A stretch of 63,557 bases of DNA, the filler included. It is 7 parts of 7 records of this genome, joined end to end, with 100 filler letters (N's around TTAATTAATTAA, not from the genome) between each part and the next. Parts side by side here need not be neighbours in the genome. Positions count along the whole stretch, not along the records: positions 19,356 to 34,677 come from SRR31156797_3486; 6 more parts are not named here. One strand, given 5' to 3'. Under the pieces are notes generated by a model that was given only the letters and a program-made list of their open reading frames with translations, made no database searches and was not told the origin of the DNA. Positions 1 through 63,557 of the stretch are shown here, piece after piece; positions within the stretch are counted from its first letter, which is position 1, and the number at the start of each line of letters is the position of its first letter. The position numbers and the translations under genes are program-made.

Positions 1-38
1 CACGGTGGCCCAGGCCCAGGAGCTGGAAGGTTGAAATA

Positions 39-380
39 ATGACACTTTCAAACCACCGGAAAGAATCGGGACATGAACTCCTTGTTCGTTTGCTCAAAGA
101 GGCTCTTGAGGCGAGCGCAGACTCAATCAGGCTTGAATACGAAGAGACCGGTCTCGGCGTCAATTTTTTTAGAGGACAATTCGGAAACCTCGTGGAAATC
201 ATTCCGCGTGATCGCGAACAGGAAGTGATCGATGTACTCATAGAAAGGGCGGGAATGACAACGAAGCCCAAAGGCCGGATCCGGCTTGAATTTAAAGGCC
301 GGGAACATGTGATTGCTGTGAAGGAATTCCAAAGTTTCGGAGAAACTGCTTATCTGCTCCGGTTCCGCAAACCTCAATAA
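39..380 (+). CDS. Small hypothetical protein resembling a stand-alone N2 domain of PilB/GspE secretion ATPases
   Basis: 113 aa ORF starting just after the TGA of an upstream gene; LLKEALEASADSIRLEYEE...KGRIRLEFKGRE...SFGETAYLLRF follows the GspE/PilB N2 pattern; no Walker A. Confidence 0.55.
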   Translation: MTLSNHRKESGHELLVRLLKEALEASADSIRLEYEETGLGVNFFRGQFGNLVEIIPRDREQEVIDVLIERAGMTTKPKGRIRLEFKGREHVIAVKEFQSFGETAYLLRFRKPQ

Positions 381-612
381 CGCCTGAAAGCAAATTGAAA
401 AAAGCGGCTTATTACCACTTTTCGATAGTGCTGTTTTTTTGGGTATGCAGAAAATATGCGTGATAGAGCCGTCAAATATGGGCACTTATCCCAGGGTTTC
501 CCAATCCCCCCGACTTGATGATATCATAGCCTTTTTGACCAGCTAATATGTTGGATCTTTGTTTAATTATTTTAGCTTCAGCTTTTCCAGTTCCCAAACC
601 AGACTTTGAGAT

Positions 613-650
613 TTCACGTTATTTTCACATTTTTTTCACGAACAGTTCAT
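613..650 (+). promoter_or_regulatory. ColR-box-like direct repeat array (4 x TTCAC/TTCAT, 11-bp period)
   Basis: Pentamers at 613, 624, 635, 646; a matching array at 2995-3032. Confidence 0.65.
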
Positions 651-766
651 GTGCTTTAATCTAAATGTTTTCCATATTCAACGAAACAGGGTTTGAACCC
701 GCGTTTCGGCGCCATGGGGGAACCTGTCCATCGCCAGGGGATCGATTATCCTTGCCATGGAAGGGT

Positions 767-796
767 TTGACAGTATTAATAAAAGGAAGGTAATAT
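767..796 (+). promoter_or_regulatory. sigma70-type promoter of the two-component operon
   Basis: TTGACA-N18-TAATAT, followed by a GGAGGAG RBS and ATG at 820. Confidence 0.6.
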
Positions 797-819
797 CAAC
801 CAAACTCCGGAGGAGCCCC

Positions 820-1506
820 ATGAAGGACAATATCCGACTGCTCATCATCGAGGATAATCCGGCCATCGCGGAAAACATGGCCGATTTTCTGGAACCAAGA
901 GACTATATTCTGGATTTCAGCATGGACGGCATCGGCGGTCTACACCTGGCCCTGACCCAGGACTATGATGTCATTGTCCTGGACCTGATGCTGCCGGGGA
1001 TGGACGGCATCACCCTGTGCCAAAAACTGCGCAGGGAAGCAGACAAACAGGTGCCGGTGATCATGCTGACGGCCAGGGATACCCTGGACGATAAACTGAT
1101 CGGTTTTGAATCCGGCGCCGACGATTACCTGGTCAAGCCCTTTGCTTTAAAAGAGCTGGAGGCTCGCATAAAGGTGCTGGCCAAAAGACGGGTGAGCGCC
1201 AACAGGGTGTTGTCGGTTGACGACCTATCCATGGATCTGGGGACCTTCGAGGTTTCCCGCCAAGGGAACATCATCAACCTGAACAACACCTGCATCTCCA
1301 TTTTGAAATTCCTCATGGAATCCGCCCCGAATGTGGTGTCACGAAAGGACCTGGAAAACCATCTATGGGGGGACATGCCGCCGGGCAGCGATGTGCTGCG
1401 CAGCCATATGTACACCCTTCGGAAAAAGATCGACAAACCCTTTGACCGGGCCATGATCGAAACGGTCCACGGCATCGGTTTCCGGCTCAGGAAAGAGCAT
1501 CAATGA
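820..1506 (+). CDS. colR: OmpR-family response regulator, ColR-like
   Basis: Receiver (LIIEDN, VLDLMLPGMDG, LTARD, KPF) plus winged helix LWGDMPPGSDVLRSHMYTLRKKIDKPF...TVHGIGFRL typical of the ColR subfamily; start moved to the RBS-supported ATG at 820. Confidence 0.85.
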   Translation: MKDNIRLLIIEDNPAIAENMADFLEPRDYILDFSMDGIGGLHLALTQDYDVIVLDLMLPGMDGITLCQKLRREADKQVPVIMLTARDTLDDKLIGFESGADDYLVKPFALKELEARIKVLAKRRVSANRVLSVDDLSMDLGTFEVSRQGNIINLNNTCISILKFLMESAPNVVSRKDLENHLWGDMPPGSDVLRSHMYTLRKKIDKPFDRAMIETVHGIGFRLRKEHQ

Positions 1507-2786
1507 AATTTTATCAGAGTATCCGGTTCAGGATCGTGGCCGGCATCCTGTTGTTCGGCACCCTGCTGGTGACCCTCAATGCCGCCATTATTTTTTTCGT
1601 CATGATCAACAGCATGACGAAGATGGTTGCCGGCCTCATTGACACGGAAATGGATACCTTTCTTTACAAATATGAAAAGGACCGCACAACCCCCTTGCCC
1701 CATTCCAAATATATAGAGGTATTTGAGGGTGTTGAAACATTGCCGGAAAGATACAGAGAACGGGCCAAAAACTTTTCTCCGGGCATCCACAACATCGAAA
1801 TAGTGGCCAACGCGCCCCCCAAATATGTGGGCGTCATGGCGCTGCCCGGAAAAGACGTTCCCTATTTCATGTTTTTCCACGGCAAGGAGTTTTTCAAAGA
1901 GAATGCCCTGCTTAAGCCCAGAGAAATGTTGATGATCTCCCTGGCTCTTTTGCTTATCCCGGGTGTCATCATCGGTTATATCACCTCCCGTATGCTGTCG
2001 TCGCCGTTAACGGCCCTGACGGAACAGATGAAGGGGTTGACCCCTGAAAACATACCGGCCCGGTTTTTCCAAAAACATGCCGGGAACGAGCTGGGCGTTC
2101 TGACCCGAACCATCGAGACCGCCATGACCCGGATCAACGCCTTTATCCAGCGCGAAAAGCAATTCACCCGGGATGCCAGCCACGAATTGAGGACCCCCTT
2201 GACCATTGTCAAGGGGGCCGTGGAAATCATGGAGCAGCAGCCGGAATTGGAGACCAATCCCTTGTTGAAAAAACCCTTGAAACGGATTTCACGGTCGGCC
2301 CATGACATGGAAACCACCATCGAGACCTTTCTCTGGCTTGCCAGGGAGGAAGGGGGGACCGAAGAACCCTGCCGGGTGGCTCCCGTTGCCAAAAAAGCCA
2401 TTGACGACAACCGATACCTCATGGAAAACAAGGATATCGCGCTTCACGTGGATGTGCTTCATGACAAAGCGGTCCGGGTCAAGGAAGAAATCCTTTATAT
2501 TGCCGTGGCAAACCTTATCCGCAATGCCTTTCACTTTACATCCCAAGGATCGATCGTGGTCACCATCGATGACACATATCTGGACATCCGGGATACGGGA
2601 ATGGGCATCGAGAAGGACAAGCTCGATTCGGTCACCCGATCCCACATCAAAGGAGAAAAGAGCCTGGGCTTCGGATTGGGGCTGAGTATCGTCTCCCGCC
2701 TGTGCAAACGTTACGGCTGGAAGCTGGCCATTGAAAGTCAGACAGGTGAGGGGACCCGGGTCAGGATCTTGTGGCAGGATACCTGA
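1503..2786 (+). CDS. colS: Membrane sensor histidine kinase (HAMP-HisKA-HATPase), ColS-like
   Basis: Two TM segments, H-box FTRDASHELRTPL, N-box NLIRNA, G-boxes DTGMG and GFGLGL; ATGA overlap with the regulator. Confidence 0.85.
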   Translation: MKFYQSIRFRIVAGILLFGTLLVTLNAAIIFFVMINSMTKMVAGLIDTEMDTFLYKYEKDRTTPLPHSKYIEVFEGVETLPERYRERAKNFSPGIHNIEIVANAPPKYVGVMALPGKDVPYFMFFHGKEFFKENALLKPREMLMISLALLLIPGVIIGYITSRMLSSPLTALTEQMKGLTPENIPARFFQKHAGNELGVLTRTIETAMTRINAFIQREKQFTRDASHELRTPLTIVKGAVEIMEQQPELETNPLLKKPLKRISRSAHDMETTIETFLWLAREEGGTEEPCRVAPVAKKAIDDNRYLMENKDIALHVDVLHDKAVRVKEEILYIAVANLIRNAFHFTSQGSIVVTIDDTYLDIRDTGMGIEKDKLDSVTRSHIKGEKSLGFGLGLSIVSRLCKRYGWKLAIESQTGEGTRVRILWQDT

Positions 2787-2994
2787 TAACCTCTTCCATG
2801 ATTGCCATCGGTCCCAATGTGTTCCCTTCGCACCTTTTTAAAATCCATGAACCCTGAACGACCCCATTAAATTCTCTCCAACAACATATCCCTCTATTAA
2901 TGTCCTCTGGGACCCTCTTTCATTGAACATTGGGCTCTATCGGCACGCCCGCTGAATACGGTATCGGTATTTTTTTCCGACAAGCGCGAGTTTT

Positions 2995-3032
2995 TTCACA
3001 ATTATTTCACATTTTTTCTACGGCCCGTTCAC
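2995..3032 (+). promoter_or_regulatory. ColR-box-like direct repeat array upstream of the efflux operon
   Basis: TTCAC 2995, TTCAC 3006, TCTAC 3017, TTCAC 3028; 11-bp period. Confidence 0.65.
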
Positions 3033-3137
3033 ACCCTCCCATCTATCCTTCAACCATCTTTTAAAAAAGAGGAGAGATTATGTTTACAAACCTGACCTTC
3101 AGTATCCGATTCTAACCGACATTTATAAAAGTATAAC

Positions 3138-4631
3138 ATGGCAATCCCATACGAAAATATGTTTAGAGGCGCTCTCCCCTTGACCGTGCCACCGTGGGTC
3201 CGGATCCTGTTGCTGGCCTTGCCGGCATTGTGGGCTTTGGGCTGCAGTACGGCAAATCACCAAATCAAACCGCCGGTTGCGGTTCCGGAACAGTTCTCCC
3301 AATCGGGCGATTCGCCCTTGCCCGACAAATGGTGGTTGTCTTTTAAAGATCCCATTTTAAACACGCTCATGGATCAGGCCCTGGCTGGAAACTTCAGCCT
3401 CAAGACCGCCTGGGACCGGCTCCATCAGGTCGAGGCCCTGGCTGAAATGGCTGGAGCGGATCTCTATCCGGCGCTGGATGCGGAAGCAGGCGCCTCCCGA
3501 ACCCGTTTCCGTGAAGACGGCCAAACCGGCGACAGCCAAAACCATAACCTGGGACTGGCCGCCAGCTACGAGTTGGATTTGTGGGGCCGCATCCGGTCCA
3601 TCCGTGATGCCGCCCTGTTCGATGCACGTGCCGGCGCCCAAGACCTCCGCACTGCGGCCCTCACCCTCTCGTCACAGGTGGCTGTCACCTGGTATCAACT
3701 GGTTGAGCAGTACGGACAATGGGACATGCTGGATGAGCAGATCAAGACCAATGAACAGGTGCTGGAACTGGTGACATTGAAATTTCGTACAGGCCAGGTG
3801 GGCATCGCGGATATGCTGCAGCAGCGGCAGTTGGTGGAGTCCAACCGGGGGGAAAAGGTACAGGTGGCTTCCCGGATCAAGGTTTTGCAGCACCAATTGG
3901 CCATCCTCCTGGGATATCCCCCCCAACAGGCGGTGGCGGCCCGGGTCTCCAGTCTTCCGAACCTGCCCCCCATGCCGGAGACCGGCCTGCCGGCCCGATT
4001 GATCCGGCGCCGCCCGGATATCCGTAGCGCCTATTACAATGTGCTGTCCGCCGACAGAGACGTTGCGGCGGCCATTGCCGACCGCTTCCCCCGGTTGAGC
4101 CTCACCGCCCGGGTGGATACCTCGGGCGGACATGTCCGGGATCTGTTCGACAACTGGCTGGCGAACCTTGCCGCCAACCTGGTGGCCCCCATAATGGATG
4201 GGGGATTGCGCAAGGCCGAAGTGGACCGAACCCGGGCCGTTGCGTCCGAAGCGCTGAACAACTACTCCCAGACGATTCTAGATGCCCTGGGGGAAGTGGA
4301 GGACGCCCTGGTTCAGGAACAGCGCCAGCGGGACTTCATGGCCAGCCTCCACAAGCAGTTGCGGCTGGCGGGCCAGGTGGTGGAACGGGTACGGGATCGA
4401 TACGTGCAAGGAACCGTGGATTACCAGCGGGTGCTGGATGCACTGCTATCCCAGCAGGAACTGCAGATCACCCTTTTAACCGCTGAACTGGACCTTGTGG
4501 AAGACCGGATCGATCTGTGCCGGTCCCTCGGCGGGGGTTGGGTGCTGACGCCTCCTGAAACGAACCAACTCAATGCTTCAAAAACAGCGGAAAAAAAGGC
4601 CACCCCACCGGACAACAAAACCACGGGGTGA
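3138..4631 (+). CDS. RND efflux outer-membrane lipoprotein (NodT/OprM/TolC family)
   Basis: Lipobox LWALGC; KWWLSFKDPILNTLM, ASYELDLWGRIR, RRRPDIRSA, RSLGGGW. Confidence 0.92.
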   Translation: MAIPYENMFRGALPLTVPPWVRILLLALPALWALGCSTANHQIKPPVAVPEQFSQSGDSPLPDKWWLSFKDPILNTLMDQALAGNFSLKTAWDRLHQVEALAEMAGADLYPALDAEAGASRTRFREDGQTGDSQNHNLGLAASYELDLWGRIRSIRDAALFDARAGAQDLRTAALTLSSQVAVTWYQLVEQYGQWDMLDEQIKTNEQVLELVTLKFRTGQVGIADMLQQRQLVESNRGEKVQVASRIKVLQHQLAILLGYPPQQAVAARVSSLPNLPPMPETGLPARLIRRRPDIRSAYYNVLSADRDVAAAIADRFPRLSLTARVDTSGGHVRDLFDNWLANLAANLVAPIMDGGLRKAEVDRTRAVASEALNNYSQTILDALGEVEDALVQEQRQRDFMASLHKQLRLAGQVVERVRDRYVQGTVDYQRVLDALLSQQELQITLLTAELDLVEDRIDLCRSLGGGWVLTPPETNQLNASKTAEKKATPPDNKTTG

Positions 4632-4655
4632 GGCGGAAAGGCGGGAGGTAAAACC

Positions 4656-5798
4656 ATGCTGCCCAAACAAAAAAAATCAATATCCGATCATAATGAAATT
4701 CACCATGGTGAAATCCCCAACGCAGAGGCAGAAAACGGCCCCCGCCGGCAGGGCATTATCCGTATTCTGCTGCCCATGGCGGTCCTGGCCGCCGGCGCGG
4801 CCCTTGCTCTCTGGCTCATGGAGACCGGGCCCCAGGCGAAACCCCGCCCCAAGGCGCGCAACGCTACCCTGGTGGCGGTGAGAGGGGTGGTATACGGTCC
4901 CCAAAAAGCCCTTATCTCCGGCATGGGAACCGTTGTGGCGGCCCGCAGTGTAGATCTGAAACCCCAGGTCAGCGGCGAAATCATTGAAATGAACGGCAAC
5001 CTGGTTCCCGGCGGCCATTTCCAGAAAGGCACCATACTGCTCAAAATCGACCCCACCGACTACCGACTGGCGGTACGGCATCTTACCACGGATGTTGCCA
5101 AAGCCGAGTCGGACCTGCAGCTCGAGCAGGGCAACCAACTGGTTGCCCAAAAAGAGTACAAGCTGCTGGGGGAGACGGTGAGCGATGCGGAGAAAGCCCT
5201 GATGCTGCGCCGGCCCCAACTGAAAAACCTGGCAGCCGCCCTTGAAGCGGCCAAGGCCAAGCTGGAGCAGGCCCGGGTCGATCTCGGTCGCACCCGGATC
5301 AAAGCGCCCTTCAATGCGGTGGTCCATTCACGCGGGGTAAACATCGGCACCCGGGCCAATGACGGCACCGTACTGGCCACGCTGGTGGGAACCGATGCTT
5401 ACTGGGTGGAAGTATCGGTACCGGTGAGCCGACTGTGCTGGATTCGAATCCCCCAATCCGAGGGGGACCGGGGTGCCCGGGTCCGGGTTTACGCGCCGGC
5501 CGCCTGGGGGGACGGCGTGTACCGGGAAGGCAGGGTGATCCGGTTGGAGGCGGATCTTGAGGAACAGGGGCGTATGGCACGGCTGCTGGTTCAAGTGGAA
5601 GATCCCCTGAGCCTTAAGCCGGACAATGGGGGCAAGAAGCCCCCCATGCTCATCGGCGCATATGTCCGGGTGGAGATCGAAGGGCAGACCGTGCCCTCGG
5701 CCGCGGCCATCGAGCGTGAATTCATCCGCAACGGCAACACCGTCTGGGTCATGGACCCCCACGGGAAACTCGCCATCCGCCCGGTGGAGATCGCTCTA
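4656..5798 (+). CDS. RND efflux periplasmic adaptor (MFP), 3' truncated by contig end
   Basis: N-terminal TM anchor, lipoyl half-motifs LKPQVSGEI and IKAPFNAVV flanking a coiled coil. Confidence 0.9.
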
Positions 5799-5898
5799 NN
5801 NNNNNNNNNNNNNNNNNNNNNNNNNNNNNNNNNNNNNNNNNNTTAATTAATTAANNNNNNNNNNNNNNNNNNNNNNNNNNNNNNNNNNNNNNNNNNNN
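5799..5898. other. Artificial contig spacer
   Basis: 44 N + TTAATTAATTAA (stops in all six frames) + 44 N; abrupt GC change across it. Confidence 0.98.
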
Positions 5899-5899
5899 A

Positions 5900-6037
5900 G
5901 CTTCAAGAGAAAATTTATATTTAAGTGCAAGCATTGTAAAAGATGTTGCGTTAAATAATGGACGTCTGGAAGAATTTTTAAGTGAAAAGGTAATACCAGA
6001 TGTGGAAAAAAGAGCCAAATCTTTAAGAGATAATTAA
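5900..6037 (+). CDS. coaD: 3' end of phosphopantetheine adenylyltransferase (partial; missing from the ORF track)
   Basis: Manual translation ASRENLYLSASIVKDVALNNGRLEEFLSEKVIPDVEKRAKSLRDN* matches the CoaD C-terminal (Y/F)LSSSxVKEVA motif. Confidence 0.75.
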   Translation, partial: ASRENLYLSASIVKDVALNNGRLEEFLSEKVIPDVEKRAKSLRDN

Positions 6038-6046
6038 TAAAATGTT

Positions 6047-6082
6047 AAAGAGATACAATTTTCATGTATCTCTTTTCTTTTT
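6047..6082 (+). terminator. Intrinsic terminator after coaD
   Basis: AAAGAGATACA-loop-TGTATCTCTTT followed by a T-rich tract. Confidence 0.7.
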
Positions 6083-6247
6083 GTAAAAATTGAGTTAATA
6101 ATTTCTATGATATAAAAGATAAATATTACAATAGATAGCTTAATTTTTTTAAAAAAATAAGGAAGTTTTAATCTATATATGGTATTATATTTATAGAATG
6201 TGTAAAAATTATGCATTTAATAAATTTAAAATTAATTGGAGCATAAA

Positions 6248-7600
6248 ATGGCAAAAAAACAAAACTATGTGTGCAGTGAATGCGGTCATAGAACTGCAAA
6301 ATGGATGGGGAAATGTTCAAACTGTGGTTCGTGGAGTACAATTGAAGAAGAAATAGAACTAAAATTCACTAAGAAGAGTAGTTCTTCTGTAAGTGAAATA
6401 AAGGTATATAATTTTAATGAGGTAGAAGTACAAGATGGCTACAGATACACAACAAACCTAAAGGAGTTCGATAGAGTTCTTGGAGGAGGCTTAGTTAAAG
6501 GAGAAGTTGTTTTATTAACAGGAAGCCCGGGTGTAGGTAAGTCAACTCTTTTGTTACAAGTTGTTCAAGAGTATGCAGAACAAGGAAAAGTTCTGTATAT
6601 TTCAGGAGAGGAATCTGCCAGTCAGATAAAATATAGAGGTCAAAGACTTAATATAGATCATGATAATATTTATGTAATTAACGAAACTGAGATTGAGAGT
6701 ATAATCTCATATGTTCAAAGGGAAAAACCGGTTGTAGTAATCATTGATTCGATTCAAACACTTTATAGTGCCGAAGTTAACTCAATTCCCGGAACTATAA
6801 CGCAAATAAGAGAAACAACACTAAAAACAGTTGAAGTTGCAAAATCAAATGATATATCATTTTTTATAGTTGGACATATTACAAAAGATGGTAAAGTTGC
6901 AGGACCAAAAACTCTGGAACATATGGTAGATTGCGTTCTTCACTTTGAAGGTGATGAAGGGAATTATTATAGAATACTAAGAAGTATAAAAAATAGATTT
7001 GGTTCTACAAATGAAATTGGAATATTTAACATGGAAGAAACAGGGATATCAGAAATAAAAAATCCTTCTGAGTTTTTTTTAAGTGAAAGAGATGAAAAAA
7101 ATGCAGGAAGTATAGTGGTTCCTGTGGTAGAAGGTAGTAAGATCTTTTTGCTCGAAGTACAGAGTTTATTAATTGATTCTGCCTTTGGATTGCCAAGAAG
7201 AACTGTTCAGGGATTTGATAAAAATAGAATACAAATATTAACAGCAGTTGTTGAGAAAAAGCTGGGTTTATTACTCGGTGCAAAAGATCTATTTTTAAAT
7301 ATCCCGGGAGGGATAACTATTAAAGATACATCAGCAGATTTGGCTGTTGTAATCTCAATAACATCTGCGTATAGAAATATACCTGTGAGTCAAAAAATTG
7401 CTGCTGTCGGGGAGCTTGGTTTAAGAGGAGAGCTTAGGAAAGTAGCTTTCATAGATAAGAGATTAAAAGAGTTGGAAAAGCTGGGATTTAAGGGAGCATA
7501 TGTACCGGAAGCTAATAGAAAAGAGATTGAAAAAAATAAATATAAAATTAAAGTAATATTTTTAAAAAATTTAAATGAACTGTTAGAAAGGATGAAATAA
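6248..7600 (+). CDS. radA: DNA repair protein RadA/Sms
   Basis: CSECG...CSNC zinc finger, Walker A GSPGVGKS, KNRFG motif, Lon-like C-terminus. Confidence 0.97.
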   Translation: MAKKQNYVCSECGHRTAKWMGKCSNCGSWSTIEEEIELKFTKKSSSSVSEIKVYNFNEVEVQDGYRYTTNLKEFDRVLGGGLVKGEVVLLTGSPGVGKSTLLLQVVQEYAEQGKVLYISGEESASQIKYRGQRLNIDHDNIYVINETEIESIISYVQREKPVVVIIDSIQTLYSAEVNSIPGTITQIRETTLKTVEVAKSNDISFFIVGHITKDGKVAGPKTLEHMVDCVLHFEGDEGNYYRILRSIKNRFGSTNEIGIFNMEETGISEIKNPSEFFLSERDEKNAGSIVVPVVEGSKIFLLEVQSLLIDSAFGLPRRTVQGFDKNRIQILTAVVEKKLGLLLGAKDLFLNIPGGITIKDTSADLAVVISITSAYRNIPVSQKIAAVGELGLRGELRKVAFIDKRLKELEKLGFKGAYVPEANRKEIEKNKYKIKVIFLKNLNELLERMK

Positions 7601-7601
7601 A

Positions 7602-8672
7602 ATGAATGACAAACAAAAACTAGAAGAAATCCTTTCATTTGTGGCGCCAGGAACAGAGATCCGGAAGGGACTTGATAATATACTTGATGCCAGAACAGGA
7701 GGTTTGATCGTTGTAGGTGATGATGATAATGTTCTGGAGATAGTTGATGGAGGTTTCTTTATCAACTGCGAGTATAACCCTCAAAGAATTTATGAACTGG
7801 CTAAAATGGATGGAGCAATAATACTTAACTCAACAACGGAGAAAATACTATTTGCTAATATTCAGCTTCAACCAAATCCTTCAGTACCAACAATGGAGAG
7901 TGGAACCAGACATAGAACAGCTGAAAGAACAGCCAAGCAAACAGGTAAATTAGTTATTGCTATTTCGGAAAAAAGAAATAGAATAACTCTTTATAAAAAT
8001 AACGTTAGATACGTTCTTCGGAATATGAGTGATATCATGAGTGAAGCCAGTCAGGCGATGAAAACTCTGGAAAGATATAGAGAAGTTATCGATAAAGCTT
8101 TAACTAACTTAACTATTATGGAATATGATGATCTTGTAACTCTATTTGAAGTAAGTTCAGTATTGCAAAAATATGAATTTTTAGCAAGAATATCGAAAGA
8201 TATAGAGATGAATATTATTGAACTAGGTTCAGAAGGAACACTTATTTCACTTCAACTTGATGAACTTATGTATGAAGTCAAAGGTGAAATTGAAGATTTA
8301 ATTCGAGATTATCATAAAGAAAACGAAGCGGATAAATTTAGTACAGATGAAATATTTGAAGAACTTTCAAAATTATCTGAAGAAAAACTTATGGAGCTGG
8401 AAAATGTAGTTCACTTATTAGGATATAGAAAAAGTTACAGTTCACTTGATACAAGAGTTGTGCCAAAAGGATATAGAATCCTTGGTAAGATAATTAGACT
8501 TACACAAAAAGACGTAGAAATTCTTGTCTCTTCATTTAAAGGTTTAAATGCTATAATGGATGCAACGCTTGATGAACTTGCAAAAATAGACAATATAAGT
8601 AAATTTAAAGCAAGAACAATTAAGAATGGAATAAGAAGATTACGTTTTACTACGCAACTGGAAAAATCTTAA
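7602..8672 (+). CDS. disA: DNA integrity scanning diadenylate cyclase DisA
   Basis: DAC motifs KMDGAI and GTRHRTA, linker, C-terminal HhH; directly after radA. Confidence 0.96.
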   Translation: MNDKQKLEEILSFVAPGTEIRKGLDNILDARTGGLIVVGDDDNVLEIVDGGFFINCEYNPQRIYELAKMDGAIILNSTTEKILFANIQLQPNPSVPTMESGTRHRTAERTAKQTGKLVIAISEKRNRITLYKNNVRYVLRNMSDIMSEASQAMKTLERYREVIDKALTNLTIMEYDDLVTLFEVSSVLQKYEFLARISKDIEMNIIELGSEGTLISLQLDELMYEVKGEIEDLIRDYHKENEADKFSTDEIFEELSKLSEEKLMELENVVHLLGYRKSYSSLDTRVVPKGYRILGKIIRLTQKDVEILVSSFKGLNAIMDATLDELAKIDNISKFKARTIKNGIRRLRFTTQLEKS

Positions 8673-8715
8673 AAAGATTTAAAAAATCGCAAACTTGAAA
8701 GGAGTGAAACAACGA

Positions 8716-9681
8716 ATGAGTAATAATAACTTTAATCCTAATGATTTAAAGAGTATTTTTAAATACATTAGAGGATTTGGGCTACTTGGAGTAGTTGTAG
8801 TATTAGCATTATACTTAGCAACAGGAGTTTATCAGGTAGGTCCGGATGAAAAAGCAGTAGTATTAACATTTGGTAAATATACAAAAGAGAGTGGGCCAGG
8901 TATTAACTGGTATTTCCCTTCGCCAATTGGAAGGGTAATCAAAGTTAAGGCAACTAAAGTTTACAGAGCAGAAATAGGTTTTAGGACAATAGATCCGGGA
9001 CCACCAGCAAAATATAAGGATGTAAGAACAGAATCACTTATGCTAACTGTTGATGAAAACATCGTTGAAATTGATTTCAGTGTGCAGTATCAAATTAGTA
9101 ACTTGAGGAATTTTTTATTTAATGTAAAAGATCCAATTAAAATGATCAATGATGCTGCTGAAGCAAGTATTAGAACAATTGTAGGAAATACGAGTTTAGA
9201 AGATATCTTAACAGTTGGAAAAGCAAAAGTTCAGGCAGATGCAGAGATGATGCTTCAAGAAATTCTTGCAAAATATGAGAGTGGTATTACAATTCTTAAT
9301 ATTCAACTTCAAGATGTACAGCCTCCAAAAGAAGTAGTTGCAGCATTTAAAGACGTAGCAAGTGCGAGAGAGGATAAAGTAAGATATATTAACGAAGCAA
9401 ACGGATATGAAAACGACATAATTCCAAAAGCTCGTGGAGAAGCTCAAAAAATAATTAATCAAGCAACTGCTTACAAAGATAGAAGAATTAAAGAAGCAGA
9501 AGGGGATGTAGCTAAATTCCTTAAACTGTATGAAAATTATCAATTAGGAGAAGAGGTAACTAAAACAAGACTTTATATTGAAACTCTTGAGAAAGTTATG
9601 CCTAAAGTGGATAAATTAATAGTTGATAAGGATATAGAAAGTGGAATTCTAAATGTAATGGGGAAGGGGGAGCTTAGATAA
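8716..9681 (+). CDS. hflK: FtsH modulator HflK
   Basis: SPFH domain, ESLMLTVDENIV, DVQPPKEVVAAFKDVASAREDK, IIPKARGEA. Confidence 0.95.
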   Translation: MSNNNFNPNDLKSIFKYIRGFGLLGVVVVLALYLATGVYQVGPDEKAVVLTFGKYTKESGPGINWYFPSPIGRVIKVKATKVYRAEIGFRTIDPGPPAKYKDVRTESLMLTVDENIVEIDFSVQYQISNLRNFLFNVKDPIKMINDAAEASIRTIVGNTSLEDILTVGKAKVQADAEMMLQEILAKYESGITILNIQLQDVQPPKEVVAAFKDVASAREDKVRYINEANGYENDIIPKARGEAQKIINQATAYKDRRIKEAEGDVAKFLKLYENYQLGEEVTKTRLYIETLEKVMPKVDKLIVDKDIESGILNVMGKGELR

Positions 9682-10538
9682 TGAAAACTAAAATTTTAGC
9701 AATTGTAGTTGTATTAATTGCATTCATAGGGCTTACCTCAATGTTTCAGGTTAATGAGATGGAAAAGGTTGTTGTACTAAGAATGGGGAAACCAGTTGGA
9801 AAACCTATTGAAAAGTCGGGTTTAATGTTTAAAATGCCGATAATAGATGAAGTAGTTAAGTTTGATAAAAGAATTCTAGAATATGATTCAGAACCAAAAG
9901 ATATAATAACATTAGATAAGAAAAATGTGGTAATTGATAACTATGCTAAATGGAAAATTGATGATCCACTACTATTACTTCAAACAGTGAATAGTGTCAT
10001 TGGTGCTCAGAGTAGAATAGATGATATAGTTTACTCAGAATTAAGACAAGTAATTGGTCAATATACTTTTCTTGAAATAATCTCTGTAAAAAGAATAGAA
10101 ATTATGGAGAAGGTAACAGTGAGTAGTGCAGTAAAACTTAAAGATCTTGGAATAGAATTATTAGATGTAAGAATGAAAAGAGCAGAATTACCTGAGCAAA
10201 ATAAAACTAATATTTACCAAAGAATGGAAGCTGAAAGAAGTCAACAAGCTAAAAAATATAGAGCTGAAGGACAGGAAAAAGCTCTTGAGGTTAGATCAAA
10301 TGCTGAAAGAGAAAGAACTGGAATTTTAGCAGAAGCTTACAAAACTTCTAAAATACTAGAAGGAGAAGGAGATGCTGAAGCTCTAAAAATATATGCGGAA
10401 GCATATAATAAAGATAAGGAGTTTTATAAGTTTACAAGAACATTGGAAGCTTATGAAAAACTATTGAGTACTGAAGCAGAAAATAAAGTTATTTTATCAA
10501 CTGATTCTGAGCTTTGGAAAGTGTTATCTGGAGAATAA
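9681..10538 (+). CDS. hflC: FtsH modulator HflC
   Basis: SPFH domain, ITLDKKNVVIDNYAKWKI, RMEAER, EFYKFTRTLEAY; coupled to hflK. Confidence 0.95.
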   Translation: MKTKILAIVVVLIAFIGLTSMFQVNEMEKVVVLRMGKPVGKPIEKSGLMFKMPIIDEVVKFDKRILEYDSEPKDIITLDKKNVVIDNYAKWKIDDPLLLLQTVNSVIGAQSRIDDIVYSELRQVIGQYTFLEIISVKRIEIMEKVTVSSAVKLKDLGIELLDVRMKRAELPEQNKTNIYQRMEAERSQQAKKYRAEGQEKALEVRSNAERERTGILAEAYKTSKILEGEGDAEALKIYAEAYNKDKEFYKFTRTLEAYEKLLSTEAENKVILSTDSELWKVLSGE

Positions 10539-10556
10539 GAAATAAAATATATAGCG

Positions 10557-10590
10557 AAAGAGCAGTGACGTAAAATCACTGCTCTTTTTA
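10557..10590. terminator. Bidirectional intrinsic terminator between hflC and the MCP gene
   Basis: AAAGAGCAGTGA-cgtaaaa-TCACTGCTCTTT between convergent genes. Confidence 0.8.
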
Positions 10591-10598
10591 ATTTTTGG

Positions 10599-11963
10599 CT
10601 AATTTTTATTATTTTTGAAAAAATTCATAGCATCAGTTAATTCCTGAATATCTTTATTAAGAGAGCTCATATCTTTAAGTTTTCTAGTAAGAATATCAGA
10701 AATACTTTCTGTAAACTCTTTAGTATGAATCTCTAGACCTTCGATATCCTTAGAACTTTCAGTAATTTCTTTTAGAGAAGAAATTATGTTTTTTACTTCG
10801 TCGCCCTGCTCAGAGGTTGAAGTAAATATTCCATTGATATATTCTTGATTTTCATTAGTGAAGTTAACCATTGAAGTAATGTTATTATTTAGGGTAGAAG
10901 TTAGTGTAATTGTTGATTCTACATTGTGTTTTACATTTTCATTAGCATTTTTAACAGTTACAACATTATTTTGAATATTTTTAACTAATGTTTCAATTTT
11001 ATTAGTTTCGTTATTGGTTTGCTCAGCAAGCTTTCTGATCTCATCTGCTACAACAGAGAAACCTCTACCAGCTTCACCAGCTCTGGCGGCTTCTATGGCA
11101 GCGTTAAGAGCTAATAGGTTGGTTTGATCGGCAATACTGTTAATGGAGATAATTATGTTCCCTATATTTTGTGAAAGATCGGTAAGATTTTCGATTTGCA
11201 CATTAGCATGTTCTACGCTATCACTTACATTAGCCATTTCACTACTCATTTTTTCAATATTTTGAAAACTTAGTTCTGCTTGTTCAGATGCTTTTCTATA
11301 TGACTCCAGTGTAGAATTAACATTTTGAAGAACGTCTTCGTTACTTTCATCAATATCAGTAACGGCAGTTAATGCTGCTTGGGCATTATCAGTTTGGTTA
11401 TGGACTTGATTAATTACATTTCCAATGTAATCCTCCAATTGAATAATACCTTTATCAACTTTATATTCGAGTTCATTTATATAAGTACTTTTTTCGCCGT
11501 AAACAATATTGTCCATTGTTTTAGTTAAAATTAAGTTTTCCGATTCAATTTTAGTAATCGTTCTCGAGAGTAATTGAATAATTTTATTTAAAGAATTAAA
11601 GAAACTATTAAATATTAATCTTAGTGGTTGAATACTATCTTTTATGTTTTCATCCATTTGGAGATCTAATTCTCCTTCACTTGCAGTTTTAAAGTGTTGA
11701 GAGAAATGCTTAAGTGGTTTTGATATTTTAAGATTTAAAAGATAAAGAAAAATTCCTAAAATAATATTAACACCAATAACTAAAATTAAAATATTAGTTA
11801 TTTTTGATTTGATTATCTCTTGAACTTCAGTATCTAATTGGAAGTTATTTATTTCATTAATTGTATTATTTGAAATTATTAAGATAATAATAGTAGCAAA
11901 TAATAATATAATTAATGAAACATAAATTAAGTTAAGTTTTTGCTGATTCTGCTCACTTCGCAT
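10599..11963 (-). CDS. Methyl-accepting chemotaxis protein
   Basis: [38 protein letters not shown] hairpin tip, two TMs and HAMP; start at MRSEQ behind an AAGGGG RBS. Confidence 0.93.
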
Positions 11964-12066
11964 AAAAACATCCCCTTTTAAAAAATTTGAACATAATACT
12001 TTATTGTTAAAAATATGGATTTTCCTGCAAAAGGAGTTAAAAATAATAAAAAAGTTTATTCTAAAA

Positions 12067-12094
12067 TAAAAAAACATCCTATAAATAGGATGTT
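12067..12094 (-). terminator. Intrinsic terminator downstream of the tRNA
   Basis: AACATCCTAT-aa-ATAGGATGTT hairpin with a U-tract on the minus strand. Confidence 0.7.
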
Positions 12095-12108
12095 GATGTC
12101 TTTAAAAA

Positions 12109-12138
12109 TGGTGGTTGGGGAAGGATTCGAACCTTCGA
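12109..12138 (-). tRNA. tRNA 3' fragment, probably tRNA-Tyr (anticodon not in window)
   Basis: Reverse complement TCGAAGGTTCGAATCCTTCCCCAACCACCA: T-arm, acceptor strand and encoded CCA, close to bacterial tRNA-Tyr 3' ends. Confidence 0.8.
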
Positions 12139-12238
12139 NNNNNNNNNNNNNNNNNNNNNNNNNNNNNNNNNNNNNNNNNNNNTTAATTAATTAANNNNNN
12201 NNNNNNNNNNNNNNNNNNNNNNNNNNNNNNNNNNNNNN
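12139..12238. other. Artificial contig spacer
   Basis: 44 N + TTAATTAATTAA + 44 N. Confidence 0.98.
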
Positions 12239-12246
12239 TGATCGAT

Positions 12247-12702
12247 ATGTTCAAAACAACTGTTACTCCCAGATTCGGTGATATTGACGGATTGAAGCAT
12301 GCCAACAATATTTCCATTGCCATATGGTTTGAGCAGGCACGCAATCCTATTTTCAGGATTTTCACACCTGACCTTGATCTTAGCTATGAAAACTGGAAAC
12401 TTATCATGGCAAGAACGGAATATGATTATGTCGGGGAAATGTTCTATGGGTTTGATGTGGAAATTATTACCTACGTATCAAGAATTGGTACCTCCTCATT
12501 CACAGTTACACAGGAAGCCTGGCAAAACAAAAAACAAGGTGCGATTGGAAAGTCTACAATGGTGCATTATGATTTTGCTGGAAAAAGATCTGTTCCTATT
12601 CCTGATGACATCAGAGAACGACTCGAAGAACACCTGCAGGAAGAAAATAATATTTCAGGTGAAAAAGAAGGAGAAAAAAATAATGGAGAAACAATTGGAT
12701 GA
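12247..12702 (+). CDS. Acyl-CoA thioesterase (4HBT/YbgC hot-dog family)
   Basis: PRFGDIDGLKHANN..WFEQAR, SRIGTSSF. Confidence 0.88.
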   Translation: MFKTTVTPRFGDIDGLKHANNISIAIWFEQARNPIFRIFTPDLDLSYENWKLIMARTEYDYVGEMFYGFDVEIITYVSRIGTSSFTVTQEAWQNKKQGAIGKSTMVHYDFAGKRSVPIPDDIRERLEEHLQEENNISGEKEGEKNNGETIG

Positions 12703-12733
12703 TGAGTGAATTCATCATCCTTTTTACTCGTTT

Positions 12734-14695
12734 CTACTCGTCTCTTTTAAACTTCCCGAAAGAGACAGCCAGCAGTCCTGCAACAGCCAAAAAACCTGTA
12801 AATCCTGGTATTCCTTTGCTGGTTGCATCTTCAGAAGTTTCTGTTTCAGGAACAGCCGTGTATGCTGCATATTCATCATATACAACTATGGAAGTTCCAA
12901 GGAAAGCAGAGTCTTCCATATAGTATTCCTGAAGCTCCTGAACAAGAGTTTGCACATCTGGATTCGTCATAAAGTCTTCACCTACTGCTATGCCAATAAG
13001 TGCTTTTCCTTGTGAAGCTCTTATTTCACCCATTCTGGAGGCTACTGAATCAATCACATCGGCCTTTGTTGCAGGGTTGTCTTCATCAAGGGCATATGTC
13101 TGGAGAATAATAACATCAACAGTTTCCGATGCATCTGATATATCTGATGAAGCGTATGATGAAGGAATATCTATTGCCACGGCCAGATCGTCTCCTGTCA
13201 TCTCTCTGATATCCTCAAGCAGGAGCAGGTTCAGTGCACAGGCTTCTCCAAGATCCTCACTGCATGGATTAAGTGCAATATCAACGCCATCAAAGGCCGA
13301 AAGTGATTTGCTATTATAGTCAATAACCTTTTCAAGAACATCTGCTACTGCTGCTGTCTCATCCTCAGCTTCCACAGGTTCAGGATCATTGAGTATCATG
13401 GCATATGCCTGCATATCATTATCATGAGCCGTCTTTACGAGCTTTTCAAGGTTCCATATGTCCTCTCCGTCCGTAAGCAGCATGAGAGTGTTTACACCAC
13501 TTTCCTTAAGGTCAGCAATAGCGTCTTCATCGTAGTTTTCCGTATCGAAGATACGAATTGCAGTCATAAGGCCACTTGCAGGAGTGACGTTAATTTTGAT
13601 AGGTTCCGGTGCTGTTACTGTCTCTTCGGCCACCGAGCCTTCAAAAGTAACAGTAGGTTCAGCGTCCACATATTTGCGCACATATGCGTAGTCAACAGAT
13701 AAATAACCTGTATTATCTGAAACATCAGAGTAAGTACCTGCATATATGTAGACATTGAGATCTTCAACGGAAATTAAGTTCTCTTCCTCTGTTGCCTCAA
13801 TATCCATCTTGCTGTCCCTGACACCATCCTTAAACCATGCAATATTTCCAAATTCTTCACCCATGTACCAGGCTACTCCAGTGGTATACCAGTCTCCTTC
13901 GATCTCATCTATGTCAGTCAGGTCTCTGGTGGTATCACGTAAGTCAGTCCTGGAATTTTTTAGTATCCATGTAACCTTGGTTTCATTCTCAAGCTCACTG
14001 CTGACAAGTATCCTGTTTTTTGTTTCCTTTTGAGGATCGACAAATCCCTGCATTATTACAGGACCTCTGCTATCGGTACCTGTTGTTGTTTTCTTTCTTT
14101 TGACAACAAACATGGAGTTTACCGGAAAATCCTCCTTGGATTTGATAGTTGCTACATCTTCCGGATGGAACTTAGGAACTATAAGTTTGCAGATTCCTGA
14201 AGATACATCTAATTCGGCTCCGCCATTTGTTGATGTCTCCCATTTACTAAACAAACCGCTTGAAAAATCATCAAATAATTCAAATGTTGCCGGTCCACTG
14301 CTTAGCTCTGTTGCACTGGGGTTTCCATAGTACATTATTATTTTGATATTGCTATTGGCAGGAATTGACGGGACCTCAACCCAGATAACTGCTGTTTCCT
14401 TGACAGTGTTCCATTCCTCGATCCAATATTGAAGCTGCTTTTCACCGGAAGTAAAACGCAGATCCTCACCTTCTGATTGGGCAAGTGAAAAATCAAAATT
14501 AGAACTATCAAGAACCACTGGTATCTGATAATCCACAAGGCTGTTTCCGGAATTTTCCTTTATGAATACCTCAGTTGAGTAGTTCCATTCTCCTCCACCT
14601 GAATATGTTAAAGCTAAACAGGGTTGTACAAATACAGTGCATGCAAACAATATTAATGTGATAACAATAATTCTTTTCAGTAGCAATCCGTACAC
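12734..14695 (-). CDS. Secreted DUF2341-domain protein with PGF-CTERM archaeosortase signal
   Basis: Signal peptide; DUF2341 (GEDLRFT..QLQYWIEEWN..AVIWVEVPSIPA..MYYGNP); C-terminal IPGF + TM + basic tail; acidic composition. Confidence 0.85.
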   Translation of the reverse strand: MYGLLLKRIIVITLILFACTVFVQPCLALTYSGGGEWNYSTEVFIKENSGNSLVDYQIPVVLDSSNFDFSLAQSEGEDLRFTSGEKQLQYWIEEWNTVKETAVIWVEVPSIPANSNIKIIMYYGNPSATELSSGPATFELFDDFSSGLFSKWETSTNGGAELDVSSGICKLIVPKFHPEDVATIKSKEDFPVNSMFVVKRKKTTTGTDSRGPVIMQGFVDPQKETKNRILVSSELENETKVTWILKNSRTDLRDTTRDLTDIDEIEGDWYTTGVAWYMGEEFGNIAWFKDGVRDSKMDIEATEEENLISVEDLNVYIYAGTYSDVSDNTGYLSVDYAYVRKYVDAEPTVTFEGSVAEETVTAPEPIKINVTPASGLMTAIRIFDTENYDEDAIADLKESGVNTLMLLTDGEDIWNLEKLVKTAHDNDMQAYAMILNDPEPVEAEDETAAVADVLEKVIDYNSKSLSAFDGVDIALNPCSEDLGEACALNLLLLEDIREMTGDDLAVAIDIPSSYASSDISDASETVDVIILQTYALDEDNPATKADVIDSVASRMGEIRASQGKALIGIAVGEDFMTNPDVQTLVQELQEYYMEDSAFLGTSIVVYDEYAAYTAVPETETSEDATSKGIPGFTGFLAVAGLLAVSFGKFKRDE

Positions 14696-14850
14696 CTTCC
14701 TAATGCAGCTATAATGTTTACTATATATTTTGGTGTTTCGTATTTAAATGTAAGTGCCTTCTATAAATATTATGAACTGTGTTTTATGTAGAAAATAAAA
14801 ATGAAAATACTGTTGAAAACGGATTTTTAAGTTTGATCAAAAATTGTAGG

Positions 14851-15732
14851 CTATAAATGCTTGTTAATAAAATGCCGTATCAGCTGTCCTGAAATGCTCT
14901 CCGTTCCCGGAACATTAGGTATTTCATCTTTCCTGAACCATCTTGCATCTTCTATCTCAAAGCCATCGATCCTTATTTCCCCTTCTAAGAATTCAGCAGT
15001 AAATCCTATCATTAAAGAATCCGGATAAGGCCAGGGCTGACTGCCAAAATACCTGATATTTTTAATCGATAAGCCCACCTCTTCCATTACCTCACGCACA
15101 ACTGCCTGCTCAATTGACTCGCCCGGTTCTACAAATCCGGCAATGACACTATACCTGCCAGGAGGAAAATGAGGCGAACGTGCCATTAATATCTTATCTC
15201 CTTTTTCTATTAGCACTATAATAGCCGGACTAATTTTTGGAAATGCAGTGAATCCACATTCAGGACATTGTTTTGCTCGCTCTGCATCTTTAAGTCCCGT
15301 GCGCGCGCCACACCTTCCGCAAAACAATGTGTTTTTATCCCATTCCATTATATGGACAGCTTTTGCCGCAAGAGATGGTAACGGTTCTTCCAGAATGTTG
15401 TCCAGTTTTCTCATCCCGACAAAACTAATGCTTACAGCACTGTCATCTATATCTTTTCCTGGGCCATCAAGTTCCATGGAATAACAGGAGATGTTACACA
15501 GCTCTCCAAGATATTGTTGCCTCAGGATACCAATATCCATCTCATGTACTTCTTTCAGGGAAGGTAGCCTTGAGTTGGCTTCGTCTTTAAACAACATTAA
15601 ATTGCGGTCTTTAAATGCAAAACAATATGTTTTGTTGTTTCCCTCCTTTTCAGGAGGATTTACCAGCGGAAAGAAATCCTTTCCCCAGTCATTTTCTTCT
15701 ATATTCATGGCTGATGAATAATGTCCGGGCAT
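14851..15732 (-). CDS. nudC: NAD(H) pyrophosphatase NudC
   Basis: CGRCG..CPECG zinc ribbon, Nudix box GESIEQAVVREVMEEVG, SQPWPYP; start may be the TTG at 15741. Confidence 0.93.
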   Translation of the reverse strand: MPGHYSSAMNIEENDWGKDFFPLVNPPEKEGNNKTYCFAFKDRNLMLFKDEANSRLPSLKEVHEMDIGILRQQYLGELCNISCYSMELDGPGKDIDDSAVSISFVGMRKLDNILEEPLPSLAAKAVHIMEWDKNTLFCGRCGARTGLKDAERAKQCPECGFTAFPKISPAIIVLIEKGDKILMARSPHFPPGRYSVIAGFVEPGESIEQAVVREVMEEVGLSIKNIRYFGSQPWPYPDSLMIGFTAEFLEGEIRIDGFEIEDARWFRKDEIPNVPGTESISGQLIRHFINKHL

Positions 15733-15810
15733 ATTTATCAAAGTTACCTCCGGACTCAAAGAGTTAAATAACCTGTAAACAAAATAATGTATGGATCTAA
15801 GGGGTTTTTT

Positions 15811-16476
15811 ATGAATTATCTGATATTGGTAAGGCACGGACAATCAAGGTGGAACCTTGAGAACAGGTTTGCAGGTTGGGTTGATATCCCTCTCAGTGAA
15901 AAAGGTATACGTGAGGCTGTAGACTGTGCGGAGGAACTTGAAAATGTACAGCTGGATGTTGCATTCACATCAAAATTATCCAGAGCACAGGAAACTCTTT
16001 TTCTAATACTTGCAAAACAGAAAAAGACAGGTATCTTTCTTCACAAGGGCGAGGAACAAGAGAAATGGTCATATCATCCTTCAGCATTCGATGATTCCGA
16101 AATACCCATTTATTCTAGTGCTGCATTAAACGAGCGTTACTATGGCAACCTGCAGGGACAGAACAAAGAAAAGGCAAAAGAAGTTTATGGGGAAAATCAG
16201 GTATTCCTCTGGAGAAGAAGCTATGATGTACGACCGCCTGGAGGTGAGAGTCTCCGGGATACCTATGAGCGAACTATTCCCTGTTTTAAAGAGAAAATCA
16301 TCCCGCAGCTTGAAAATGGAAAGAATGCCATAATTGTAGCCCACGGTAACAGCCTCCGCTCAATTGTTAAGTATATAGAAAAAATCAGTGATGAGGACAT
16401 TCCAAAACTTGAACTTGCAACGGGCAAGGCACTCTACTACAGGTTTGAAAAAGGCCTTTTTATCAAGGATGAATAA
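15811..16476 (+). CDS. gpmA: 2,3-bisphosphoglycerate-dependent phosphoglycerate mutase
   Basis: LVRHGQSRWNLENRFAGWVD, LNERYYGNLQG, WRRSYDVRPPGGESL, AHGNSLR. Confidence 0.93.
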   Translation: MNYLILVRHGQSRWNLENRFAGWVDIPLSEKGIREAVDCAEELENVQLDVAFTSKLSRAQETLFLILAKQKKTGIFLHKGEEQEKWSYHPSAFDDSEIPIYSSAALNERYYGNLQGQNKEKAKEVYGENQVFLWRRSYDVRPPGGESLRDTYERTIPCFKEKIIPQLENGKNAIIVAHGNSLRSIVKYIEKISDEDIPKLELATGKALYYRFEKGLFIKDE

Positions 16477-16497
16477 ATGTAGTGAAAGACGAAACTT

Positions 16498-16890
16498 TCA
16501 CTCATATGGGGATACTTCATCTGGCATTGCAGATGTATGCAAGACACACTCGTCGCCATGCTTTATCAATTCCTCTATGGATTTGCGAAGGATGGAAGGA
16601 TAAACAAGTCCAACCTCTTCTTTGATCGCCCGACCCTTACAGAAGAATTTAAATGTCGGAGTTCCCCTGATGCCATATTTTCTTGCGGTCATGGGACTTT
16701 CCAGTCCGTTCATCCGAACAAAGGTACATGAGTTATGGAACTCACCTGAATAATCCCTGAAATATGGTTCTATTTCCTTACAATGGGTACACGTGGGAAG
16801 ATAGAACATAACTACCATTGGTTTTTCCTGGTTCTCAATGAGTTCTTCCCAATTAGAATCATTTGCTTCTAGTACATTGTTTTCGGACAT
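16498..16890 (-). CDS. Thioredoxin-family protein
   Basis: FYLPTCTHC CxxC motif, YGIRGTPTF cis-Pro loop. Confidence 0.85.
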   Translation of the reverse strand: MSENNVLEANDSNWEELIENQEKPMVVMFYLPTCTHCKEIEPYFRDYSGEFHNSCTFVRMNGLESPMTARKYGIRGTPTFKFFCKGRAIKEEVGLVYPSILRKSIEELIKHGDECVLHTSAMPDEVSPYE

Positions 16891-17099
16891 TTTTACCGCT
16901 CCCATAATAAAAGGGAACTTACAGCTATTAAAAACTTATCTTCAAAAAAGTAAATGTAACACTGATAATGCAGAAAATAAAAGAAAAGACTGATAGATTA
17001 TTATACCAGCAAAATATACTAATATAATAATTTTTTATTTATCATTATCAATATATAGTTTAATCATCTACAATATCAAAAAAAGCATAACCGATTAAC

Positions 17100-18530
17100 A
17101 TGGAATGGGCACTGGAATTTTTTGATAAAATGGAACATGAGTACAGAAGACAGCTACTTCATGCTGCCTTTGGCCTTTTGATATTGTTTTTTCCATTTAT
17201 TGGTCCCAAAATACTTCTTATTCTGAGTTTTTTAATACTGGTCGGACTATCTTTTCTTCCTGAAGACTCACGTATTTGTAAATATCTATACAAAAAACAA
17301 CTTCCGGGTTCCAGGGAAATGCTTACTGACAGGATTAATGAAGGACTTCGGAGTGCTAAACACCTTGCAGCCGCCATCTGCACCCTGATGCTGATAAGTT
17401 CATTGCTGGAATTTACCCCGTACAGTTTCCCGATATATGTTATTGCGGCCTCTATTGCAATTTCAACTTTTGGGACCAGTTCTGCAAACTTCATAAGGCA
17501 CAGGAAGAAATTAGAAACTCTGCGTTCCCGTCCCTGGAGACTTGACCGGCAGGAAAGCCACCTTCTACCCTCCAGCATAGTACTTCTTGGTGTTGGTATT
17601 ATAACTGCACATATTGCAGGAATCTGGCTCCAGTACTGGCAGGAGCTTGACGTCAGTTACAATATGATCTTTTTCCTGGCTGTTATCGGTTCAATAACCG
17701 GGGCACTTTTTGAATCAATTCCATCAGATATAGATAATAACCTTTCAGTCCCGCTGGGGTCGGGAATGACAATGTGGTTATTCAGCTCCTTTGGATATTC
17801 TGTCCCTGCCGGGGAAATGTTTTTTGCATTGATATTTTCGCTTGTTCTGGGCTATCTGGCGTACCGGACAAAAATTGCTGATCTGTCAGCTCTTTTCAGT
17901 GCATCACTTCTGGGTGTGCTGATCATAGTTTTCAGTGAATTGTTCTGGTTCATCCTCCTGCTTACTTTCTTTATCCTTGGAGGAGCATTCACAAAATACA
18001 AATATGGCTTTAAGAAATCAATTGGTCTTGCCCAATCCAAAGGTGGGGTACGCAGCTATGAGAATGTGTTCAGTAATAGCACAGCAGCTCTGGTTCTTGC
18101 AATTCTCTATGGCATCTACCCCCAGCATGCTGAGCTTATAATTTTTGCATATCTTGGCACAGTAGCCACTGCAACCGGTGATACACTGGCAAGTGAAATA
18201 GGGACAACGGCACAATCCCAGCCCATAATGATTACGACCCTTAAACCTACCAGAGCAGGAGTGGATGGGGCAGTAACAGTTTTAGGAGAAGTGGCAGCTC
18301 TTCTTGGTTCAATGATTATAGGCCTTTTACCTGTTCTTTTCGGAAAGGTGGACAATGCATTCCTTGTTATTGCGATAACAACAGTAGGAGGGTTTATGGG
18401 AACTAATATTGACAGTCTGCTTGGAGCAACGCTACAGAAACAGGGATTTCTTACCAATAGTGGGGTCAACTTCGTAGCAACTTTTGTAGGAGCCGCTGTA
18501 TCAGCCTTGATATATCTTCTATTTGTATAA
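17100..18530 (+). CDS. TIGR00297-type membrane protein: prenol/dolichol-kinase-like N-half fused to DUF92 (TMEM19/VTE6-like)
   Basis: RRQLLH and DNNLSVPL in the N-half; RSYENVFSN, ATGDTLASEIG, DSLLGATLQ in the C-half; many TM helices. Confidence 0.85.
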   Translation: MEWALEFFDKMEHEYRRQLLHAAFGLLILFFPFIGPKILLILSFLILVGLSFLPEDSRICKYLYKKQLPGSREMLTDRINEGLRSAKHLAAAICTLMLISSLLEFTPYSFPIYVIAASIAISTFGTSSANFIRHRKKLETLRSRPWRLDRQESHLLPSSIVLLGVGIITAHIAGIWLQYWQELDVSYNMIFFLAVIGSITGALFESIPSDIDNNLSVPLGSGMTMWLFSSFGYSVPAGEMFFALIFSLVLGYLAYRTKIADLSALFSASLLGVLIIVFSELFWFILLLTFFILGGAFTKYKYGFKKSIGLAQSKGGVRSYENVFSNSTAALVLAILYGIYPQHAELIIFAYLGTVATATGDTLASEIGTTAQSQPIMITTLKPTRAGVDGAVTVLGEVAALLGSMIIGLLPVLFGKVDNAFLVIAITTVGGFMGTNIDSLLGATLQKQGFLTNSGVNFVATFVGAAVSALIYLLFV

Positions 18531-18639
18531 GATACAATGACTAAAATGAGTTCAAAAAACTTAAATATAATATTATGCAACATAATAATGCCTCTAACAT
18601 CATCCTACATTTAAAACCCTAGCAGGCAGAATGTTGTGA

Positions 18640-19255
18640 ATGAACATGCCTTGTTACAAAAAAGCTACAAAAATAAATGGAAAGACAAATTATTTTTCTG
18701 AAAAACAATCATTCTCCTGTAAGCAGGAATTCACTAACTTTTTAAAGGAATTACCAATCGGAGTTCTACTGACTGATACGAATCAAAAAATAGTATATTG
18801 TAATCCTGCATTTTCCAGTATCCTTGGATTTGAAAATGAGGATATATTTAACTACGATATATCAGGGATTTTTTCCTGCTCGCCACAGCATATGAACAGT
18901 ACTAAAAAAATCATGGGACATTCCACTTGCTCTTTTAGTGATGTTTTCGTATGTAACTGGAACACTAAAATGGGTATTGAAAAGCAACTCAGATGCAAAA
19001 AAATTGATCTATTTTTTGCAGAGGAATCTTTCAGTGGAACTGCATGGTTCCTTGAAGACCTTAGTTTTTCTTTTGACATAAAAGAAACCTTCTCTCAAAC
19101 GAAAGATGATGAAGAATCGAAAACTATTGTCCGGAAAAAACTGGAACTTGAACGTGCCATATCATTCATTTCTTCAAGTCTTGTTGCACCTGAGAACCTG
19201 GATAATACTCTTACAAATTCCCTGAAGATAGCAGGAGAAATCTGTGGTGCAAGCC
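18640..19255 (+). CDS. PAS-domain sensor protein (3' truncated)
   Basis: LPIGVLLTD..IVYCNPAFSSILGF PAS start, then the opening helix of a probable GAF domain. Confidence 0.7.
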
Positions 19256-19355
19256 NNNNNNNNNNNNNNNNNNNNNNNNNNNNNNNNNNNNNNNNNNNNT
19301 TAATTAATTAANNNNNNNNNNNNNNNNNNNNNNNNNNNNNNNNNNNNNNNNNNNN
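19256..19355. other. Artificial contig spacer
   Basis: 44 N + TTAATTAATTAA + 44 N. Confidence 0.98.
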
Positions 19356-19356
19356 C

Positions 19357-19611
19357 ACACCTGAAATCTGCAACTGGGTTTTTTCGGGTGAGGTGGTCTA
19401 CATGGTTCTTTTAGGGGGCTTCATGATTTTTGAAGGCCCCATCGTGGGGGCGGTTGCCTTTACGTATCTAAGGCTCTACGCGGTTGCCATGACGCAATAC
19501 TGGATGCTGATTATCGGAGCCACTTTGATTTTTCTCGTGCTGGCCCTGCCCGGCGGTATTACCGGGGGAATCCAGAGCCTGTTCAACCGCTTGAAACCAA
19601 AAGGGGCTTAG
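19357..19611 (+). CDS. HAAT/Liv-family ABC permease LivM-like (5' truncated)
   Basis: SGEVVYMVLLGG..EGPIVGA..LPGGITG. Confidence 0.85.
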   Translation, partial: TPEICNWVFSGEVVYMVLLGGFMIFEGPIVGAVAFTYLRLYAVAMTQYWMLIIGATLIFLVLALPGGITGGIQSLFNRLKPKGA

Positions 19612-19621
19612 GGAGACATTT

Positions 19622-20365
19622 ATGTTGCAGGTTCAGAACCTACAAAAATCTTTCGGGAAATTTATGGTGATCAGCGACGCCAGTTTTTCCGTTAAAAAAA
19701 ATGAGGTGGTGGCACTATTGGGGCCCAACGGCGCCGGGAAGACCACCATGGTCAACCTGATCAGCGGGCATCTTCCGCCCGATTCGGGAAAAATTCTCCT
19801 GGACGACCGGGACATCACCGGCGCACCGGCCCATGTTCGCATCGCCTTGGGCATCGCTCGTAATTTTCAGATCACACAACTCTTCGAGGAACTGAGCGTT
19901 CTGGACAATGTCCGCAACTGTATCTTTTCCACCGGAGGCAAGTCCGGGCGATTTTTTAAACCCGCCGGCGCCTACGGGCGGATGAAAGAGGAGGCCATGA
20001 ATATTCTGGAGACCTTCAACCTGGCTCAATTTTCTTCAGAGCCGGCCGGGGCCTTGAGTGAGGGAGACAAAAAGATTCTCGACACCGCCATGGCTTTTGC
20101 ACTCAAAGCCAAATTTCTTCTTCTGGATGAACCCACCAGCGGTGTCGCCACATCCGACAAGTTCAAGGTGATGGATACCATCATTTCGGCAATCCAAAAA
20201 CAAGGCACCGCGACCCTCATCATTGAACATGACATGGACATTGTAGCCGAATACACGGACCGCGTTATGGTTTTGGCCGAGGGCCGAATCCTGGCCGACG
20301 GCGCTTCATCAGAGGTTATGGAGAATAAAGAGGTAAAAGAGACGCTTTTCGGGGTGAGCGATTGA
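19622..20365 (+). CDS. HAAT-family ABC ATPase LivG-like
   Basis: GPNGAGKTT, GIARNFQ, LLLDEPTSG, IIEHDMD. Confidence 0.92.
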   Translation: MLQVQNLQKSFGKFMVISDASFSVKKNEVVALLGPNGAGKTTMVNLISGHLPPDSGKILLDDRDITGAPAHVRIALGIARNFQITQLFEELSVLDNVRNCIFSTGGKSGRFFKPAGAYGRMKEEAMNILETFNLAQFSSEPAGALSEGDKKILDTAMAFALKAKFLLLDEPTSGVATSDKFKVMDTIISAIQKQGTATLIIEHDMDIVAEYTDRVMVLAEGRILADGASSEVMENKEVKETLFGVSD

Positions 20366-20367
20366 CC

Positions 20368-21075
20368 ATGCTGCTATCAATGAAAAATCTGGATTTCTTC
20401 GTCCGCAGAACCCACATTTTGAGATCGGTATCACTGGAGGTGGGTGAAAAAGAAATTGTGGGGCTACTGGGACGAAACGGGGCGGGAAGAAGTTCCATCC
20501 TCAAATGTATCCTGGGGCTATATACGCCCCAATCGGGAAATATTTTCTTTAAGGAGAAGGAAATCAAGGACTGGCCCACCCGGAAGCGGATTCTTTACGG
20601 TTTGGCATATTCACCTGAGGACGCACGGGTTTTTCCCGAACTGAGCGTAAAGGAAAATGTGAAACTCTCCACCTGGATCATCGAAAAACGGCAGGATGGG
20701 AAAACCTTTGATCTTGAACAGGGATTTGAAATTTTCCCCAAACTGAGGGAACTCTGGGGACGAAAAGGGGGCAACCTCTCCGGCGGAGAAAAGAAGATGG
20801 TCTCCGTTACCCGGGCCCTGGCCCTGAAACCGGATCTGTTGCTCCTGGATGAGTCTTTTGAGGGGCTCTCGCCCCTGGTGGTCCGGCATTTCTCCGACGC
20901 CATGAGACGGATTCGGGACATGGGTATTTCCATCCTTTTGGCCGAATCCAACCTGGCCAATACGGCCCGGGTGGCGGATCGGGCTTATGTGGTTGAGCGG
21001 GGAGAAACCATATTTCAGGGAACGCCCGGAGAAATCGAAAAGGAGGAGAGTCTGAGCCTCATCCTGGGGCGCTAG
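20368..21075 (+). CDS. HAAT-family ABC ATPase LivF-like
   Basis: LLGRNGAGRSS (Walker A K>R), LSGGEKKM, LLLDES. Confidence 0.9.
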   Translation: MLLSMKNLDFFVRRTHILRSVSLEVGEKEIVGLLGRNGAGRSSILKCILGLYTPQSGNIFFKEKEIKDWPTRKRILYGLAYSPEDARVFPELSVKENVKLSTWIIEKRQDGKTFDLEQGFEIFPKLRELWGRKGGNLSGGEKKMVSVTRALALKPDLLLLDESFEGLSPLVVRHFSDAMRRIRDMGISILLAESNLANTARVADRAYVVERGETIFQGTPGEIEKEESLSLILGR

Positions 21076-21099
21076 AACCATCACATAAAGGAGATGATT

Positions 21100-22260
21100 A
21101 TGTTGGATAATATCAGTATTTTTAGAACAACACCCAGGATTGTCATGGGACCGGGCGCCGTCAGCGGCCTTGGCCGGGAAGTGCGGGATTTGAAAGCGGC
21201 CAGGACACTCATTGTTACCGATCCGGGGATCCTTCATGCGGGAATCCTTGCGCCTGTTGAGGCATCCCTCAAGGAAGCACGCGTCAAATATACGGTTTTC
21301 AGCCAAGTATCCCCCGATCCCCGGCATCAGACCGTTGAAGACTGTCTTTCGGCGGTGAAGGATTTCAAACCGACATGTGTCATCGGACTGGGGGGCGGCA
21401 GCCCCATCGACATCGCCAAGACCGTTGCGGTGATGCTTAAAAATTCCGGAGACATTATCGATTATTGCGGCATCGACCTGGTGCCCAAACCGGGACTCCC
21501 CACCATCATGATTCCCACAACGGCCGGAACCGGCAGTGAAGTCACGCCCATTGCCATCCTGTCGGACGAAGATGACAAACTCAAAAAAGGCGTGGTGAGC
21601 CCTCACCTGTTTCCGAAAGTGGCCCTGCTGGATCCTTTGCTCACCCTGGGACTTCCGGCGGCGGTCACCGCCGCAACGGGTATGGATGCCCTCATCCACG
21701 CCATAGAGGCCTTTACCAGCGTCAATGCCAATGACATGACGGACATGTTCGCCACAAGGGCCATCGAGTTGATTGCCGACAATCTGCGCACCGCCTATGC
21801 CCACGGAGAGAATCTCGACGCCCGATCGGCCATGCTTGAAGCAAGCCTTTTGGCGGGGATCGCCTTTGCCAATGCGGGGGTTACCGCAGTCCACGCCTTT
21901 GCCTATCCCATCGGGGCCGAATTTCACATTCCCCACGGCGTGGCCAACACCCTCATGCTGGCGGAAGTGATGCGATTCAATCTGGTGGGAAACCTGGCTA
22001 AATTCGCTGATATTGCGGCCATGATGGGTGAACCGGTGGATGGGCTATCCGATCGGCGGGCGGCCGAAGCGGCCGTGGATGCCGTGATGGTCCTGGCCCA
22101 GGATCTCCAGGTCCCCTCCAGCTTGGGTGAATTCGGGGTCACCGAAAACCACATTGACGATCTGGCTGAAGGGGTCATGAAGGTAACGCGGCTTCTGGCC
22201 AATAATCCGAGGGCCATGTCCCATAAGGATGCGGCGGATATCTATCGCCGGGTCCTCTGA
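21100..22260 (+). CDS. Iron-containing alcohol dehydrogenase (diol/4-hydroxybutyrate dehydrogenase family)
   Basis: GLGGGSPID, PTTAGTGSEVT, metal ligands DALIH, VHAFAY, PHGVAN. Confidence 0.92.
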   Translation: MLDNISIFRTTPRIVMGPGAVSGLGREVRDLKAARTLIVTDPGILHAGILAPVEASLKEARVKYTVFSQVSPDPRHQTVEDCLSAVKDFKPTCVIGLGGGSPIDIAKTVAVMLKNSGDIIDYCGIDLVPKPGLPTIMIPTTAGTGSEVTPIAILSDEDDKLKKGVVSPHLFPKVALLDPLLTLGLPAAVTAATGMDALIHAIEAFTSVNANDMTDMFATRAIELIADNLRTAYAHGENLDARSAMLEASLLAGIAFANAGVTAVHAFAYPIGAEFHIPHGVANTLMLAEVMRFNLVGNLAKFADIAAMMGEPVDGLSDRRAAEAAVDAVMVLAQDLQVPSSLGEFGVTENHIDDLAEGVMKVTRLLANNPRAMSHKDAADIYRRVL

Positions 22261-22422
22261 AAGGCGCCATGAAAACCCGCATGAACATCGATTCCAATAC
22301 CCGCGAACAATTACAAAAAGAAAGGAGGCTATAGACCAACCAAGGCTTGGGGATACTCAAAAAGGAAGCTCATGAATTGATTTTCCAACAAGAACGAAGG
22401 TTAACGGAGAGGAGGGAATAAA

Positions 22423-23322
22423 ATGGGTGTTTCAAGGAGAGACTTTTTTAAGGTATGTGGGGGTACGGCCGCTGCTCTGGGGCTTTCCAATCTCAAACCA
22501 TTCCAGGTCTTGGCATCGGAACCCGGTAATGTAAAGGTTTACGCCTTTATCTGCGGCATTTTGAAAACGCAGACCCAATACCTGTTGAAGGATTATCAGA
22601 TTGGAGTTCCCTTTAACATTCCCGTACCGTTTTTTCTCATCAAACACGGCGGTTCATGGGTGGCCTATGATACCGGCAACAACCTGGGCGTTGCCGAGGA
22701 TCCCATTAAGTATTGGGGCAAGGCCGTTACAGACGCATACATGCCCGTCATGAAACCGTATGAACTATTCAAGGTCCAGATCAGCCGGCTGGGACTCAAA
22801 CCCAAGGATATCAAGTGCGTCATTTTGAGCCACGGACATTTGGATCATGCCGGCGCCATTGACAATTTTGTCGGCACGGATGTACCGCTCTATTTTCAGA
22901 ACAGGGAGCTTACAATCATTAAGGATGCGGTGGCCGCCGGAAAGAAAACCGCCTACATCCCTGATGATTTTAAACAGATGAACCAACTGAACATACAAGG
23001 GATTGACGGGGCTTTTGACGTTTTCGGCGATCAGACGGTGGTCGCCTTTCCAACCCCCGGACATACCGAAGGACACCAGTCCGTGTTTGTGAAAACCGGA
23101 AACGGAAAAAGCATGGTCCTGACCCAGGATGCCTGTTATACCATGGCCAATATGATGGCCGCCATACCGCCGGGTCTGTATTGGGATATCCCCCAGGCCA
23201 TGACGGCCCTTTATACTTTTAAGGTCATGCAATGCATGGGCGCCCAGATTGTCCCGGCCCATGATCCTGATTTCTGGAAGAATAAACCTCTCGGGCCTGA
23301 AACGCTTAGCTACCTGGGTTAA
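22423..23322 (+). CDS. Tat-exported metallo-beta-lactamase-fold lactonase (AiiA/AttM-BlcC family)
   Basis: Tat signal SRRDFFK; SHGHLDHAG (HxHxDH), TPGHTEGHQS, QDACY (DxxY), AHD. Confidence 0.87.
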   Translation: MGVSRRDFFKVCGGTAAALGLSNLKPFQVLASEPGNVKVYAFICGILKTQTQYLLKDYQIGVPFNIPVPFFLIKHGGSWVAYDTGNNLGVAEDPIKYWGKAVTDAYMPVMKPYELFKVQISRLGLKPKDIKCVILSHGHLDHAGAIDNFVGTDVPLYFQNRELTIIKDAVAAGKKTAYIPDDFKQMNQLNIQGIDGAFDVFGDQTVVAFPTPGHTEGHQSVFVKTGNGKSMVLTQDACYTMANMMAAIPPGLYWDIPQAMTALYTFKVMQCMGAQIVPAHDPDFWKNKPLGPETLSYLG

Positions 23323-23665
23323 GAGTGATCCGGATTTTACGGGCCACGTGAACGTCCGGATGGCGGAGCCCTATCCCCGGAAGATCGGCGCATGGATAAG
23401 GCTCCGGGCCACCCCGGGCCGTAAGCGCATGCATCCATTAAAATTGTGAAACTCGTGCTATACATTTCTGCCCCCATATGAAATGATGAAACGGGGTTGG
23501 CCCAAAAAAGGCATGTTTTTTGGTTGATCATCACCCTTTTTTGGCAGACGATTGCAGCATGACGCTGAATGCCATCCCCGTATTGTCCGTTGCGGAAAAA
23601 ACCAAGTTTTCAAAAATCACCGACAGAACTGTAATGATTTCATTTGCAAGGGAGAAATGGCGCCT

Positions 23666-24424
23666 ATGGAAATTTTTGATTTAACCGGCAGGGTTGCCAT
23701 GGTGACCGGCAGCACCAAAGGGCTTGGGGAAAATTCCGCCATGGCGCTGGCCAAGGCCGGCGCGGATGTGGCCGTTTGTGGAAGAGACACCGCCGACCTG
23801 AAGCGGGTTTCCGAGACGATTAAGGGCTTGGGGAGAGATTCCGAAGGGTTCGCCTTTGATGTCACATCCAAAACAAGCGTCCATGAAGGCGTGGACAAAA
23901 TTCTAAAGCGGTTTGGAAAAATCGATATTCTCATGAATAACGCCGGCCTGAACCATCGGGAGCCCGTGGTTGATTACCCGGAAGAAGCCTGGGATCTGGT
24001 CATCAACACCAATCTTAAAGGGTACTTTCTGGTGACCCAGGCGGTGGCGCCGCACATGTTGGATCGGGGCTACGGAAAGGTCATCAATATAAGCTCCATT
24101 CTGGGAAAGATTGCGCTACCGAACCAGTTGGCTTACGCTTCCGCCAAAGGCGGCGTGGAGCAGATGACCAAGGTGATGGCGCTGGAATGGGCCAAGCAGG
24201 GCGTACGTGTCAATGCCATCGGTCCCACCTATTTTGAAACCGAGATGGTGAAACCGATTCGTAACGACCCGGAGCGATTCAATTTTATCAACACACGGAC
24301 GCCCATGGGCCGCTGGGGATACTTACCGGAGATGGAGGGGATCGTCATTTTTCTGGCGGCGCCCGCCTCCGACTTCATTACCGGGCAGACCATCTACATT
24401 GACGGTGGCTGGACCATCTGTTGA
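23666..24424 (+). CDS. Classical short-chain dehydrogenase/reductase (gluconate 5-dehydrogenase/KduD-like)
   Basis: TGSTKGLG, NNAG, YASAK, RTPMGRWG, DGGW. Confidence 0.9.
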   Translation: MEIFDLTGRVAMVTGSTKGLGENSAMALAKAGADVAVCGRDTADLKRVSETIKGLGRDSEGFAFDVTSKTSVHEGVDKILKRFGKIDILMNNAGLNHREPVVDYPEEAWDLVINTNLKGYFLVTQAVAPHMLDRGYGKVINISSILGKIALPNQLAYASAKGGVEQMTKVMALEWAKQGVRVNAIGPTYFETEMVKPIRNDPERFNFINTRTPMGRWGYLPEMEGIVIFLAAPASDFITGQTIYIDGGWTIC

Positions 24425-24441
24425 TGATTCAAGAGGATACA

Positions 24442-26112
24442 ATGGAATCCGTTTATGAAAAAAGGCCGTGGCTGAAAAATTACCCGGACCGCGTCCCCCA
24501 TGATCTTAATATCACCAACGAGACGGCTCTCGGAGACTTCGAGAAGAGCGCCGCTCGTAACCCTGACGCACCGGCCATATACTATTTCGATCATGGGATA
24601 TCCTTCAAGCTGGTGGACCGGTTTTCGGATCAACTGGCCGCGGCTTTTGGAAACTTAGGGCTGAAAAAAGGGGATCGGATCATCCTGGATCTTCAGAATG
24701 TCCCCCAGTTCCCCATTGCCGCCTATGCGGCATGGAAGCTGGGAGCCATCGTGGTGCCCGTGAACCCCATGCACAAGGAAAAGGAACTGGCCTATTTCTG
24801 CAATGATTCCGGTGCCAGGCTCTTTTTGACCCTCGATGAAATCGCAAACAATCTGGACCTTTCCTTTCTGAAAAACACATGCGTCGAAAAACTCGTTACC
24901 ACCTCGCCTCTCGATTTTCTGCCTCCCGGCGCCGATCCTCCGGTCCTTTTGAAGGGTGCGGAAAAGATCACTGTCCCGGGTACCCTCGACATGCTTGAGA
25001 TGATCGAGGCATTTCAAGGCAAATCACCCCATGACCCAGGCGTTACCCCCCAAGACGTGGCGTATTTGACCTATACCTCTGGGACCACCGGTCCTCCCAA
25101 GGGCGCCATGAACACCCACGGCAACATCGCCTTCAATGCCCGCGTGTACCGGACCATGCAGCGCATCGATTCCCATGATGTGGTGCTCGGCGTGGCCCCC
25201 CTGTTTCATGTGACGGGGGAGGTGGCCCATCTGGCCGTCGCCGCCCTTTCGGGGATACCGCTGGTGCTCTATTACCGCTTTGACCCGGCCGAAACCCTTC
25301 GTCTTATTGAACGATGGAAGGTGACGGTAACGGTGGCTTCCATTACCGTTTACATTGCTCTCTTAAACCATCCGGATATCAAGAAAAGAGACATCTCAAG
25401 CTTTGTCAAAGCCTATAGCGGTGGGGCCCCGGTCTCGGAAGCGGTCGTGAAGGAATTTGAGGAGACAACGGGTCTGTATCTCTATAATGTCTACGGCATG
25501 ACGGAAACCAACTCCCCATCACATATTGTGCCCTGGGGAGCAAAGGCCCCGGTGGACCCGCAAAGCGGCGCCCTCTCGGTGGGGGTTCCGGTTCCCGGCT
25601 GCGTCATGAAAATAATGGATCTGGAGGAAGGGACCCGGGAGCTATCACCCGGAGAAGTGGGCGAAATCGTTGATTCCGGTCCCATCGTGACACCCGGATA
25701 CTGGCGGAAGCCGGAAGAGACAAAGCACGCCATCCGTAATGGCTGGCTTTATACGGGCGATGTGGGCAAGATGGATGGGGACGGCTGGTTCTATCTGGTG
25801 GATCGCAAGAAAGATATGATTGTCGCCTCCGGCTACAAGGTCTGGCCCCGGGATGTGGAAGATGTGATCTATCAGCATCCTTCAGTAAAAGAAGCCGCCG
25901 TTGTGGGGGAACCCGATCCCTACAGGGGGGAGACGGTGAAGGCCTTTGTTGCGTTGAAAGAAGGGATGGAGACTTCCGTAACACCCGAGGAAATCATTTC
26001 ATTTTGCAAAGCCCGCATGGCCGCCTATAAATACCCGCGACAGGTGGAGTTTGTTGAAGAAATCCCCAAGACCCTGACGGGCAAGTTCCTCCGCCGGGAA
26101 CTGAGAGAGTAA
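24442..26112 (+). CDS. Acyl-CoA synthetase (AMP-forming, FadD-like)
   Basis: TYTSGTTGPPKG, YGMTE, TGDVG, DRKKDMI, PKTLTGK. Confidence 0.93.
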   Translation: MESVYEKRPWLKNYPDRVPHDLNITNETALGDFEKSAARNPDAPAIYYFDHGISFKLVDRFSDQLAAAFGNLGLKKGDRIILDLQNVPQFPIAAYAAWKLGAIVVPVNPMHKEKELAYFCNDSGARLFLTLDEIANNLDLSFLKNTCVEKLVTTSPLDFLPPGADPPVLLKGAEKITVPGTLDMLEMIEAFQGKSPHDPGVTPQDVAYLTYTSGTTGPPKGAMNTHGNIAFNARVYRTMQRIDSHDVVLGVAPLFHVTGEVAHLAVAALSGIPLVLYYRFDPAETLRLIERWKVTVTVASITVYIALLNHPDIKKRDISSFVKAYSGGAPVSEAVVKEFEETTGLYLYNVYGMTETNSPSHIVPWGAKAPVDPQSGALSVGVPVPGCVMKIMDLEEGTRELSPGEVGEIVDSGPIVTPGYWRKPEETKHAIRNGWLYTGDVGKMDGDGWFYLVDRKKDMIVASGYKVWPRDVEDVIYQHPSVKEAAVVGEPDPYRGETVKAFVALKEGMETSVTPEEIISFCKARMAAYKYPRQVEFVEEIPKTLTGKFLRRELRE

Positions 26113-26143
26113 AGAACATCGTAAAACCAGTAAAGGAGCCATC

Positions 26144-27598
26144 ATGAAACTCAAAAACGGGCCGGAATATATGGAAAGCCTCAGGGAATTACATCCGATA
26201 ATCTACTATAAGGGGAAGAAAATAGAGGATGTAACCCTCCACCCGGCCACGGCCCCCCATGTGCGTGCCGCGGCCATGACCTATGCCCTGGCCGGTGACG
26301 ACGAATATAAGGATCTGGCCACGACCACTTCCCACTTGACCGGGAGGACCATCGGCCGTTTTACCCATGTACACCAAAACATCGAAGACCTGATCAAAAA
26401 GGTCAAGCTCCTGCGGGTGCTGGGCCAGAAAACGGCCACCTGTTTTCAGCGGTGCGTAGGACATGACGGCATCAACGCCACCTATTCGGTGGTCTATGAA
26501 ATCGATAAAAAGTTGGGCACCGATTATTTTGAACGGTTTAAAAGATGGCTGATCCATATCCAGGACGAAAATCTCATGGTGGTGGGGGCCATGACCGATC
26601 CCAAGGGGGACCGAAGCAAATCCCCCGCGGACCAGCCGGATCCCGACCAGTATGTTCGCGTGGTGGAGCGGCGGGATGACGGCATCGTCATCCGGGGTGC
26701 CAAGATCCATATGACGGGGGCCGTAAACTCCCATGAAATCCTGGTCATGCCCACCACGGCCATGGATGATCGGGCTAAGGATTATTCCATTGTCTGCGCC
26801 GTTCCGGTGGATGCCCCCGGGATCACCATGATTTTCGGCCGCCAGGCCAATGATTACCGCCGTGATTTTGAGGAACGCATTGATGTGGGCAAACCGTCCT
26901 TCGGGTCCGTGGGCGGAGAAGCGGTGATCGCCTTTGAAGATGTGTTTGTACCCACAGAAAGGGTATTCATGGATGGTGAGGTCGAGTTTGCGGGAGACCT
27001 GGTTTATCGGTTTGCGGCGCACCACCGGGCCAATTACGGTGCCTGCAAGACCGGCCTCATGGATGTACTCACGGGCGCCGTCAGCTACCTGGCCCAGATT
27101 CAGGGTACGGCCAAAGCGTCACATGTGAAAGACAAGGTCACGGAGATGATCCATTTATCCGAGACCCTCTACAGCTCCTCCATCGCCTGCTCGGCCGAAG
27201 GGGCGCCGACCCCTTCGGGCGCCTACATGGTGGATACCATGCTGGCCAATGTGTGCAAACAGAATGTCACCCGGTTCCATTTTGAGATCGCCCGTCTGGC
27301 CGTGGACCTGGCGGGCGGTTTCCTCGCAACCCTTCCCAGCCAGTATGATCTGGAAAGTGAAGAGGTGGGCCATCTGGTGAAGAAGTATTTTTCAGGTGTG
27401 GAAGGGATCCCCACGGAACACCGCATCAAGATCGCCCGGCTCATCGAGGCCATGACCGGCGGCACCACCCTGGTGGAATCCATGCACGGCGCCGGTTCGC
27501 CCCAGGCCCAGCGGGTGATGATTTTCAGGGAAGGTGAATTGGGAAAGAAAATCAAGCTTGCCAAAAAATTACTGGGGATCCCCGCGGGGAAAACCTAA
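26144..27598 (+). CDS. abfD: 4-hydroxybutyryl-CoA dehydratase / vinylacetyl-CoA isomerase
   Basis: [4Fe-4S] ligand motifs CFQRCVG and HRANYGACK (His/Tyr/Cys), GAMTDPKGDRS, ESMHGAGSPQAQR. Confidence 0.9.
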   Translation: MKLKNGPEYMESLRELHPIIYYKGKKIEDVTLHPATAPHVRAAAMTYALAGDDEYKDLATTTSHLTGRTIGRFTHVHQNIEDLIKKVKLLRVLGQKTATCFQRCVGHDGINATYSVVYEIDKKLGTDYFERFKRWLIHIQDENLMVVGAMTDPKGDRSKSPADQPDPDQYVRVVERRDDGIVIRGAKIHMTGAVNSHEILVMPTTAMDDRAKDYSIVCAVPVDAPGITMIFGRQANDYRRDFEERIDVGKPSFGSVGGEAVIAFEDVFVPTERVFMDGEVEFAGDLVYRFAAHHRANYGACKTGLMDVLTGAVSYLAQIQGTAKASHVKDKVTEMIHLSETLYSSSIACSAEGAPTPSGAYMVDTMLANVCKQNVTRFHFEIARLAVDLAGGFLATLPSQYDLESEEVGHLVKKYFSGVEGIPTEHRIKIARLIEAMTGGTTLVESMHGAGSPQAQRVMIFREGELGKKIKLAKKLLGIPAGKT

Positions 27599-27623
27599 GC
27601 AAGGAACTTTAAGCGTCTTCGGG

Positions 27624-28109
27624 TCAATGGGCAACGACCGCCCTTTCAAAATGGATCAGCCGCTCCTTCATTGCCAATCCGTGGGCGAAGCCGACCAGTT
27701 TTCCGTTTGTCCCGATTACCCTGTGGCACGGTATGATGAGAGGAATGGGATTTCTGCTGTTGGCCATACCCACGGCCCTTGCGGCATTTTCATTCCCCAT
27801 GGCCCCGGCGATCTCCTTGTAGGTACGAAGTTCGCCATAGGGAATTCCGGTTAATGCCTTCCACACTTTCTTCTGAAATTCCGTTCCCCGGGGATCGATG
27901 GTCACATTGAATGTTTTTCGTGTTCCATTGCAGTACCCGGTGATCTGACCCGTCGTATCCGAAAAAAAACCATCGTTTCGAACCCACTCATCGGCTATTT
28001 CAAATAACCTCTTGCCCTCCCCGGTGTTTAAATGAAGATGGGTCAATCCCCCTTCGTTCCCCACCAGAATCATTTCACAAAACGGCGTATGGAATCTTGT
28101 ATAATACAT
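27624..28109 (-). CDS. ogt: Methylated-DNA-protein-cysteine methyltransferase
   Basis: GTEFQKKVW, IPYGE, ARAVG, IPCHRVIG. Confidence 0.95.
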   Translation of the reverse strand: MYYTRFHTPFCEMILVGNEGGLTHLHLNTGEGKRLFEIADEWVRNDGFFSDTTGQITGYCNGTRKTFNVTIDPRGTEFQKKVWKALTGIPYGELRTYKEIAGAMGNENAARAVGMANSRNPIPLIIPCHRVIGTNGKLVGFAHGLAMKERLIHFERAVVAH

Positions 28110-28682
28110 TCGGTATATCACCTTTGTTCCTTTATGTTTTTTGACAGTTAACGGATTTGACGGTGCAAAATTGTAAATGAGTGCTCAGCCTCGTATATTA
28201 AGTTCAGCAGAATTGATAGAACCGTGAAAATAGGAAATTGCGAAAAGATGCCTACCCATGCTCTTCATCAAAGGATCTATCATCTTAATCGTTCTATGGG
28301 CGCCGGGGAAATCGTATGTTTTTTCAAAATCATATAAGTTGTCTCACAGCTTTTTGATAGTGATACCGAACCTGATTGACGTTTTTCCAGGCACAATATG
28401 TGGGGGTTGATCCGTTTTCGGATCATCCCATCCCAGGAAAGGATTTCTTGCATCAAATCAGCATCGCACATGCGTCAAAACTATGCAACACTGGCAGATG
28501 AATTATTGAATTCGAGCCTGAGATACGTTGGAGATATTCAAACTATTGGATTTAGGCAAATTGGTGTGGTTCTATCCCAGCAGCAAGCCCAATATTCCGT
28601 CTTTAAACTTTGGGTAGGTCGAACCGTAACGCCATAGTGATTCTCGTTCAGGGTCAAGAATTCCGAAAAATCAAATTTCTTC

Positions 28683-28738
28683 TTGACAACCTCATTGTCA
28701 AGTTTTAATGTGTCCATAAGATGACAAGCGGGTTGTCA
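28683..28738 (+). promoter_or_regulatory. Two TGACAA-N5-TTGTCA palindromes (probable MarR operators) over a sigma70 promoter
   Basis: TTGACAAcctcaTTGTCAA 28683-28701 and TGACAAgcgggTTGTCA 28722-28738; TTGACA-N17-TAATGT. Confidence 0.75.
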
Positions 28739-28779
28739 AAAATGAATTCGAAATTTAAAAGATAATAAAGGAAGTTGTC

Positions 28780-29268
28780 ATGAATTCTGAAAAAATGAAC
28801 AATAGACTGGATTCTCCGGATGTAAATCTGATGCCCCCTGCGGTTTTCTTTTCATGCCTGGTTTTGGGCGGTGTTTTGGAATTTATTTTTCCCATTAACC
28901 TTAACTGGCTTACATTTCCAATACGATTGATTCTTGGATTTGTCGTCGGCGCTTTAGGATTTGCTTTTATGATGCTTGCCCATGAAAAATTTAAAAGAGT
29001 CGGGACACAGGTGCCTACAAACCAGCCTGCGAGTACCTTGGTGATTCAAGGCGCCTACCGTTTTAGCCGAAACCCCATGTATCTGGGCGGTATTTCATTT
29101 TTCATCGGCATGGGAATCAGTGTTGGCAGTCTTTGGATTTTAGCCACCGGTCTTATGTTTTTTGGCTATATTTCCCTTTATGTGGTCCCCCGTGAGGAAG
29201 CTTATATGGAAAGAACTTTTGGGCAGGCATACCAGGATTACTGCCGAAATGTCCGGCGGTGGCTGTAA
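28780..29268 (+). CDS. Isoprenylcysteine carboxylmethyltransferase (ICMT/PEMT)-family membrane protein
   Basis: LVIQGAYRFSRNPMYLG, REEAYMERTFGQAYQDYCRNVRRWL. Confidence 0.88.
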   Translation: MNSEKMNNRLDSPDVNLMPPAVFFSCLVLGGVLEFIFPINLNWLTFPIRLILGFVVGALGFAFMMLAHEKFKRVGTQVPTNQPASTLVIQGAYRFSRNPMYLGGISFFIGMGISVGSLWILATGLMFFGYISLYVVPREEAYMERTFGQAYQDYCRNVRRWL

Positions 29269-29777
29269 TGAAAACGGAAAAAAATGAATTTACAGCGGAA
29301 AAAGGCAGAATTCTCCATGATCTATTCAGGGAGGTTTTTGAGCTTCAGGCGGAGTTGGTATCGGTTATGGACAAAGCACATGAATTGAGCGGGTTAACCA
29401 CACCGCAGCGCAGGATTATGAATGCGATTCGCCGGCAAAGAACAGCTACGGTGCCTGATATTGCTTCGCTGCTGGGTGTCTCACGACAATTTGTGCAAAC
29501 CGTCTGTAACAAGATGGTCTCACTTGATTATATAGAATTTAAAGACAACCCGCGGCATAAGCGCTCCCGGTTGGTTGTCTTGACCGAAGCAGGGAATGCG
29601 AACCTTGTTTCAGCCCGGAGGAAAGAAAACGAAATGATCGATCGGGCCATCCCGGATATCAATTTAGAGAAAGCAGCAGAAGTCAGAGAGTTACTGGCAA
29701 TTATTCGGAAAAGTCTTGGCACCTCGTCTTTGGCCAAAAAATCGGGCAAAAATTTATGTTCCATTTCCCACCGCTAA
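29268..29777 (+). CDS. MarR-family transcriptional regulator
   Basis: TVPDIASLLGVSRQFVQ, NPRHKRSRLVVLTEAG; TAATG coupling to the ICMT gene. Confidence 0.9.
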   Translation: MKTEKNEFTAEKGRILHDLFREVFELQAELVSVMDKAHELSGLTTPQRRIMNAIRRQRTATVPDIASLLGVSRQFVQTVCNKMVSLDYIEFKDNPRHKRSRLVVLTEAGNANLVSARRKENEMIDRAIPDINLEKAAEVRELLAIIRKSLGTSSLAKKSGKNLCSISHR

Positions 29778-29985
29778 ATGTCTATGCTGCACCCTGCAGG
29801 AGGGTATGTTAATCTTCCATCCGAAAAAATGCTCGTGTTACTTCAAGAATTGAGGGTGTGTTAATTTCTCGACAGACAATACAGCTTTACATACCCATTT
29901 ATCAGAGCATAACCGTATAAATTTATCTGAGCGCCATAGAAAATCCTTGACAAATCCTAAAGACTTTTGTTGGAATGAGGATAAA

Positions 29986-30005
29986 TCGGCCGGCTGGCCG
30001 GTTGG
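29986..30005 (+). promoter_or_regulatory. Probable TetR operator 1
   Basis: TCGGCCGGCTGGCCGGTTGG imperfect palindrome downstream of TTGACA (29947); 16/20 identical to the site at 30817. Confidence 0.55.
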
Positions 30006-30069
30006 CGATAGCATTGAGCGGAAATACTTTTTAAAATATACTTAATGTCTGAAGGAGGGAAATATATAG

Positions 30070-30684
30070 TTGCGGATGAAAAAAGAAGCCAACATCTACA
30101 CATCCAATCCAAACAATAGGAAGTTTCAAATTGTAAAGGCCGCGGCCTTCCTTTTCAATGAGAAAGGCTACGAGCGAACCACCCTTAAAGATATTGCTGG
30201 CAAGATAGGTATCACCAAAGCCACGCTTTATCATTATTTCAAAAGCAAACACGACCTACTGTTCCATATAATCGATGAAAGCATCACTGATGCTACCAGA
30301 CGAATGTCTCACATATTGGATTCGCCGGTGGGTACCAATGAAAAAATTGATTTAGCGTTTCGTCAGCATTTTCAGTTCTATTTAACGAAATACCCTGGTG
30401 CAAGTGTGATGCTGCATGAAAAAACCGACTTACTTCCCAGCGAACAGGAAAAAATCATAAAGGAAAAATTTCGGGAATATATTACGTTCTGGGAAAAAAT
30501 TTTAGAAGAAGGGTGTGAACTCGGTATCATTAGACAGGATTTGGATACTAAAATAATGAGGTGGGCCGCGATCGGAATGTGCAATTGGGTTTATAAGTGG
30601 GCGTCTTCCGAAGGAAGGCAGCCGTTTGATCAGATTGCGGGAATGTTTTCGGAGCTATTCAAAACAGGCGTATTAAAAAAATAG
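30070..30684 (+). CDS. TetR/AcrR-family regulator (KstR2-like C-terminus)
   Basis: AAFLFNEKGYERTTLKDIAGKIGITKATLYHYFKSK; IGMCNWVYKW. Confidence 0.92.
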   Translation: MRMKKEANIYTSNPNNRKFQIVKAAAFLFNEKGYERTTLKDIAGKIGITKATLYHYFKSKHDLLFHIIDESITDATRRMSHILDSPVGTNEKIDLAFRQHFQFYLTKYPGASVMLHEKTDLLPSEQEKIIKEKFREYITFWEKILEEGCELGIIRQDLDTKIMRWAAIGMCNWVYKWASSEGRQPFDQIAGMFSELFKTGVLKK

Positions 30685-30816
30685 AAAAGATAACACTGGA
30701 ATGTTGCTTCTGGTTTTCCGCGTTCTGTTTTGTTCATGTTTGGATGCTTTAACGGAATGTGTTTGAAGCACATGATATCTGCGAGTTTAAAGGCCTATAT
30801 TTTTTTATTCCATGAG

Positions 30817-30836
30817 CCGACCAGCTGGCTGGTTGG
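30817..30836 (+). promoter_or_regulatory. Probable TetR operator 2
   Basis: CCGACCAGCTGGCTGGTTGG imperfect palindrome (16/20 self-complementary) upstream of an AAAGGAGG RBS. Confidence 0.55.
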
Positions 30837-31323
30837 CTCTCTTTTTCTAAAACTTAACTCTTTAACATTTGACTTTTTTAAAGGAGGGAAAAATGAATAG
30901 CCCGTCTGCATCGTTGGAATGAGCCTGCATGAGCTAAAAATCATAGGCAGCGGCTTTGCAGCCACCCACGACTTTTTTGAGGGAATTAGACTGTCAAACC
31001 AGAGGGAAAGAGATCCATAAGCGGCTACGGGCCTAAAGGAGGTCACGAGTAAATATCCAAATACGTAGGTCTCAATATTGCACATAAAATTTTCAAAGGC
31101 ATTTTCAAGGTAAGAGAAATAGAAGGATGAAACTAACGATGTTTTCCCCGGCAAAAAAGACTTCACCAAGTTTGCATAATCTTCGTATCCGTAGGATTTA
31201 GAACATCTCATTAATGAATATCATGGAGAAATACCCAAAGTCATGTGCACCCATTGCGAGACCATTCCCCGGTTTACAGGAGACAGTGTCTTTACGATTT
31301 GTGAACCGCCGTAAAATGACTAT

Positions 31324-31361
31324 TGTCGCGATTCCGCGAAAGTTGTCACACGAATGCGACT
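31324..31361. promoter_or_regulatory. Tandem TGTCRC-N6-GCGA palindromes, probable enhancer sites of the NtrC-family regulator
   Basis: TGTCGCgattccGCGAAA and TGTCACacgaatGCGACT with a 20-bp period, 45 bp upstream of the kinase gene. Confidence 0.55.
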
Positions 31362-31405
31362 TGCGGTAACTGATACACGTTTTTTATTTTCGTGAGGTAT
31401 TTGAA

Positions 31406-32872
31406 ATGATGAGCAATGTCGAACGTATCACCAGATGCAATGATGGTTTATTGGAGAAGGTTTTGGAAAATTTGCCCATTGGAATTATGGTTCTTGACAA
31501 CCAGGGGAGAATTCTGCGGATTAACCGCTGGCAGGAAAGAATCTCCAAGGTGGAACGTGAGGAAGCCGTCGGCAAATACTTCCACGAGTCCTGGAGGCGC
31601 CTTTTCGATCAAGGCGTTATGAAACCTTACTGGGATCTTATCCATAAAAGAAAACCTTATGAAATGATTATCGATAAGATCTATCCGCAATTCTACAATA
31701 AGCAAATCACCGCGATCCTGCGTGGCGCACCTTTGCCCGGCGGTGAGGGCTTTGTTCTCATCAATGATGTTTCAGAAGAAATAAAACACGATAAACGTCT
31801 GTTAGAAAAACTCACAAAGGAACTGAGCAAATCCAAAGTTTTTCTCGAAAACATGATTGATTCCTCCCCCAATGCGGTTATCACAATCGATAATGATGGT
31901 ATCATCAAGTCTTTCAATAAGACAGGTATTCTAATGTTTGGTTACAAGAAAGCAGAAGCTATCGGAATGAAAGTTTCAGATCTTTTTGAAAAGCCAATAA
32001 ACCCGGATACTCTTGAGACCTCAAATTTTGACGGGAAAACCCGGGAAGTCACATGCAAAAGGAAAAACGGCAAAACGTATCCTGGCAAAATAAGTCTTGC
32101 GGATATCAAGAATAATATGGGCAAGTCTCAGGGAGAATTAGTCCTTGTTACCGATTCCACGGAACAGAAGATCGTTGAAGAGAAATTGGCAATATCCGAG
32201 AAACTGGCCATTTATTCTGAACTGATGGCTGGAATTGCCCATCAGATCAACAATCCCATGGTGGGCGTGATCAATTTTTCTTCAATGCTCTTGGATAAGA
32301 CCGATAAGGAAGATCCCAAAAGACCTTTGGTGGAGACCATCTATGAGGCAACCAAGAACTGTCAGAAAATGCTTTCTTCAATGATGGCATGTATTCACGA
32401 GCCAAGGATCAATTTTTCCAAGATAGACATTAGAGATGCCTTGGAGAGTCCTATTCAAGATGCGAGGAATCACATTGAGACACACTTGGATGGCTGCATA
32501 AAAATATCGAGGCGGATCAACAAGCGAATTCCGGCGGTAAATGGCGATTTATTGCAGCTTCGTCAGGTATTTAGAAACATTCTGAACAACGCGATAGAGG
32601 CGATGCCTCACGGGGGTGACATAAAGGTGAGAACAAAGATCGACTGGGAGGCGCGCGAACTTCAAATAAGATTTACCGACTCGGGTTCCGGTATCTCAGA
32701 AGAACATCTTCCCCGGCTTTTCATCCCTTTTTTCACCACAAAAAAGGGAAGAGGGAAAGGACTTGGCCTGAGTTTTGCTTTTCAGATGATCAGAAACCAT
32801 AGAGGACGCATAGAGGTTAATTCTTCAGGAAATAAGGGGAGCACTTTTACGATTTTATTGCCTATTTTTTGA
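31406..32872 (+). CDS. Soluble PAS-PAS histidine kinase (NtrB-like)
   Basis: Two PAS domains, MAGIAHQINNP, NILNNAIEAM, FFTTK, GKGLGL; no TM segment. Confidence 0.92.
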   Translation: MMSNVERITRCNDGLLEKVLENLPIGIMVLDNQGRILRINRWQERISKVEREEAVGKYFHESWRRLFDQGVMKPYWDLIHKRKPYEMIIDKIYPQFYNKQITAILRGAPLPGGEGFVLINDVSEEIKHDKRLLEKLTKELSKSKVFLENMIDSSPNAVITIDNDGIIKSFNKTGILMFGYKKAEAIGMKVSDLFEKPINPDTLETSNFDGKTREVTCKRKNGKTYPGKISLADIKNNMGKSQGELVLVTDSTEQKIVEEKLAISEKLAIYSELMAGIAHQINNPMVGVINFSSMLLDKTDKEDPKRPLVETIYEATKNCQKMLSSMMACIHEPRINFSKIDIRDALESPIQDARNHIETHLDGCIKISRRINKRIPAVNGDLLQLRQVFRNILNNAIEAMPHGGDIKVRTKIDWEARELQIRFTDSGSGISEEHLPRLFIPFFTTKKGRGKGLGLSFAFQMIRNHRGRIEVNSSGNKGSTFTILLPIF

Positions 32873-32882
32873 AGGGAAAAAA

Positions 32883-34322
32883 TTGGTTACAGCATCATCC
32901 AACGTTTCTGATAAATTTGACACATACAAGGGTCTGACTCCAAAAATATTGGTTTTGGACGATGATCCTTTTGTTCTTCAGTTTTTCAAGATGATCTGTG
33001 AAGAAGAAGGATACCAGTTTTTCCCCGCCAAAACCTGCAAAGAATGTAAAAAATTGGTGAAAAAAGAGACCCTTCATCTGTGTATATTGGATGTTCGGCT
33101 GCCGGATGGAAACGGGATAGACCTGATGAAATGGATCTGCAAACAGGGTGTCGGTATTCCAATTATCATTATTACGGCATACGGTTCCATTTCCGATGCG
33201 GTCGAAGCCATAAAAATAGGCGCCTTTGATTTTACAACGAAGCCGTTTGATAACACCCAAAAAATAGGAATTTTGATCAAGAACGCCCTCAATCAGGCCT
33301 TTCTCTCCAAAGAGCTTCAGGAGTTGCGTTTTAAGCTTGAATCTACCAGCAATTCAAAGCCCATTATTGGAAAATCAAAAAAAATGAACCGTGTTTTTAG
33401 TGAGATACAAAAGGCCTCCCAAGTGGATAGCAACGTTTTGATCGATGGTGAAAGCGGAACAGGAAAAGAATTGGTGGCACGGGCAATCCACACCAAGAGT
33501 GGACGCAGAGGGAAGCCGTTTGTTGCCATCAACTGCGTCGCATTGCCTGAAACACTACTGGAGAGTTCTCTATTCGGGTATGAGAAGGGCGCTTTTACCG
33601 GCGCTACAAAGAAGACAAAAGGATTCTTCGAGGAGGCTGACAAGGGTACCTTGATGCTTGATGAAATAGGGGATACCTCACTCAGCCTTCAGACAAAAAT
33701 TTTGAGAACCGTTGAGGAGGGGGCTCTCTTCCACGTGGGAGGGGCAAAACCGATTTATGTGAATGTGCGGTTGATTTTTGCAACCAACAAAAACCTGATA
33801 GAAGCGATAGATAGGGGTGAATTCAGGAAGGATCTTTTTTTCAGGATTAATGTCATCAGAATTAAGCTTCCTCCCTTGAGAGAGAGAAAAGAGGATATCC
33901 CGCTGTTGGCGGAGTATTTCATTCGGAAATTTTGTCAAAAGGAGAGTGCTCCCACAAAGCTGCTGGAACCAAGTGCTCTTAAATACTTGAGTGATCGCAA
34001 CTGGCCCGGCAACGTGAGAGAGCTCCAAAATGTGATGGAACGGATTGTGGCGTTACACCATAAGAAGAATATTACGGCAAGAGATTTGTCGCAATATTGC
34101 GACGAGGCGGACTTCAAAGACATCGACAATTTCCTGAATGAAGACTACAAGACGGCAAAAAGACATTTTGAAAAAAAATACTTCAAGAATTTGTTTGCCC
34201 TATCGGATGGTCAAATCGACAGAGCATCAAAGAAGAGCGGTATTCACCGGGCAACCATCTATCGCAAGATTAAGGAGTTGGGGATCAAAAGCAAATGGAG
34301 AAAGCTCCTCGATTCGTCATAG
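32883..34322 (+). CDS. Sigma54-dependent response regulator (NtrC family)
   Basis: Receiver domain, GESGTGKE, GAFTGA, WPGNVRELQN, Fis-type HTH. Confidence 0.95.
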   Translation: MVTASSNVSDKFDTYKGLTPKILVLDDDPFVLQFFKMICEEEGYQFFPAKTCKECKKLVKKETLHLCILDVRLPDGNGIDLMKWICKQGVGIPIIIITAYGSISDAVEAIKIGAFDFTTKPFDNTQKIGILIKNALNQAFLSKELQELRFKLESTSNSKPIIGKSKKMNRVFSEIQKASQVDSNVLIDGESGTGKELVARAIHTKSGRRGKPFVAINCVALPETLLESSLFGYEKGAFTGATKKTKGFFEEADKGTLMLDEIGDTSLSLQTKILRTVEEGALFHVGGAKPIYVNVRLIFATNKNLIEAIDRGEFRKDLFFRINVIRIKLPPLRERKEDIPLLAEYFIRKFCQKESAPTKLLEPSALKYLSDRNWPGNVRELQNVMERIVALHHKKNITARDLSQYCDEADFKDIDNFLNEDYKTAKRHFEKKYFKNLFALSDGQIDRASKKSGIHRATIYRKIKELGIKSKWRKLLDSS

Positions 34323-34439
34323 CCGCTCTCTCCCATGTTGTGTTGGAATTCACTCGATTCCGTTGTTATTACGGGTTTCCATGTCAGCAGTTTTTGTTTA
34401 CAAAAACCGCCAAGCCGTTTTTGGGGGGATATTTAACCA

Positions 34440-34677
34440 ATGCAAAAAAGAGAGCTTCAGCGCTTGAAGTCTGCATTTGAGAATACTCCGACTTTATTCC
34501 AATTGTTGTCTTCTATCCGTTCCCGTCGCGTTGGATCAGGATACTCTATCGAACCGGGTAAATCTGACACACACGGTGTTACAGGAAGAGATTTGATAAA
34601 TACGACCGGGCCTTTGACTTTTTCGTCCCAAAAGACCCCCGAACCACTTACTGAGTTAGAGACGGCACTGCTTTGCT
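34440..34677 (+). CDS. Hypothetical protein, 3' truncated
   Basis: Purine-rich RBS; LFQLLSSIRSRRVG..GPLTFSSQKTPEPLTELETALL; RSRR recalls nitroreductase-like N-termini. Confidence 0.55.
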
Positions 34678-34777
34678 NNNNNNNNNNNNNNNNNNNNNNN
34701 NNNNNNNNNNNNNNNNNNNNNTTAATTAATTAANNNNNNNNNNNNNNNNNNNNNNNNNNNNNNNNNNNNNNNNNNNN
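34678..34777. other. Artificial contig spacer
   Basis: 44 N + TTAATTAATTAA + 44 N. Confidence 0.98.
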
Positions 34778-34779
34778 GC

Positions 34780-35880
34780 ATTGCCCATGATTTCAACAAT
34801 ATTTTGGGGATTATTTTAGGGAATGCCGAACTGGCCATGGACGATGTCCCCCAATGGAATCCCGCCCGGCGGAACCTGGATGAGGTAAGGAAGGCCTGCC
34901 TGAGGGCAAAAGAGGTGGTCAGGCAAATCTTGAGTTTCAGCCGAAAATCTGAAACTGAACTGAAACCTCTCAATATATCAGCCGTGGTTACCGAATCGCT
35001 CAAGCTCTTACGGGCATCCATCCCCACAAGTGTTGATATACACCCAAATATCTCAACCCATATTGGGTACATTTTTGGGGATCCAACCCAGATCCATCAG
35101 ATCATGATGAATCTTTGCACCAATGCGGCCCATGCCATGGAAAATGAAGGGGGAACCCTTGAGGTCGCGATAGAAACGGTAACCATTGATGAGGATACGG
35201 CATCCCGGTACCCTGAGCTAAGTCTCGGCGCCCATGTGCAATTAAAGGTGAGTGATACGGGAGATGGGATCGGCCCCGAAGCCATAGAGCGGATATTTGA
35301 TCCATATTTCACCACGAAGGATGTGGGTAAAGGGACAGGCTTGGGCCTTTCGGTGGTTCACGGTATCGTAAAAAGCCACCATGGCGGAATTTCGGTTGAG
35401 AGCAAAACGGGAAAGGGGACCACATTCAAAATATTGTTCCCAACCTTTGAAAGAAAGACCCATGAAGAACCGAAACCGTTTCAAGAACTCCCCACCGGAA
35501 ATGAAAGGATCCTCTTCGTTGACGATGAAGCGCCCATGGTAAAACTGAATCAGCGGCGATTGGAGAAACTTGGATATGAGTTCATCGGCAAGAGCGATCC
35601 TTCTGAAGCCCTGGAACTTTTCCGTACCCATCCTGATCGAATCGATCTCATCGTCACCGATATGACTATGCCCAAAATGACCGGTGACAAACTCGTGCAA
35701 GCGATACTTGAAATCAGGCCCGAGATACCCATCATCCTCTGCACCGGATACAGCGAGAGAATTTCAAAGGAAAGTGCCCGGAAGCTGGGCATTCGGAAAT
35801 ACATTGAAAAACCGATTGAGAAGGAAGCCCTGGCGAGATCGGTTCGGGAGGTTCTGGATGGGGCGAAGGTTTCGAAATAA
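34780..35880 (+). CDS. Hybrid histidine kinase (HisKA-HATPase-REC), 5' truncated
   Basis: IAHDFNNILG, NLCTNA, YFTTKDVGKGTGLGL, ILFVDDE..TDMTMP. Confidence 0.93.
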   Translation: MAHDFNNILGIILGNAELAMDDVPQWNPARRNLDEVRKACLRAKEVVRQILSFSRKSETELKPLNISAVVTESLKLLRASIPTSVDIHPNISTHIGYIFGDPTQIHQIMMNLCTNAAHAMENEGGTLEVAIETVTIDEDTASRYPELSLGAHVQLKVSDTGDGIGPEAIERIFDPYFTTKDVGKGTGLGLSVVHGIVKSHHGGISVESKTGKGTTFKILFPTFERKTHEEPKPFQELPTGNERILFVDDEAPMVKLNQRRLEKLGYEFIGKSDPSEALELFRTHPDRIDLIVTDMTMPKMTGDKLVQAILEIRPEIPIILCTGYSERISKESARKLGIRKYIEKPIEKEALARSVREVLDGAKVSK

Positions 35881-36088
35881 GGTGCAGGGACCACCATGCT
35901 TTTGGCGTTGCCCCTGCCAGTAAAAAACCAGAGGCATCATTTCTAATTCCACGAGAAGAGCGCGATTCCGGGTTCAAGTCCCATATTTTTGAGTGAGCGC
36001 AAAGTTCTTATTCCGGAGTTCTTGCTCAAAACCATGAATTGTGCTATCGAAGTCCCGGAGTTAAAATCCTCATACCGTTTTGTTTAAA

Positions 36089-36117
36089 TCCCCCATCGGC
36101 ATTGGGGGACTTTTTTT
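36089..36117 (+). terminator. Terminator-like hairpin 54 nt upstream of the aminotransferase
   Basis: TCCCCCA-tcggcat-TGGGGGA followed by C and T7. Confidence 0.6.
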
Positions 36118-36170
36118 GTGAGGGGAGATGGTCATCGTCAGCATTGGAAATTCCAAGAGGTGTGTAAAGA

Positions 36171-37424
36171 GTGGATAGATCGGTTTATTCAAGTGTCGGG
36201 AAAAAAGAAGATACAACAGGTATTGCCAGGCGCGTGGCCCGGATCAGCGTCTCGGCCATCAAGCAGATGCCGGTCCTTGCAAGTAAAATTGAAGGGTGTA
36301 TTTCCCTGGGGCAGGGGATTCCCTCTTTCGAAACCCCTTCTTTTATTCGAGAGGCCGTTATTGAGGCCCTCAAGGATGATGTGTTGATCGGCAAGTATTC
36401 TCTTCAACCGGGAATTCCGGAGTTGAAACTGGAAATTGCCGGCTATCTGAAGCGAAACAATGGGATCGCGGTGGATCCGGAAACGGAACTCTTCGTCAGT
36501 TGCGGCGCCATGGAAGCGCTTGCGGGTGTCATTTCCACCATCGTGGAGCGGGGTGATGAGGTCCTCATCCCTTCTCCGAACTACTCCTCCCATATTGAAC
36601 AGATCCTTTTTGCCGAAGGGAATCCGGTGTTTGTCCCCCTGATGGAGAACGAGGGATGGCGGCTGGATATTGATGGGTTTAAAAAGGCATTAAGCAAAAA
36701 AACCAAGGCCATTCTGCTCTGTAACCCCATGAACCCAACGGGTGCGGTTTTTCGTGAATCGGATTTAAGGGGACTGGCGGAAATGGCCATTGAGCGGAAT
36801 CTTTTTATTATTTCCGATGAGGCATATGATTTTCTCCTTTACGATAATCTATCCCATTTCAGCCTTACGTCCATTCCGGAGCTGAAGGACCTGCTGATTA
36901 CCTGCAGGAGTTTTTCCAAAATGTACTGTATGACCGGTTGGCGTGTGGGGTATATGGTTTCTGCCGCGCGGATTGTGGATCAGGTGCTGAAGGTACACGA
37001 CGCCTTTGCCATCTGCGCACCCACCATCAGCCAGTATGGGGCCCTGGCAGCCCTTAAAGCCACCAATGGAAAGGATGGGGAAGGGGACCGGTTCATTGGG
37101 AAACTGGTGGGCGCCCTGAGTGCCAGACGGGATGTGATCTGTGATCGTCTGGATGCCCTTTCGGATATATTTTCCTATCAAAAGCCGAAAGGTGCCTATT
37201 ACGTTTTCCCGAAAATCGGTCTGGATAACAGCGATGATATGGATTTGTCTTTGCGGCTGCTTCATGAAGCAAAGGTCATAACCATCCCGGGGAGCGGTTT
37301 CGGCCCAACGGGCGCCGGCCATATTCGATTGTCCTTCGGGGCTCCGGAGGAAGATATCCACCACGCTTTTGACCGCATCGATCGTTGGGTGGATCAGGGA
37401 CTGACAACGGGCGGGAGGGTTTGA
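36171..37424 (+). CDS. PLP-dependent aminotransferase class I/II
   Basis: ISLGQGIP, CNPMNPTG, SDEAY, SFSKMYCMTGWRVG, IRLSFG. Confidence 0.93.
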   Translation: MDRSVYSSVGKKEDTTGIARRVARISVSAIKQMPVLASKIEGCISLGQGIPSFETPSFIREAVIEALKDDVLIGKYSLQPGIPELKLEIAGYLKRNNGIAVDPETELFVSCGAMEALAGVISTIVERGDEVLIPSPNYSSHIEQILFAEGNPVFVPLMENEGWRLDIDGFKKALSKKTKAILLCNPMNPTGAVFRESDLRGLAEMAIERNLFIISDEAYDFLLYDNLSHFSLTSIPELKDLLITCRSFSKMYCMTGWRVGYMVSAARIVDQVLKVHDAFAICAPTISQYGALAALKATNGKDGEGDRFIGKLVGALSARRDVICDRLDALSDIFSYQKPKGAYYVFPKIGLDNSDDMDLSLRLLHEAKVITIPGSGFGPTGAGHIRLSFGAPEEDIHHAFDRIDRWVDQGLTTGGRV

Positions 37425-37427
37425 ACC

Positions 37428-37901
37428 ATGGGCGAAAACGGTATGGTCATAGCATTGGAGGTTAACGGCATCAAACACCGGGTGCACACGTCCACCTGTG
37501 AGACGCTGCTGGATCTGTTAAGGGACAATTTGGGCCTGAAAGGCGTCAAAAGGGGGTGCTCCGCCGGTCAGTGCGGGTCATGTACGGTCATTTTGAATGG
37601 AAAAGCCGTCAATGCCTGTCTGGTCCCGGCTGTTCGCGCCCATGGAAAGCGCATCGCCACCGTGGAAGGCCTTGAAGGAGCAAACGGGCTGCACCCCCTT
37701 CAAAAGGAGTTTGCAGCAAACGGCGCCGTTCAATGCGGGTTTTGCACCACCGGGATGCTCATGTCCGCCAAAGCCCTTCTGGATTCCGTTCCAAAGCCCG
37801 ACAGGGAAAAGATAAAAGAATCCCTGTCCGGCAATCTGTGCCGTTGTTCCGGCTACAAAAAGATTATAGACGCGGTTGAGGCTGCATCGGATGCGGAGTG
37901 A
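37428..37901 (+). CDS. Molybdenum hydroxylase 2x[2Fe-2S] subunit (CoxS/XdhC-like)
   Basis: GCSAGQCGSCT..AC, QCGFCT, GNLCRCSGY. Confidence 0.95.
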   Translation: MGENGMVIALEVNGIKHRVHTSTCETLLDLLRDNLGLKGVKRGCSAGQCGSCTVILNGKAVNACLVPAVRAHGKRIATVEGLEGANGLHPLQKEFAANGAVQCGFCTTGMLMSAKALLDSVPKPDREKIKESLSGNLCRCSGYKKIIDAVEAASDAE

Positions 37902-37905
37902 CGTG

Positions 37906-40164
37906 ATGAAACAAACATTTAAAGTGGTGGGCAAGGGTTATCCCCGTCACGAGGCCGAAGACAAGGTCAGGGGAAAAGCGGCCTATACCGATGATCTGGA
38001 ATTGCCGGGCATGCTCCACGGCGCCATTCTTCGAAGCCCTTATCCCCGTGCAAGGGTTGTTGCCATCAACGCGTCCGAGGCCGGGAAACTTCCCGGTGTC
38101 ATGGGCATCCTCCTGCCCGGGGATGTTCCGCAAAAGCCGTATAACTGTTCCGGAAATCCACCTTCCCCCCTGGCCGTTCAGGATGAAAAAATTCTCACGG
38201 ATCATCCCCTTCATGTGGGGGACCGTATTGCCGCCGTTGCCGCCACCTCATATGCATTGTGCCAAATGGCGCTCTCGCTTATTTCAGTTGAGTATGAACC
38301 CCTGACACCGGTACTTGATCTGGAACAGGCCATTCGCGCGGATTCGCCGGTCCTCCATCCGGAAATCGGTCCCGACAATATCTTCAATAAGATCGAGGCG
38401 GACCAGGGTGATGTGGAAAAAGGGTTTAATGCCTCGGATCTGGTTCTGGAGGATGTGTTTGAAACACCCGGGATTTTCCACGCATGTATTGAGACGGTTG
38501 CCTGTATCTGTGATTTTTCCAGAGAGGATGATCTGGTGGTGTGGAGCAATTCCCAGACCCCTTTTCAGGAAAGGCGGATTTTGTCCAAACTTCTCGATCT
38601 CCCGGAGAGCAGGGTTCGGATCATCAAACCCATGATGGGAGGTGGTTTCGGTTCGAGGCAGCAACTTCATAACCAGGTTGTGGGGGCATTACTGTCCGGG
38701 CTCGTAAGGCGACCCGTCAAAATCATCAATACCCGGGAAGAGGAGATGGTGGGAACCTGTGTCAGGCATGCATCAAAATGTCGCGTCAAGATGGGGGTTT
38801 CAAAGGAAGGCCTGATTCGGGCTTTTCAGGCGGAAGTCCATCATAACTGCGGCGCCTACGCCACCCACAGCCCCATTGTCCTGGCGGCACAAAGCCGAAA
38901 GGTTCCCTACCGGGTTCCCCATTACCGTTACGAAGGGTATTGCGTGTACACCGATTATCCCGTGGCCGGGGCCATGAGAGGGTACGGGAATCCCCAGTTG
39001 TCCTTTGCAAGGGAAGTCCTTCTGGATCGCGCGGCCAGGGCATTGAACATGGATTTCGTCGAAATCAGGATGAAAAACAGAATTCTTGCCGGGGATACGG
39101 TTCCCGGTTCGCCCCTGGTATTACAGAGTTGTGCCATCCGGGAATGTATTGAGGCGGGAGAAGCGATCCGAAACGGGATTGACCGGAATGAAAAAGCTCA
39201 GGGACGTGGTAATGATGTTGTGGAGCGCTGGGGCATGGCCCTGGCCATGCATACGTCCGGCGCCTCAAACAATACGGGGATGAGTTCTGCGGTCATCATG
39301 ATCCATGACGACGGCAGCGCAACCCTCTTAACCGGTTCCGCCGACATGGGGCAGGGGAGCGAGACGGCTCTCAGTCAGATTGTGGCTGAAGTATTGGGCA
39401 TTCCCTTGGATGACGTGAGGGTTACCGCGGCGGACACGCGGCATACCCCCTATGAAACCGGTTCTTTTGCCAGCAGTCAGGCCTATGTGGCGGGACATGC
39501 GGTCAATGCCGCCGCCCTGGACGTGATTGACCGAACCAGGGTTTCTTTGGCGGACCGATATGGCGTGGAAGCTGACCAAATTGTTTTTGAAAACCGTCGC
39601 TTTCAATTTGAAAGCGGGGAAAAATCCGTTTCCCTGTCATTTAAGGAAGCGGTTTCAGAAGTCCATTTCGGGGAAACCGGTAGTGTTATCACAGGCAGGG
39701 CCAGTTTCAAGGCAAGTCACAGCGCGCCGCCTTTTTCCGCTTGCTGGGCCAAAGTGGCCTTTGACAGGCTCACCAACAGTATTACGGTGCGCCATGTGAT
39801 CCAGGTGGCGGATGTGGGAACCCCCATCAATACGGATATTGTGACGGGCCAGATGGAAGGGGGCATTGCCATGGGGTTGGGGTATGCGCTTATGGAGGAT
39901 CTGGAAATGGACCGAAGGGTGTCGAAACCGCTCACCAATGATCTTTTGGCCTGTAAGATACCATCCGCCGCGGACATGCCGGAGATCCATACGCATATCG
40001 TTGAAAGCTTTGAACCGAGCGGTCCCCTGGGTGCGAAGAGTGTGGGAGAAATGACGGTGATTCCCGTGGCCCCGGCCATCGTCAATGCGGTGGTTGCGGC
40101 CACCGGTAAAGATATTACCCGGCTCCCCCTTTCAAAATATTTTAATATCAGACGACCGTTGTGA
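37906..40164 (+). CDS. Xanthine-oxidase-family molybdopterin subunit
   Basis: MGGGFGSRQ, GAYATHS, AMRGYGNPQ, DMGQGSET, GQMEGG, GAKSVGE. Confidence 0.93.
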   Translation: MKQTFKVVGKGYPRHEAEDKVRGKAAYTDDLELPGMLHGAILRSPYPRARVVAINASEAGKLPGVMGILLPGDVPQKPYNCSGNPPSPLAVQDEKILTDHPLHVGDRIAAVAATSYALCQMALSLISVEYEPLTPVLDLEQAIRADSPVLHPEIGPDNIFNKIEADQGDVEKGFNASDLVLEDVFETPGIFHACIETVACICDFSREDDLVVWSNSQTPFQERRILSKLLDLPESRVRIIKPMMGGGFGSRQQLHNQVVGALLSGLVRRPVKIINTREEEMVGTCVRHASKCRVKMGVSKEGLIRAFQAEVHHNCGAYATHSPIVLAAQSRKVPYRVPHYRYEGYCVYTDYPVAGAMRGYGNPQLSFAREVLLDRAARALNMDFVEIRMKNRILAGDTVPGSPLVLQSCAIRECIEAGEAIRNGIDRNEKAQGRGNDVVERWGMALAMHTSGASNNTGMSSAVIMIHDDGSATLLTGSADMGQGSETALSQIVAEVLGIPLDDVRVTAADTRHTPYETGSFASSQAYVAGHAVNAAALDVIDRTRVSLADRYGVEADQIVFENRRFQFESGEKSVSLSFKEAVSEVHFGETGSVITGRASFKASHSAPPFSACWAKVAFDRLTNSITVRHVIQVADVGTPINTDIVTGQMEGGIAMGLGYALMEDLEMDRRVSKPLTNDLLACKIPSAADMPEIHTHIVESFEPSGPLGAKSVGEMTVIPVAPAIVNAVVAATGKDITRLPLSKYFNIRRPL

Positions 40165-40186
40165 GTATGGTGTCAGGGAGATTAAC

Positions 40187-41182
40187 ATGGACGCAAATGA
40201 TCCGCGTTACATTTTGCCGGAGTCGATCGAGTCAGCCATTGAAATTTTTTCGGCCGAAGAAAACCCGGCATATCTGGCCGGCGGAACCGATCTGATGCCG
40301 CTTCGGAAAAGCGGGCTTCGCCCCCCGACCTGCTTGATCGATCTTGAAAAGTTTGACGAATTAAGAAAGATCGAAATGCGTGGGGATGCGCTCTTTTTGG
40401 GCGCCATGGCGGACCTTGCCCTGGTGGCCGAAGATGAAACCATCAACCGTTTTCTGGGTCCGGTGGCCCGTGCCGCCCGAAGTGTGGGCTCGCCGCAGAT
40501 CCGCAATCTGGCTACCGTGGGCGGGAATCTTCTCCAGGAAAGAAGATGTATATACTTTAATCAGACCGAATTCTGGAGACAAAGCATGGATCCCTGCTAT
40601 AAGCTGGGTGGAAATTGTTGCTACCAGATCCCCAAGGCCGGAGAATGCCGGGCACTCTACTATTCGGATCTGGCGCCCATACTCACGGCCTATGAAGCCC
40701 GGGTCCTGGTTTTCGATGGATCAAACCGCTACGAAATGCCCATGGGCGACCTGATCCATCATTATTGTCATGGCAACCTGGACAAGCGTTTGATCATCGG
40801 CATCCTGGTCCCGCATATGAGCGACAATTCCAGCGGCATCTTCATGAAATACGGTGTTCGCCATGCCATTGATTTCGCTTTATCCAACGTCGGCATTCGG
40901 TTTACGCCGCAGAAAGACGGCGGTGAACCCGCGTCCGTGAAAATCGTGGTGGGTGCCGTGGCGATTGAGCCCGTCCGCCTTGAGGAAACGGAAAATGCGG
41001 TGTTGACGGGCTTGAACGGGGGAAAGGTGGATAAGGAGCGGATCTATGGGCTTGCACAAAAGGAACTTCAATCCCGTTCCGGATTGATCCGGGAGTTCAC
41101 GGTTTCCCTGAAGGGAAAGCAAAACGCCCTTTTGATCATCGTGGATGCGTTGAGGGCGTTTTTTAAAGCTTTGGGGAGATAG
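40187..41182 (+). CDS. Molybdenum hydroxylase FAD subunit with [4Fe-4S] insertion (HcrB-like)
   Basis: LAGGTDL, SPQIRNLATVGGNL, insert RCIYFNQTEFWRQSMDPCYKLGGNCC..ECRALYYSDLAP. Confidence 0.9.
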   Translation: MDANDPRYILPESIESAIEIFSAEENPAYLAGGTDLMPLRKSGLRPPTCLIDLEKFDELRKIEMRGDALFLGAMADLALVAEDETINRFLGPVARAARSVGSPQIRNLATVGGNLLQERRCIYFNQTEFWRQSMDPCYKLGGNCCYQIPKAGECRALYYSDLAPILTAYEARVLVFDGSNRYEMPMGDLIHHYCHGNLDKRLIIGILVPHMSDNSSGIFMKYGVRHAIDFALSNVGIRFTPQKDGGEPASVKIVVGAVAIEPVRLEETENAVLTGLNGGKVDKERIYGLAQKELQSRSGLIREFTVSLKGKQNALLIIVDALRAFFKALGR

Positions 41183-41186
41183 TGTT

Positions 41187-42602
41187 TTGTCGGATCAAGT
41201 GCCGTCCCCGGGGTCCAAGTCTGTTTTCAAAGAGATCGTCAGAAAGTTAAGAAAACGTGTTTCCCACGGGGACATCCTGACCCGGGAGGTGGACCGCCGG
41301 CTTTATGCCTATGATGCGGGCACCTTGTGGAAACATACCCCGGACCTGGTTGTTTTCCCCCGCTCCACACGGGATGTGGTGGAAATCATGAAGATCGCTT
41401 TCCACCACCGCATCCCCGTGACGCCCCGGGGGGCCGGGACCAACCAGAGCGGTGGATCCATCCCCATTAAAGGGGGCATGGTTCTCTGTTTTTCACGCAT
41501 GAACGGAATTGTTGCCATTGACAGGGAAAACCGGACCGCCACGGTTGAGCCGGGTGTTGTCTTGCAGGATCTGAACCTGCGTCTTAAGGAAGCGGGACTC
41601 TATTTTCCGCCGGACCCCCAGAGTTTTTTTGCCGCCACCATGGGAGGCATTATCGCGGAAAATGCCGGTGGGCCCGTGTGCGTGAAATACGGCGTGACCA
41701 AACAGTATATCCTTTCCATGACGGTTGTGCTTCCGGACGGCCATGTTGTTCGGTGCGGCGGTCACACCATGAACAACTTTTTCGGTTATGATCTGACGAC
41801 CCTGATGATCGGCTCCGAAGGGACCCTTGGCCTTGTCACCGGTGCGGAATTGAGGCTTATGGCGCTTCCCGAGGCGAGGTTTACGGTGGCTGCGGCTTTT
41901 GACAGTGTGAGGGCCGCCGGTGAAGCGGTCCATAAGGTCATCTCCCATGGGGTTGTTCCGGCCAAATGCGAATTCATGGACAACTGGATCATCAAAAAGA
42001 GCGAGACCTTGAGTCCCGTGGGGTTTCCCCTGGATGCTGAAGCCGTCATTTTGTTTGAAACGGACGGCACAAGGCTGTCCGCTCTGTTGGAAGCGGAAAC
42101 CGTTGAGACCTTGTGCCTGGATTGTGGTGCCACATGGTGCCATCGGGCTCAAACTTTTGAAGCGTCCGAAAAATACTGGGCCGCCCGACGTGCGGGTTTT
42201 GCCGCGGCCTTTTCTTCAGCCCCCAACATCCTGACCGAAGACATCGTGGTTCCCATTGGACGAATCCCCGCCCTGCTGGCGGGGATCAGGGGTATCTCCG
42301 AAGAAAACGGGGTGACCACAGTGGTTCTGGGCCATGCGGGAGACGGTAATATGCATCCGGATATCCTCACGGATCGAAATAACCCGGAGTGGTTTAAAAG
42401 GGCTGAAAAAGCGCTGGAAGAGATCATTTCCCTGGCCCTGGCCCTGGATGGGGTCATTTCCGGCGAACACGGCATCGGGCTGGAGAAAAAGAGGTATATG
42501 GCCCAATCCATGGATCCCGCCGCAACGGCGGCATCAAAAGCCATCAAGCATTGCTTTGATCCAAGGGGCATCATGAATCCGGAAAAAATATGGAATCCTT
42601 AA
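41187..42602 (+). CDS. FAD-linked 2-hydroxyacid dehydrogenase (GlcD/LctD-like)
   Basis: PRGAGTNQSGG, FPPDP, GSEGTLG, HAGDGNMHP, ISGEHGIG, IMNPEKI. Confidence 0.9.
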   Translation: MSDQVPSPGSKSVFKEIVRKLRKRVSHGDILTREVDRRLYAYDAGTLWKHTPDLVVFPRSTRDVVEIMKIAFHHRIPVTPRGAGTNQSGGSIPIKGGMVLCFSRMNGIVAIDRENRTATVEPGVVLQDLNLRLKEAGLYFPPDPQSFFAATMGGIIAENAGGPVCVKYGVTKQYILSMTVVLPDGHVVRCGGHTMNNFFGYDLTTLMIGSEGTLGLVTGAELRLMALPEARFTVAAAFDSVRAAGEAVHKVISHGVVPAKCEFMDNWIIKKSETLSPVGFPLDAEAVILFETDGTRLSALLEAETVETLCLDCGATWCHRAQTFEASEKYWAARRAGFAAAFSSAPNILTEDIVVPIGRIPALLAGIRGISEENGVTTVVLGHAGDGNMHPDILTDRNNPEWFKRAEKALEEIISLALALDGVISGEHGIGLEKKRYMAQSMDPAATAASKAIKHCFDPRGIMNPEKIWNP

Positions 42603-42739
42603 AATTGATTGAAATGAAAAGGAGGTGGTAAGGGGTCAAAAAACATGATGCGTAATGCCCCTCGTTTTATCCGGGGGCTTTTGGAGATTAACCTGAAACA
42701 TCATCTTTTAATGTTATTGATTGGATAAGGAGTTTAACT

Positions 42740-43795
42740 GTGAGAAAAAAAAGAGTTTTCTCTGTTGCTTTGGCTGTTTTTGCATTTCTGTTCATTTTCA
42801 GTGGCGCCCATGGCGTGAATGCCGCTGAATACACCATGAAAATTTCTCTGCCCAGCCCCATGGTCGAGTGGTCCCAATTCAATGAGCCCTACACGGTCTT
42901 GAAAAGTGAAATCGAAAAAAGATCAGGGGGCCGAATTGAGGTGAAACTCTATCCGGCCGGCATGCTGGGCAACATGACCTCTGCAACGGAACAGGTCAAA
43001 AAGGGGATCATTCAGGGTGTCCAGGTGGGGGACGGCTGGATCGCCAACCATTTTCCCGAAGTTCAGCTGATCTCAATCCCTTACATTTTCAAGGACAGGG
43101 AAGTTGCCTGGGCGGTTCTGGACGGTCCCTTCGGCGATAAACTGAAAAAAGAATATGAAAAGACCGGTTTGAAACTCTTGCATTTTACCGAAAACGGCGG
43201 GTTTCGAAATTTCAGCAATAACATCAAAGAAATTAAGGTGCCCGCGGATATGAAGGGGATGAAAATCAGGGTCATGCCCAACCCGGCCCACCAGAAAACC
43301 GTCGAGGCCATCGGTGCACTGCCCGTTGTGGTGGCCTGGGCCGAGTTGTACACGGCCCTAAAAACCAAGGTCGCCGACGGCCAGGAAAACGCCGTGGCCA
43401 CTTTTCTGGTCCCGAAACTTTATGAAGTACAGAAATATATGATCCTGGACGGTCATTTCTACAGCATCAACAGTATTTTGATTAACAAGAAGTGGTACGA
43501 TTCCCTTCCCAAGGACCTCCAGGCGGCCATCGACCAGGCGGCCATTGTTTCCCAGACCGTTAACCGGGGCGTCTGTACGGCGCTGGAAGCCAAAGGGCTT
43601 AAGCTCATGAAAGAGAAGGGCATGAAGATTTATGCTCCCACAGCCGCGGAAAAGGCACAGTTCATGGCATTGACCCAAAAACCGGTCATTGAATTCCTGA
43701 AAGAGGATTTCAAAAAGAAGGGCGTCAGCCTGGAGTGGTTCCCCGAGTTTTATGCGGCCATAGACGTTGCCGAGAAAAAACTGGGCTATCAATAG
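42740..43795 (+). CDS. TRAP transporter substrate-binding protein DctP
   Basis: Signal peptide, ENGGFRNF, MKGMKIRVM (carboxylate-binding Arg), ELYTALKTKVADGQEN. Confidence 0.93.
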   Translation: MRKKRVFSVALAVFAFLFIFSGAHGVNAAEYTMKISLPSPMVEWSQFNEPYTVLKSEIEKRSGGRIEVKLYPAGMLGNMTSATEQVKKGIIQGVQVGDGWIANHFPEVQLISIPYIFKDREVAWAVLDGPFGDKLKKEYEKTGLKLLHFTENGGFRNFSNNIKEIKVPADMKGMKIRVMPNPAHQKTVEAIGALPVVVAWAELYTALKTKVADGQENAVATFLVPKLYEVQKYMILDGHFYSINSILINKKWYDSLPKDLQAAIDQAAIVSQTVNRGVCTALEAKGLKLMKEKGMKIYAPTAAEKAQFMALTQKPVIEFLKEDFKKKGVSLEWFPEFYAAIDVAEKKLGYQ

Positions 43796-43884
43796 AGCGA
43801 TGGTAGCGCTTTTCTCACGGGGGCGGAAACATGCTGCATGTTCCGCCCCCGGATTCTGAAGGAAATGTTTCCCGGAAAAAAATA

Positions 43885-44397
43885 ATGATCCGATTCTGGA
43901 CCGGTTTTGTCAATTTATTAAATATGGTGACCAAGTGGACCATCCTGCTGGGATTCAGTGTCCTGGTGGTCCTTGTGCTCATGCAGATTATCTGGCGATA
44001 TATCCTGGAACTCCCCCTCCCCTGGAGTGATGAAGCCATTCGATACCTCCTGGTCTGGGTGACCCTATTGGCCATTGCCAGAGCCTTTCGATACGACGAA
44101 CACCTGCGCTTGGGCGCCCTTTTCATTAAATGTGCGAAACCGATCCGAAGTTTTTTGTGGATACTTTTCAATATTTTCACATTGTCCTTTCAAGCGCTTC
44201 TGATTATCTACGGCATTCCCAACGCCATCCTCGGAAACTTCACCAATTCTCCGGGTCTCGACATTTCCCTGTTCGTTCCCTATTTGAGCGTACCGGTGGC
44301 GGCGGGCATCATGATCATCAATCAGATCGATTACACCCTGTTCAATTATCGCGTGCGAGAATTCGGAGATATCCGGAAAATACGGAAAACCCCATGA
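43885..44397 (+). CDS. TRAP small permease DctQ
   Basis: QIIWRYILE.PLPWSDEAIRY..VW, HL; four TM segments. Confidence 0.88.
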   Translation: MIRFWTGFVNLLNMVTKWTILLGFSVLVVLVLMQIIWRYILELPLPWSDEAIRYLLVWVTLLAIARAFRYDEHLRLGALFIKCAKPIRSFLWILFNIFTLSFQALLIIYGIPNAILGNFTNSPGLDISLFVPYLSVPVAAGIMIINQIDYTLFNYRVREFGDIRKIRKTP

Positions 44398-45686
44398 ATT
44401 TGTTTATTGTCTGCGCCATATTGTTGCTATTGCTTTTTTTCGGATTTCCGGTGGCCCTGACCATGGGCGTCAGCGGTATCGTCTACTTTCTTCTCACCGG
44501 GGGCCTCGATTATTTCCCCATGATCGTAAACCGCATCTACGGCGGCATTGATTCTTTTGTGCTCATCTGCATCCCCTTTTTTATTCTTGCCGGCGACATG
44601 ATGAATCGAAGCGGCATCACCGAACGGCTGGTGAACCTGTCAAACCTCATGGTGGGCCGACTCCCGGGGAGCCTGGCCCAGGCCAACATCGTGGCGAGCG
44701 GCATTTTCGCCAGCATCAGCGGCAGCGCCCTGGGGGATGTGGCCGCCATCGGTTCCGTATTTATCCCCGCCATGAAAAAGCAGGGGTTTTCAGGCCGGTT
44801 CAGTGCTGCGGTGACGGGTGCCAGTGCCATTGTCAGCCCCATTATTCCGCCGAGCCTGATCATCATTTTGTATGCCGCCGTCATGGACACGAGCATCGGC
44901 GCCATGTTTGTGGCCGCCATCATTCCGGGGTTTCTCATGGTGGTGGGGGATATGGTGATGGTACACGTCCTCTCCGTCAAACGGAATTACCCCAGAAGAA
45001 CCCAAACCATTTCCGGGCGCGATGCGGCAAAATGCCTTCGGGATGCCACCATCGCCCTGGTGATGCCGCTGATCATTGTTGCGGGGATCGTTTTCGGGGC
45101 ATTTACCCCGACGGAGGCGGCGGCCGTGGCTGTTTTGTATGCATTCGTGGTGGGGGTGGTATTTTTTCGAAAGATGACCGTGAAAGAGATTCTCACTTCG
45201 GTATTTGATTCGGCCATGAGTTCGGGGAAGCTTTTTTTTATCATCGCCTGCGTGGGGATTCTCTCGTGGGCTTTTGCCATGGAGGAAGTGCCGCAACAGA
45301 TCGTCGCCCTTTTCTCCGGCCTTATGGACCGTCCGTGGCTTATCTTGCTTTTGATGAACCTCTTTTTGCTGTTCATGGGGATGTGGTTGGATCTGACCGC
45401 CAATATTTTCCTGTTTGCGCCGATCTTAGGCCCTTTGGTCACGGCGGCCGGCATCAACCCCATCCATTTTTCCATGATTTTTTTGCTGAACGTCAATCTC
45501 GGCAACATAACGCCGCCCCTTGGGATTGTGTTGTTTGCCACCTCGGAGCTCTCTTTTGAAAGTGTTCCGGATATTGTTAAAGATATCTGGCCTTTCTGGA
45601 TTTCCAAGGCAGCGGTTCTGGCGTTGGTCACTTATCTCCCATGGATCAGCATGGTGTTTCCGAAAATGATGGGGTTTGCAGGGTAA
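44394..45686 (+). CDS. TRAP large permease DctM
   Basis: IPFFILAG, SISGSA, PIIPPS, FTPTEAAA, ITPPLG. Confidence 0.93.
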   Translation: MNLFIVCAILLLLLFFGFPVALTMGVSGIVYFLLTGGLDYFPMIVNRIYGGIDSFVLICIPFFILAGDMMNRSGITERLVNLSNLMVGRLPGSLAQANIVASGIFASISGSALGDVAAIGSVFIPAMKKQGFSGRFSAAVTGASAIVSPIIPPSLIIILYAAVMDTSIGAMFVAAIIPGFLMVVGDMVMVHVLSVKRNYPRRTQTISGRDAAKCLRDATIALVMPLIIVAGIVFGAFTPTEAAAVAVLYAFVVGVVFFRKMTVKEILTSVFDSAMSSGKLFFIIACVGILSWAFAMEEVPQQIVALFSGLMDRPWLILLLMNLFLLFMGMWLDLTANIFLFAPILGPLVTAAGINPIHFSMIFLLNVNLGNITPPLGIVLFATSELSFESVPDIVKDIWPFWISKAAVLALVTYLPWISMVFPKMMGFAG

Positions 45687-45887
45687 CCGGGAGTTTTCAC
45701 CGTATCAATGGCTTTCTCTATTCCATTCGGACCCCGACGGATCGGGAGATCAAGCCTCGTGTCCGCTCGTCCATCCCCTCATGTAAAGATATGTTCAAAG
45801 ACATTTTGTTACGTTCCACCCATGGCGCTGAAGTTTTGTGAAGGGAAAAACAGATGCTGAAAAATGACTATCATAAAAGGCTACCCC

Positions 45888-47270
45888 ATGCTGAATTCTG
45901 AAATCGCTGAAGCGCTTCGAAATATTGTCGGCAAAGAGGGGCTGATCCTGAACCCGGAGGGGCGGATTCCGGAAGGGTCGGTATTTCCGTCGAACGTTCG
46001 GCAAATGTCCGCCATTATGGTTCTGGCCAACCGGGAGAATATGACGGTTTTGCCCCAAGGGGCCGGGGGACGTCGGCATCTTTCATCTTCTCTTGACAGA
46101 CCCCTTGTGCTTTCCACCTCCAGGATGAACCGTATCCTCGATATGGACCGGGAAAGCCTGAAAGTGACCCTGGAAGCGGGGACCACTCTGAAGATGCTGC
46201 AGGAAGCCCTGGACCGGGAGGGGCTCTATTTTCCGCCCTATCCCTGGTGCTTTTTTGAATCAACCCTCGGCGGGTGCGCGGCGAGAGGCATCGGCGGTCC
46301 CGCAAGCGTCAAGCATGGGGTTTTCAAACAGTACGTTTTGGGAATGGAAGTGGTTCTCCCCTCGGGCGAGGCGGCCCGGATCGGGGGCCAGACCGTCAAA
46401 AACGTGGTTGGGTATGATCTCACATCCCTGTTCTGCGGGTCCGAGGGGAGCCTTGGGATCATCGCATCGTTGACCCTTCGTCTTGTGCCCAAACCCCGTA
46501 CGGAAAGGTTAATCATCACGGGATTTAAATCCTCCACATGCGCCTGCGCCGCCATGGAGGAGGTTGTGGCTAGAGGGCCTGGCCCCGAAAGAATTTCCAT
46601 GCTGGATCCCCGGACGACCCGGAAAATGGCATCTTTTTCGCCTTCGGGGATTCCCTGGGGCCGAGGGGCGACGGTCTTATGTCAGATTGCCGGACTTGAA
46701 GAAGTGGTGGAATCGGAGATGAATGCCGATCTTTCGCTGATGCAGGAAAACGGTGGAACGGTTATGGGTGTGCTGCAATCACCCTCGGAGATATGGGCCA
46801 TATGGCATGCCCAGGGGCTTTGTCTCTCGGCCCTTAACGAGGCCGCGCCAACCCTTATCACCTGGGATATCATGGTACCCCGTTCCCGGGCCCTTATGAT
46901 GATGGAAAAAATTGAACAAACAGGGGAACAACGCCGTTTGAATCTGGTCCATGGGGGGTACTATGGAAATGGCGTTTTTCATCCCGTGGCACTGATTTCC
47001 CATAATGATGAGATCACCTTGGAAAATGCACGGGCCGCCTTTCGGGATCTGGTCTCATTCGCCCTTTCCATAGGGGGCAACGCGGCCGGTCCCTTCAGGC
47101 GGGTCGGCATTGAAACAGCCAAATTCCATGAACCCCGTGATGAATACATGCTTCATCTGGTTCAGGGGATAAAGGGGGCTCTGGATCCAACGGGGATTAT
47201 GAAACCCCTGCCGTTGTCCGACCCCGCCATACCCGGGGAGAGTGTTAAAAAATCTACAAAGTGGTTGTAA
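45888..47270 (+). CDS. Second GlcD-like FAD-binding subunit with degenerate catalytic motifs
   Basis: STLGG, KNVVGYDL, GSEGSLG present; HAGDGNxH and GEHG absent. Confidence 0.8.
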   Translation: MLNSEIAEALRNIVGKEGLILNPEGRIPEGSVFPSNVRQMSAIMVLANRENMTVLPQGAGGRRHLSSSLDRPLVLSTSRMNRILDMDRESLKVTLEAGTTLKMLQEALDREGLYFPPYPWCFFESTLGGCAARGIGGPASVKHGVFKQYVLGMEVVLPSGEAARIGGQTVKNVVGYDLTSLFCGSEGSLGIIASLTLRLVPKPRTERLIITGFKSSTCACAAMEEVVARGPGPERISMLDPRTTRKMASFSPSGIPWGRGATVLCQIAGLEEVVESEMNADLSLMQENGGTVMGVLQSPSEIWAIWHAQGLCLSALNEAAPTLITWDIMVPRSRALMMMEKIEQTGEQRRLNLVHGGYYGNGVFHPVALISHNDEITLENARAAFRDLVSFALSIGGNAAGPFRRVGIETAKFHEPRDEYMLHLVQGIKGALDPTGIMKPLPLSDPAIPGESVKKSTKWL

Positions 47271-48568
47271 TGCAAAAAGATAATAAAAACGCGGCACTGG
47301 AGAAGATTCGCCACAAAATCACCCAGGGGTGCACGCGATGCGGTTTTTGTACCTTCTTCTGTCCCGTTTATAAAGAAACTCTCAATGAATCGTTCGTGGC
47401 CCGGGGAAAAATTGCCCTCATGAGGGATGTGATGGACGGGGCCCCACTGCTGGAACCCGGTTTGCTGGAACATATGGATACCTGCCTCCTATGCCGGGCC
47501 TGTGTGGAAAATTGCCCGACACGGGTTGAAACCGACGCCATGGTACTGGCCGCCCGGGCCGACGGCGTATGCCAAAAAGACCTCCCCTTCCATGAGAAGA
47601 TTCTCTTTCGGCATATTCTCAGTAAGCGAAAGACCTTCGGACGGGTTGTCAAGGCCGCTTCCAAGTTGCAGAAAATTTTGCCCGGATCGGAGCCGTCCGG
47701 GTCCATTCGACATCTTCCCCACATGATTTCAGGCTTGCGGAAAGGGAGGCATATCCCCCGCATATCCGAAAAATTCCTGCGGAATCTATTGCCTCAAGCG
47801 AGCCTGCCGCCCAAAGGGGTGGCGACCAAGGGAAGGGTTGCTTTGTTTGCCGGGTGCGGCATGGAATTTATCTACCCGAAGGTTGGGGTGCGGATGGTGG
47901 AATTTTTGACCCGTCATGGTGTGGAAGTCCATTTTCCAAAAGCCCAGGGCTGCTGCGGCATACCGGTGATGAGCCGGGGCGATGGGATCACCGGGGAAAA
48001 AATGGCGGTGCAAAATGCCCGGGCGTTTCAGCCGTACGACACGGTGATCACGGGATGCGCCACCTGCGGCGCCACCCTCAAGGAATATGGAGACCGCTTC
48101 AACATGGGTTCCGGCAATGGGGAGCTCCTTGAATCTTTCTCCAAAAGCGTTGTGGATTTGAATCAGTACCTGATGGATCTCCTCTTTGGATCGGGTCTCC
48201 ATTTGGAAGCAAGAAATGTGTATCATGGTAAAAAGGTGACGTGGCACGATCCATGTCATCTGATTCGATACCAGGGCATCAAAGAACAGCCTCGCAACAT
48301 ACTGAAAGCCGCATCCCGTATAAAATATGTTGAGATGCCCGATGCGGATCGGTGCTGCGGCATGGGCGGCAGTTTCAGCATCTACCACCATGACATTTCC
48401 CGGAAAATCGCCCTTAGAAAGGCCCGTGCCATTAAATCATCGGGCGCTGATCTGGTGGTCACGGCCTGTCCGGGATGCATCGCCCAGATAAACGATGCGC
48501 TGATCCAAAGCAAAATGCCCCAAAGGGCGATTCACATTATGGATCTGTTTTCCCACGATTTCCCCTGA
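47270..48568 (+). CDS. Fe-S subunit GlcF-like (4Fe-4S dicluster + two CCG domains)
   Basis: CTRCGFCTFFCP, CLLCRACVENCP, QGCCG, HDPCHL, RCCGMGG, ACPGC. Confidence 0.92.
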   Translation: MQKDNKNAALEKIRHKITQGCTRCGFCTFFCPVYKETLNESFVARGKIALMRDVMDGAPLLEPGLLEHMDTCLLCRACVENCPTRVETDAMVLAARADGVCQKDLPFHEKILFRHILSKRKTFGRVVKAASKLQKILPGSEPSGSIRHLPHMISGLRKGRHIPRISEKFLRNLLPQASLPPKGVATKGRVALFAGCGMEFIYPKVGVRMVEFLTRHGVEVHFPKAQGCCGIPVMSRGDGITGEKMAVQNARAFQPYDTVITGCATCGATLKEYGDRFNMGSGNGELLESFSKSVVDLNQYLMDLLFGSGLHLEARNVYHGKKVTWHDPCHLIRYQGIKEQPRNILKAASRIKYVEMPDADRCCGMGGSFSIYHHDISRKIALRKARAIKSSGADLVVTACPGCIAQINDALIQSKMPQRAIHIMDLFSHDFP

Positions 48569-48609
48569 TACCTTCCGTTTCCAACAACCGTACAGCGGTA
48601 TTATACCGT

Positions 48610-49551
48610 TCAGATGCGTTTTCGCAGAACAACAACCGCCGAGCCCAAAAGAAGCAGGCCGAACAGAATCATCGCCCATTCATTGAGGGTGGGGATCGGT
48701 GGGCCGGCCGTCTCTGTGGTTGTAATCCCGGACGGCCAACCAATACATCCCGTTATCCAGCTCTGGTTGGGACCGGAACCATCCAGCTTCGCTCGTCCTA
48801 TGGTATCGGTTACGGGCTGTGTCCAGTATATATAATTTGAACCGACTGCAATCCCCATTGGCAAAATAATCCCTGAGATCCAACTCTGATCCGGGCTGGA
48901 GCCGTTTAGATTTGCTCGTCCCATGGTATCGGTACCATTATTTGTCCAGTATACATGGTTTGAATTGACGGCGACAAAATACGGCAAACTACATCCTGAA
49001 ATCCAGGTTTGTGTCAAGCTGGAGCCATCCAGCTTCGCTCGCCCTATGGTATCGGAAACATTATTTGCCCAGTATACATGCTTTGAGTCGGCAGAAATCC
49101 CATGTGGTCCGCTACACCCCGAGATCCAGTTTTGGTCTACGTTGGAACCATCCAGCTTTGCTCGCCCTATGGTATCGGTACCGTTATTTGTCCAATATAC
49201 ATGGCTTGAATTGACGGCAATTCCCATTGGGCCGTCAGCCCCTGAGATCCAACTCTGATCCGGGCTTGATCCGTCACGGTTTGCACGCCCTATGGTTCCA
49301 TTCCCGGCATTTACCCAGTAGGTATAGTCTGAATCGACGGCCACTGCTGATGGATAATTGCACCCTGAGATCCAGTTTTGTTTCGGACCCGAACCATTGA
49401 GGTTCGCCCGTCCTATGGTATCACCGAAAAAATTTGCCCAGTATACACGGTTCTGTGCAAAGACGTGATGACAGTCAAAGGTCGCGTCTGATACGAGGCA
49501 TAAACCGGCCAGAAATAAACAAGTGGAGATTTTCTTTAAATGGGCTTGCAT
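48610..49551 (-). CDS. Secreted YWTD/LDLR-class-B-like beta-propeller protein with IPTL-CTERM sorting signal
   Basis: Signal peptide, six 41-aa repeats, IPTLNEWAMILFGLLLLGSAVVVLRKR. Confidence 0.88.
   Translation of the reverse strand: MQAHLKKISTCLFLAGLCLVSDATFDCHHVFAQNRVYWANFFGDTIGRANLNGSGPKQNWISGCNYPSAVAVDSDYTYWVNAGNGTIGRANRDGSSPDQSWISGADGPMGIAVNSSHVYWTNNGTDTIGRAKLDGSNVDQNWISGCSGPHGISADSKHVYWANNVSDTIGRAKLDGSSLTQTWISGCSLPYFVAVNSNHVYWTNNGTDTMGRANLNGSSPDQSWISGIILPMGIAVGSNYIYWTQPVTDTIGRAKLDGSGPNQSWITGCIGWPSGITTTETAGPPIPTLNEWAMILFGLLLLGSAVVVLRKRI
48715..49446 (-). repeat. Six tandem 123-bp coding repeats
   Basis: Unit VYWxNxxxDTIGRAxLDGSxxxQxWISGxxxPxGxAVxSxx; also visible as DNA (CCTATGGTATC/CCCATGGTATC recurring every 123 bp). 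Confidence 0.92.
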
Positions 49552-49589
49552 GTGTCTCTCCTTTTTATTGTTTTTGATAGCGTGACTTC

Positions 49590-49670
49590 ATGCCACGAAA
49601 AGCGCGCATAGATGCCCCCGGAGCGCTGCACCACGATATTGCCAGGGGAATAAGCCGTCGAAAAGTGTTG
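49590..49670 (+). mobile_element. N-terminal remnant of a REP-associated/IS200-like Y1 (HUH) transposase
   Basis: MPRKARIDAPGALHHDIARGISRRKV matches the RAYT start MPRxARIDAPGALHHIIxRGI; similarity ends after about 27 codons. Confidence 0.75.
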
Positions 49671-49699
49671 AGAATGTCCCGGTTTCCCCTCAGTGGGTT

Positions 49700-50794
49700 T
49701 TACAACTTGGAAATGTCCAGGTCGGGATATAGTTTTTTTACGCATTCCGGACAGATGCTGTGGCTGAATTCGGCTTCCGAATGGTCCCGGATATAGGATT
49801 CGATCTGATTCCAGTACCCTTTGTCATCCCGGATTTTCTTGCATGACGAGCAGATGGGCAACATGCCGCTGAGGGTCCGGACCTGGGCGAGGGCGTCTTT
49901 CAGTTCTTCGATGAGCCGCTCGCGTTCCCGGGCCGTTTGTTTGGTTGCGGTGATATCCCTTATGGTTTCAATGGCGCCCACCACATGGCCCTGAGCGTTG
50001 TAAAGTCTGCCGGCGGTTCCGGAAAAATAGCGCCCGCCGTCTCCCATTGACGGATGAAAGGATTCGCTCTGAATCAGCAGCCCGTCGTCCTCTCTGAGGG
50101 ACAGGTATTCCTTTTCCCATTTTTCATCGCGCTTAAACACCAGATCGATGAGAACGGGCCGGGGCTTTCCGTAGAACGGAACGGCATAGGCATAGCCGCC
50201 TTTCCCGAGCATTTCTTGCTTTAGAATGCCGGTTGTCATTTCCATGGCGCGATTCCATGCAATCACCCGGCCCTCCACATCGATGACCCAGGTGGGATCG
50301 GGCAGAAACTCAATGATGTCGGACAGCCGCTTTTCAGAATCGGCCAGGGCCTGTTCAGCCTTCTTGCGCTCGGTGATGTCGCGCGCCACGCCCAGGATCT
50401 CCGTGGGAAGCCCCTGATCGTCTGAAATGAATGCCACGTGAGTTTCAACGGGGACCACACGGCCATCCTTGTGCAATGCCTCGAGCTCCATGATTTCGGG
50501 CTCTCCTTTGCCTTGTGCCAAGGATTGTCCAAGGATTTCAAGCTGTTTCGAATAAGATTCCGCGGTCAGGGTGTCCCGCACTTTCAACGAAAGGATTTCT
50601 TCCTCGGTATAGCCGAATATCCCTTTTACGGATGGGCTTGCATAGGTGTATTGTTCATTTTCCAAGTTAATTTTATAGATAATGTCGGCGGAGTGTTCCG
50701 CGAGGAGCTTGAACTTTTCCTCGCTTTTTTGCAGCGCAACCTCCGCACGGGCGGTTTGGATGATCTGGGCGGTGGTTCCGGAAAGGTTTTCAAG
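49700..50794 (-). CDS. Multi-PAS sensor with C-terminal four-Cys domain (5' truncated)
   Basis: Two PAS/PAC domains; ends LPICSSCKKIRDDKGYWNQIESYIRDHSEAEFSHSICPEC; frame stays open to the contig edge. Confidence 0.88.
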   Translation of the reverse strand, partial: LENLSGTTAQIIQTARAEVALQKSEEKFKLLAEHSADIIYKINLENEQYTYASPSVKGIFGYTEEEILSLKVRDTLTAESYSKQLEILGQSLAQGKGEPEIMELEALHKDGRVVPVETHVAFISDDQGLPTEILGVARDITERKKAEQALADSEKRLSDIIEFLPDPTWVIDVEGRVIAWNRAMEMTTGILKQEMLGKGGYAYAVPFYGKPRPVLIDLVFKRDEKWEKEYLSLREDDGLLIQSESFHPSMGDGGRYFSGTAGRLYNAQGHVVGAIETIRDITATKQTARERERLIEELKDALAQVRTLSGMLPICSSCKKIRDDKGYWNQIESYIRDHSEAEFSHSICPECVKKLYPDLDISKL

Positions 50795-50796
50795 CA

Positions 50797-50896
50797 NNNN
50801 NNNNNNNNNNNNNNNNNNNNNNNNNNNNNNNNNNNNNNNNTTAATTAATTAANNNNNNNNNNNNNNNNNNNNNNNNNNNNNNNNNNNNNNNNNNNN
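50797..50896. other. Artificial contig spacer
   Basis: 44 N + TTAATTAATTAA + 44 N. Confidence 0.98.
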
Positions 50897-51179
50897 CAGT
50901 ATACATCTCCGGAAATTGCCCTATCATTACAGCCGGAAACAATACTACACGGTACTCGAACTTTTTTAGTTGATATAAAGTATCATGCTCCACATAAAAT
51001 GCATCTACAGGACAAGCTCGTAAACAGTTGCCACAATCTACACATCTGTCAGGGTTAATAGTGGCCACACCTTCTTTAATACGAATGGCCTCTGTTGGAC
51101 AAGATTTCATGCAGTGCGTACAGCCCATGCATTTCTTCGTATCCACTTCTATCGCATGATATTTTTCTACCGTCTTCAT
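50897..51179 (-). CDS. 4Fe-4S dicluster N-terminus of an [FeFe]-hydrogenase-like protein (group D/HfsD-like), 3' truncated
   Basis: CMGCTHCMKSCPTEAIRI..CVDCGNCLRACP followed by PAVMIGQF; context with DRTGG and anti-sigma kinase. Confidence 0.75.
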
Positions 51180-51180
51180 T

Positions 51181-51591
51181 TTAAAAGTTATTCCTGAAGG
51201 TTAAAGTAGTACCCACACCAACTTCGCTCTCAATTTTAAACTCATCGGTATTTCGTTTAATATTTGGCAGCCCCATACCGGCTCCAAATCCCATGTCGCG
51301 CACTTTTTTCGACGCCGTTGAAAATCCTTCCTGCATGGCTTTTTCAATGTCTTCAATACCGGGCCCATTATCCGATAATCGCACATCAATACCACTTCCG
51401 TCGATATTAGCCATTAGTTTACCACCAATCGAATGAGCAACAATGTTTACTTCTGCCTCATAAATCGCAACTACAATTCGTTTTATTATTTTAGCCTCAA
51501 TCTGAAGCTGTTTCAGCACCTTTTTAATTTGGCTCGAAGCTTTTCCGGCCATGCTAAAATCACCACTTACTATATCAAATTCTAAGTTCAT
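51181..51591 (-). CDS. Anti-sigma-type Ser/Thr kinase (RsbT/RsbW-like)
   Basis: YEAEVNIVAH, DNGPGIEDIEKAMQEGFST, GFGAGMGLPN. Confidence 0.88.
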   Translation of the reverse strand: MNLEFDIVSGDFSMAGKASSQIKKVLKQLQIEAKIIKRIVVAIYEAEVNIVAHSIGGKLMANIDGSGIDVRLSDNGPGIEDIEKAMQEGFSTASKKVRDMGFGAGMGLPNIKRNTDEFKIESEVGVGTTLTFRNNF

Positions 51592-51595
51592 TAAG

Positions 51596-51940
51596 TTAAT
51601 ACACCGGATCTAATCCGCTTTTATACAGGATTCCGCTTGAACGATAAATAGAATATGGTGTTTCCAGCAATACCAAACCATTCTCGTAAGCCAGGTCTAT
51701 CATTTCGGGAGTTGCCTTTTTGTTTCTGGCCAGAAGTACAACCTCGATATCGGCCATTTCAGCAGTTCTGATAAGCTGCACATTTGCCAATCCTGTTATT
51801 AATAATATATGTTCCGTATCCAGTGTTAAAACATCACTCATCAGGTCGGAACTAAATGCCTTTTGCAGATTGTGGTCAACCTCCGTATTTCCGGCAACCA
51901 CTTTTGCATTAGTCAATCTTATAATGTCAGTTAATTTCAC
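51596..51940 (-). CDS. DRTGG-domain protein
   Basis: FSSDLMSDVL, LITGLANVQLIRTAEMAD. Confidence 0.85.
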   Translation of the reverse strand: MKLTDIIRLTNAKVVAGNTEVDHNLQKAFSSDLMSDVLTLDTEHILLITGLANVQLIRTAEMADIEVVLLARNKKATPEMIDLAYENGLVLLETPYSIYRSSGILYKSGLDPVY

Positions 51941-52179
51941 TTGTTCTGCTTAAATCTTTCCGCAAATATATATCTACACCGACTTATTTACACCTCTATA
52001 ACTCAAGTTCTTTGATATTTAAAATGATTAAAAACAACTACACAAAAAAAACAGCTTTTTTTACAAAACCAGAGTGAATTAAAAGTGTTTTAAAACAAGT
52101 AAACCAACTTTTACGCACTGCCCGTTTTAATTCGTAGTTAAAATCACTATTTTTCTAAATCAAAAAAGTATACAAAACC

Positions 52180-53112
52180 ATGATTTACGATAAGAAATCC
52201 TTTCTAACAAGTAACATTGAAGATCCGGCCATTCATCAAAAAATTATTGATGCACTGCCAATTCCCATTTTTTATCGCAATACAAAAGGGATCTACCAAA
52301 TGTGCAATGCTGCCCATGAAGAGTTTACGGGAAAAACAAAGGAACAGATTGTGGGCAAAACTATACATGAAGTTCATGTAAAAGAAATGGCTGACAAATA
52401 CCTGGCGCAAGACAAAGAACTTGTTGCAAATCCCGATATACAGGTATACAACACCCAGGTTCGACACGGCGACGGTACCTCACACCATGTAATCCTGAAC
52501 AAAGCAGTTATACGCGATAATGAAGGAGAAATTGTTGGGATTGTAGGATCGATAAACGATATTACCGAATTAAAGAAGACCGAAAAAAGGCTGGAAAAAG
52601 CTCAGGAAACAATGCAGGTCTCCTCGAAAATGATCCATAAAATAGCGTCTGGAATTGTAATGGTAAACAGTGATTATAAAATTGTTGACTCCAATGAAAG
52701 TTTTGCCAAATTAATGGGAGAAGACACAGAGGAATTATACGAAACCATTCCCGGATTAACCGGAGCAGACATACATGGTTTAGTTCCGGATATTATTTAT
52801 AAAATGATTTCGAGTGTGCTCTCTTCAGGCGATGAAATACTGGAACGTGACTTAAAGTTCCAACACAAACTGATGCACATTTCGGTGCTTACTTTATACA
52901 AAAACCGGGTGGTTGGAGTTGTTTTCCGCGACATGTCAGTTCCAATGCTTGTGCAGGACGAAATCATTAACCGGGCCCGGAAAATCAATAAACAAAACAT
53001 TGAAACGGTTCAAAAGATTGCCTACCTGCTTGGAGAGAACGCAGCGGAAACGGAAGAATTACTGAATTCAATCATTGAAACTTATCGCTATGGTGACGAC
53101 AACAAATCCTGA
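52180..53112 (+). CDS. PAS-PAS protein ending in the HfsB/HydS-type C-terminal helix
   Basis: PAS-PAC, second PAS (IVDSNESFAKLMG), tail VQKIAYLLGENAAETEELLNSII. Confidence 0.75.
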   Translation: MIYDKKSFLTSNIEDPAIHQKIIDALPIPIFYRNTKGIYQMCNAAHEEFTGKTKEQIVGKTIHEVHVKEMADKYLAQDKELVANPDIQVYNTQVRHGDGTSHHVILNKAVIRDNEGEIVGIVGSINDITELKKTEKRLEKAQETMQVSSKMIHKIASGIVMVNSDYKIVDSNESFAKLMGEDTEELYETIPGLTGADIHGLVPDIIYKMISSVLSSGDEILERDLKFQHKLMHISVLTLYKNRVVGVVFRDMSVPMLVQDEIINRARKINKQNIETVQKIAYLLGENAAETEELLNSIIETYRYGDDNKS

Positions 53113-54289
53113 CTATCATGTTGAAGTAGAATTTCAGCAAAAAAGACCCAAAGGCGAAATGGCCTGTGGCGATGTATTTCAATCGAGCATTATTCGGGAA
53201 GAAGGACGTACCATTATGGTATTGAGCGATGGTATCGGACATGGTATAAAAGCAAATGTTTTGGCTACCTTAACGGCAACAATGGCCTTAAAATACACCA
53301 AACTCCACACCAAACCTGAAGTAGCTGCCCGTATTATAATGGAAACCCTCCCCAAAAGCAGCGATGGAAAAGAAAGTTACGCCACTTTTACAATTATAGA
53401 ACTGGACAACGAAGGACACATCCGCATAGTAAATTACGACAATCCTCCGGTTATGGTCATACGTAATGGAGTGGTTATGCAAGGCAAAGAATACAAGCTC
53501 ACTATTAAAGGCGAAGAAAACCAGGGGAAAGTATTGCACTGTAAAGAGTTTACTACCCGTAAAGAGGACCGTATCGTATTCATGTCAGATGGTGTTCCCC
53601 AATCGGGTCTGGGAGCCAAACGCTTTCCAATGGGTTGGGGCGAAGAACAGGTAGAAAACTTTACTTTAAACCAAATTTCCAGGATGCCGGATATCTCGGC
53701 AACCAAACTGGCAAGAAAAATCATAAACCAGGCCATGGTTAATGATGACTTCTCGGTGAAAGACGACACCAGTTGCGGAGTTATGTATTTTCGCGAACCC
53801 CGAAAATTTATGCTAATAACCGGCCCTCCTTTTTACAAAATAAAGGACTTTGATTTTGTAGGCCGCATTCAGGGATTTGATGGAAAAAAAATCATTTGTG
53901 GAGGTACAACAGCTGAAATTATTGCACGCGAATTAAACCTAAAAGTGGAGATACAGCACGGCAATAAAAACCTCGACACACTTCCTCCCAGTGCAATGAT
54001 GAAAGGATTTGAAATGGTAACCGAAGGGATTCTTACACTGGGGAAAGTTGAAGAAATTTTAGAAAATTACAACAGCGACACACGTTTAAGCGATAGCACC
54101 CCCGAAGAAGTTGTTAAATTATTGTTGCAACACGACAGTATCGACATAATTGTTGGAACACGGATCAACTGGGCACATCAGGATCCGGATCAACCACTGG
54201 AGCTGGAACTAAGAAAATTTGTTGTAAAACGAATTATGAAGCTACTTATACATAAGTTTTTTAAGAAGGTAAAGATTGAATATGTTTAA
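53090..54289 (+). CDS. SpoIIE/PP2C-type serine phosphatase (HfsC-like)
   Basis: CGDVF, LSDGIGHGIKANVL, YATFTI, MSDGV, DDTS, ICGGTTA, TEGILTL. Confidence 0.88.
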   Translation: MVTTTNPDYHVEVEFQQKRPKGEMACGDVFQSSIIREEGRTIMVLSDGIGHGIKANVLATLTATMALKYTKLHTKPEVAARIIMETLPKSSDGKESYATFTIIELDNEGHIRIVNYDNPPVMVIRNGVVMQGKEYKLTIKGEENQGKVLHCKEFTTRKEDRIVFMSDGVPQSGLGAKRFPMGWGEEQVENFTLNQISRMPDISATKLARKIINQAMVNDDFSVKDDTSCGVMYFREPRKFMLITGPPFYKIKDFDFVGRIQGFDGKKIICGGTTAEIIARELNLKVEIQHGNKNLDTLPPSAMMKGFEMVTEGILTLGKVEEILENYNSDTRLSDSTPEEVVKLLLQHDSIDIIVGTRINWAHQDPDQPLELELRKFVVKRIMKLLIHKFFKKVKIEYV

Positions 54290-54420
54290 AAACCTACACA
54301 AGGAACCATGGATTGTATTAAACAAAGAAATTTGAATTTCGTACAACCAACATAGTTTAGTGTCTTTTTGCAAGCATTTAACAACGATAAAGTCGATATT
54401 TGACATAACAAGACTGAGCA

Positions 54421-55029
54421 ATGAAAATAATAACCACCATATTACTTCTGTTTTTCTGCAGTATTACTTCTGCACAGGAACAAAAAATTTTGATAGAAGG
54501 GAAAATAGTTAATAATCAGGGAAATCCGGTAACCGATGTATACATCGTAAACCTAAACAACCACGACAAGGACATCAGTTATACCAATGGTATTTTTGCC
54601 ATATGGGTTTCACCCAGCGATTCTCTTGTTTTTTCACATATCTCCTATTTCAGAAAAATTGTAAGTGTGCATACGCTCTTAATAAATCCCATCGTTACAC
54701 TGGTATCAGAACATGTGGATATTCCCGAGGTAACTATTACCCCCGACCAGTTATCGGATTTAGATCGCGCCAATAACAACTTACAACAAATAACATGGGA
54801 CTTTCGTCCGAATCCGGGAGATGTTGCAACCGAATCTGACCGGGTACAACAAATGGCCACTGCCAATAACAACGTACAACGCACCGAAGCCGCATCAGTT
54901 AGCATCTTAAGATTCTCTCCCTCCGAAAATATTGGAAAGTTATTTACCCGGTTGAAAAAGAAAGATCAGTACGACCATTATTCTTCAACCAAAAAAACGG
55001 AGGAACAACTTAACAAAAAGAAAAACTAA
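54421..55029 (+). CDS. Secreted protein with carboxypeptidase-regulatory-like N-terminal domain
   Basis: Signal peptide, IEGKIVN..PVTDVYIVNL..NGIFAI..DSLVFSHISY. Confidence 0.7.
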   Translation: MKIITTILLLFFCSITSAQEQKILIEGKIVNNQGNPVTDVYIVNLNNHDKDISYTNGIFAIWVSPSDSLVFSHISYFRKIVSVHTLLINPIVTLVSEHVDIPEVTITPDQLSDLDRANNNLQQITWDFRPNPGDVATESDRVQQMATANNNVQRTEAASVSILRFSPSENIGKLFTRLKKKDQYDHYSSTKKTEEQLNKKKN

Positions 55030-55188
55030 GTCTTTCCCTTCCATTTATTTTAACTGAGTTCGACTTTGCATTGTGAATCCAGGTTATTTACTCCTGTTAT
55101 AAGTCGTAAGTTTGTTTTTTTAAAACCCGCCATCCTCTCTCCGAAACCGTAACACTCTTTTGCCTTCTTTAATACTTGTTAACAAGTC

Positions 55189-55205
55189 TTGGCACAAGGT
55201 ATGCA
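55189..55205 (+). promoter_or_regulatory. Sigma54 (-24/-12) promoter
   Basis: TTGGCACAAGGTATGCA (GG-N10-GC), about 50 nt upstream of the next ATG. Confidence 0.65.
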
Positions 55206-55257
55206 ATACCAGCTATGAAAACAGATAAATAAAAAAGAATTGTTAAAATCAAATGTC

Positions 55258-55785
55258 ATGAAAAAATTATTAGTAATGGTTTTGTTGCTTTCTACGAGTG
55301 TCGTCTTGTTTGCAACAGAGACAAAACAAAGCAGAAAAGAGAGAAAAGCTGAGCAAAGAGCTCAGCAGGTAGAATTAACGAAACAGCTCATAGAATCAAA
55401 AAGCTGGCAATTTGAAGCCACACAAATGCTACCTTCATCAGGAAGCAGCAGGTCGCTAACCAGCAATTACAGTGTTCAGTTTACTGAAAATACTGTTGAT
55501 TCTTACCTGCCATACATGGGACGAGCCTATAGTGTTGATTATGGCAGCACTGATTCCCCCATGAGCTTTCAATCCGAAATAGAAGACTATGAACTAAAAG
55601 AAGGTAAAAAAGGATCGACTACCATAAAGTTTACTGCCCGTAATAAAAGCGACAGAGTAGTATTTACCTTTAAAATATCGGAAAACGGCTCAACATCGTT
55701 AAGCGTTAACAGCACTAATAGGGCCCACATATCTTATTATGGGAATTTGACAACATTGGAGGAACAAACTGCGCTTAATAATTAA
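55258..55785 (+). CDS. DUF4251-family secreted protein
   Basis: Signal peptide, SRKERKAE, SYLPYMGRAY, NRAHISYYG. Confidence 0.8.
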   Translation: MKKLLVMVLLLSTSVVLFATETKQSRKERKAEQRAQQVELTKQLIESKSWQFEATQMLPSSGSSRSLTSNYSVQFTENTVDSYLPYMGRAYSVDYGSTDSPMSFQSEIEDYELKEGKKGSTTIKFTARNKSDRVVFTFKISENGSTSLSVNSTNRAHISYYGNLTTLEEQTALNN

Positions 55786-55897
55786 TCGAATACAGATTAA
55801 TTAGGCTTTTAACAGTAGGTCATCTTACTTTTCATCAAGTAAGGTGACCATGTTTTTTATGATCCCCAATCCAGGTTTAAGACATTAAATCAAAAAC

Positions 55898-55927
55898 AAA
55901 AAAAGGCTAGCAAAATGCTAACCTTTT
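55898..55927 (-). terminator. Terminator downstream of the tRNA
   Basis: AAAAGGCTAGCA-aaa-TGCTAACCTTTT hairpin with an A-tract on the + strand. Confidence 0.65.
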
Positions 55928-55929
55928 AG

Positions 55930-55958
55930 TGGGGAGTACTGGATTCGAACCAGTGACC
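55930..55958 (-). tRNA. tRNA 3' fragment, probably tRNA-Val (anticodon not in window)
   Basis: Reverse complement GGTCACTGGTTCGAATCCAGTACTCCCCA: T-arm and acceptor strand; CCA not encoded. Confidence 0.75.
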
Positions 55959-56058
55959 NNNNNNNNNNNNNNNNNNNNNNNNNNNNNNNNNNNNNNNNNN
56001 NNTTAATTAATTAANNNNNNNNNNNNNNNNNNNNNNNNNNNNNNNNNNNNNNNNNNNN
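55959..56058. other. Artificial contig spacer
   Basis: 44 N + TTAATTAATTAA + 44 N. Confidence 0.98.
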
Positions 56059-56492
56059 ATGGCATGACGGTGGATATCATCCAACCCGCCGGAGATATCA
56101 CCGGCTTGAATGTGGGCGATCACGATTCCCATTTCCGCCGCGCACATTGCGGCGGCCAAAGTTTCTCCACGATCCCCCAATAGCAAAAGGATATCGGGGC
56201 GGACCCGATCAAGAACCGGAGCGAGTTCGGAGACGCAACGTCCGAGCGCTTGCGTCCTATCCAAAGCCTGCCCGCCGTAGGTTCCGAGATCGACGACCTC
56301 ACTCACGGCAATATGACCCTTCACCTCGTCGATGGTGTTGCCGAAAGCTGCATTGAGATGCATATCCGACGCGATCACGCACAATTCCATGGCCGGGTCT
56401 GCCTGGATCCCATGCATGATCCGAAGCATGGCGCCGAAACCACCGCGTTTTCCGGTGAAAACGACGATTTTCTTTTTTTTGGTTTGGAGCAA
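56059..56492 (-). CDS. neuC: Hydrolysing UDP/GDP-N-acetylhexosamine 2-epimerase (NeuC/LegG family), 3' truncated
   Basis: ASDMHL..FGNT, LLGDRGETLAAA, AHIQAGDISGGLDD. Confidence 0.85.
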
Positions 56493-56508
56493 AACGTCTT
56501 CCTGTCTA

Positions 56509-57231
56509 TTACGTATCGACGCAACCGCTGCGTTGCCGAAGAATCAGAAATTCGGCGAAGGTGAAGTCCAGTGGGGTATCGATATCGACCGATTCTTCCG
56601 CGGGCATCTCATAAGAAAGAGACTTTGTCCCATATAGGGACCCCTTCCGAATCACGTCGGAACTTGTGACGAGCACCGCAGGCCCGTTGCGTGCGTAGGC
56701 AATCGGAATGTCCCGGTGACCGACAGCAGGGGGCTGGTTCTCCAGATAAGGCACAAGACCCCCGGGTTCCGGTCTCGATAGTTTTAGGGGGTGGAAGATG
56801 TGCGGGACAGGTATCACACTGACGACCGAATCAGGCTTATGTGAAAGGAACAGCTCAACGGCTTCGTCAATATGTCGGGCGGTACGTAGAGGCGAGGAGG
56901 GTTGGAGTAGAACGATAGCTGCAATGTTTGATCTTTCCGGGTCCAGCCGCTCAAGAACGTCTTGTACGACGGGCAACATCATGGTGTCGTCCTGTGCGAG
57001 ACGTCCTTCCCGCAGGAATGGGACCTCTACGCCACAGGAGCGTCCAACCTCGGCGATCTCCGGATCGTCGGTCGAAAGAATAACCCGATCCAGCAGCCCG
57101 GCCTTCAATGCGGCATCACAAGTATAACCGAGCAAGGGTTTGCCTGCGCAGGGCGCAATATTCTTGTGTGGTATTCGTTTCGAACCGCCTCGCGCCGGGA
57201 TCAACCCGACAACGTCTCGCATCGATGACAT
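56509..57231 (-). CDS. neuA: CMP-nonulosonate synthetase (acylneuraminate cytidylyltransferase)
   Basis: IPARGGSKRIPHKN, LSTDD, LQPSSPLR, SVDIDT. Confidence 0.92.
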   Translation of the reverse strand: MSSMRDVVGLIPARGGSKRIPHKNIAPCAGKPLLGYTCDAALKAGLLDRVILSTDDPEIAEVGRSCGVEVPFLREGRLAQDDTMMLPVVQDVLERLDPERSNIAAIVLLQPSSPLRTARHIDEAVELFLSHKPDSVVSVIPVPHIFHPLKLSRPEPGGLVPYLENQPPAVGHRDIPIAYARNGPAVLVTSSDVIRKGSLYGTKSLSYEMPAEESVDIDTPLDFTFAEFLILRQRSGCVDT

Positions 57232-58901
57232 TAATTTAAATCCAAGAACTGTGTTGCGAATGCCCGCATGGATGCGCGATGTGAGATGGATAAGATAATC
57301 GTTTCAGGAAAGGTCGCGCGAAATCTTTCCATCATCTTCTTTTCCATATTCTCATCGATGTTGGCTGTCGCTTCGTCGAGCAAAAGAAGGTCCGGCCGTC
57401 TCAGGATCGCTCTTGCCAGGGATAGACGTTGTTGTTGTCCCGCCGATAGGCCGGCGCCATCCTCGCCGATTTTGGATTCTATTCCACCGGGCCTGGAATT
57501 GACGAACTCCGAACATGAGCACCACAGTGCTTGTTGGATCCGGTCATTTCGAACGTCGCTTCCGTCGCTTCCGTCGATGCCGAAAAGTAGGTTTTCGGCG
57601 ATCGTGCCTGCAAAGAGGTAGGGAGAGGGGCCGACAAAACTAATTCGTTTGCGAAAACTGCCAGGATCCAGGTCGACGATGTTGTGCCCATTCCACTTGG
57701 CCGCCCCTCTTCGCGGAGGGACCAAACCGACCAGGGTCATCAATAAGGTGGTTTTTCCGCAACCGGACTCGCCCGTGATCAGAAAAGTTTCTCCCTTATG
57801 AACCGCGAAAGACAAATTCGGAATCAAAACGCTATCGCGACCGACGTCCAGATCCTTAACCTCCAATGAGATCAAGGGCTTTTCGACCCGCAGTGTTCCT
57901 GCCGGCGAATGAGGAATGGCCGCTAAAGGGGTGGTTTTTTTCAGGAAATCGAAAATTTCACGAAAAAACGGCACCGCTTGAATTAAGCTTCCAAAAGTAT
58001 TTGATAGCTGAGCGGCCGCCGAGGAAAAACGATGGAGAAAATAGACGAAGGGAACGAGCTCCACCAAGCCGATCAGACCATACCGGACATTTGTTTCGAT
58101 AATTATAACAACTAGGAGTATCCCAATCATGAAAGGATAGACGGAGATACCTCCTTGAATTCCATAATACTTGAGAAAGCTCGATAGAATTCGATTGTTC
58201 TCGCCGAGAAGCCGCACCTTCTCCTGCGAGTCGGCTCCAATGATCCTAAGCAGGTAACCGTGTTGAACATCCTTCATCAAGCGATGGGTGAAGGCGGAGA
58301 TGTTTTCGTGCAGAGCTTTGGCGGCTCTTCGGAGAAAGATCGGTGCAGGTAATAAAACGGTGGCCGCTATTACCTCCAGGCCGAGCGCGATAGCGGTTAG
58401 GGATGGCGAAAGCTTGAGCATTCCAACAACGAGAACCATGCACATAATGGTGCCCGAGAGAAGCTGTACGGCGAGATTGATGGCGGTGACGCTCCGAGGG
58501 ATGACGTTGCTTAGCAGGTGCGTAACATCCGGAGACGATAGTGCTGCGCCTTGGTCCGCTTGTCCGACCGTCCGCATCAGAATTTTCGCCCGGACCCGGC
58601 GACTGAAGGCCTCTGAGGTCATGAGGGGAAGGACGAATCCGCCATAACGGGCCAAACCGACAAGCACTCCGAGCAAACAAATCAGAAGACGTGGGTCCAC
58701 CCCGATAGCGGAGGAAATTCGAAAGCCGATAGCTTCGGGAGAAAGCAGATTATAGAAGGCCAGTAGCTCTTGAAGAGAGAGCCCCAAGCCGATCTCAAGG
58801 ATGCCTATAGCAATACCGATAGGCAGTGAGATGCCCGTCAGCATCAAAATGCCCGGCCCAATTGCCGACCGCAGAGCGCCAATCTTATGCAGGGATTTCA
58901 T
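57231..58901 (-). CDS. ABC exporter, fused permease-ATPase (glycan flippase-like)
   Basis: N-terminal TM domain, GESGCGKTT, LSAGQQQR, LLLDEATANID, SHR. Confidence 0.88.
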   Translation of the reverse strand: MKSLHKIGALRSAIGPGILMLTGISLPIGIAIGILEIGLGLSLQELLAFYNLLSPEAIGFRISSAIGVDPRLLICLLGVLVGLARYGGFVLPLMTSEAFSRRVRAKILMRTVGQADQGAALSSPDVTHLLSNVIPRSVTAINLAVQLLSGTIMCMVLVVGMLKLSPSLTAIALGLEVIAATVLLPAPIFLRRAAKALHENISAFTHRLMKDVQHGYLLRIIGADSQEKVRLLGENNRILSSFLKYYGIQGGISVYPFMIGILLVVIIIETNVRYGLIGLVELVPFVYFLHRFSSAAAQLSNTFGSLIQAVPFFREIFDFLKKTTPLAAIPHSPAGTLRVEKPLISLEVKDLDVGRDSVLIPNLSFAVHKGETFLITGESGCGKTTLLMTLVGLVPPRRGAAKWNGHNIVDLDPGSFRKRISFVGPSPYLFAGTIAENLLFGIDGSDGSDVRNDRIQQALWCSCSEFVNSRPGGIESKIGEDGAGLSAGQQQRLSLARAILRRPDLLLLDEATANIDENMEKKMMERFRATFPETIILSISHRASMRAFATQFLDLN

Positions 58902-59123
58902 TTTAACCTTTTACGCTCTGCCGACATGCGTGATGCCGGCAACGAGGCTTGATTCACAGAGCCATCCACGGTGAAGGAGGAGCAAACCAGTTTGAAGCGC
59001 TTCGTCGTCGGATTGCACGGAACATCTGTTTAGTGGAAAGATGGAAAGTAACGATGCCTGTGTGGGCAGTCATTCAAACGAGGGAACGGCAAGAAGCCCA
59101 AGCATGTTGATGCCCCGATCGGT

Positions 59124-60422
59124 TCATGTGCGGGCCGGCACGTCGCGCATTACATCTTTCATGAAGCGTAAGATGGGAGGAAACGAGATATCCGGGGCAT
59201 AGAGGTGCGCGTAGTCAGCCTGCCCATTTTCACGAAGCCTATGATTAAGGTTACGGTCATTGACGGCCGCCAAAAGGGCTTCGACAATTTCGGTTTCGTC
59301 GCCGCCTATCAAGCAATTCTTGCCCGACTCTAATTCAGGCATCCCCAAAATACTGTTGGCATGGCAAACCACACAGCAGCCAATTGACCATGCCGAGACT
59401 ATTCGCGAGCGGTTGCCAAGATCATCAGCCGTTGGAACGAGGAATACATCGGCTGATTCAAGGGCGCTCTGGAGATCTTCTACGAAGCCTAAATATGAAA
59501 TGTTCGGATAATCCAATTTTTCTTCAAGCCATTGGGGAGGAGAAAATTTTCCGATCACTTCGAACTGAAACTGATCGAATACGCCTTTTCGCTTGAGTGC
59601 CGGAATTATTTTGTAGGCAAAGAAGTCAAGGCCTCTGAGCGTTGCAGTTGCGCGAAGATGGCCGACCAAAGAAATGCGGAAGGGGGGTGTTCTGTCGGCG
59701 GGCAGGGATGGAGACGTTGCGAATGTCGTCCGCGCATCGGGTATGGGATTGGTTAAATACTCTACCTTTTGATTGGGGAGAAGTTGCCTGCAAATGGTCT
59801 CTGCATTTTTAGCAAAGGCGCAAACACCGTTTACAGAAGCAAGTGATTCACGGGTTTCGCGCAGACGTTTGGGCCGTTGAATCAAATAGTCAATCTTCTC
59901 GAAAAGCCATTTCCATATCGATTCGCGATACAATAACCTGATTTGAGCTTCCCTGTTTTTGTGCGGAAAAACACCAATTCCCAATACTTTCGGTATGTCC
60001 TTAACATCGATAAGAGCGGCACAAGTTTCTAACATATACAAAAAGCAGCAATCGGGAGAAATGGATGCGACCTTCTTGCTGACTTCCGGGGCCATCTCCC
60101 GCCACGGGCTGTAATATGCTTCGGAGAAGAACAACCGCGAGTGTATTTTGCGGATGATGCCGAAAAGTCCAGACAACTGCCGCGGACCGTAGAGATCCCT
60201 ACGATGTTTGACGTACTCGACCTGAGAAACACCAAAACTATGAAGTCTACGACGGGCCATATCATGGATCTCAGTTGGATTCCGCGTTGGATCCAAATAG
60301 AGGTATGCAACGTCATAGCCAGCCTTGACGAATTGTTGAATGAGTGAGAAACGCACTCCCGCGTCACCACCGCGGTCGGTGGCCGGCGGGTTCAGGCCAA
60401 CGAAAAGAATTTTCGGTTTCAA
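59124..60422 (-). CDS. GT-B glycosyltransferase (family 4-like)
   Basis: YLGFVEDL..LESADVFLVP..G.RSRIVSAWSIGCCVV. Confidence 0.8.
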   Translation of the reverse strand: MKPKILFVGLNPPATDRGGDAGVRFSLIQQFVKAGYDVAYLYLDPTRNPTEIHDMARRRLHSFGVSQVEYVKHRRDLYGPRQLSGLFGIIRKIHSRLFFSEAYYSPWREMAPEVSKKVASISPDCCFLYMLETCAALIDVKDIPKVLGIGVFPHKNREAQIRLLYRESIWKWLFEKIDYLIQRPKRLRETRESLASVNGVCAFAKNAETICRQLLPNQKVEYLTNPIPDARTTFATSPSLPADRTPPFRISLVGHLRATATLRGLDFFAYKIIPALKRKGVFDQFQFEVIGKFSPPQWLEEKLDYPNISYLGFVEDLQSALESADVFLVPTADDLGNRSRIVSAWSIGCCVVCHANSILGMPELESGKNCLIGGDETEIVEALLAAVNDRNLNHRLRENGQADYAHLYAPDISFPPILRFMKDVMRDVPART

Positions 60423-60499
60423 CGGTTATCGGCTCCTCGACGAACGGAATGGAGTTTTATGGACGCTAGGGCTCGGAAAGAAATCAAAGCGATAAAGAG

Positions 60500-61303
60500 T
60501 CAAGACGTCTCGGTTGCATAAAGGCGTTCGATCCGCTCTTTGTCCTTTTGATTGCCGAGATAGATGAAGGAATTGGCTTCACAGGTTCGTACAAACTCCG
60601 CAAACCGAAGCTCCGGATTTCTTGCGGTAAATTCGCTCCAGGCCCGTTGTTCACCGCGAATGGGATCGCCATGGAAGCAGTACCAGTCATCGAAAACGAT
60701 GATGGTGCCTATCTGAAGAAATCCTTTGATGAATTCCAATATCGGAACTGTTGATTCGTAGAGATCGCAATCGATGTAAATAGCGGCGGCTTTTTTTCCC
60801 GCTAATTCGTCGGCCAACTCCTGCGTAAGGGTTTGATCGTAAAACCCTTTGATCGTCATCAAACGATCTCTCGGCATGCCGGTAGAGGTCACAATCCGAA
60901 TATAGTCATCTTCGGTCGTGGCGAGTTTGCCCTGTTCCCATATCTCCTGATCGTCTTTTGCCTTAATTTCCGGGAGGCCTTCGAAGGAGTCAAAGCCGAC
61001 ATAGGTCCAATCGAACAAATGGCGGCTGTGCTTCCATGCCATTCTCATTGTATTGCCGCTATGGCAGCCGAACTCGAAAAAATAACCGCCAATAGGGCGA
61101 TTGGCATTGCAGAACCGGGCTATGCTAAGGAAAATTTCCTCCCGCATTCGATTGCCATATGGAGTGAAGTCACGCTTGATCCATTGCAACCTCAATCGCT
61201 CATTTTTGCTAATCAATGGCAAGAGCGTTGGAATATAGGGGCGTAACGCGTTCTTAACGCTCTCAGGGAGCTTTTGGTATAAATTCTTAGTCAAACGATA
61301 CAT
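60500..61303 (-). CDS. TylF/MycF/NovP-family sugar O-methyltransferase
   Basis: FEFGCHSG, GFDSFEGLP, KGFYDQTL, IDCDLYES, VFDDW. Confidence 0.9.
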   Translation of the reverse strand: MYRLTKNLYQKLPESVKNALRPYIPTLLPLISKNERLRLQWIKRDFTPYGNRMREEIFLSIARFCNANRPIGGYFFEFGCHSGNTMRMAWKHSRHLFDWTYVGFDSFEGLPEIKAKDDQEIWEQGKLATTEDDYIRIVTSTGMPRDRLMTIKGFYDQTLTQELADELAGKKAAAIYIDCDLYESTVPILEFIKGFLQIGTIIVFDDWYCFHGDPIRGEQRAWSEFTARNPELRFAEFVRTCEANSFIYLGNQKDKERIERLYATETS

Positions 61304-61436
61304 CTGATGTTTTCCACGATTTCAACGTTCGTCATCGTAACTAGGGGAAACGATACGTACGGTTTGCAGGAACTCACAGGTTCATTTGGTGACGTCACTT
61401 AATATTGGACCTAATTGGGCCAACTCCGCCAGCATG

Positions 61437-62390
61437 TCAGCCAGAGCCATTCTCGCGATCTAATATGGAGCGATACCAACCGACAGTTTTTGCGATGCCG
61501 TCCTTAAGAGGCGTTTGAGCGTGCCAACCCAATTGCTGCTTGGCTCGCGTGACATCCAACAAGCGTTTTTTCACTCCAACGAATTTCGAGGTGTTGTTGA
61601 CAACTTCGCCGCGATATCCCGTGACATCGACAATGTGATCGACGATTGAGCGGATCGTATAAGCTTCGCCTGTTCCCAAATTGGCAACATCGAAATCGGA
61701 ATGACGCGCCGCCGTGACGATTCCGTCCGCGGCGTCTTCGGCGAACAAGAACTCCCGTTCCTGATTGCCGTCGCCCCAAACTTCCACGTTTGGAGTACCG
61801 AAACGGGCTGCACGGACGAACTTGCCGATCAATGCTCCCATGACGTGCGAATTCTCGGCGAAGCTGTCTCCCGGGCCGTACACCGTGGGCAGGATTACCG
61901 CCGTACTTGCCAAGCCGAATTCCTGTCGATAGGCCCGCTCGGCAATCAAAACAGCCTTTTTGGTTTGGGCATAGGCGAACAGATAGTCTTCGGGCTCGGT
62001 TCCGAATAACTCGCTTTCCGGATGTGGCACATCGGTGGGTGGATACATGCAGTAGGACAGCACACTGGTCATCTTCGCTTGCGGAAGGTGGCGGCGCCAT
62101 GCCTCGAAAACGTTCACATTCAGCGACATGTTCGCATAAAACTGCGTTGCCGGATGGTTCACCGGCCAAGCCCCGGCTTTGTAGAGCGCGGCCAAGTGGA
62201 AAATATGATCGAACGGAGCCTGCTGGGCGAGATTTTCGAAAAAAGCGAAGGTCGCACCATTTTCGGTCAGGTCGACCTCACCCGATCCGAGGGCAACGAC
62301 ATGCCCGCCGGGTTCCACCTCCCGCTTAAGCCGTTCGACCAGGGTGCGGCCGATAAATCCTGTTCCACCGGTGACGATGACGTTTTTCAT
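61437..62390 (-). CDS. NAD-dependent epimerase/reductase (GDP-fucose synthase-like)
   Basis: TGGTGFIG, SYCMYP, YAQTK, VYGPGDSF..SHV, VWGDGNQEREFL. Confidence 0.88.
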   Translation of the reverse strand: MKNVIVTGGTGFIGRTLVERLKREVEPGGHVVALGSGEVDLTENGATFAFFENLAQQAPFDHIFHLAALYKAGAWPVNHPATQFYANMSLNVNVFEAWRRHLPQAKMTSVLSYCMYPPTDVPHPESELFGTEPEDYLFAYAQTKKAVLIAERAYRQEFGLASTAVILPTVYGPGDSFAENSHVMGALIGKFVRAARFGTPNVEVWGDGNQEREFLFAEDAADGIVTAARHSDFDVANLGTGEAYTIRSIVDHIVDVTGYRGEVVNNTSKFVGVKKRLLDVTRAKQQLGWHAQTPLKDGIAKTVGWYRSILDRENGSG

Positions 62391-62410
62391 GTGCTGTTCT
62401 CGTGCCAGGA

Positions 62411-63556
62411 TCAGGCCTCGCTCCACTTTTCGCAGCCGGAGGCGGAAACGATCTCAATTTCCGGCTCAGGTATGATGATGCGTCCGCCGGACGCGAGGAA
62501 ATCAGCGTACTTCTCCAAAAAGAAGTCCCGGAAGTTCCAGGAAAGCAGCAGGTAATAGTCGGGCGGCTGGGAAACTTCGTCCTCACCGATTACCGGAATG
62601 TGGGTGCCGGGCGTAACGTGGCCGATCTTGAACTGGTTTACCTCGGTAATCTGCGGAACGAGGTCGGGGCCGATGCTGCAGTAATTGAGCAACGTGCTTC
62701 CCTTTACCGGGGCCCCCAGACCGTACACGGTCTTCCCTTCTTGATTGAGCGTTTTGAGCAGACGTTTGAGACGGGCAGCCTTGTTCGTCACACTTTCGGT
62801 GAAGCGGGTGTACGTGGCCGGATCGAACAATCCCGCGTCCCGTTCCGCTGCGATCGCTTGGTCGACGGCCGGGGTCGTGGCGCGAGGATTGTCCGGGTGG
62901 CCCACATAGAGGACGAATGAGCCCCCGTGCACGTCGACGAACTCGACGTCGAGCAGCCTTAGGCCATTCGCTTCGAACAGCTGCTTCAAGGGAGAGATCG
63001 AATGGATGCAACTATGCTCATGATAAAAATGGTCGAATTGAAGCCGCTCGATAAGATCTTTCAGGTAAACGCATTGGATGACAAAAACCGTCTGTTGCGA
63101 CATAACGGCCTTCAGGCCTTGGATAAAATCGTGGAGGTCCGGTAGGTGATAGAAGACCGCGGTCGCGGTGATGACGTCGGGTGTCAGACCCAGGTAATTC
63201 AGAGCCGCCCCTGTCGCACTGTTCCAAAAAGTGCGACAAACCGTAATGTTGCCGGATTTCGCCAATTCTCCCGTGCGCAGTCCGGGATCTATCCCGAGTA
63301 CACGCATTCCTGCGGCACGGAAACTTTTCAACAGCGTTCCGTCGTTGCAGCCGATATCGAAAACCAGAGAATTCGGTGCGAGTTCCAGCTTTTCGACCAC
63401 GTGACCGGCCAGCCAGCCGAAATACTCGACGATTGGAACGTTGGCTCCGGTGATATAGGGATGGTCCGAGAAAAGGAATTCCTGCGGCGGGAATTCTCCG
63501 ATCTGGACCTGCCAACAGTCCTGGCAAACCATCATGGAAAGCGGAAAAAGCGGTTC
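62411..63556 (-). CDS. NDP-hexose C-methyltransferase, 5' truncated
   Basis: CQDCWQVQ, DIGCNDGTLL, FDHFYHEH, VHGGS, GAPVKGSTLLNY, LLSWNF. Confidence 0.9.
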   Translation of the reverse strand, partial: EPLFPLSMMVCQDCWQVQIGEFPPQEFLFSDHPYITGANVPIVEYFGWLAGHVVEKLELAPNSLVFDIGCNDGTLLKSFRAAGMRVLGIDPGLRTGELAKSGNITVCRTFWNSATGAALNYLGLTPDVITATAVFYHLPDLHDFIQGLKAVMSQQTVFVIQCVYLKDLIERLQFDHFYHEHSCIHSISPLKQLFEANGLRLLDVEFVDVHGGSFVLYVGHPDNPRATTPAVDQAIAAERDAGLFDPATYTRFTESVTNKAARLKRLLKTLNQEGKTVYGLGAPVKGSTLLNYCSIGPDLVPQITEVNQFKIGHVTPGTHIPVIGEDEVSQPPDYYLLLSWNFRDFFLEKYADFLASGGRIIIPEPEIEIVSASGCEKWSEA

Positions 63557-63557
63557 C

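Follow-up and report, generated by a model that had tools for sequence, protein, structure and literature searches.

Gene content and enzyme assignments

The window, that is the whole stretch of DNA analysed (63,557 nucleotides), consists of seven contigs joined by N44-TTAATTAATTAA-N44 linkers. The cluster studied here begins at a contig end, with base 19357 two positions past the end of a linker at 19355; its importer is therefore truncated, and the cut cluster lacks a binding protein, LivH and any regulator. Eight reading frames were confirmed at the coordinates below, all on the + strand as the first-pass annotation had placed them, in the order LivM fragment, LivG, LivF, Fe-ADH, lactonase, SDR, AMP-forming ligase and AbfD.

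19357..19611, + strand: LivM-type ABC permease, C-terminal 84 residues, cut by the contig end (UrtC model, 30.7 bits)
19622..20365, + strand: LivG/UrtD-type ABC ATPase (Pfam ABC_tran, 105 bits)
20362..21075, + strand: LivF/UrtE-type ABC ATPase (Pfam ABC_tran)
21094..22260, + strand: iron-containing alcohol dehydrogenase, Fe-ADH (Pfam Fe-ADH and ADH_Fe_C)
22257..23650, no strand: presence/absence cassette of 1.39 kb made of spacer, lactonase gene and spacer (contig comparison)
22423..23322, + strand: predicted Tat-exported AttM/AiiA-type lactonase of the metallo-beta-lactamase fold (Pfam Lactamase_B)
23657..24424, + strand: short-chain dehydrogenase/reductase, SDR (Pfam adh_short)
24421..26112, + strand: AMP-forming acyl-CoA ligase (Pfam AMP-binding and AMP-binding_C)
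26144..27598, + strand: AbfD, 4-hydroxybutyryl-CoA dehydratase / vinylacetyl-CoA isomerase family (Pfam HpaB_N and HpaB)
27624..28121, - strand: O6-methylguanine methyltransferase gene, convergent (Pfam search)

LivG runs 4 bases into the start of LivF, and the SDR stop overlaps the ligase start; the operon genes are closely packed except around the lactonase, where the spacers measure 162 and 334 bases. The SDR gene is present as first annotated, its start being most likely the ATG at 23657, which has a ribosome-binding site, and not the TTG at 23552 given earlier. The methyltransferase gene lies outside the operon and marks its 3' end. This gene is also found after AbfD in another AbfD locus, L003, 3 kb further on and with 92% nucleotide identity.

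The enzyme assignments made at first pass hold in the Pfam, NCBIfam and structure matches. The top NCBIfam models of the two ATPases are UrtD/LivG-type and UrtE/LivF-type, LivG scoring 186 bits with UrtD and 162 bits with LivG, each under its own cut-off. LivG is 73% identical to the G611/G612 copies and the LivM fragment 71% identical to the LivM end of lactonase-linked loci. The best solved relative of the Fe-ADH is the 1,3-propanediol oxidoreductase 3bfj (284.6 bits), and the protein is 42% identical to the Fe-ADH adjoining AttM in the Rhizobium blc operon; its orthologues in relatives (59-67% identical) adjoin either a lactonase or a tungsten-type aldehyde:ferredoxin oxidoreductase (AOR), which belongs to the gene set in relatives. 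For the SDR, scores of 248.6 bits with gluconate 5-dehydrogenase (cut-off 279), 212.4 bits with glucose 1-dehydrogenase (cut-off 215) and 218 bits with the solved structure 4ibo were obtained, the nearest models being enzymes of free hydroxy acids or sugars. Neither dehydrogenase carries a signal peptide.

The top models of the ligase are long-chain fatty-acid ligases, every cut-off being missed (PRK08314, 474 bits against 705), and its best solved relative is 8wev (251 bits). AbfD matches PDB 1U8V with 536 bits (E 7e-160) and the Nitrosopumilus enzyme 6vjr with 487 bits. The complete [4Fe-4S] ligand set noted earlier is borne out by the alignment of C100, C104, H294 and C301 with C99, C103, H292 and C299 of 1U8V, which we take to be the cluster ligands; Y298 and the E and T positions align as well, the catalytic positions being intact.

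The lactonase has AttM as its top NCBIfam model, with 172.6 bits where the cut-off of 390 is not reached, and from residue 36 on it shares 32% identity with Rhizobium AttM. Its invariant residues, metal ligands and Tyr included, are H137, H139, D141, H142, H214, D236, Y239 and H280, and among named families and solved structures it is nearest to acyl-homoserine lactonases. At 26.5 bits, the N-terminus exceeds the cut-off of 16.7 of the TAT_signal model TIGR01409, and the Tat motif is kept in all seven intact lactonase homologues aligned and was seen by eye in two further ones, whereas AttM is without it. This pattern is consistent with the export proposed at first pass.

Physical linkage and gene neighbourhoods in relatives

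A 40,589-base contig made by a second assembler from run X1, the probable source run, covers 21500-25500 with 0 differences, and a 1,540-base contig from another study (X2) spans the Fe-ADH end, the lactonase and the SDR start at ~94% identity; the genes are truly linked and not misjoined in assembly. Contigs from two other metagenomes (X3, X4) are without the lactonase, 22262 being joined to 23651 in one and 22256 to 23651 in the other. In these contigs the Fe-ADH end runs straight into the SDR start, so the lactonase acts like a 1.39-kb cassette. Homology to L003 begins exactly at 23648.

A conserved neighbourhood of abfD, lactonase and ligase, which the first-pass annotation had named as a check, was not found. 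No lactonase was detected in 80 AbfD loci (E 1e-3), 37 of the 68 Desulfobacterota-type ones having at least 5 kb upstream to reveal it, nor was any AbfD detected near 16 lactonase homologues within the stretches fetched (nine metagenome contigs with readable flanks and seven genomes). In three genomes whose contigs reach megabase scale, ~1.5 to 4 Mb separate the two genes, and none of the five genomes with ligase- or AOR-AbfD loci (L001, L003, L009, L022, L045) gave a close lactonase. The exact three-way linkage is rare. An AbfD orthologue (80-84%) occurs in 6 of 7 lactonase-bearing genomes, a small and not phylogenetically independent sample, the base rate being 61 of 209 genomes in one order.

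The pairwise associations, on the other hand, recur. The lactonase is repeatedly joined to an orthologous Fe-ADH and an orthologous Liv-type binding protein/ABC system. Three gene orders occur, namely EBP-Lact-LivKHMGF-FeADH-AOR (L084, L091, L094, L099, L112, L113, and L083, which is cut within LivF), Liv-FeADH-AOR-Lact (L085, L120) and Liv-FeADH-Lact (L121 and the window). AOR is the last gene of the lactonase operon in G080, G611 and like genomes, and a -24/-12-like element lies ~165 bases upstream in five loci. In L081 the lactonase is 90% identical but its Liv genes only 55-61%, so the lactonase gene has passed from one such operon to another.

Around AbfD, the ligase lies directly upstream in 12 of the 68 Desulfobacterota-type loci, and an SDR at least 70% identical is found on the same strand in 8. 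SDR orthologues (71-93%) directly precede the ligase in seven of the eight same-strand loci, the eighth (L031) having its ligase downstream of AbfD. An AOR-SDR-ligase-AbfD order was also found among relatives, L003 having AOR and SDR both. Genes of the lactonase-linked set reappear in L022, with the order Liv-FeADH-AOR-ligase-AbfD, and in L045, where FeADH-AOR and AbfD come after a binding protein that shares 72% identity with the lactonase-linked one. Recurrent beside AbfD, the SDR-ligase pair (74% and 67-68%) also adjoins the lactonase operon, divergently, in two further genomes (G462, G405) and bridges the lactonase and AbfD modules.

Proposed function and alternative readings

The earlier pathway reading is supported as regards the enzymes, the predicted export and the pairwise linkages, and not supported as regards a conserved three-way neighbourhood. 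With moderate confidence, we propose that the operon serves an anaerobic Desulfobacterota-type bacterium in the catabolism of gamma-lactones and the resulting 4-hydroxy acids. The Tat-exported binuclear-metal lactonase would open the lactone ring in the periplasm, the Liv/HAAT-type binding-protein ABC system would import the 4-hydroxy acid, the AMP-forming ligase would convert it to its CoA thioester with ATP spent, and AbfD would remove water via a [4Fe-4S]/FAD radical mechanism to yield a 2-enoyl-CoA (crotonyl-CoA in the C4 case) entering beta-oxidation. Fe-ADH and SDR may be accessory oxidoreductases feeding neighbouring oxidation states into the 4-hydroxy acid pool from a 1,4-diol, a hydroxy-aldehyde/lactol or a 4-oxo acid. 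Known enzyme families are recombined here; two recurrent modules, Liv-FeADH-lactonase and SDR-ligase-AbfD, would have come together in the operon, with the lactonase as an optional cassette. Judged from its genes, it is a plausible candidate for an oxygen-free route for burning gamma-lactones and 4-hydroxy acids in a sulfate-reducer-type host; we infer all substrates, the direction of the dehydrogenases and the joint action of the modules in one pathway.

It is unlikely that the two modules are independent, adjacent by chance recombination and without a shared pathway. The first would then be a blc-like set oxidising the opened lactone via the oxo acid to a dicarboxylate, with AOR, lost here, standing in for succinic semialdehyde dehydrogenase, and the second a separate SDR-ligase-AbfD set for another 4-hydroxyacid source. 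The lactonase-Liv-FeADH-AOR operon mirrors the lactonase/Fe-ADH/aldehyde dehydrogenase of the blc operon and in G080 and G611 it is complete with neither ligase nor AbfD present; ending in AOR, it could be self-contained to a dicarboxylate with AbfD unneeded, which counts against the proposed route, as does the lack of a conserved three-way neighbourhood. The homology limit of L003 exactly at 23648, the long lactonase spacers set against the tight packing of the other genes and the lactonase-less allele of X3 and X4 also suggest independent modules. However, L022 has the Fe-ADH/AOR/Liv set fused to ligase-AbfD, L045, L062 and L066 have it fused to AbfD, and in G462 and G405 the SDR-ligase pair is the immediate neighbour of the lactonase operon; the same parts have been joined repeatedly and independently, which speaks for a common pool of substrates.

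A 1,4-diol such as 1,4-butanediol appears quite improbable as the main substrate. Fe-ADH would give a 4-hydroxy-aldehyde that cyclises to the lactol, SDR would oxidise this to the lactone in the manner of sugar 1-dehydrogenases, and lactonase or spontaneous hydrolysis would give the 4-hydroxy acid for ligase and AbfD, AOR performing the aldehyde-to-acid step directly in relatives. The nearness of Fe-ADH to 1,3-propanediol oxidoreductase and of the SDR to the glucose 1-dehydrogenase cut-off is consistent with this, and AOR and SDR (with or without lactonase) take the same Fe-ADH-to-ligase slot in different relatives, L022 reading as a linear four-step route from FeADH through AOR and ligase to AbfD; an optional lactonase also suits a step that can proceed spontaneously. 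Yet the lactonase is predicted to be exported while Fe-ADH and SDR are without signal peptide, the importer, orthologous to the lactonase-adjoining one, suggests an anionic cargo and not a neutral diol, and L003 has both AOR and SDR. For the proposed route too, a lactone made by the SDR in the cytoplasm would miss the periplasmic lactonase, and an SDR resembling free sugar-acid enzymes has no obvious role on 4-hydroxybutyrate.

Slightly more doubtful again are substituted or longer gamma-lactones, 4-oxo or 4-hydroxy acids (gamma-valerolactone, levulinate, 4-hydroxy fatty acids), for which SDR would interconvert 4-oxo and 4-hydroxy forms and AbfD would do the work of the enzymes that phosphorylate and eliminate in the aerobic levulinate route. 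Secondary alcohols and ketones are the substrates of SDRs of this type, the SDR is always attached to the ligase, and the logic of the Pseudomonas lva operon agrees with this reading; the ligase resembles medium/long-chain and feruloyl ligases, its best scores with long-chain fatty-acid models also speaking against the proposed route. Genomes G066 and G080 carry 8-11 AbfD/HpaB-family paralogues, a hint at several substrates. AbfD, however, is highly conserved and closely related to the C4 enzyme, the aligned active-site positions being all identical.

Least probable is a periplasmic quorum-quenching lactonase directed at neighbours' acyl-homoserine lactones and unrelated to carbon catabolism: its nearest named families and structures, the source annotations of its homologues and a periplasmic site suited to destroying incoming signal agree with such a role, but the gene is conserved in sigma-54/EBP-type operons with importer, Fe-ADH and AOR, AttM itself is part of a catabolic operon, and an acylase gene is absent nearby.

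Comparison with known systems

The proposed lactone route shares with blcABC (attKLM; Rhizobium plasmid locus L108) an AttM-type metallo-lactonase adjoining an Fe-ADH. It differs from it by the Tat signal, the ABC importer, the SDR, CoA ligase and AbfD that follow, the anaerobe-type host lineage, the absence of an NAD-dependent succinic semialdehyde dehydrogenase, in place of which relatives use AOR, and the regulator, a sigma-54 activator in relatives compared to IclR in blcABC.

In clostridial 4-aminobutyrate/succinate fermentation, AbfD works with a 4-hydroxybutyrate CoA-transferase and an Fe-ADH-type 4-hydroxybutyrate dehydrogenase. Our AbfD is close to the solved C. aminobutyricum enzyme (536 bits) and shares its operon with an Fe-ADH, but the CoA-transferase gives way to an AMP-forming ligase that consumes ATP, and an importer and a lactonase with predicted export are added. 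A 4-hydroxybutyrate-activating synthetase is paired with the dehydratase, as proposed here, in the archaeal 3-hydroxypropionate/4-hydroxybutyrate and dicarboxylate/4-hydroxybutyrate cycles; these have carbon-fixation genes, whereas no carboxylases or succinyl-CoA reductase were found near our operon, which holds uptake and hydrolysis genes under catabolic-type control.

Oxidative sugar routes also combine an SDR sugar 1-dehydrogenase with a lactonase, and the SDR here is near the glucose 1-dehydrogenase model; the lactonase is nevertheless of another fold family and predicted to be exported, and the operon has no sugar-acid enzymes. Finally, the levulinate (lva) operon of Pseudomonas putida, with an acyl-CoA synthetase and an SDR, converts 4-hydroxyacyl-CoA to enoyl-CoA by phosphorylation and then elimination. 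Synthetase, SDR and enoyl-CoA formation are alike in the two operons, and a radical [4Fe-4S]/FAD dehydratase would serve here for the latter step.

Gene content of the operon

The eight co-oriented genes described in the first-pass annotation were all found as reading frames on a single strand, and their families were backed by both Pfam and NCBIfam:

from 19357, plus strand: end of a LivM-type permease
next, plus strand: LivG and LivF, two Liv/Urt-type ABC ATPases
next, plus strand: Fe-ADH
22423-23322, plus strand: metallo-beta-lactamase-fold lactonase, with AttM as best NCBIfam model
from 23657 (most likely start), plus strand: SDR
next, plus strand: AMP-forming ligase
26144-27598, plus strand: HpaB/AbfD-family protein

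All NCBIfam equivalog scores fell under cut-off and, consequently, no gene of the cluster is a named equivalog. Most genes are tightly joined, with 4-base overlaps at LivG/LivF and SDR/ligase and with gaps of 18 bases between LivF and Fe-ADH and 31 bases between ligase and AbfD; the lactonase gene, unlike the others, lies between spacers of 162 and 334 bases. No aldehyde dehydrogenase was detected by Pfam on the contig of the operon, and neither a tungsten-type aldehyde:ferredoxin oxidoreductase (AOR) nor a remnant of one was found in the window by tblastn or in the spacers by blastn.

AbfD matched HpaB_N and HpaB_C (320.8 and 219.5 bits in Pfam), the Clostridium aminobutyricum structure 1U8V (536 bits, residues 4-489 of 1U8V aligned) and the Nitrosopumilus enzyme 6VJR (487 bits). 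The claim that it retains all [4Fe-4S] ligands was borne out, as C100, C104, H294 and C301 align with C99, C103, H292 and C299 of 1U8V, which we take to be the three cysteines and one histidine holding the cluster, and the same positions are kept in 6VJR. T190, E257, Y296, K300 and E455, presumably the catalytic residues of 1U8V, are all identical in the window protein when counted by hand on the printed alignment. By homology, the window AbfD is a predicted 4-hydroxybutyryl-CoA dehydratase/vinylacetyl-CoA isomerase giving crotonyl-CoA. The ligase has the AMP-binding (289.7 bits) and AMP-binding_C (84.2 bits) Pfam domains of AMP-forming acyl-CoA ligases, its NCBIfam matches all being under cut-off with a long-chain ligase subfamily on top. 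For the lactonase, the HxHxDH motif, the distal His/Asp/His and the active-site Tyr of the AHL-lactonase-type fold are present, and H137, H139, D141, H142, H214, D236, Y239 and H280 are invariant in eight sequences including AttM. Its N-terminus scored 26.5 bits against the TAT_signal model TIGR01409 (cut-off 16.7), and export by the Tat system is predicted.

In the two closest lactonase homologues (L081:527-1426 and L082:3959-4858, 89-90% identical), codon 10 is an in-frame TAA; it falls within the twin-arginine motif, beside a run of T, and reflects either lost export or a sequencing error in the homopolymer. At another lactonase locus (L121, contig C2 of genome G612, ~12676-12820, minus strand), the lactonase is without ~45 N-terminal residues, so that both its signal and the first of the conserved strands are missing, and may be a broken gene.

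The window is made up of seven contigs separated by N44-TTAATTAATTAA-N44 linkers (5799-5898, 12139-12238, 19256-19355, 34678-34777, 50797-50896 and 55959-56058), with the G+C of individual pieces ranging from ~0.30 up to ~0.57, and the record looks like a mixed bin. The operon lies at the left edge of the fourth piece (19356-34677) and its importer is therefore cut, leaving only the permease end and two ATPases, whereas orthologous loci carry the full Liv/HAAT-type set of a binding protein, two BPD_transp_2 permeases and two ATPases. The operon promoter is probably beyond the contig end. A sigma-54 promoter scan returned 26 matches over the whole window against 29 expected, with none in the two lactonase spacers, and a search of 19356-28800 for sigma-70 promoters and terminators gave no more than shuffled sequence did. 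Within the fourth piece, G+C falls from 0.54 to 0.42 over ~28100-34677, right after a methyltransferase gene, downstream of which are encoded a PEMT-like methyltransferase, MarR and TetR proteins, a PAS histidine kinase and a sigma-54 response regulator. Genes for RadA, DisA, a chemoreceptor and two Band-7 proteins lie on the piece at 5899-12138, which has a G+C of ~0.30 and a strong GC skew.

Junction between the lactonase and the SDR-ligase-AbfD genes

At the nearest genome locus (L003), SDR-ligase-AbfD is 86% identical to the window and the downstream methyltransferase gene 92%, and homology ends at 23648, just ahead of the SDR; the cluster is thus a joint of two parts. A chimeric contig was considered and dropped after a check of public sequencing runs, since contigs of two runs span the joint. 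In the probable source run (X1), a 40,589-base contig made with a different assembler spans 21500-25500 with 0 differences; it reaches ~1.9 kb further left than base 19356, where the remainder of LivM and a portion of LivH would be expected. In a hydrothermal-vent metagenome from another study (X2), a 1,540-base contig spans 22260-23435 and 23492-23690 at ~94% and opens with 26 letters read as the same Fe-ADH C-terminus. Contigs from a plastisphere run (X3) and a marine sediment run (X4), on the other hand, run from 22262 or 22256 straight to 23651, with at most ~54 letters between the ends at the X3 joint; low-depth lactonase contigs also occur in X3. Contigs of the four runs thus indicate that related populations share the FeADH-SDR-ligase arrangement, the 1.39-kb lactonase cassette being present in some and absent from others. 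Repeats flanking the cassette were short chance matches only, and no insertion mechanism was seen.

L003 also has ~3 kb more than the window between AbfD and the methyltransferase gene (L003:11523-14430), encoding SEC-C motif, AlkA-like and PIN domain proteins.

Neighbourhoods of AbfD and of the lactonase in other genomes

Eighty AbfD loci, one genome per species, were compared, 68 of them of the Desulfobacterota type (76-96% identical). The conserved neighbourhood of abfD, lactonase and ligase which the first-pass annotation had set as a check was not recovered: the lactonase was near AbfD in 0/68 Desulfobacterota-type loci, whose upstream reach was under 3 kb in 24 and at least 5 kb in 37, and in 0/80 overall. 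Gene orders were obtained by Pfam annotation of seven AbfD loci.

Table. Neighbours of AbfD among the 68 Desulfobacterota-type loci, and gene orders of individual loci
Orthologous ligase directly upstream: 12/68
Second ligase type (47-53% identical) directly downstream: 7/68
SDR of at least 70% identity on the AbfD strand: 8/68, with 2 more on the opposite strand
AOR: 7/68, one of them L003, which supplied the AOR query
Fe-ADH: 4/68
Liv genes: 7/68
L003: AOR-SDR-ligase-AbfD
L009: LivKHMGF-SDR-ligase-AbfD
L022: LivKHMGF-FeADH-AOR-ligase-AbfD
L045: LivKHM(GF)-FeADH-AOR-AbfD

In twelve AbfD loci lacking these neighbours, the surroundings differed from one to the next, and several included acyl-CoA dehydrogenases or other AMP-binding enzymes. 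L001:8965-13085, which has the closest AbfD (96%), has an upstream ligase reduced to its C-terminal 335 residues and a DDE_Tnp_1-associated gene after AbfD, which suggests rearrangement by a mobile element.

Lactonase homologues were found in 2/209 genomes of one order (the class of G001 comprising the same 209 genomes), in 3/401 genomes sampled across the phylum and in 3/65 of another family, while a metagenome scan gave 14 lactonase loci. Two of the three phylum homologues were at 68% identity and the third, at 42%, was left out of further analysis. In the protein database, 304 clusters match the lactonase at E 1e-40 or better, and some homologues carry the names of the cultured species Desulfosarcina widdelii and Desulfogranum japonicum.

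Table. Gene orders at lactonase loci
L084, L091, L094, L099, L112, L113: sigma-54 activator, then lactonase-LivKHMGF-FeADH-AOR
L083: same order as the L084/L099 type, cut within LivF
L085, L120: Liv-FeADH-AOR-lactonase
L121: Liv-FeADH-lactonase, the order of the window's left half; its Liv genes are the closest (LivG 73%)

Five loci have a -24/-12-like element ~165 bases ahead of the lactonase gene. Two genomes (G462 and G405) have an SDR-ligase pair (74% and 67-68%) and a second Liv system divergent beside the lactonase operon. AbfD was never found inside the stretches fetched around lactonase homologues; an 80-84% orthologue is present elsewhere in 6/7 lactonase-bearing genomes, compared with 61/209 genomes of one order. 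Five genomes with ligase- or AOR-AbfD loci (L001, L003, L009, L022, L045) had no close lactonase. The lactonase of L081 is 90% identical while Liv genes there are 55-61% identical, indicating that the lactonase gene has moved. Among solved structures, relatives of the L099 binding protein scored weakly, at no more than 80.6 bits, and gave no clue to its ligand.

The metagenome contigs of L084, L091 and L094 all stop 180-270 bases past the AOR gene, a possible sign that what follows AOR varies between strains. At L098 (contig C17 of genome G066), a fused EutB-EutC gene for ethanolamine ammonia-lyase (~11691-13817, minus strand) separates the lactonase homologue from a ligase-Liv cluster. Genomes G066 and G080 have 8-11 AbfD/HpaB-family matches each (33-84% identity), some with internal stops, and thus a sizeable group of paralogues.

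Candidate pathway and comparison with AttM and the blc operon

The reading of the cluster as a lactone and 4-hydroxyacid catabolic pathway is upheld in part: the enzyme families and their physical linkage stand, and the conserved three-way neighbourhood does not. What is new in the operon is the arrangement, its enzyme families being known; the lactonase is conserved and putatively exported, and the architecture is modular. The parts are linked as a network: the lactonase is combined with Liv and Fe-ADH, in three orders of genes; the same Liv/Fe-ADH/AOR set is also combined with ligase-AbfD; and the SDR-ligase pair is found beside AbfD at some loci and beside the lactonase operon at others. 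This network is most simply explained by a shared 4-hydroxy acid pool, which would be fed by lactone outside the cell and drained as CoA ester via AbfD. Judged by homology, the acid would be 4-hydroxybutyrate, other chain lengths being possible. We tentatively propose, at somewhat less than even confidence, that Desulfobacterota have an undescribed modular, oxygen-free catabolism of gamma-lactones, 4-hydroxy acids and possibly 1,4-diols, whose parts are shuffled between operons and whose lactonase moves as a cassette; with the same reserve, these parts would be an exported AttM-like lactonase, a dedicated binding-protein importer, Fe-ADH, tungsten-type AOR or SDR, an ATP-dependent ligase and AbfD.

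Three roles are possible for the dehydrogenases. Fe-ADH and AOR may oxidise the acid to a dicarboxylate in a blc-like branch, a Rhizobium operon (L108) having lactonase, Fe-ADH and semialdehyde dehydrogenase together; they may also bring a 1,4-diol to the acid, and the SDR may act on a 4-oxo or lactol form.

Gamma-butyrolactone-type lactones and 1,4-butanediol occur as natural signals and as products of fermentation, and serve as monomers of polyesters. In a full-text search, with subscription journals and supplements outside its scope, no paper was found on an anaerobic route for such lactones or 1,4-butanediol via ligase and AbfD, on AbfD joined with lactonase or butanediol in an anaerobic pathway, or on gamma-butyrolactone degradation by sulfate reducers. 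In one study, abfD serves as a marker of 4-hydroxybutyrate CO2-fixation cycles in sediment metagenomes and includes sequences assigned to deltaproteobacterial sulfate reducers (PMC5507547). Here abfD stands beside importers, hydrolases and dehydrogenases, with sigma-54 activators in relatives, which points to heterotrophic use; marker counts may therefore overstate dark carbon fixation. If the proposal is true, abfD of these sediment bacteria would report heterotrophic C4 catabolism, not CO2 fixation.

Against the AttM/BlcC equivalog NF045700, the window lactonase scored 172.6 bits for a curated cut-off of 390, making it a relative and not an equivalog, and it is 32% identical to Rhizobium AttM. 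AttM is cytoplasmic and without signal peptide, whereas the window lactonase has a 35-residue N-terminal extension with a twin-arginine motif; a Tat-exported AttM relative would double as a periplasmic quorum-quenching activity in sulfate reducers. The blcABC set of lactonase, 4-hydroxybutyrate dehydrogenase and succinic semialdehyde dehydrogenase, for which L108 has the counterparts in one operon, is not complete in the window: the aldehyde dehydrogenase of blc is absent here, and the window's relatives have AOR instead.
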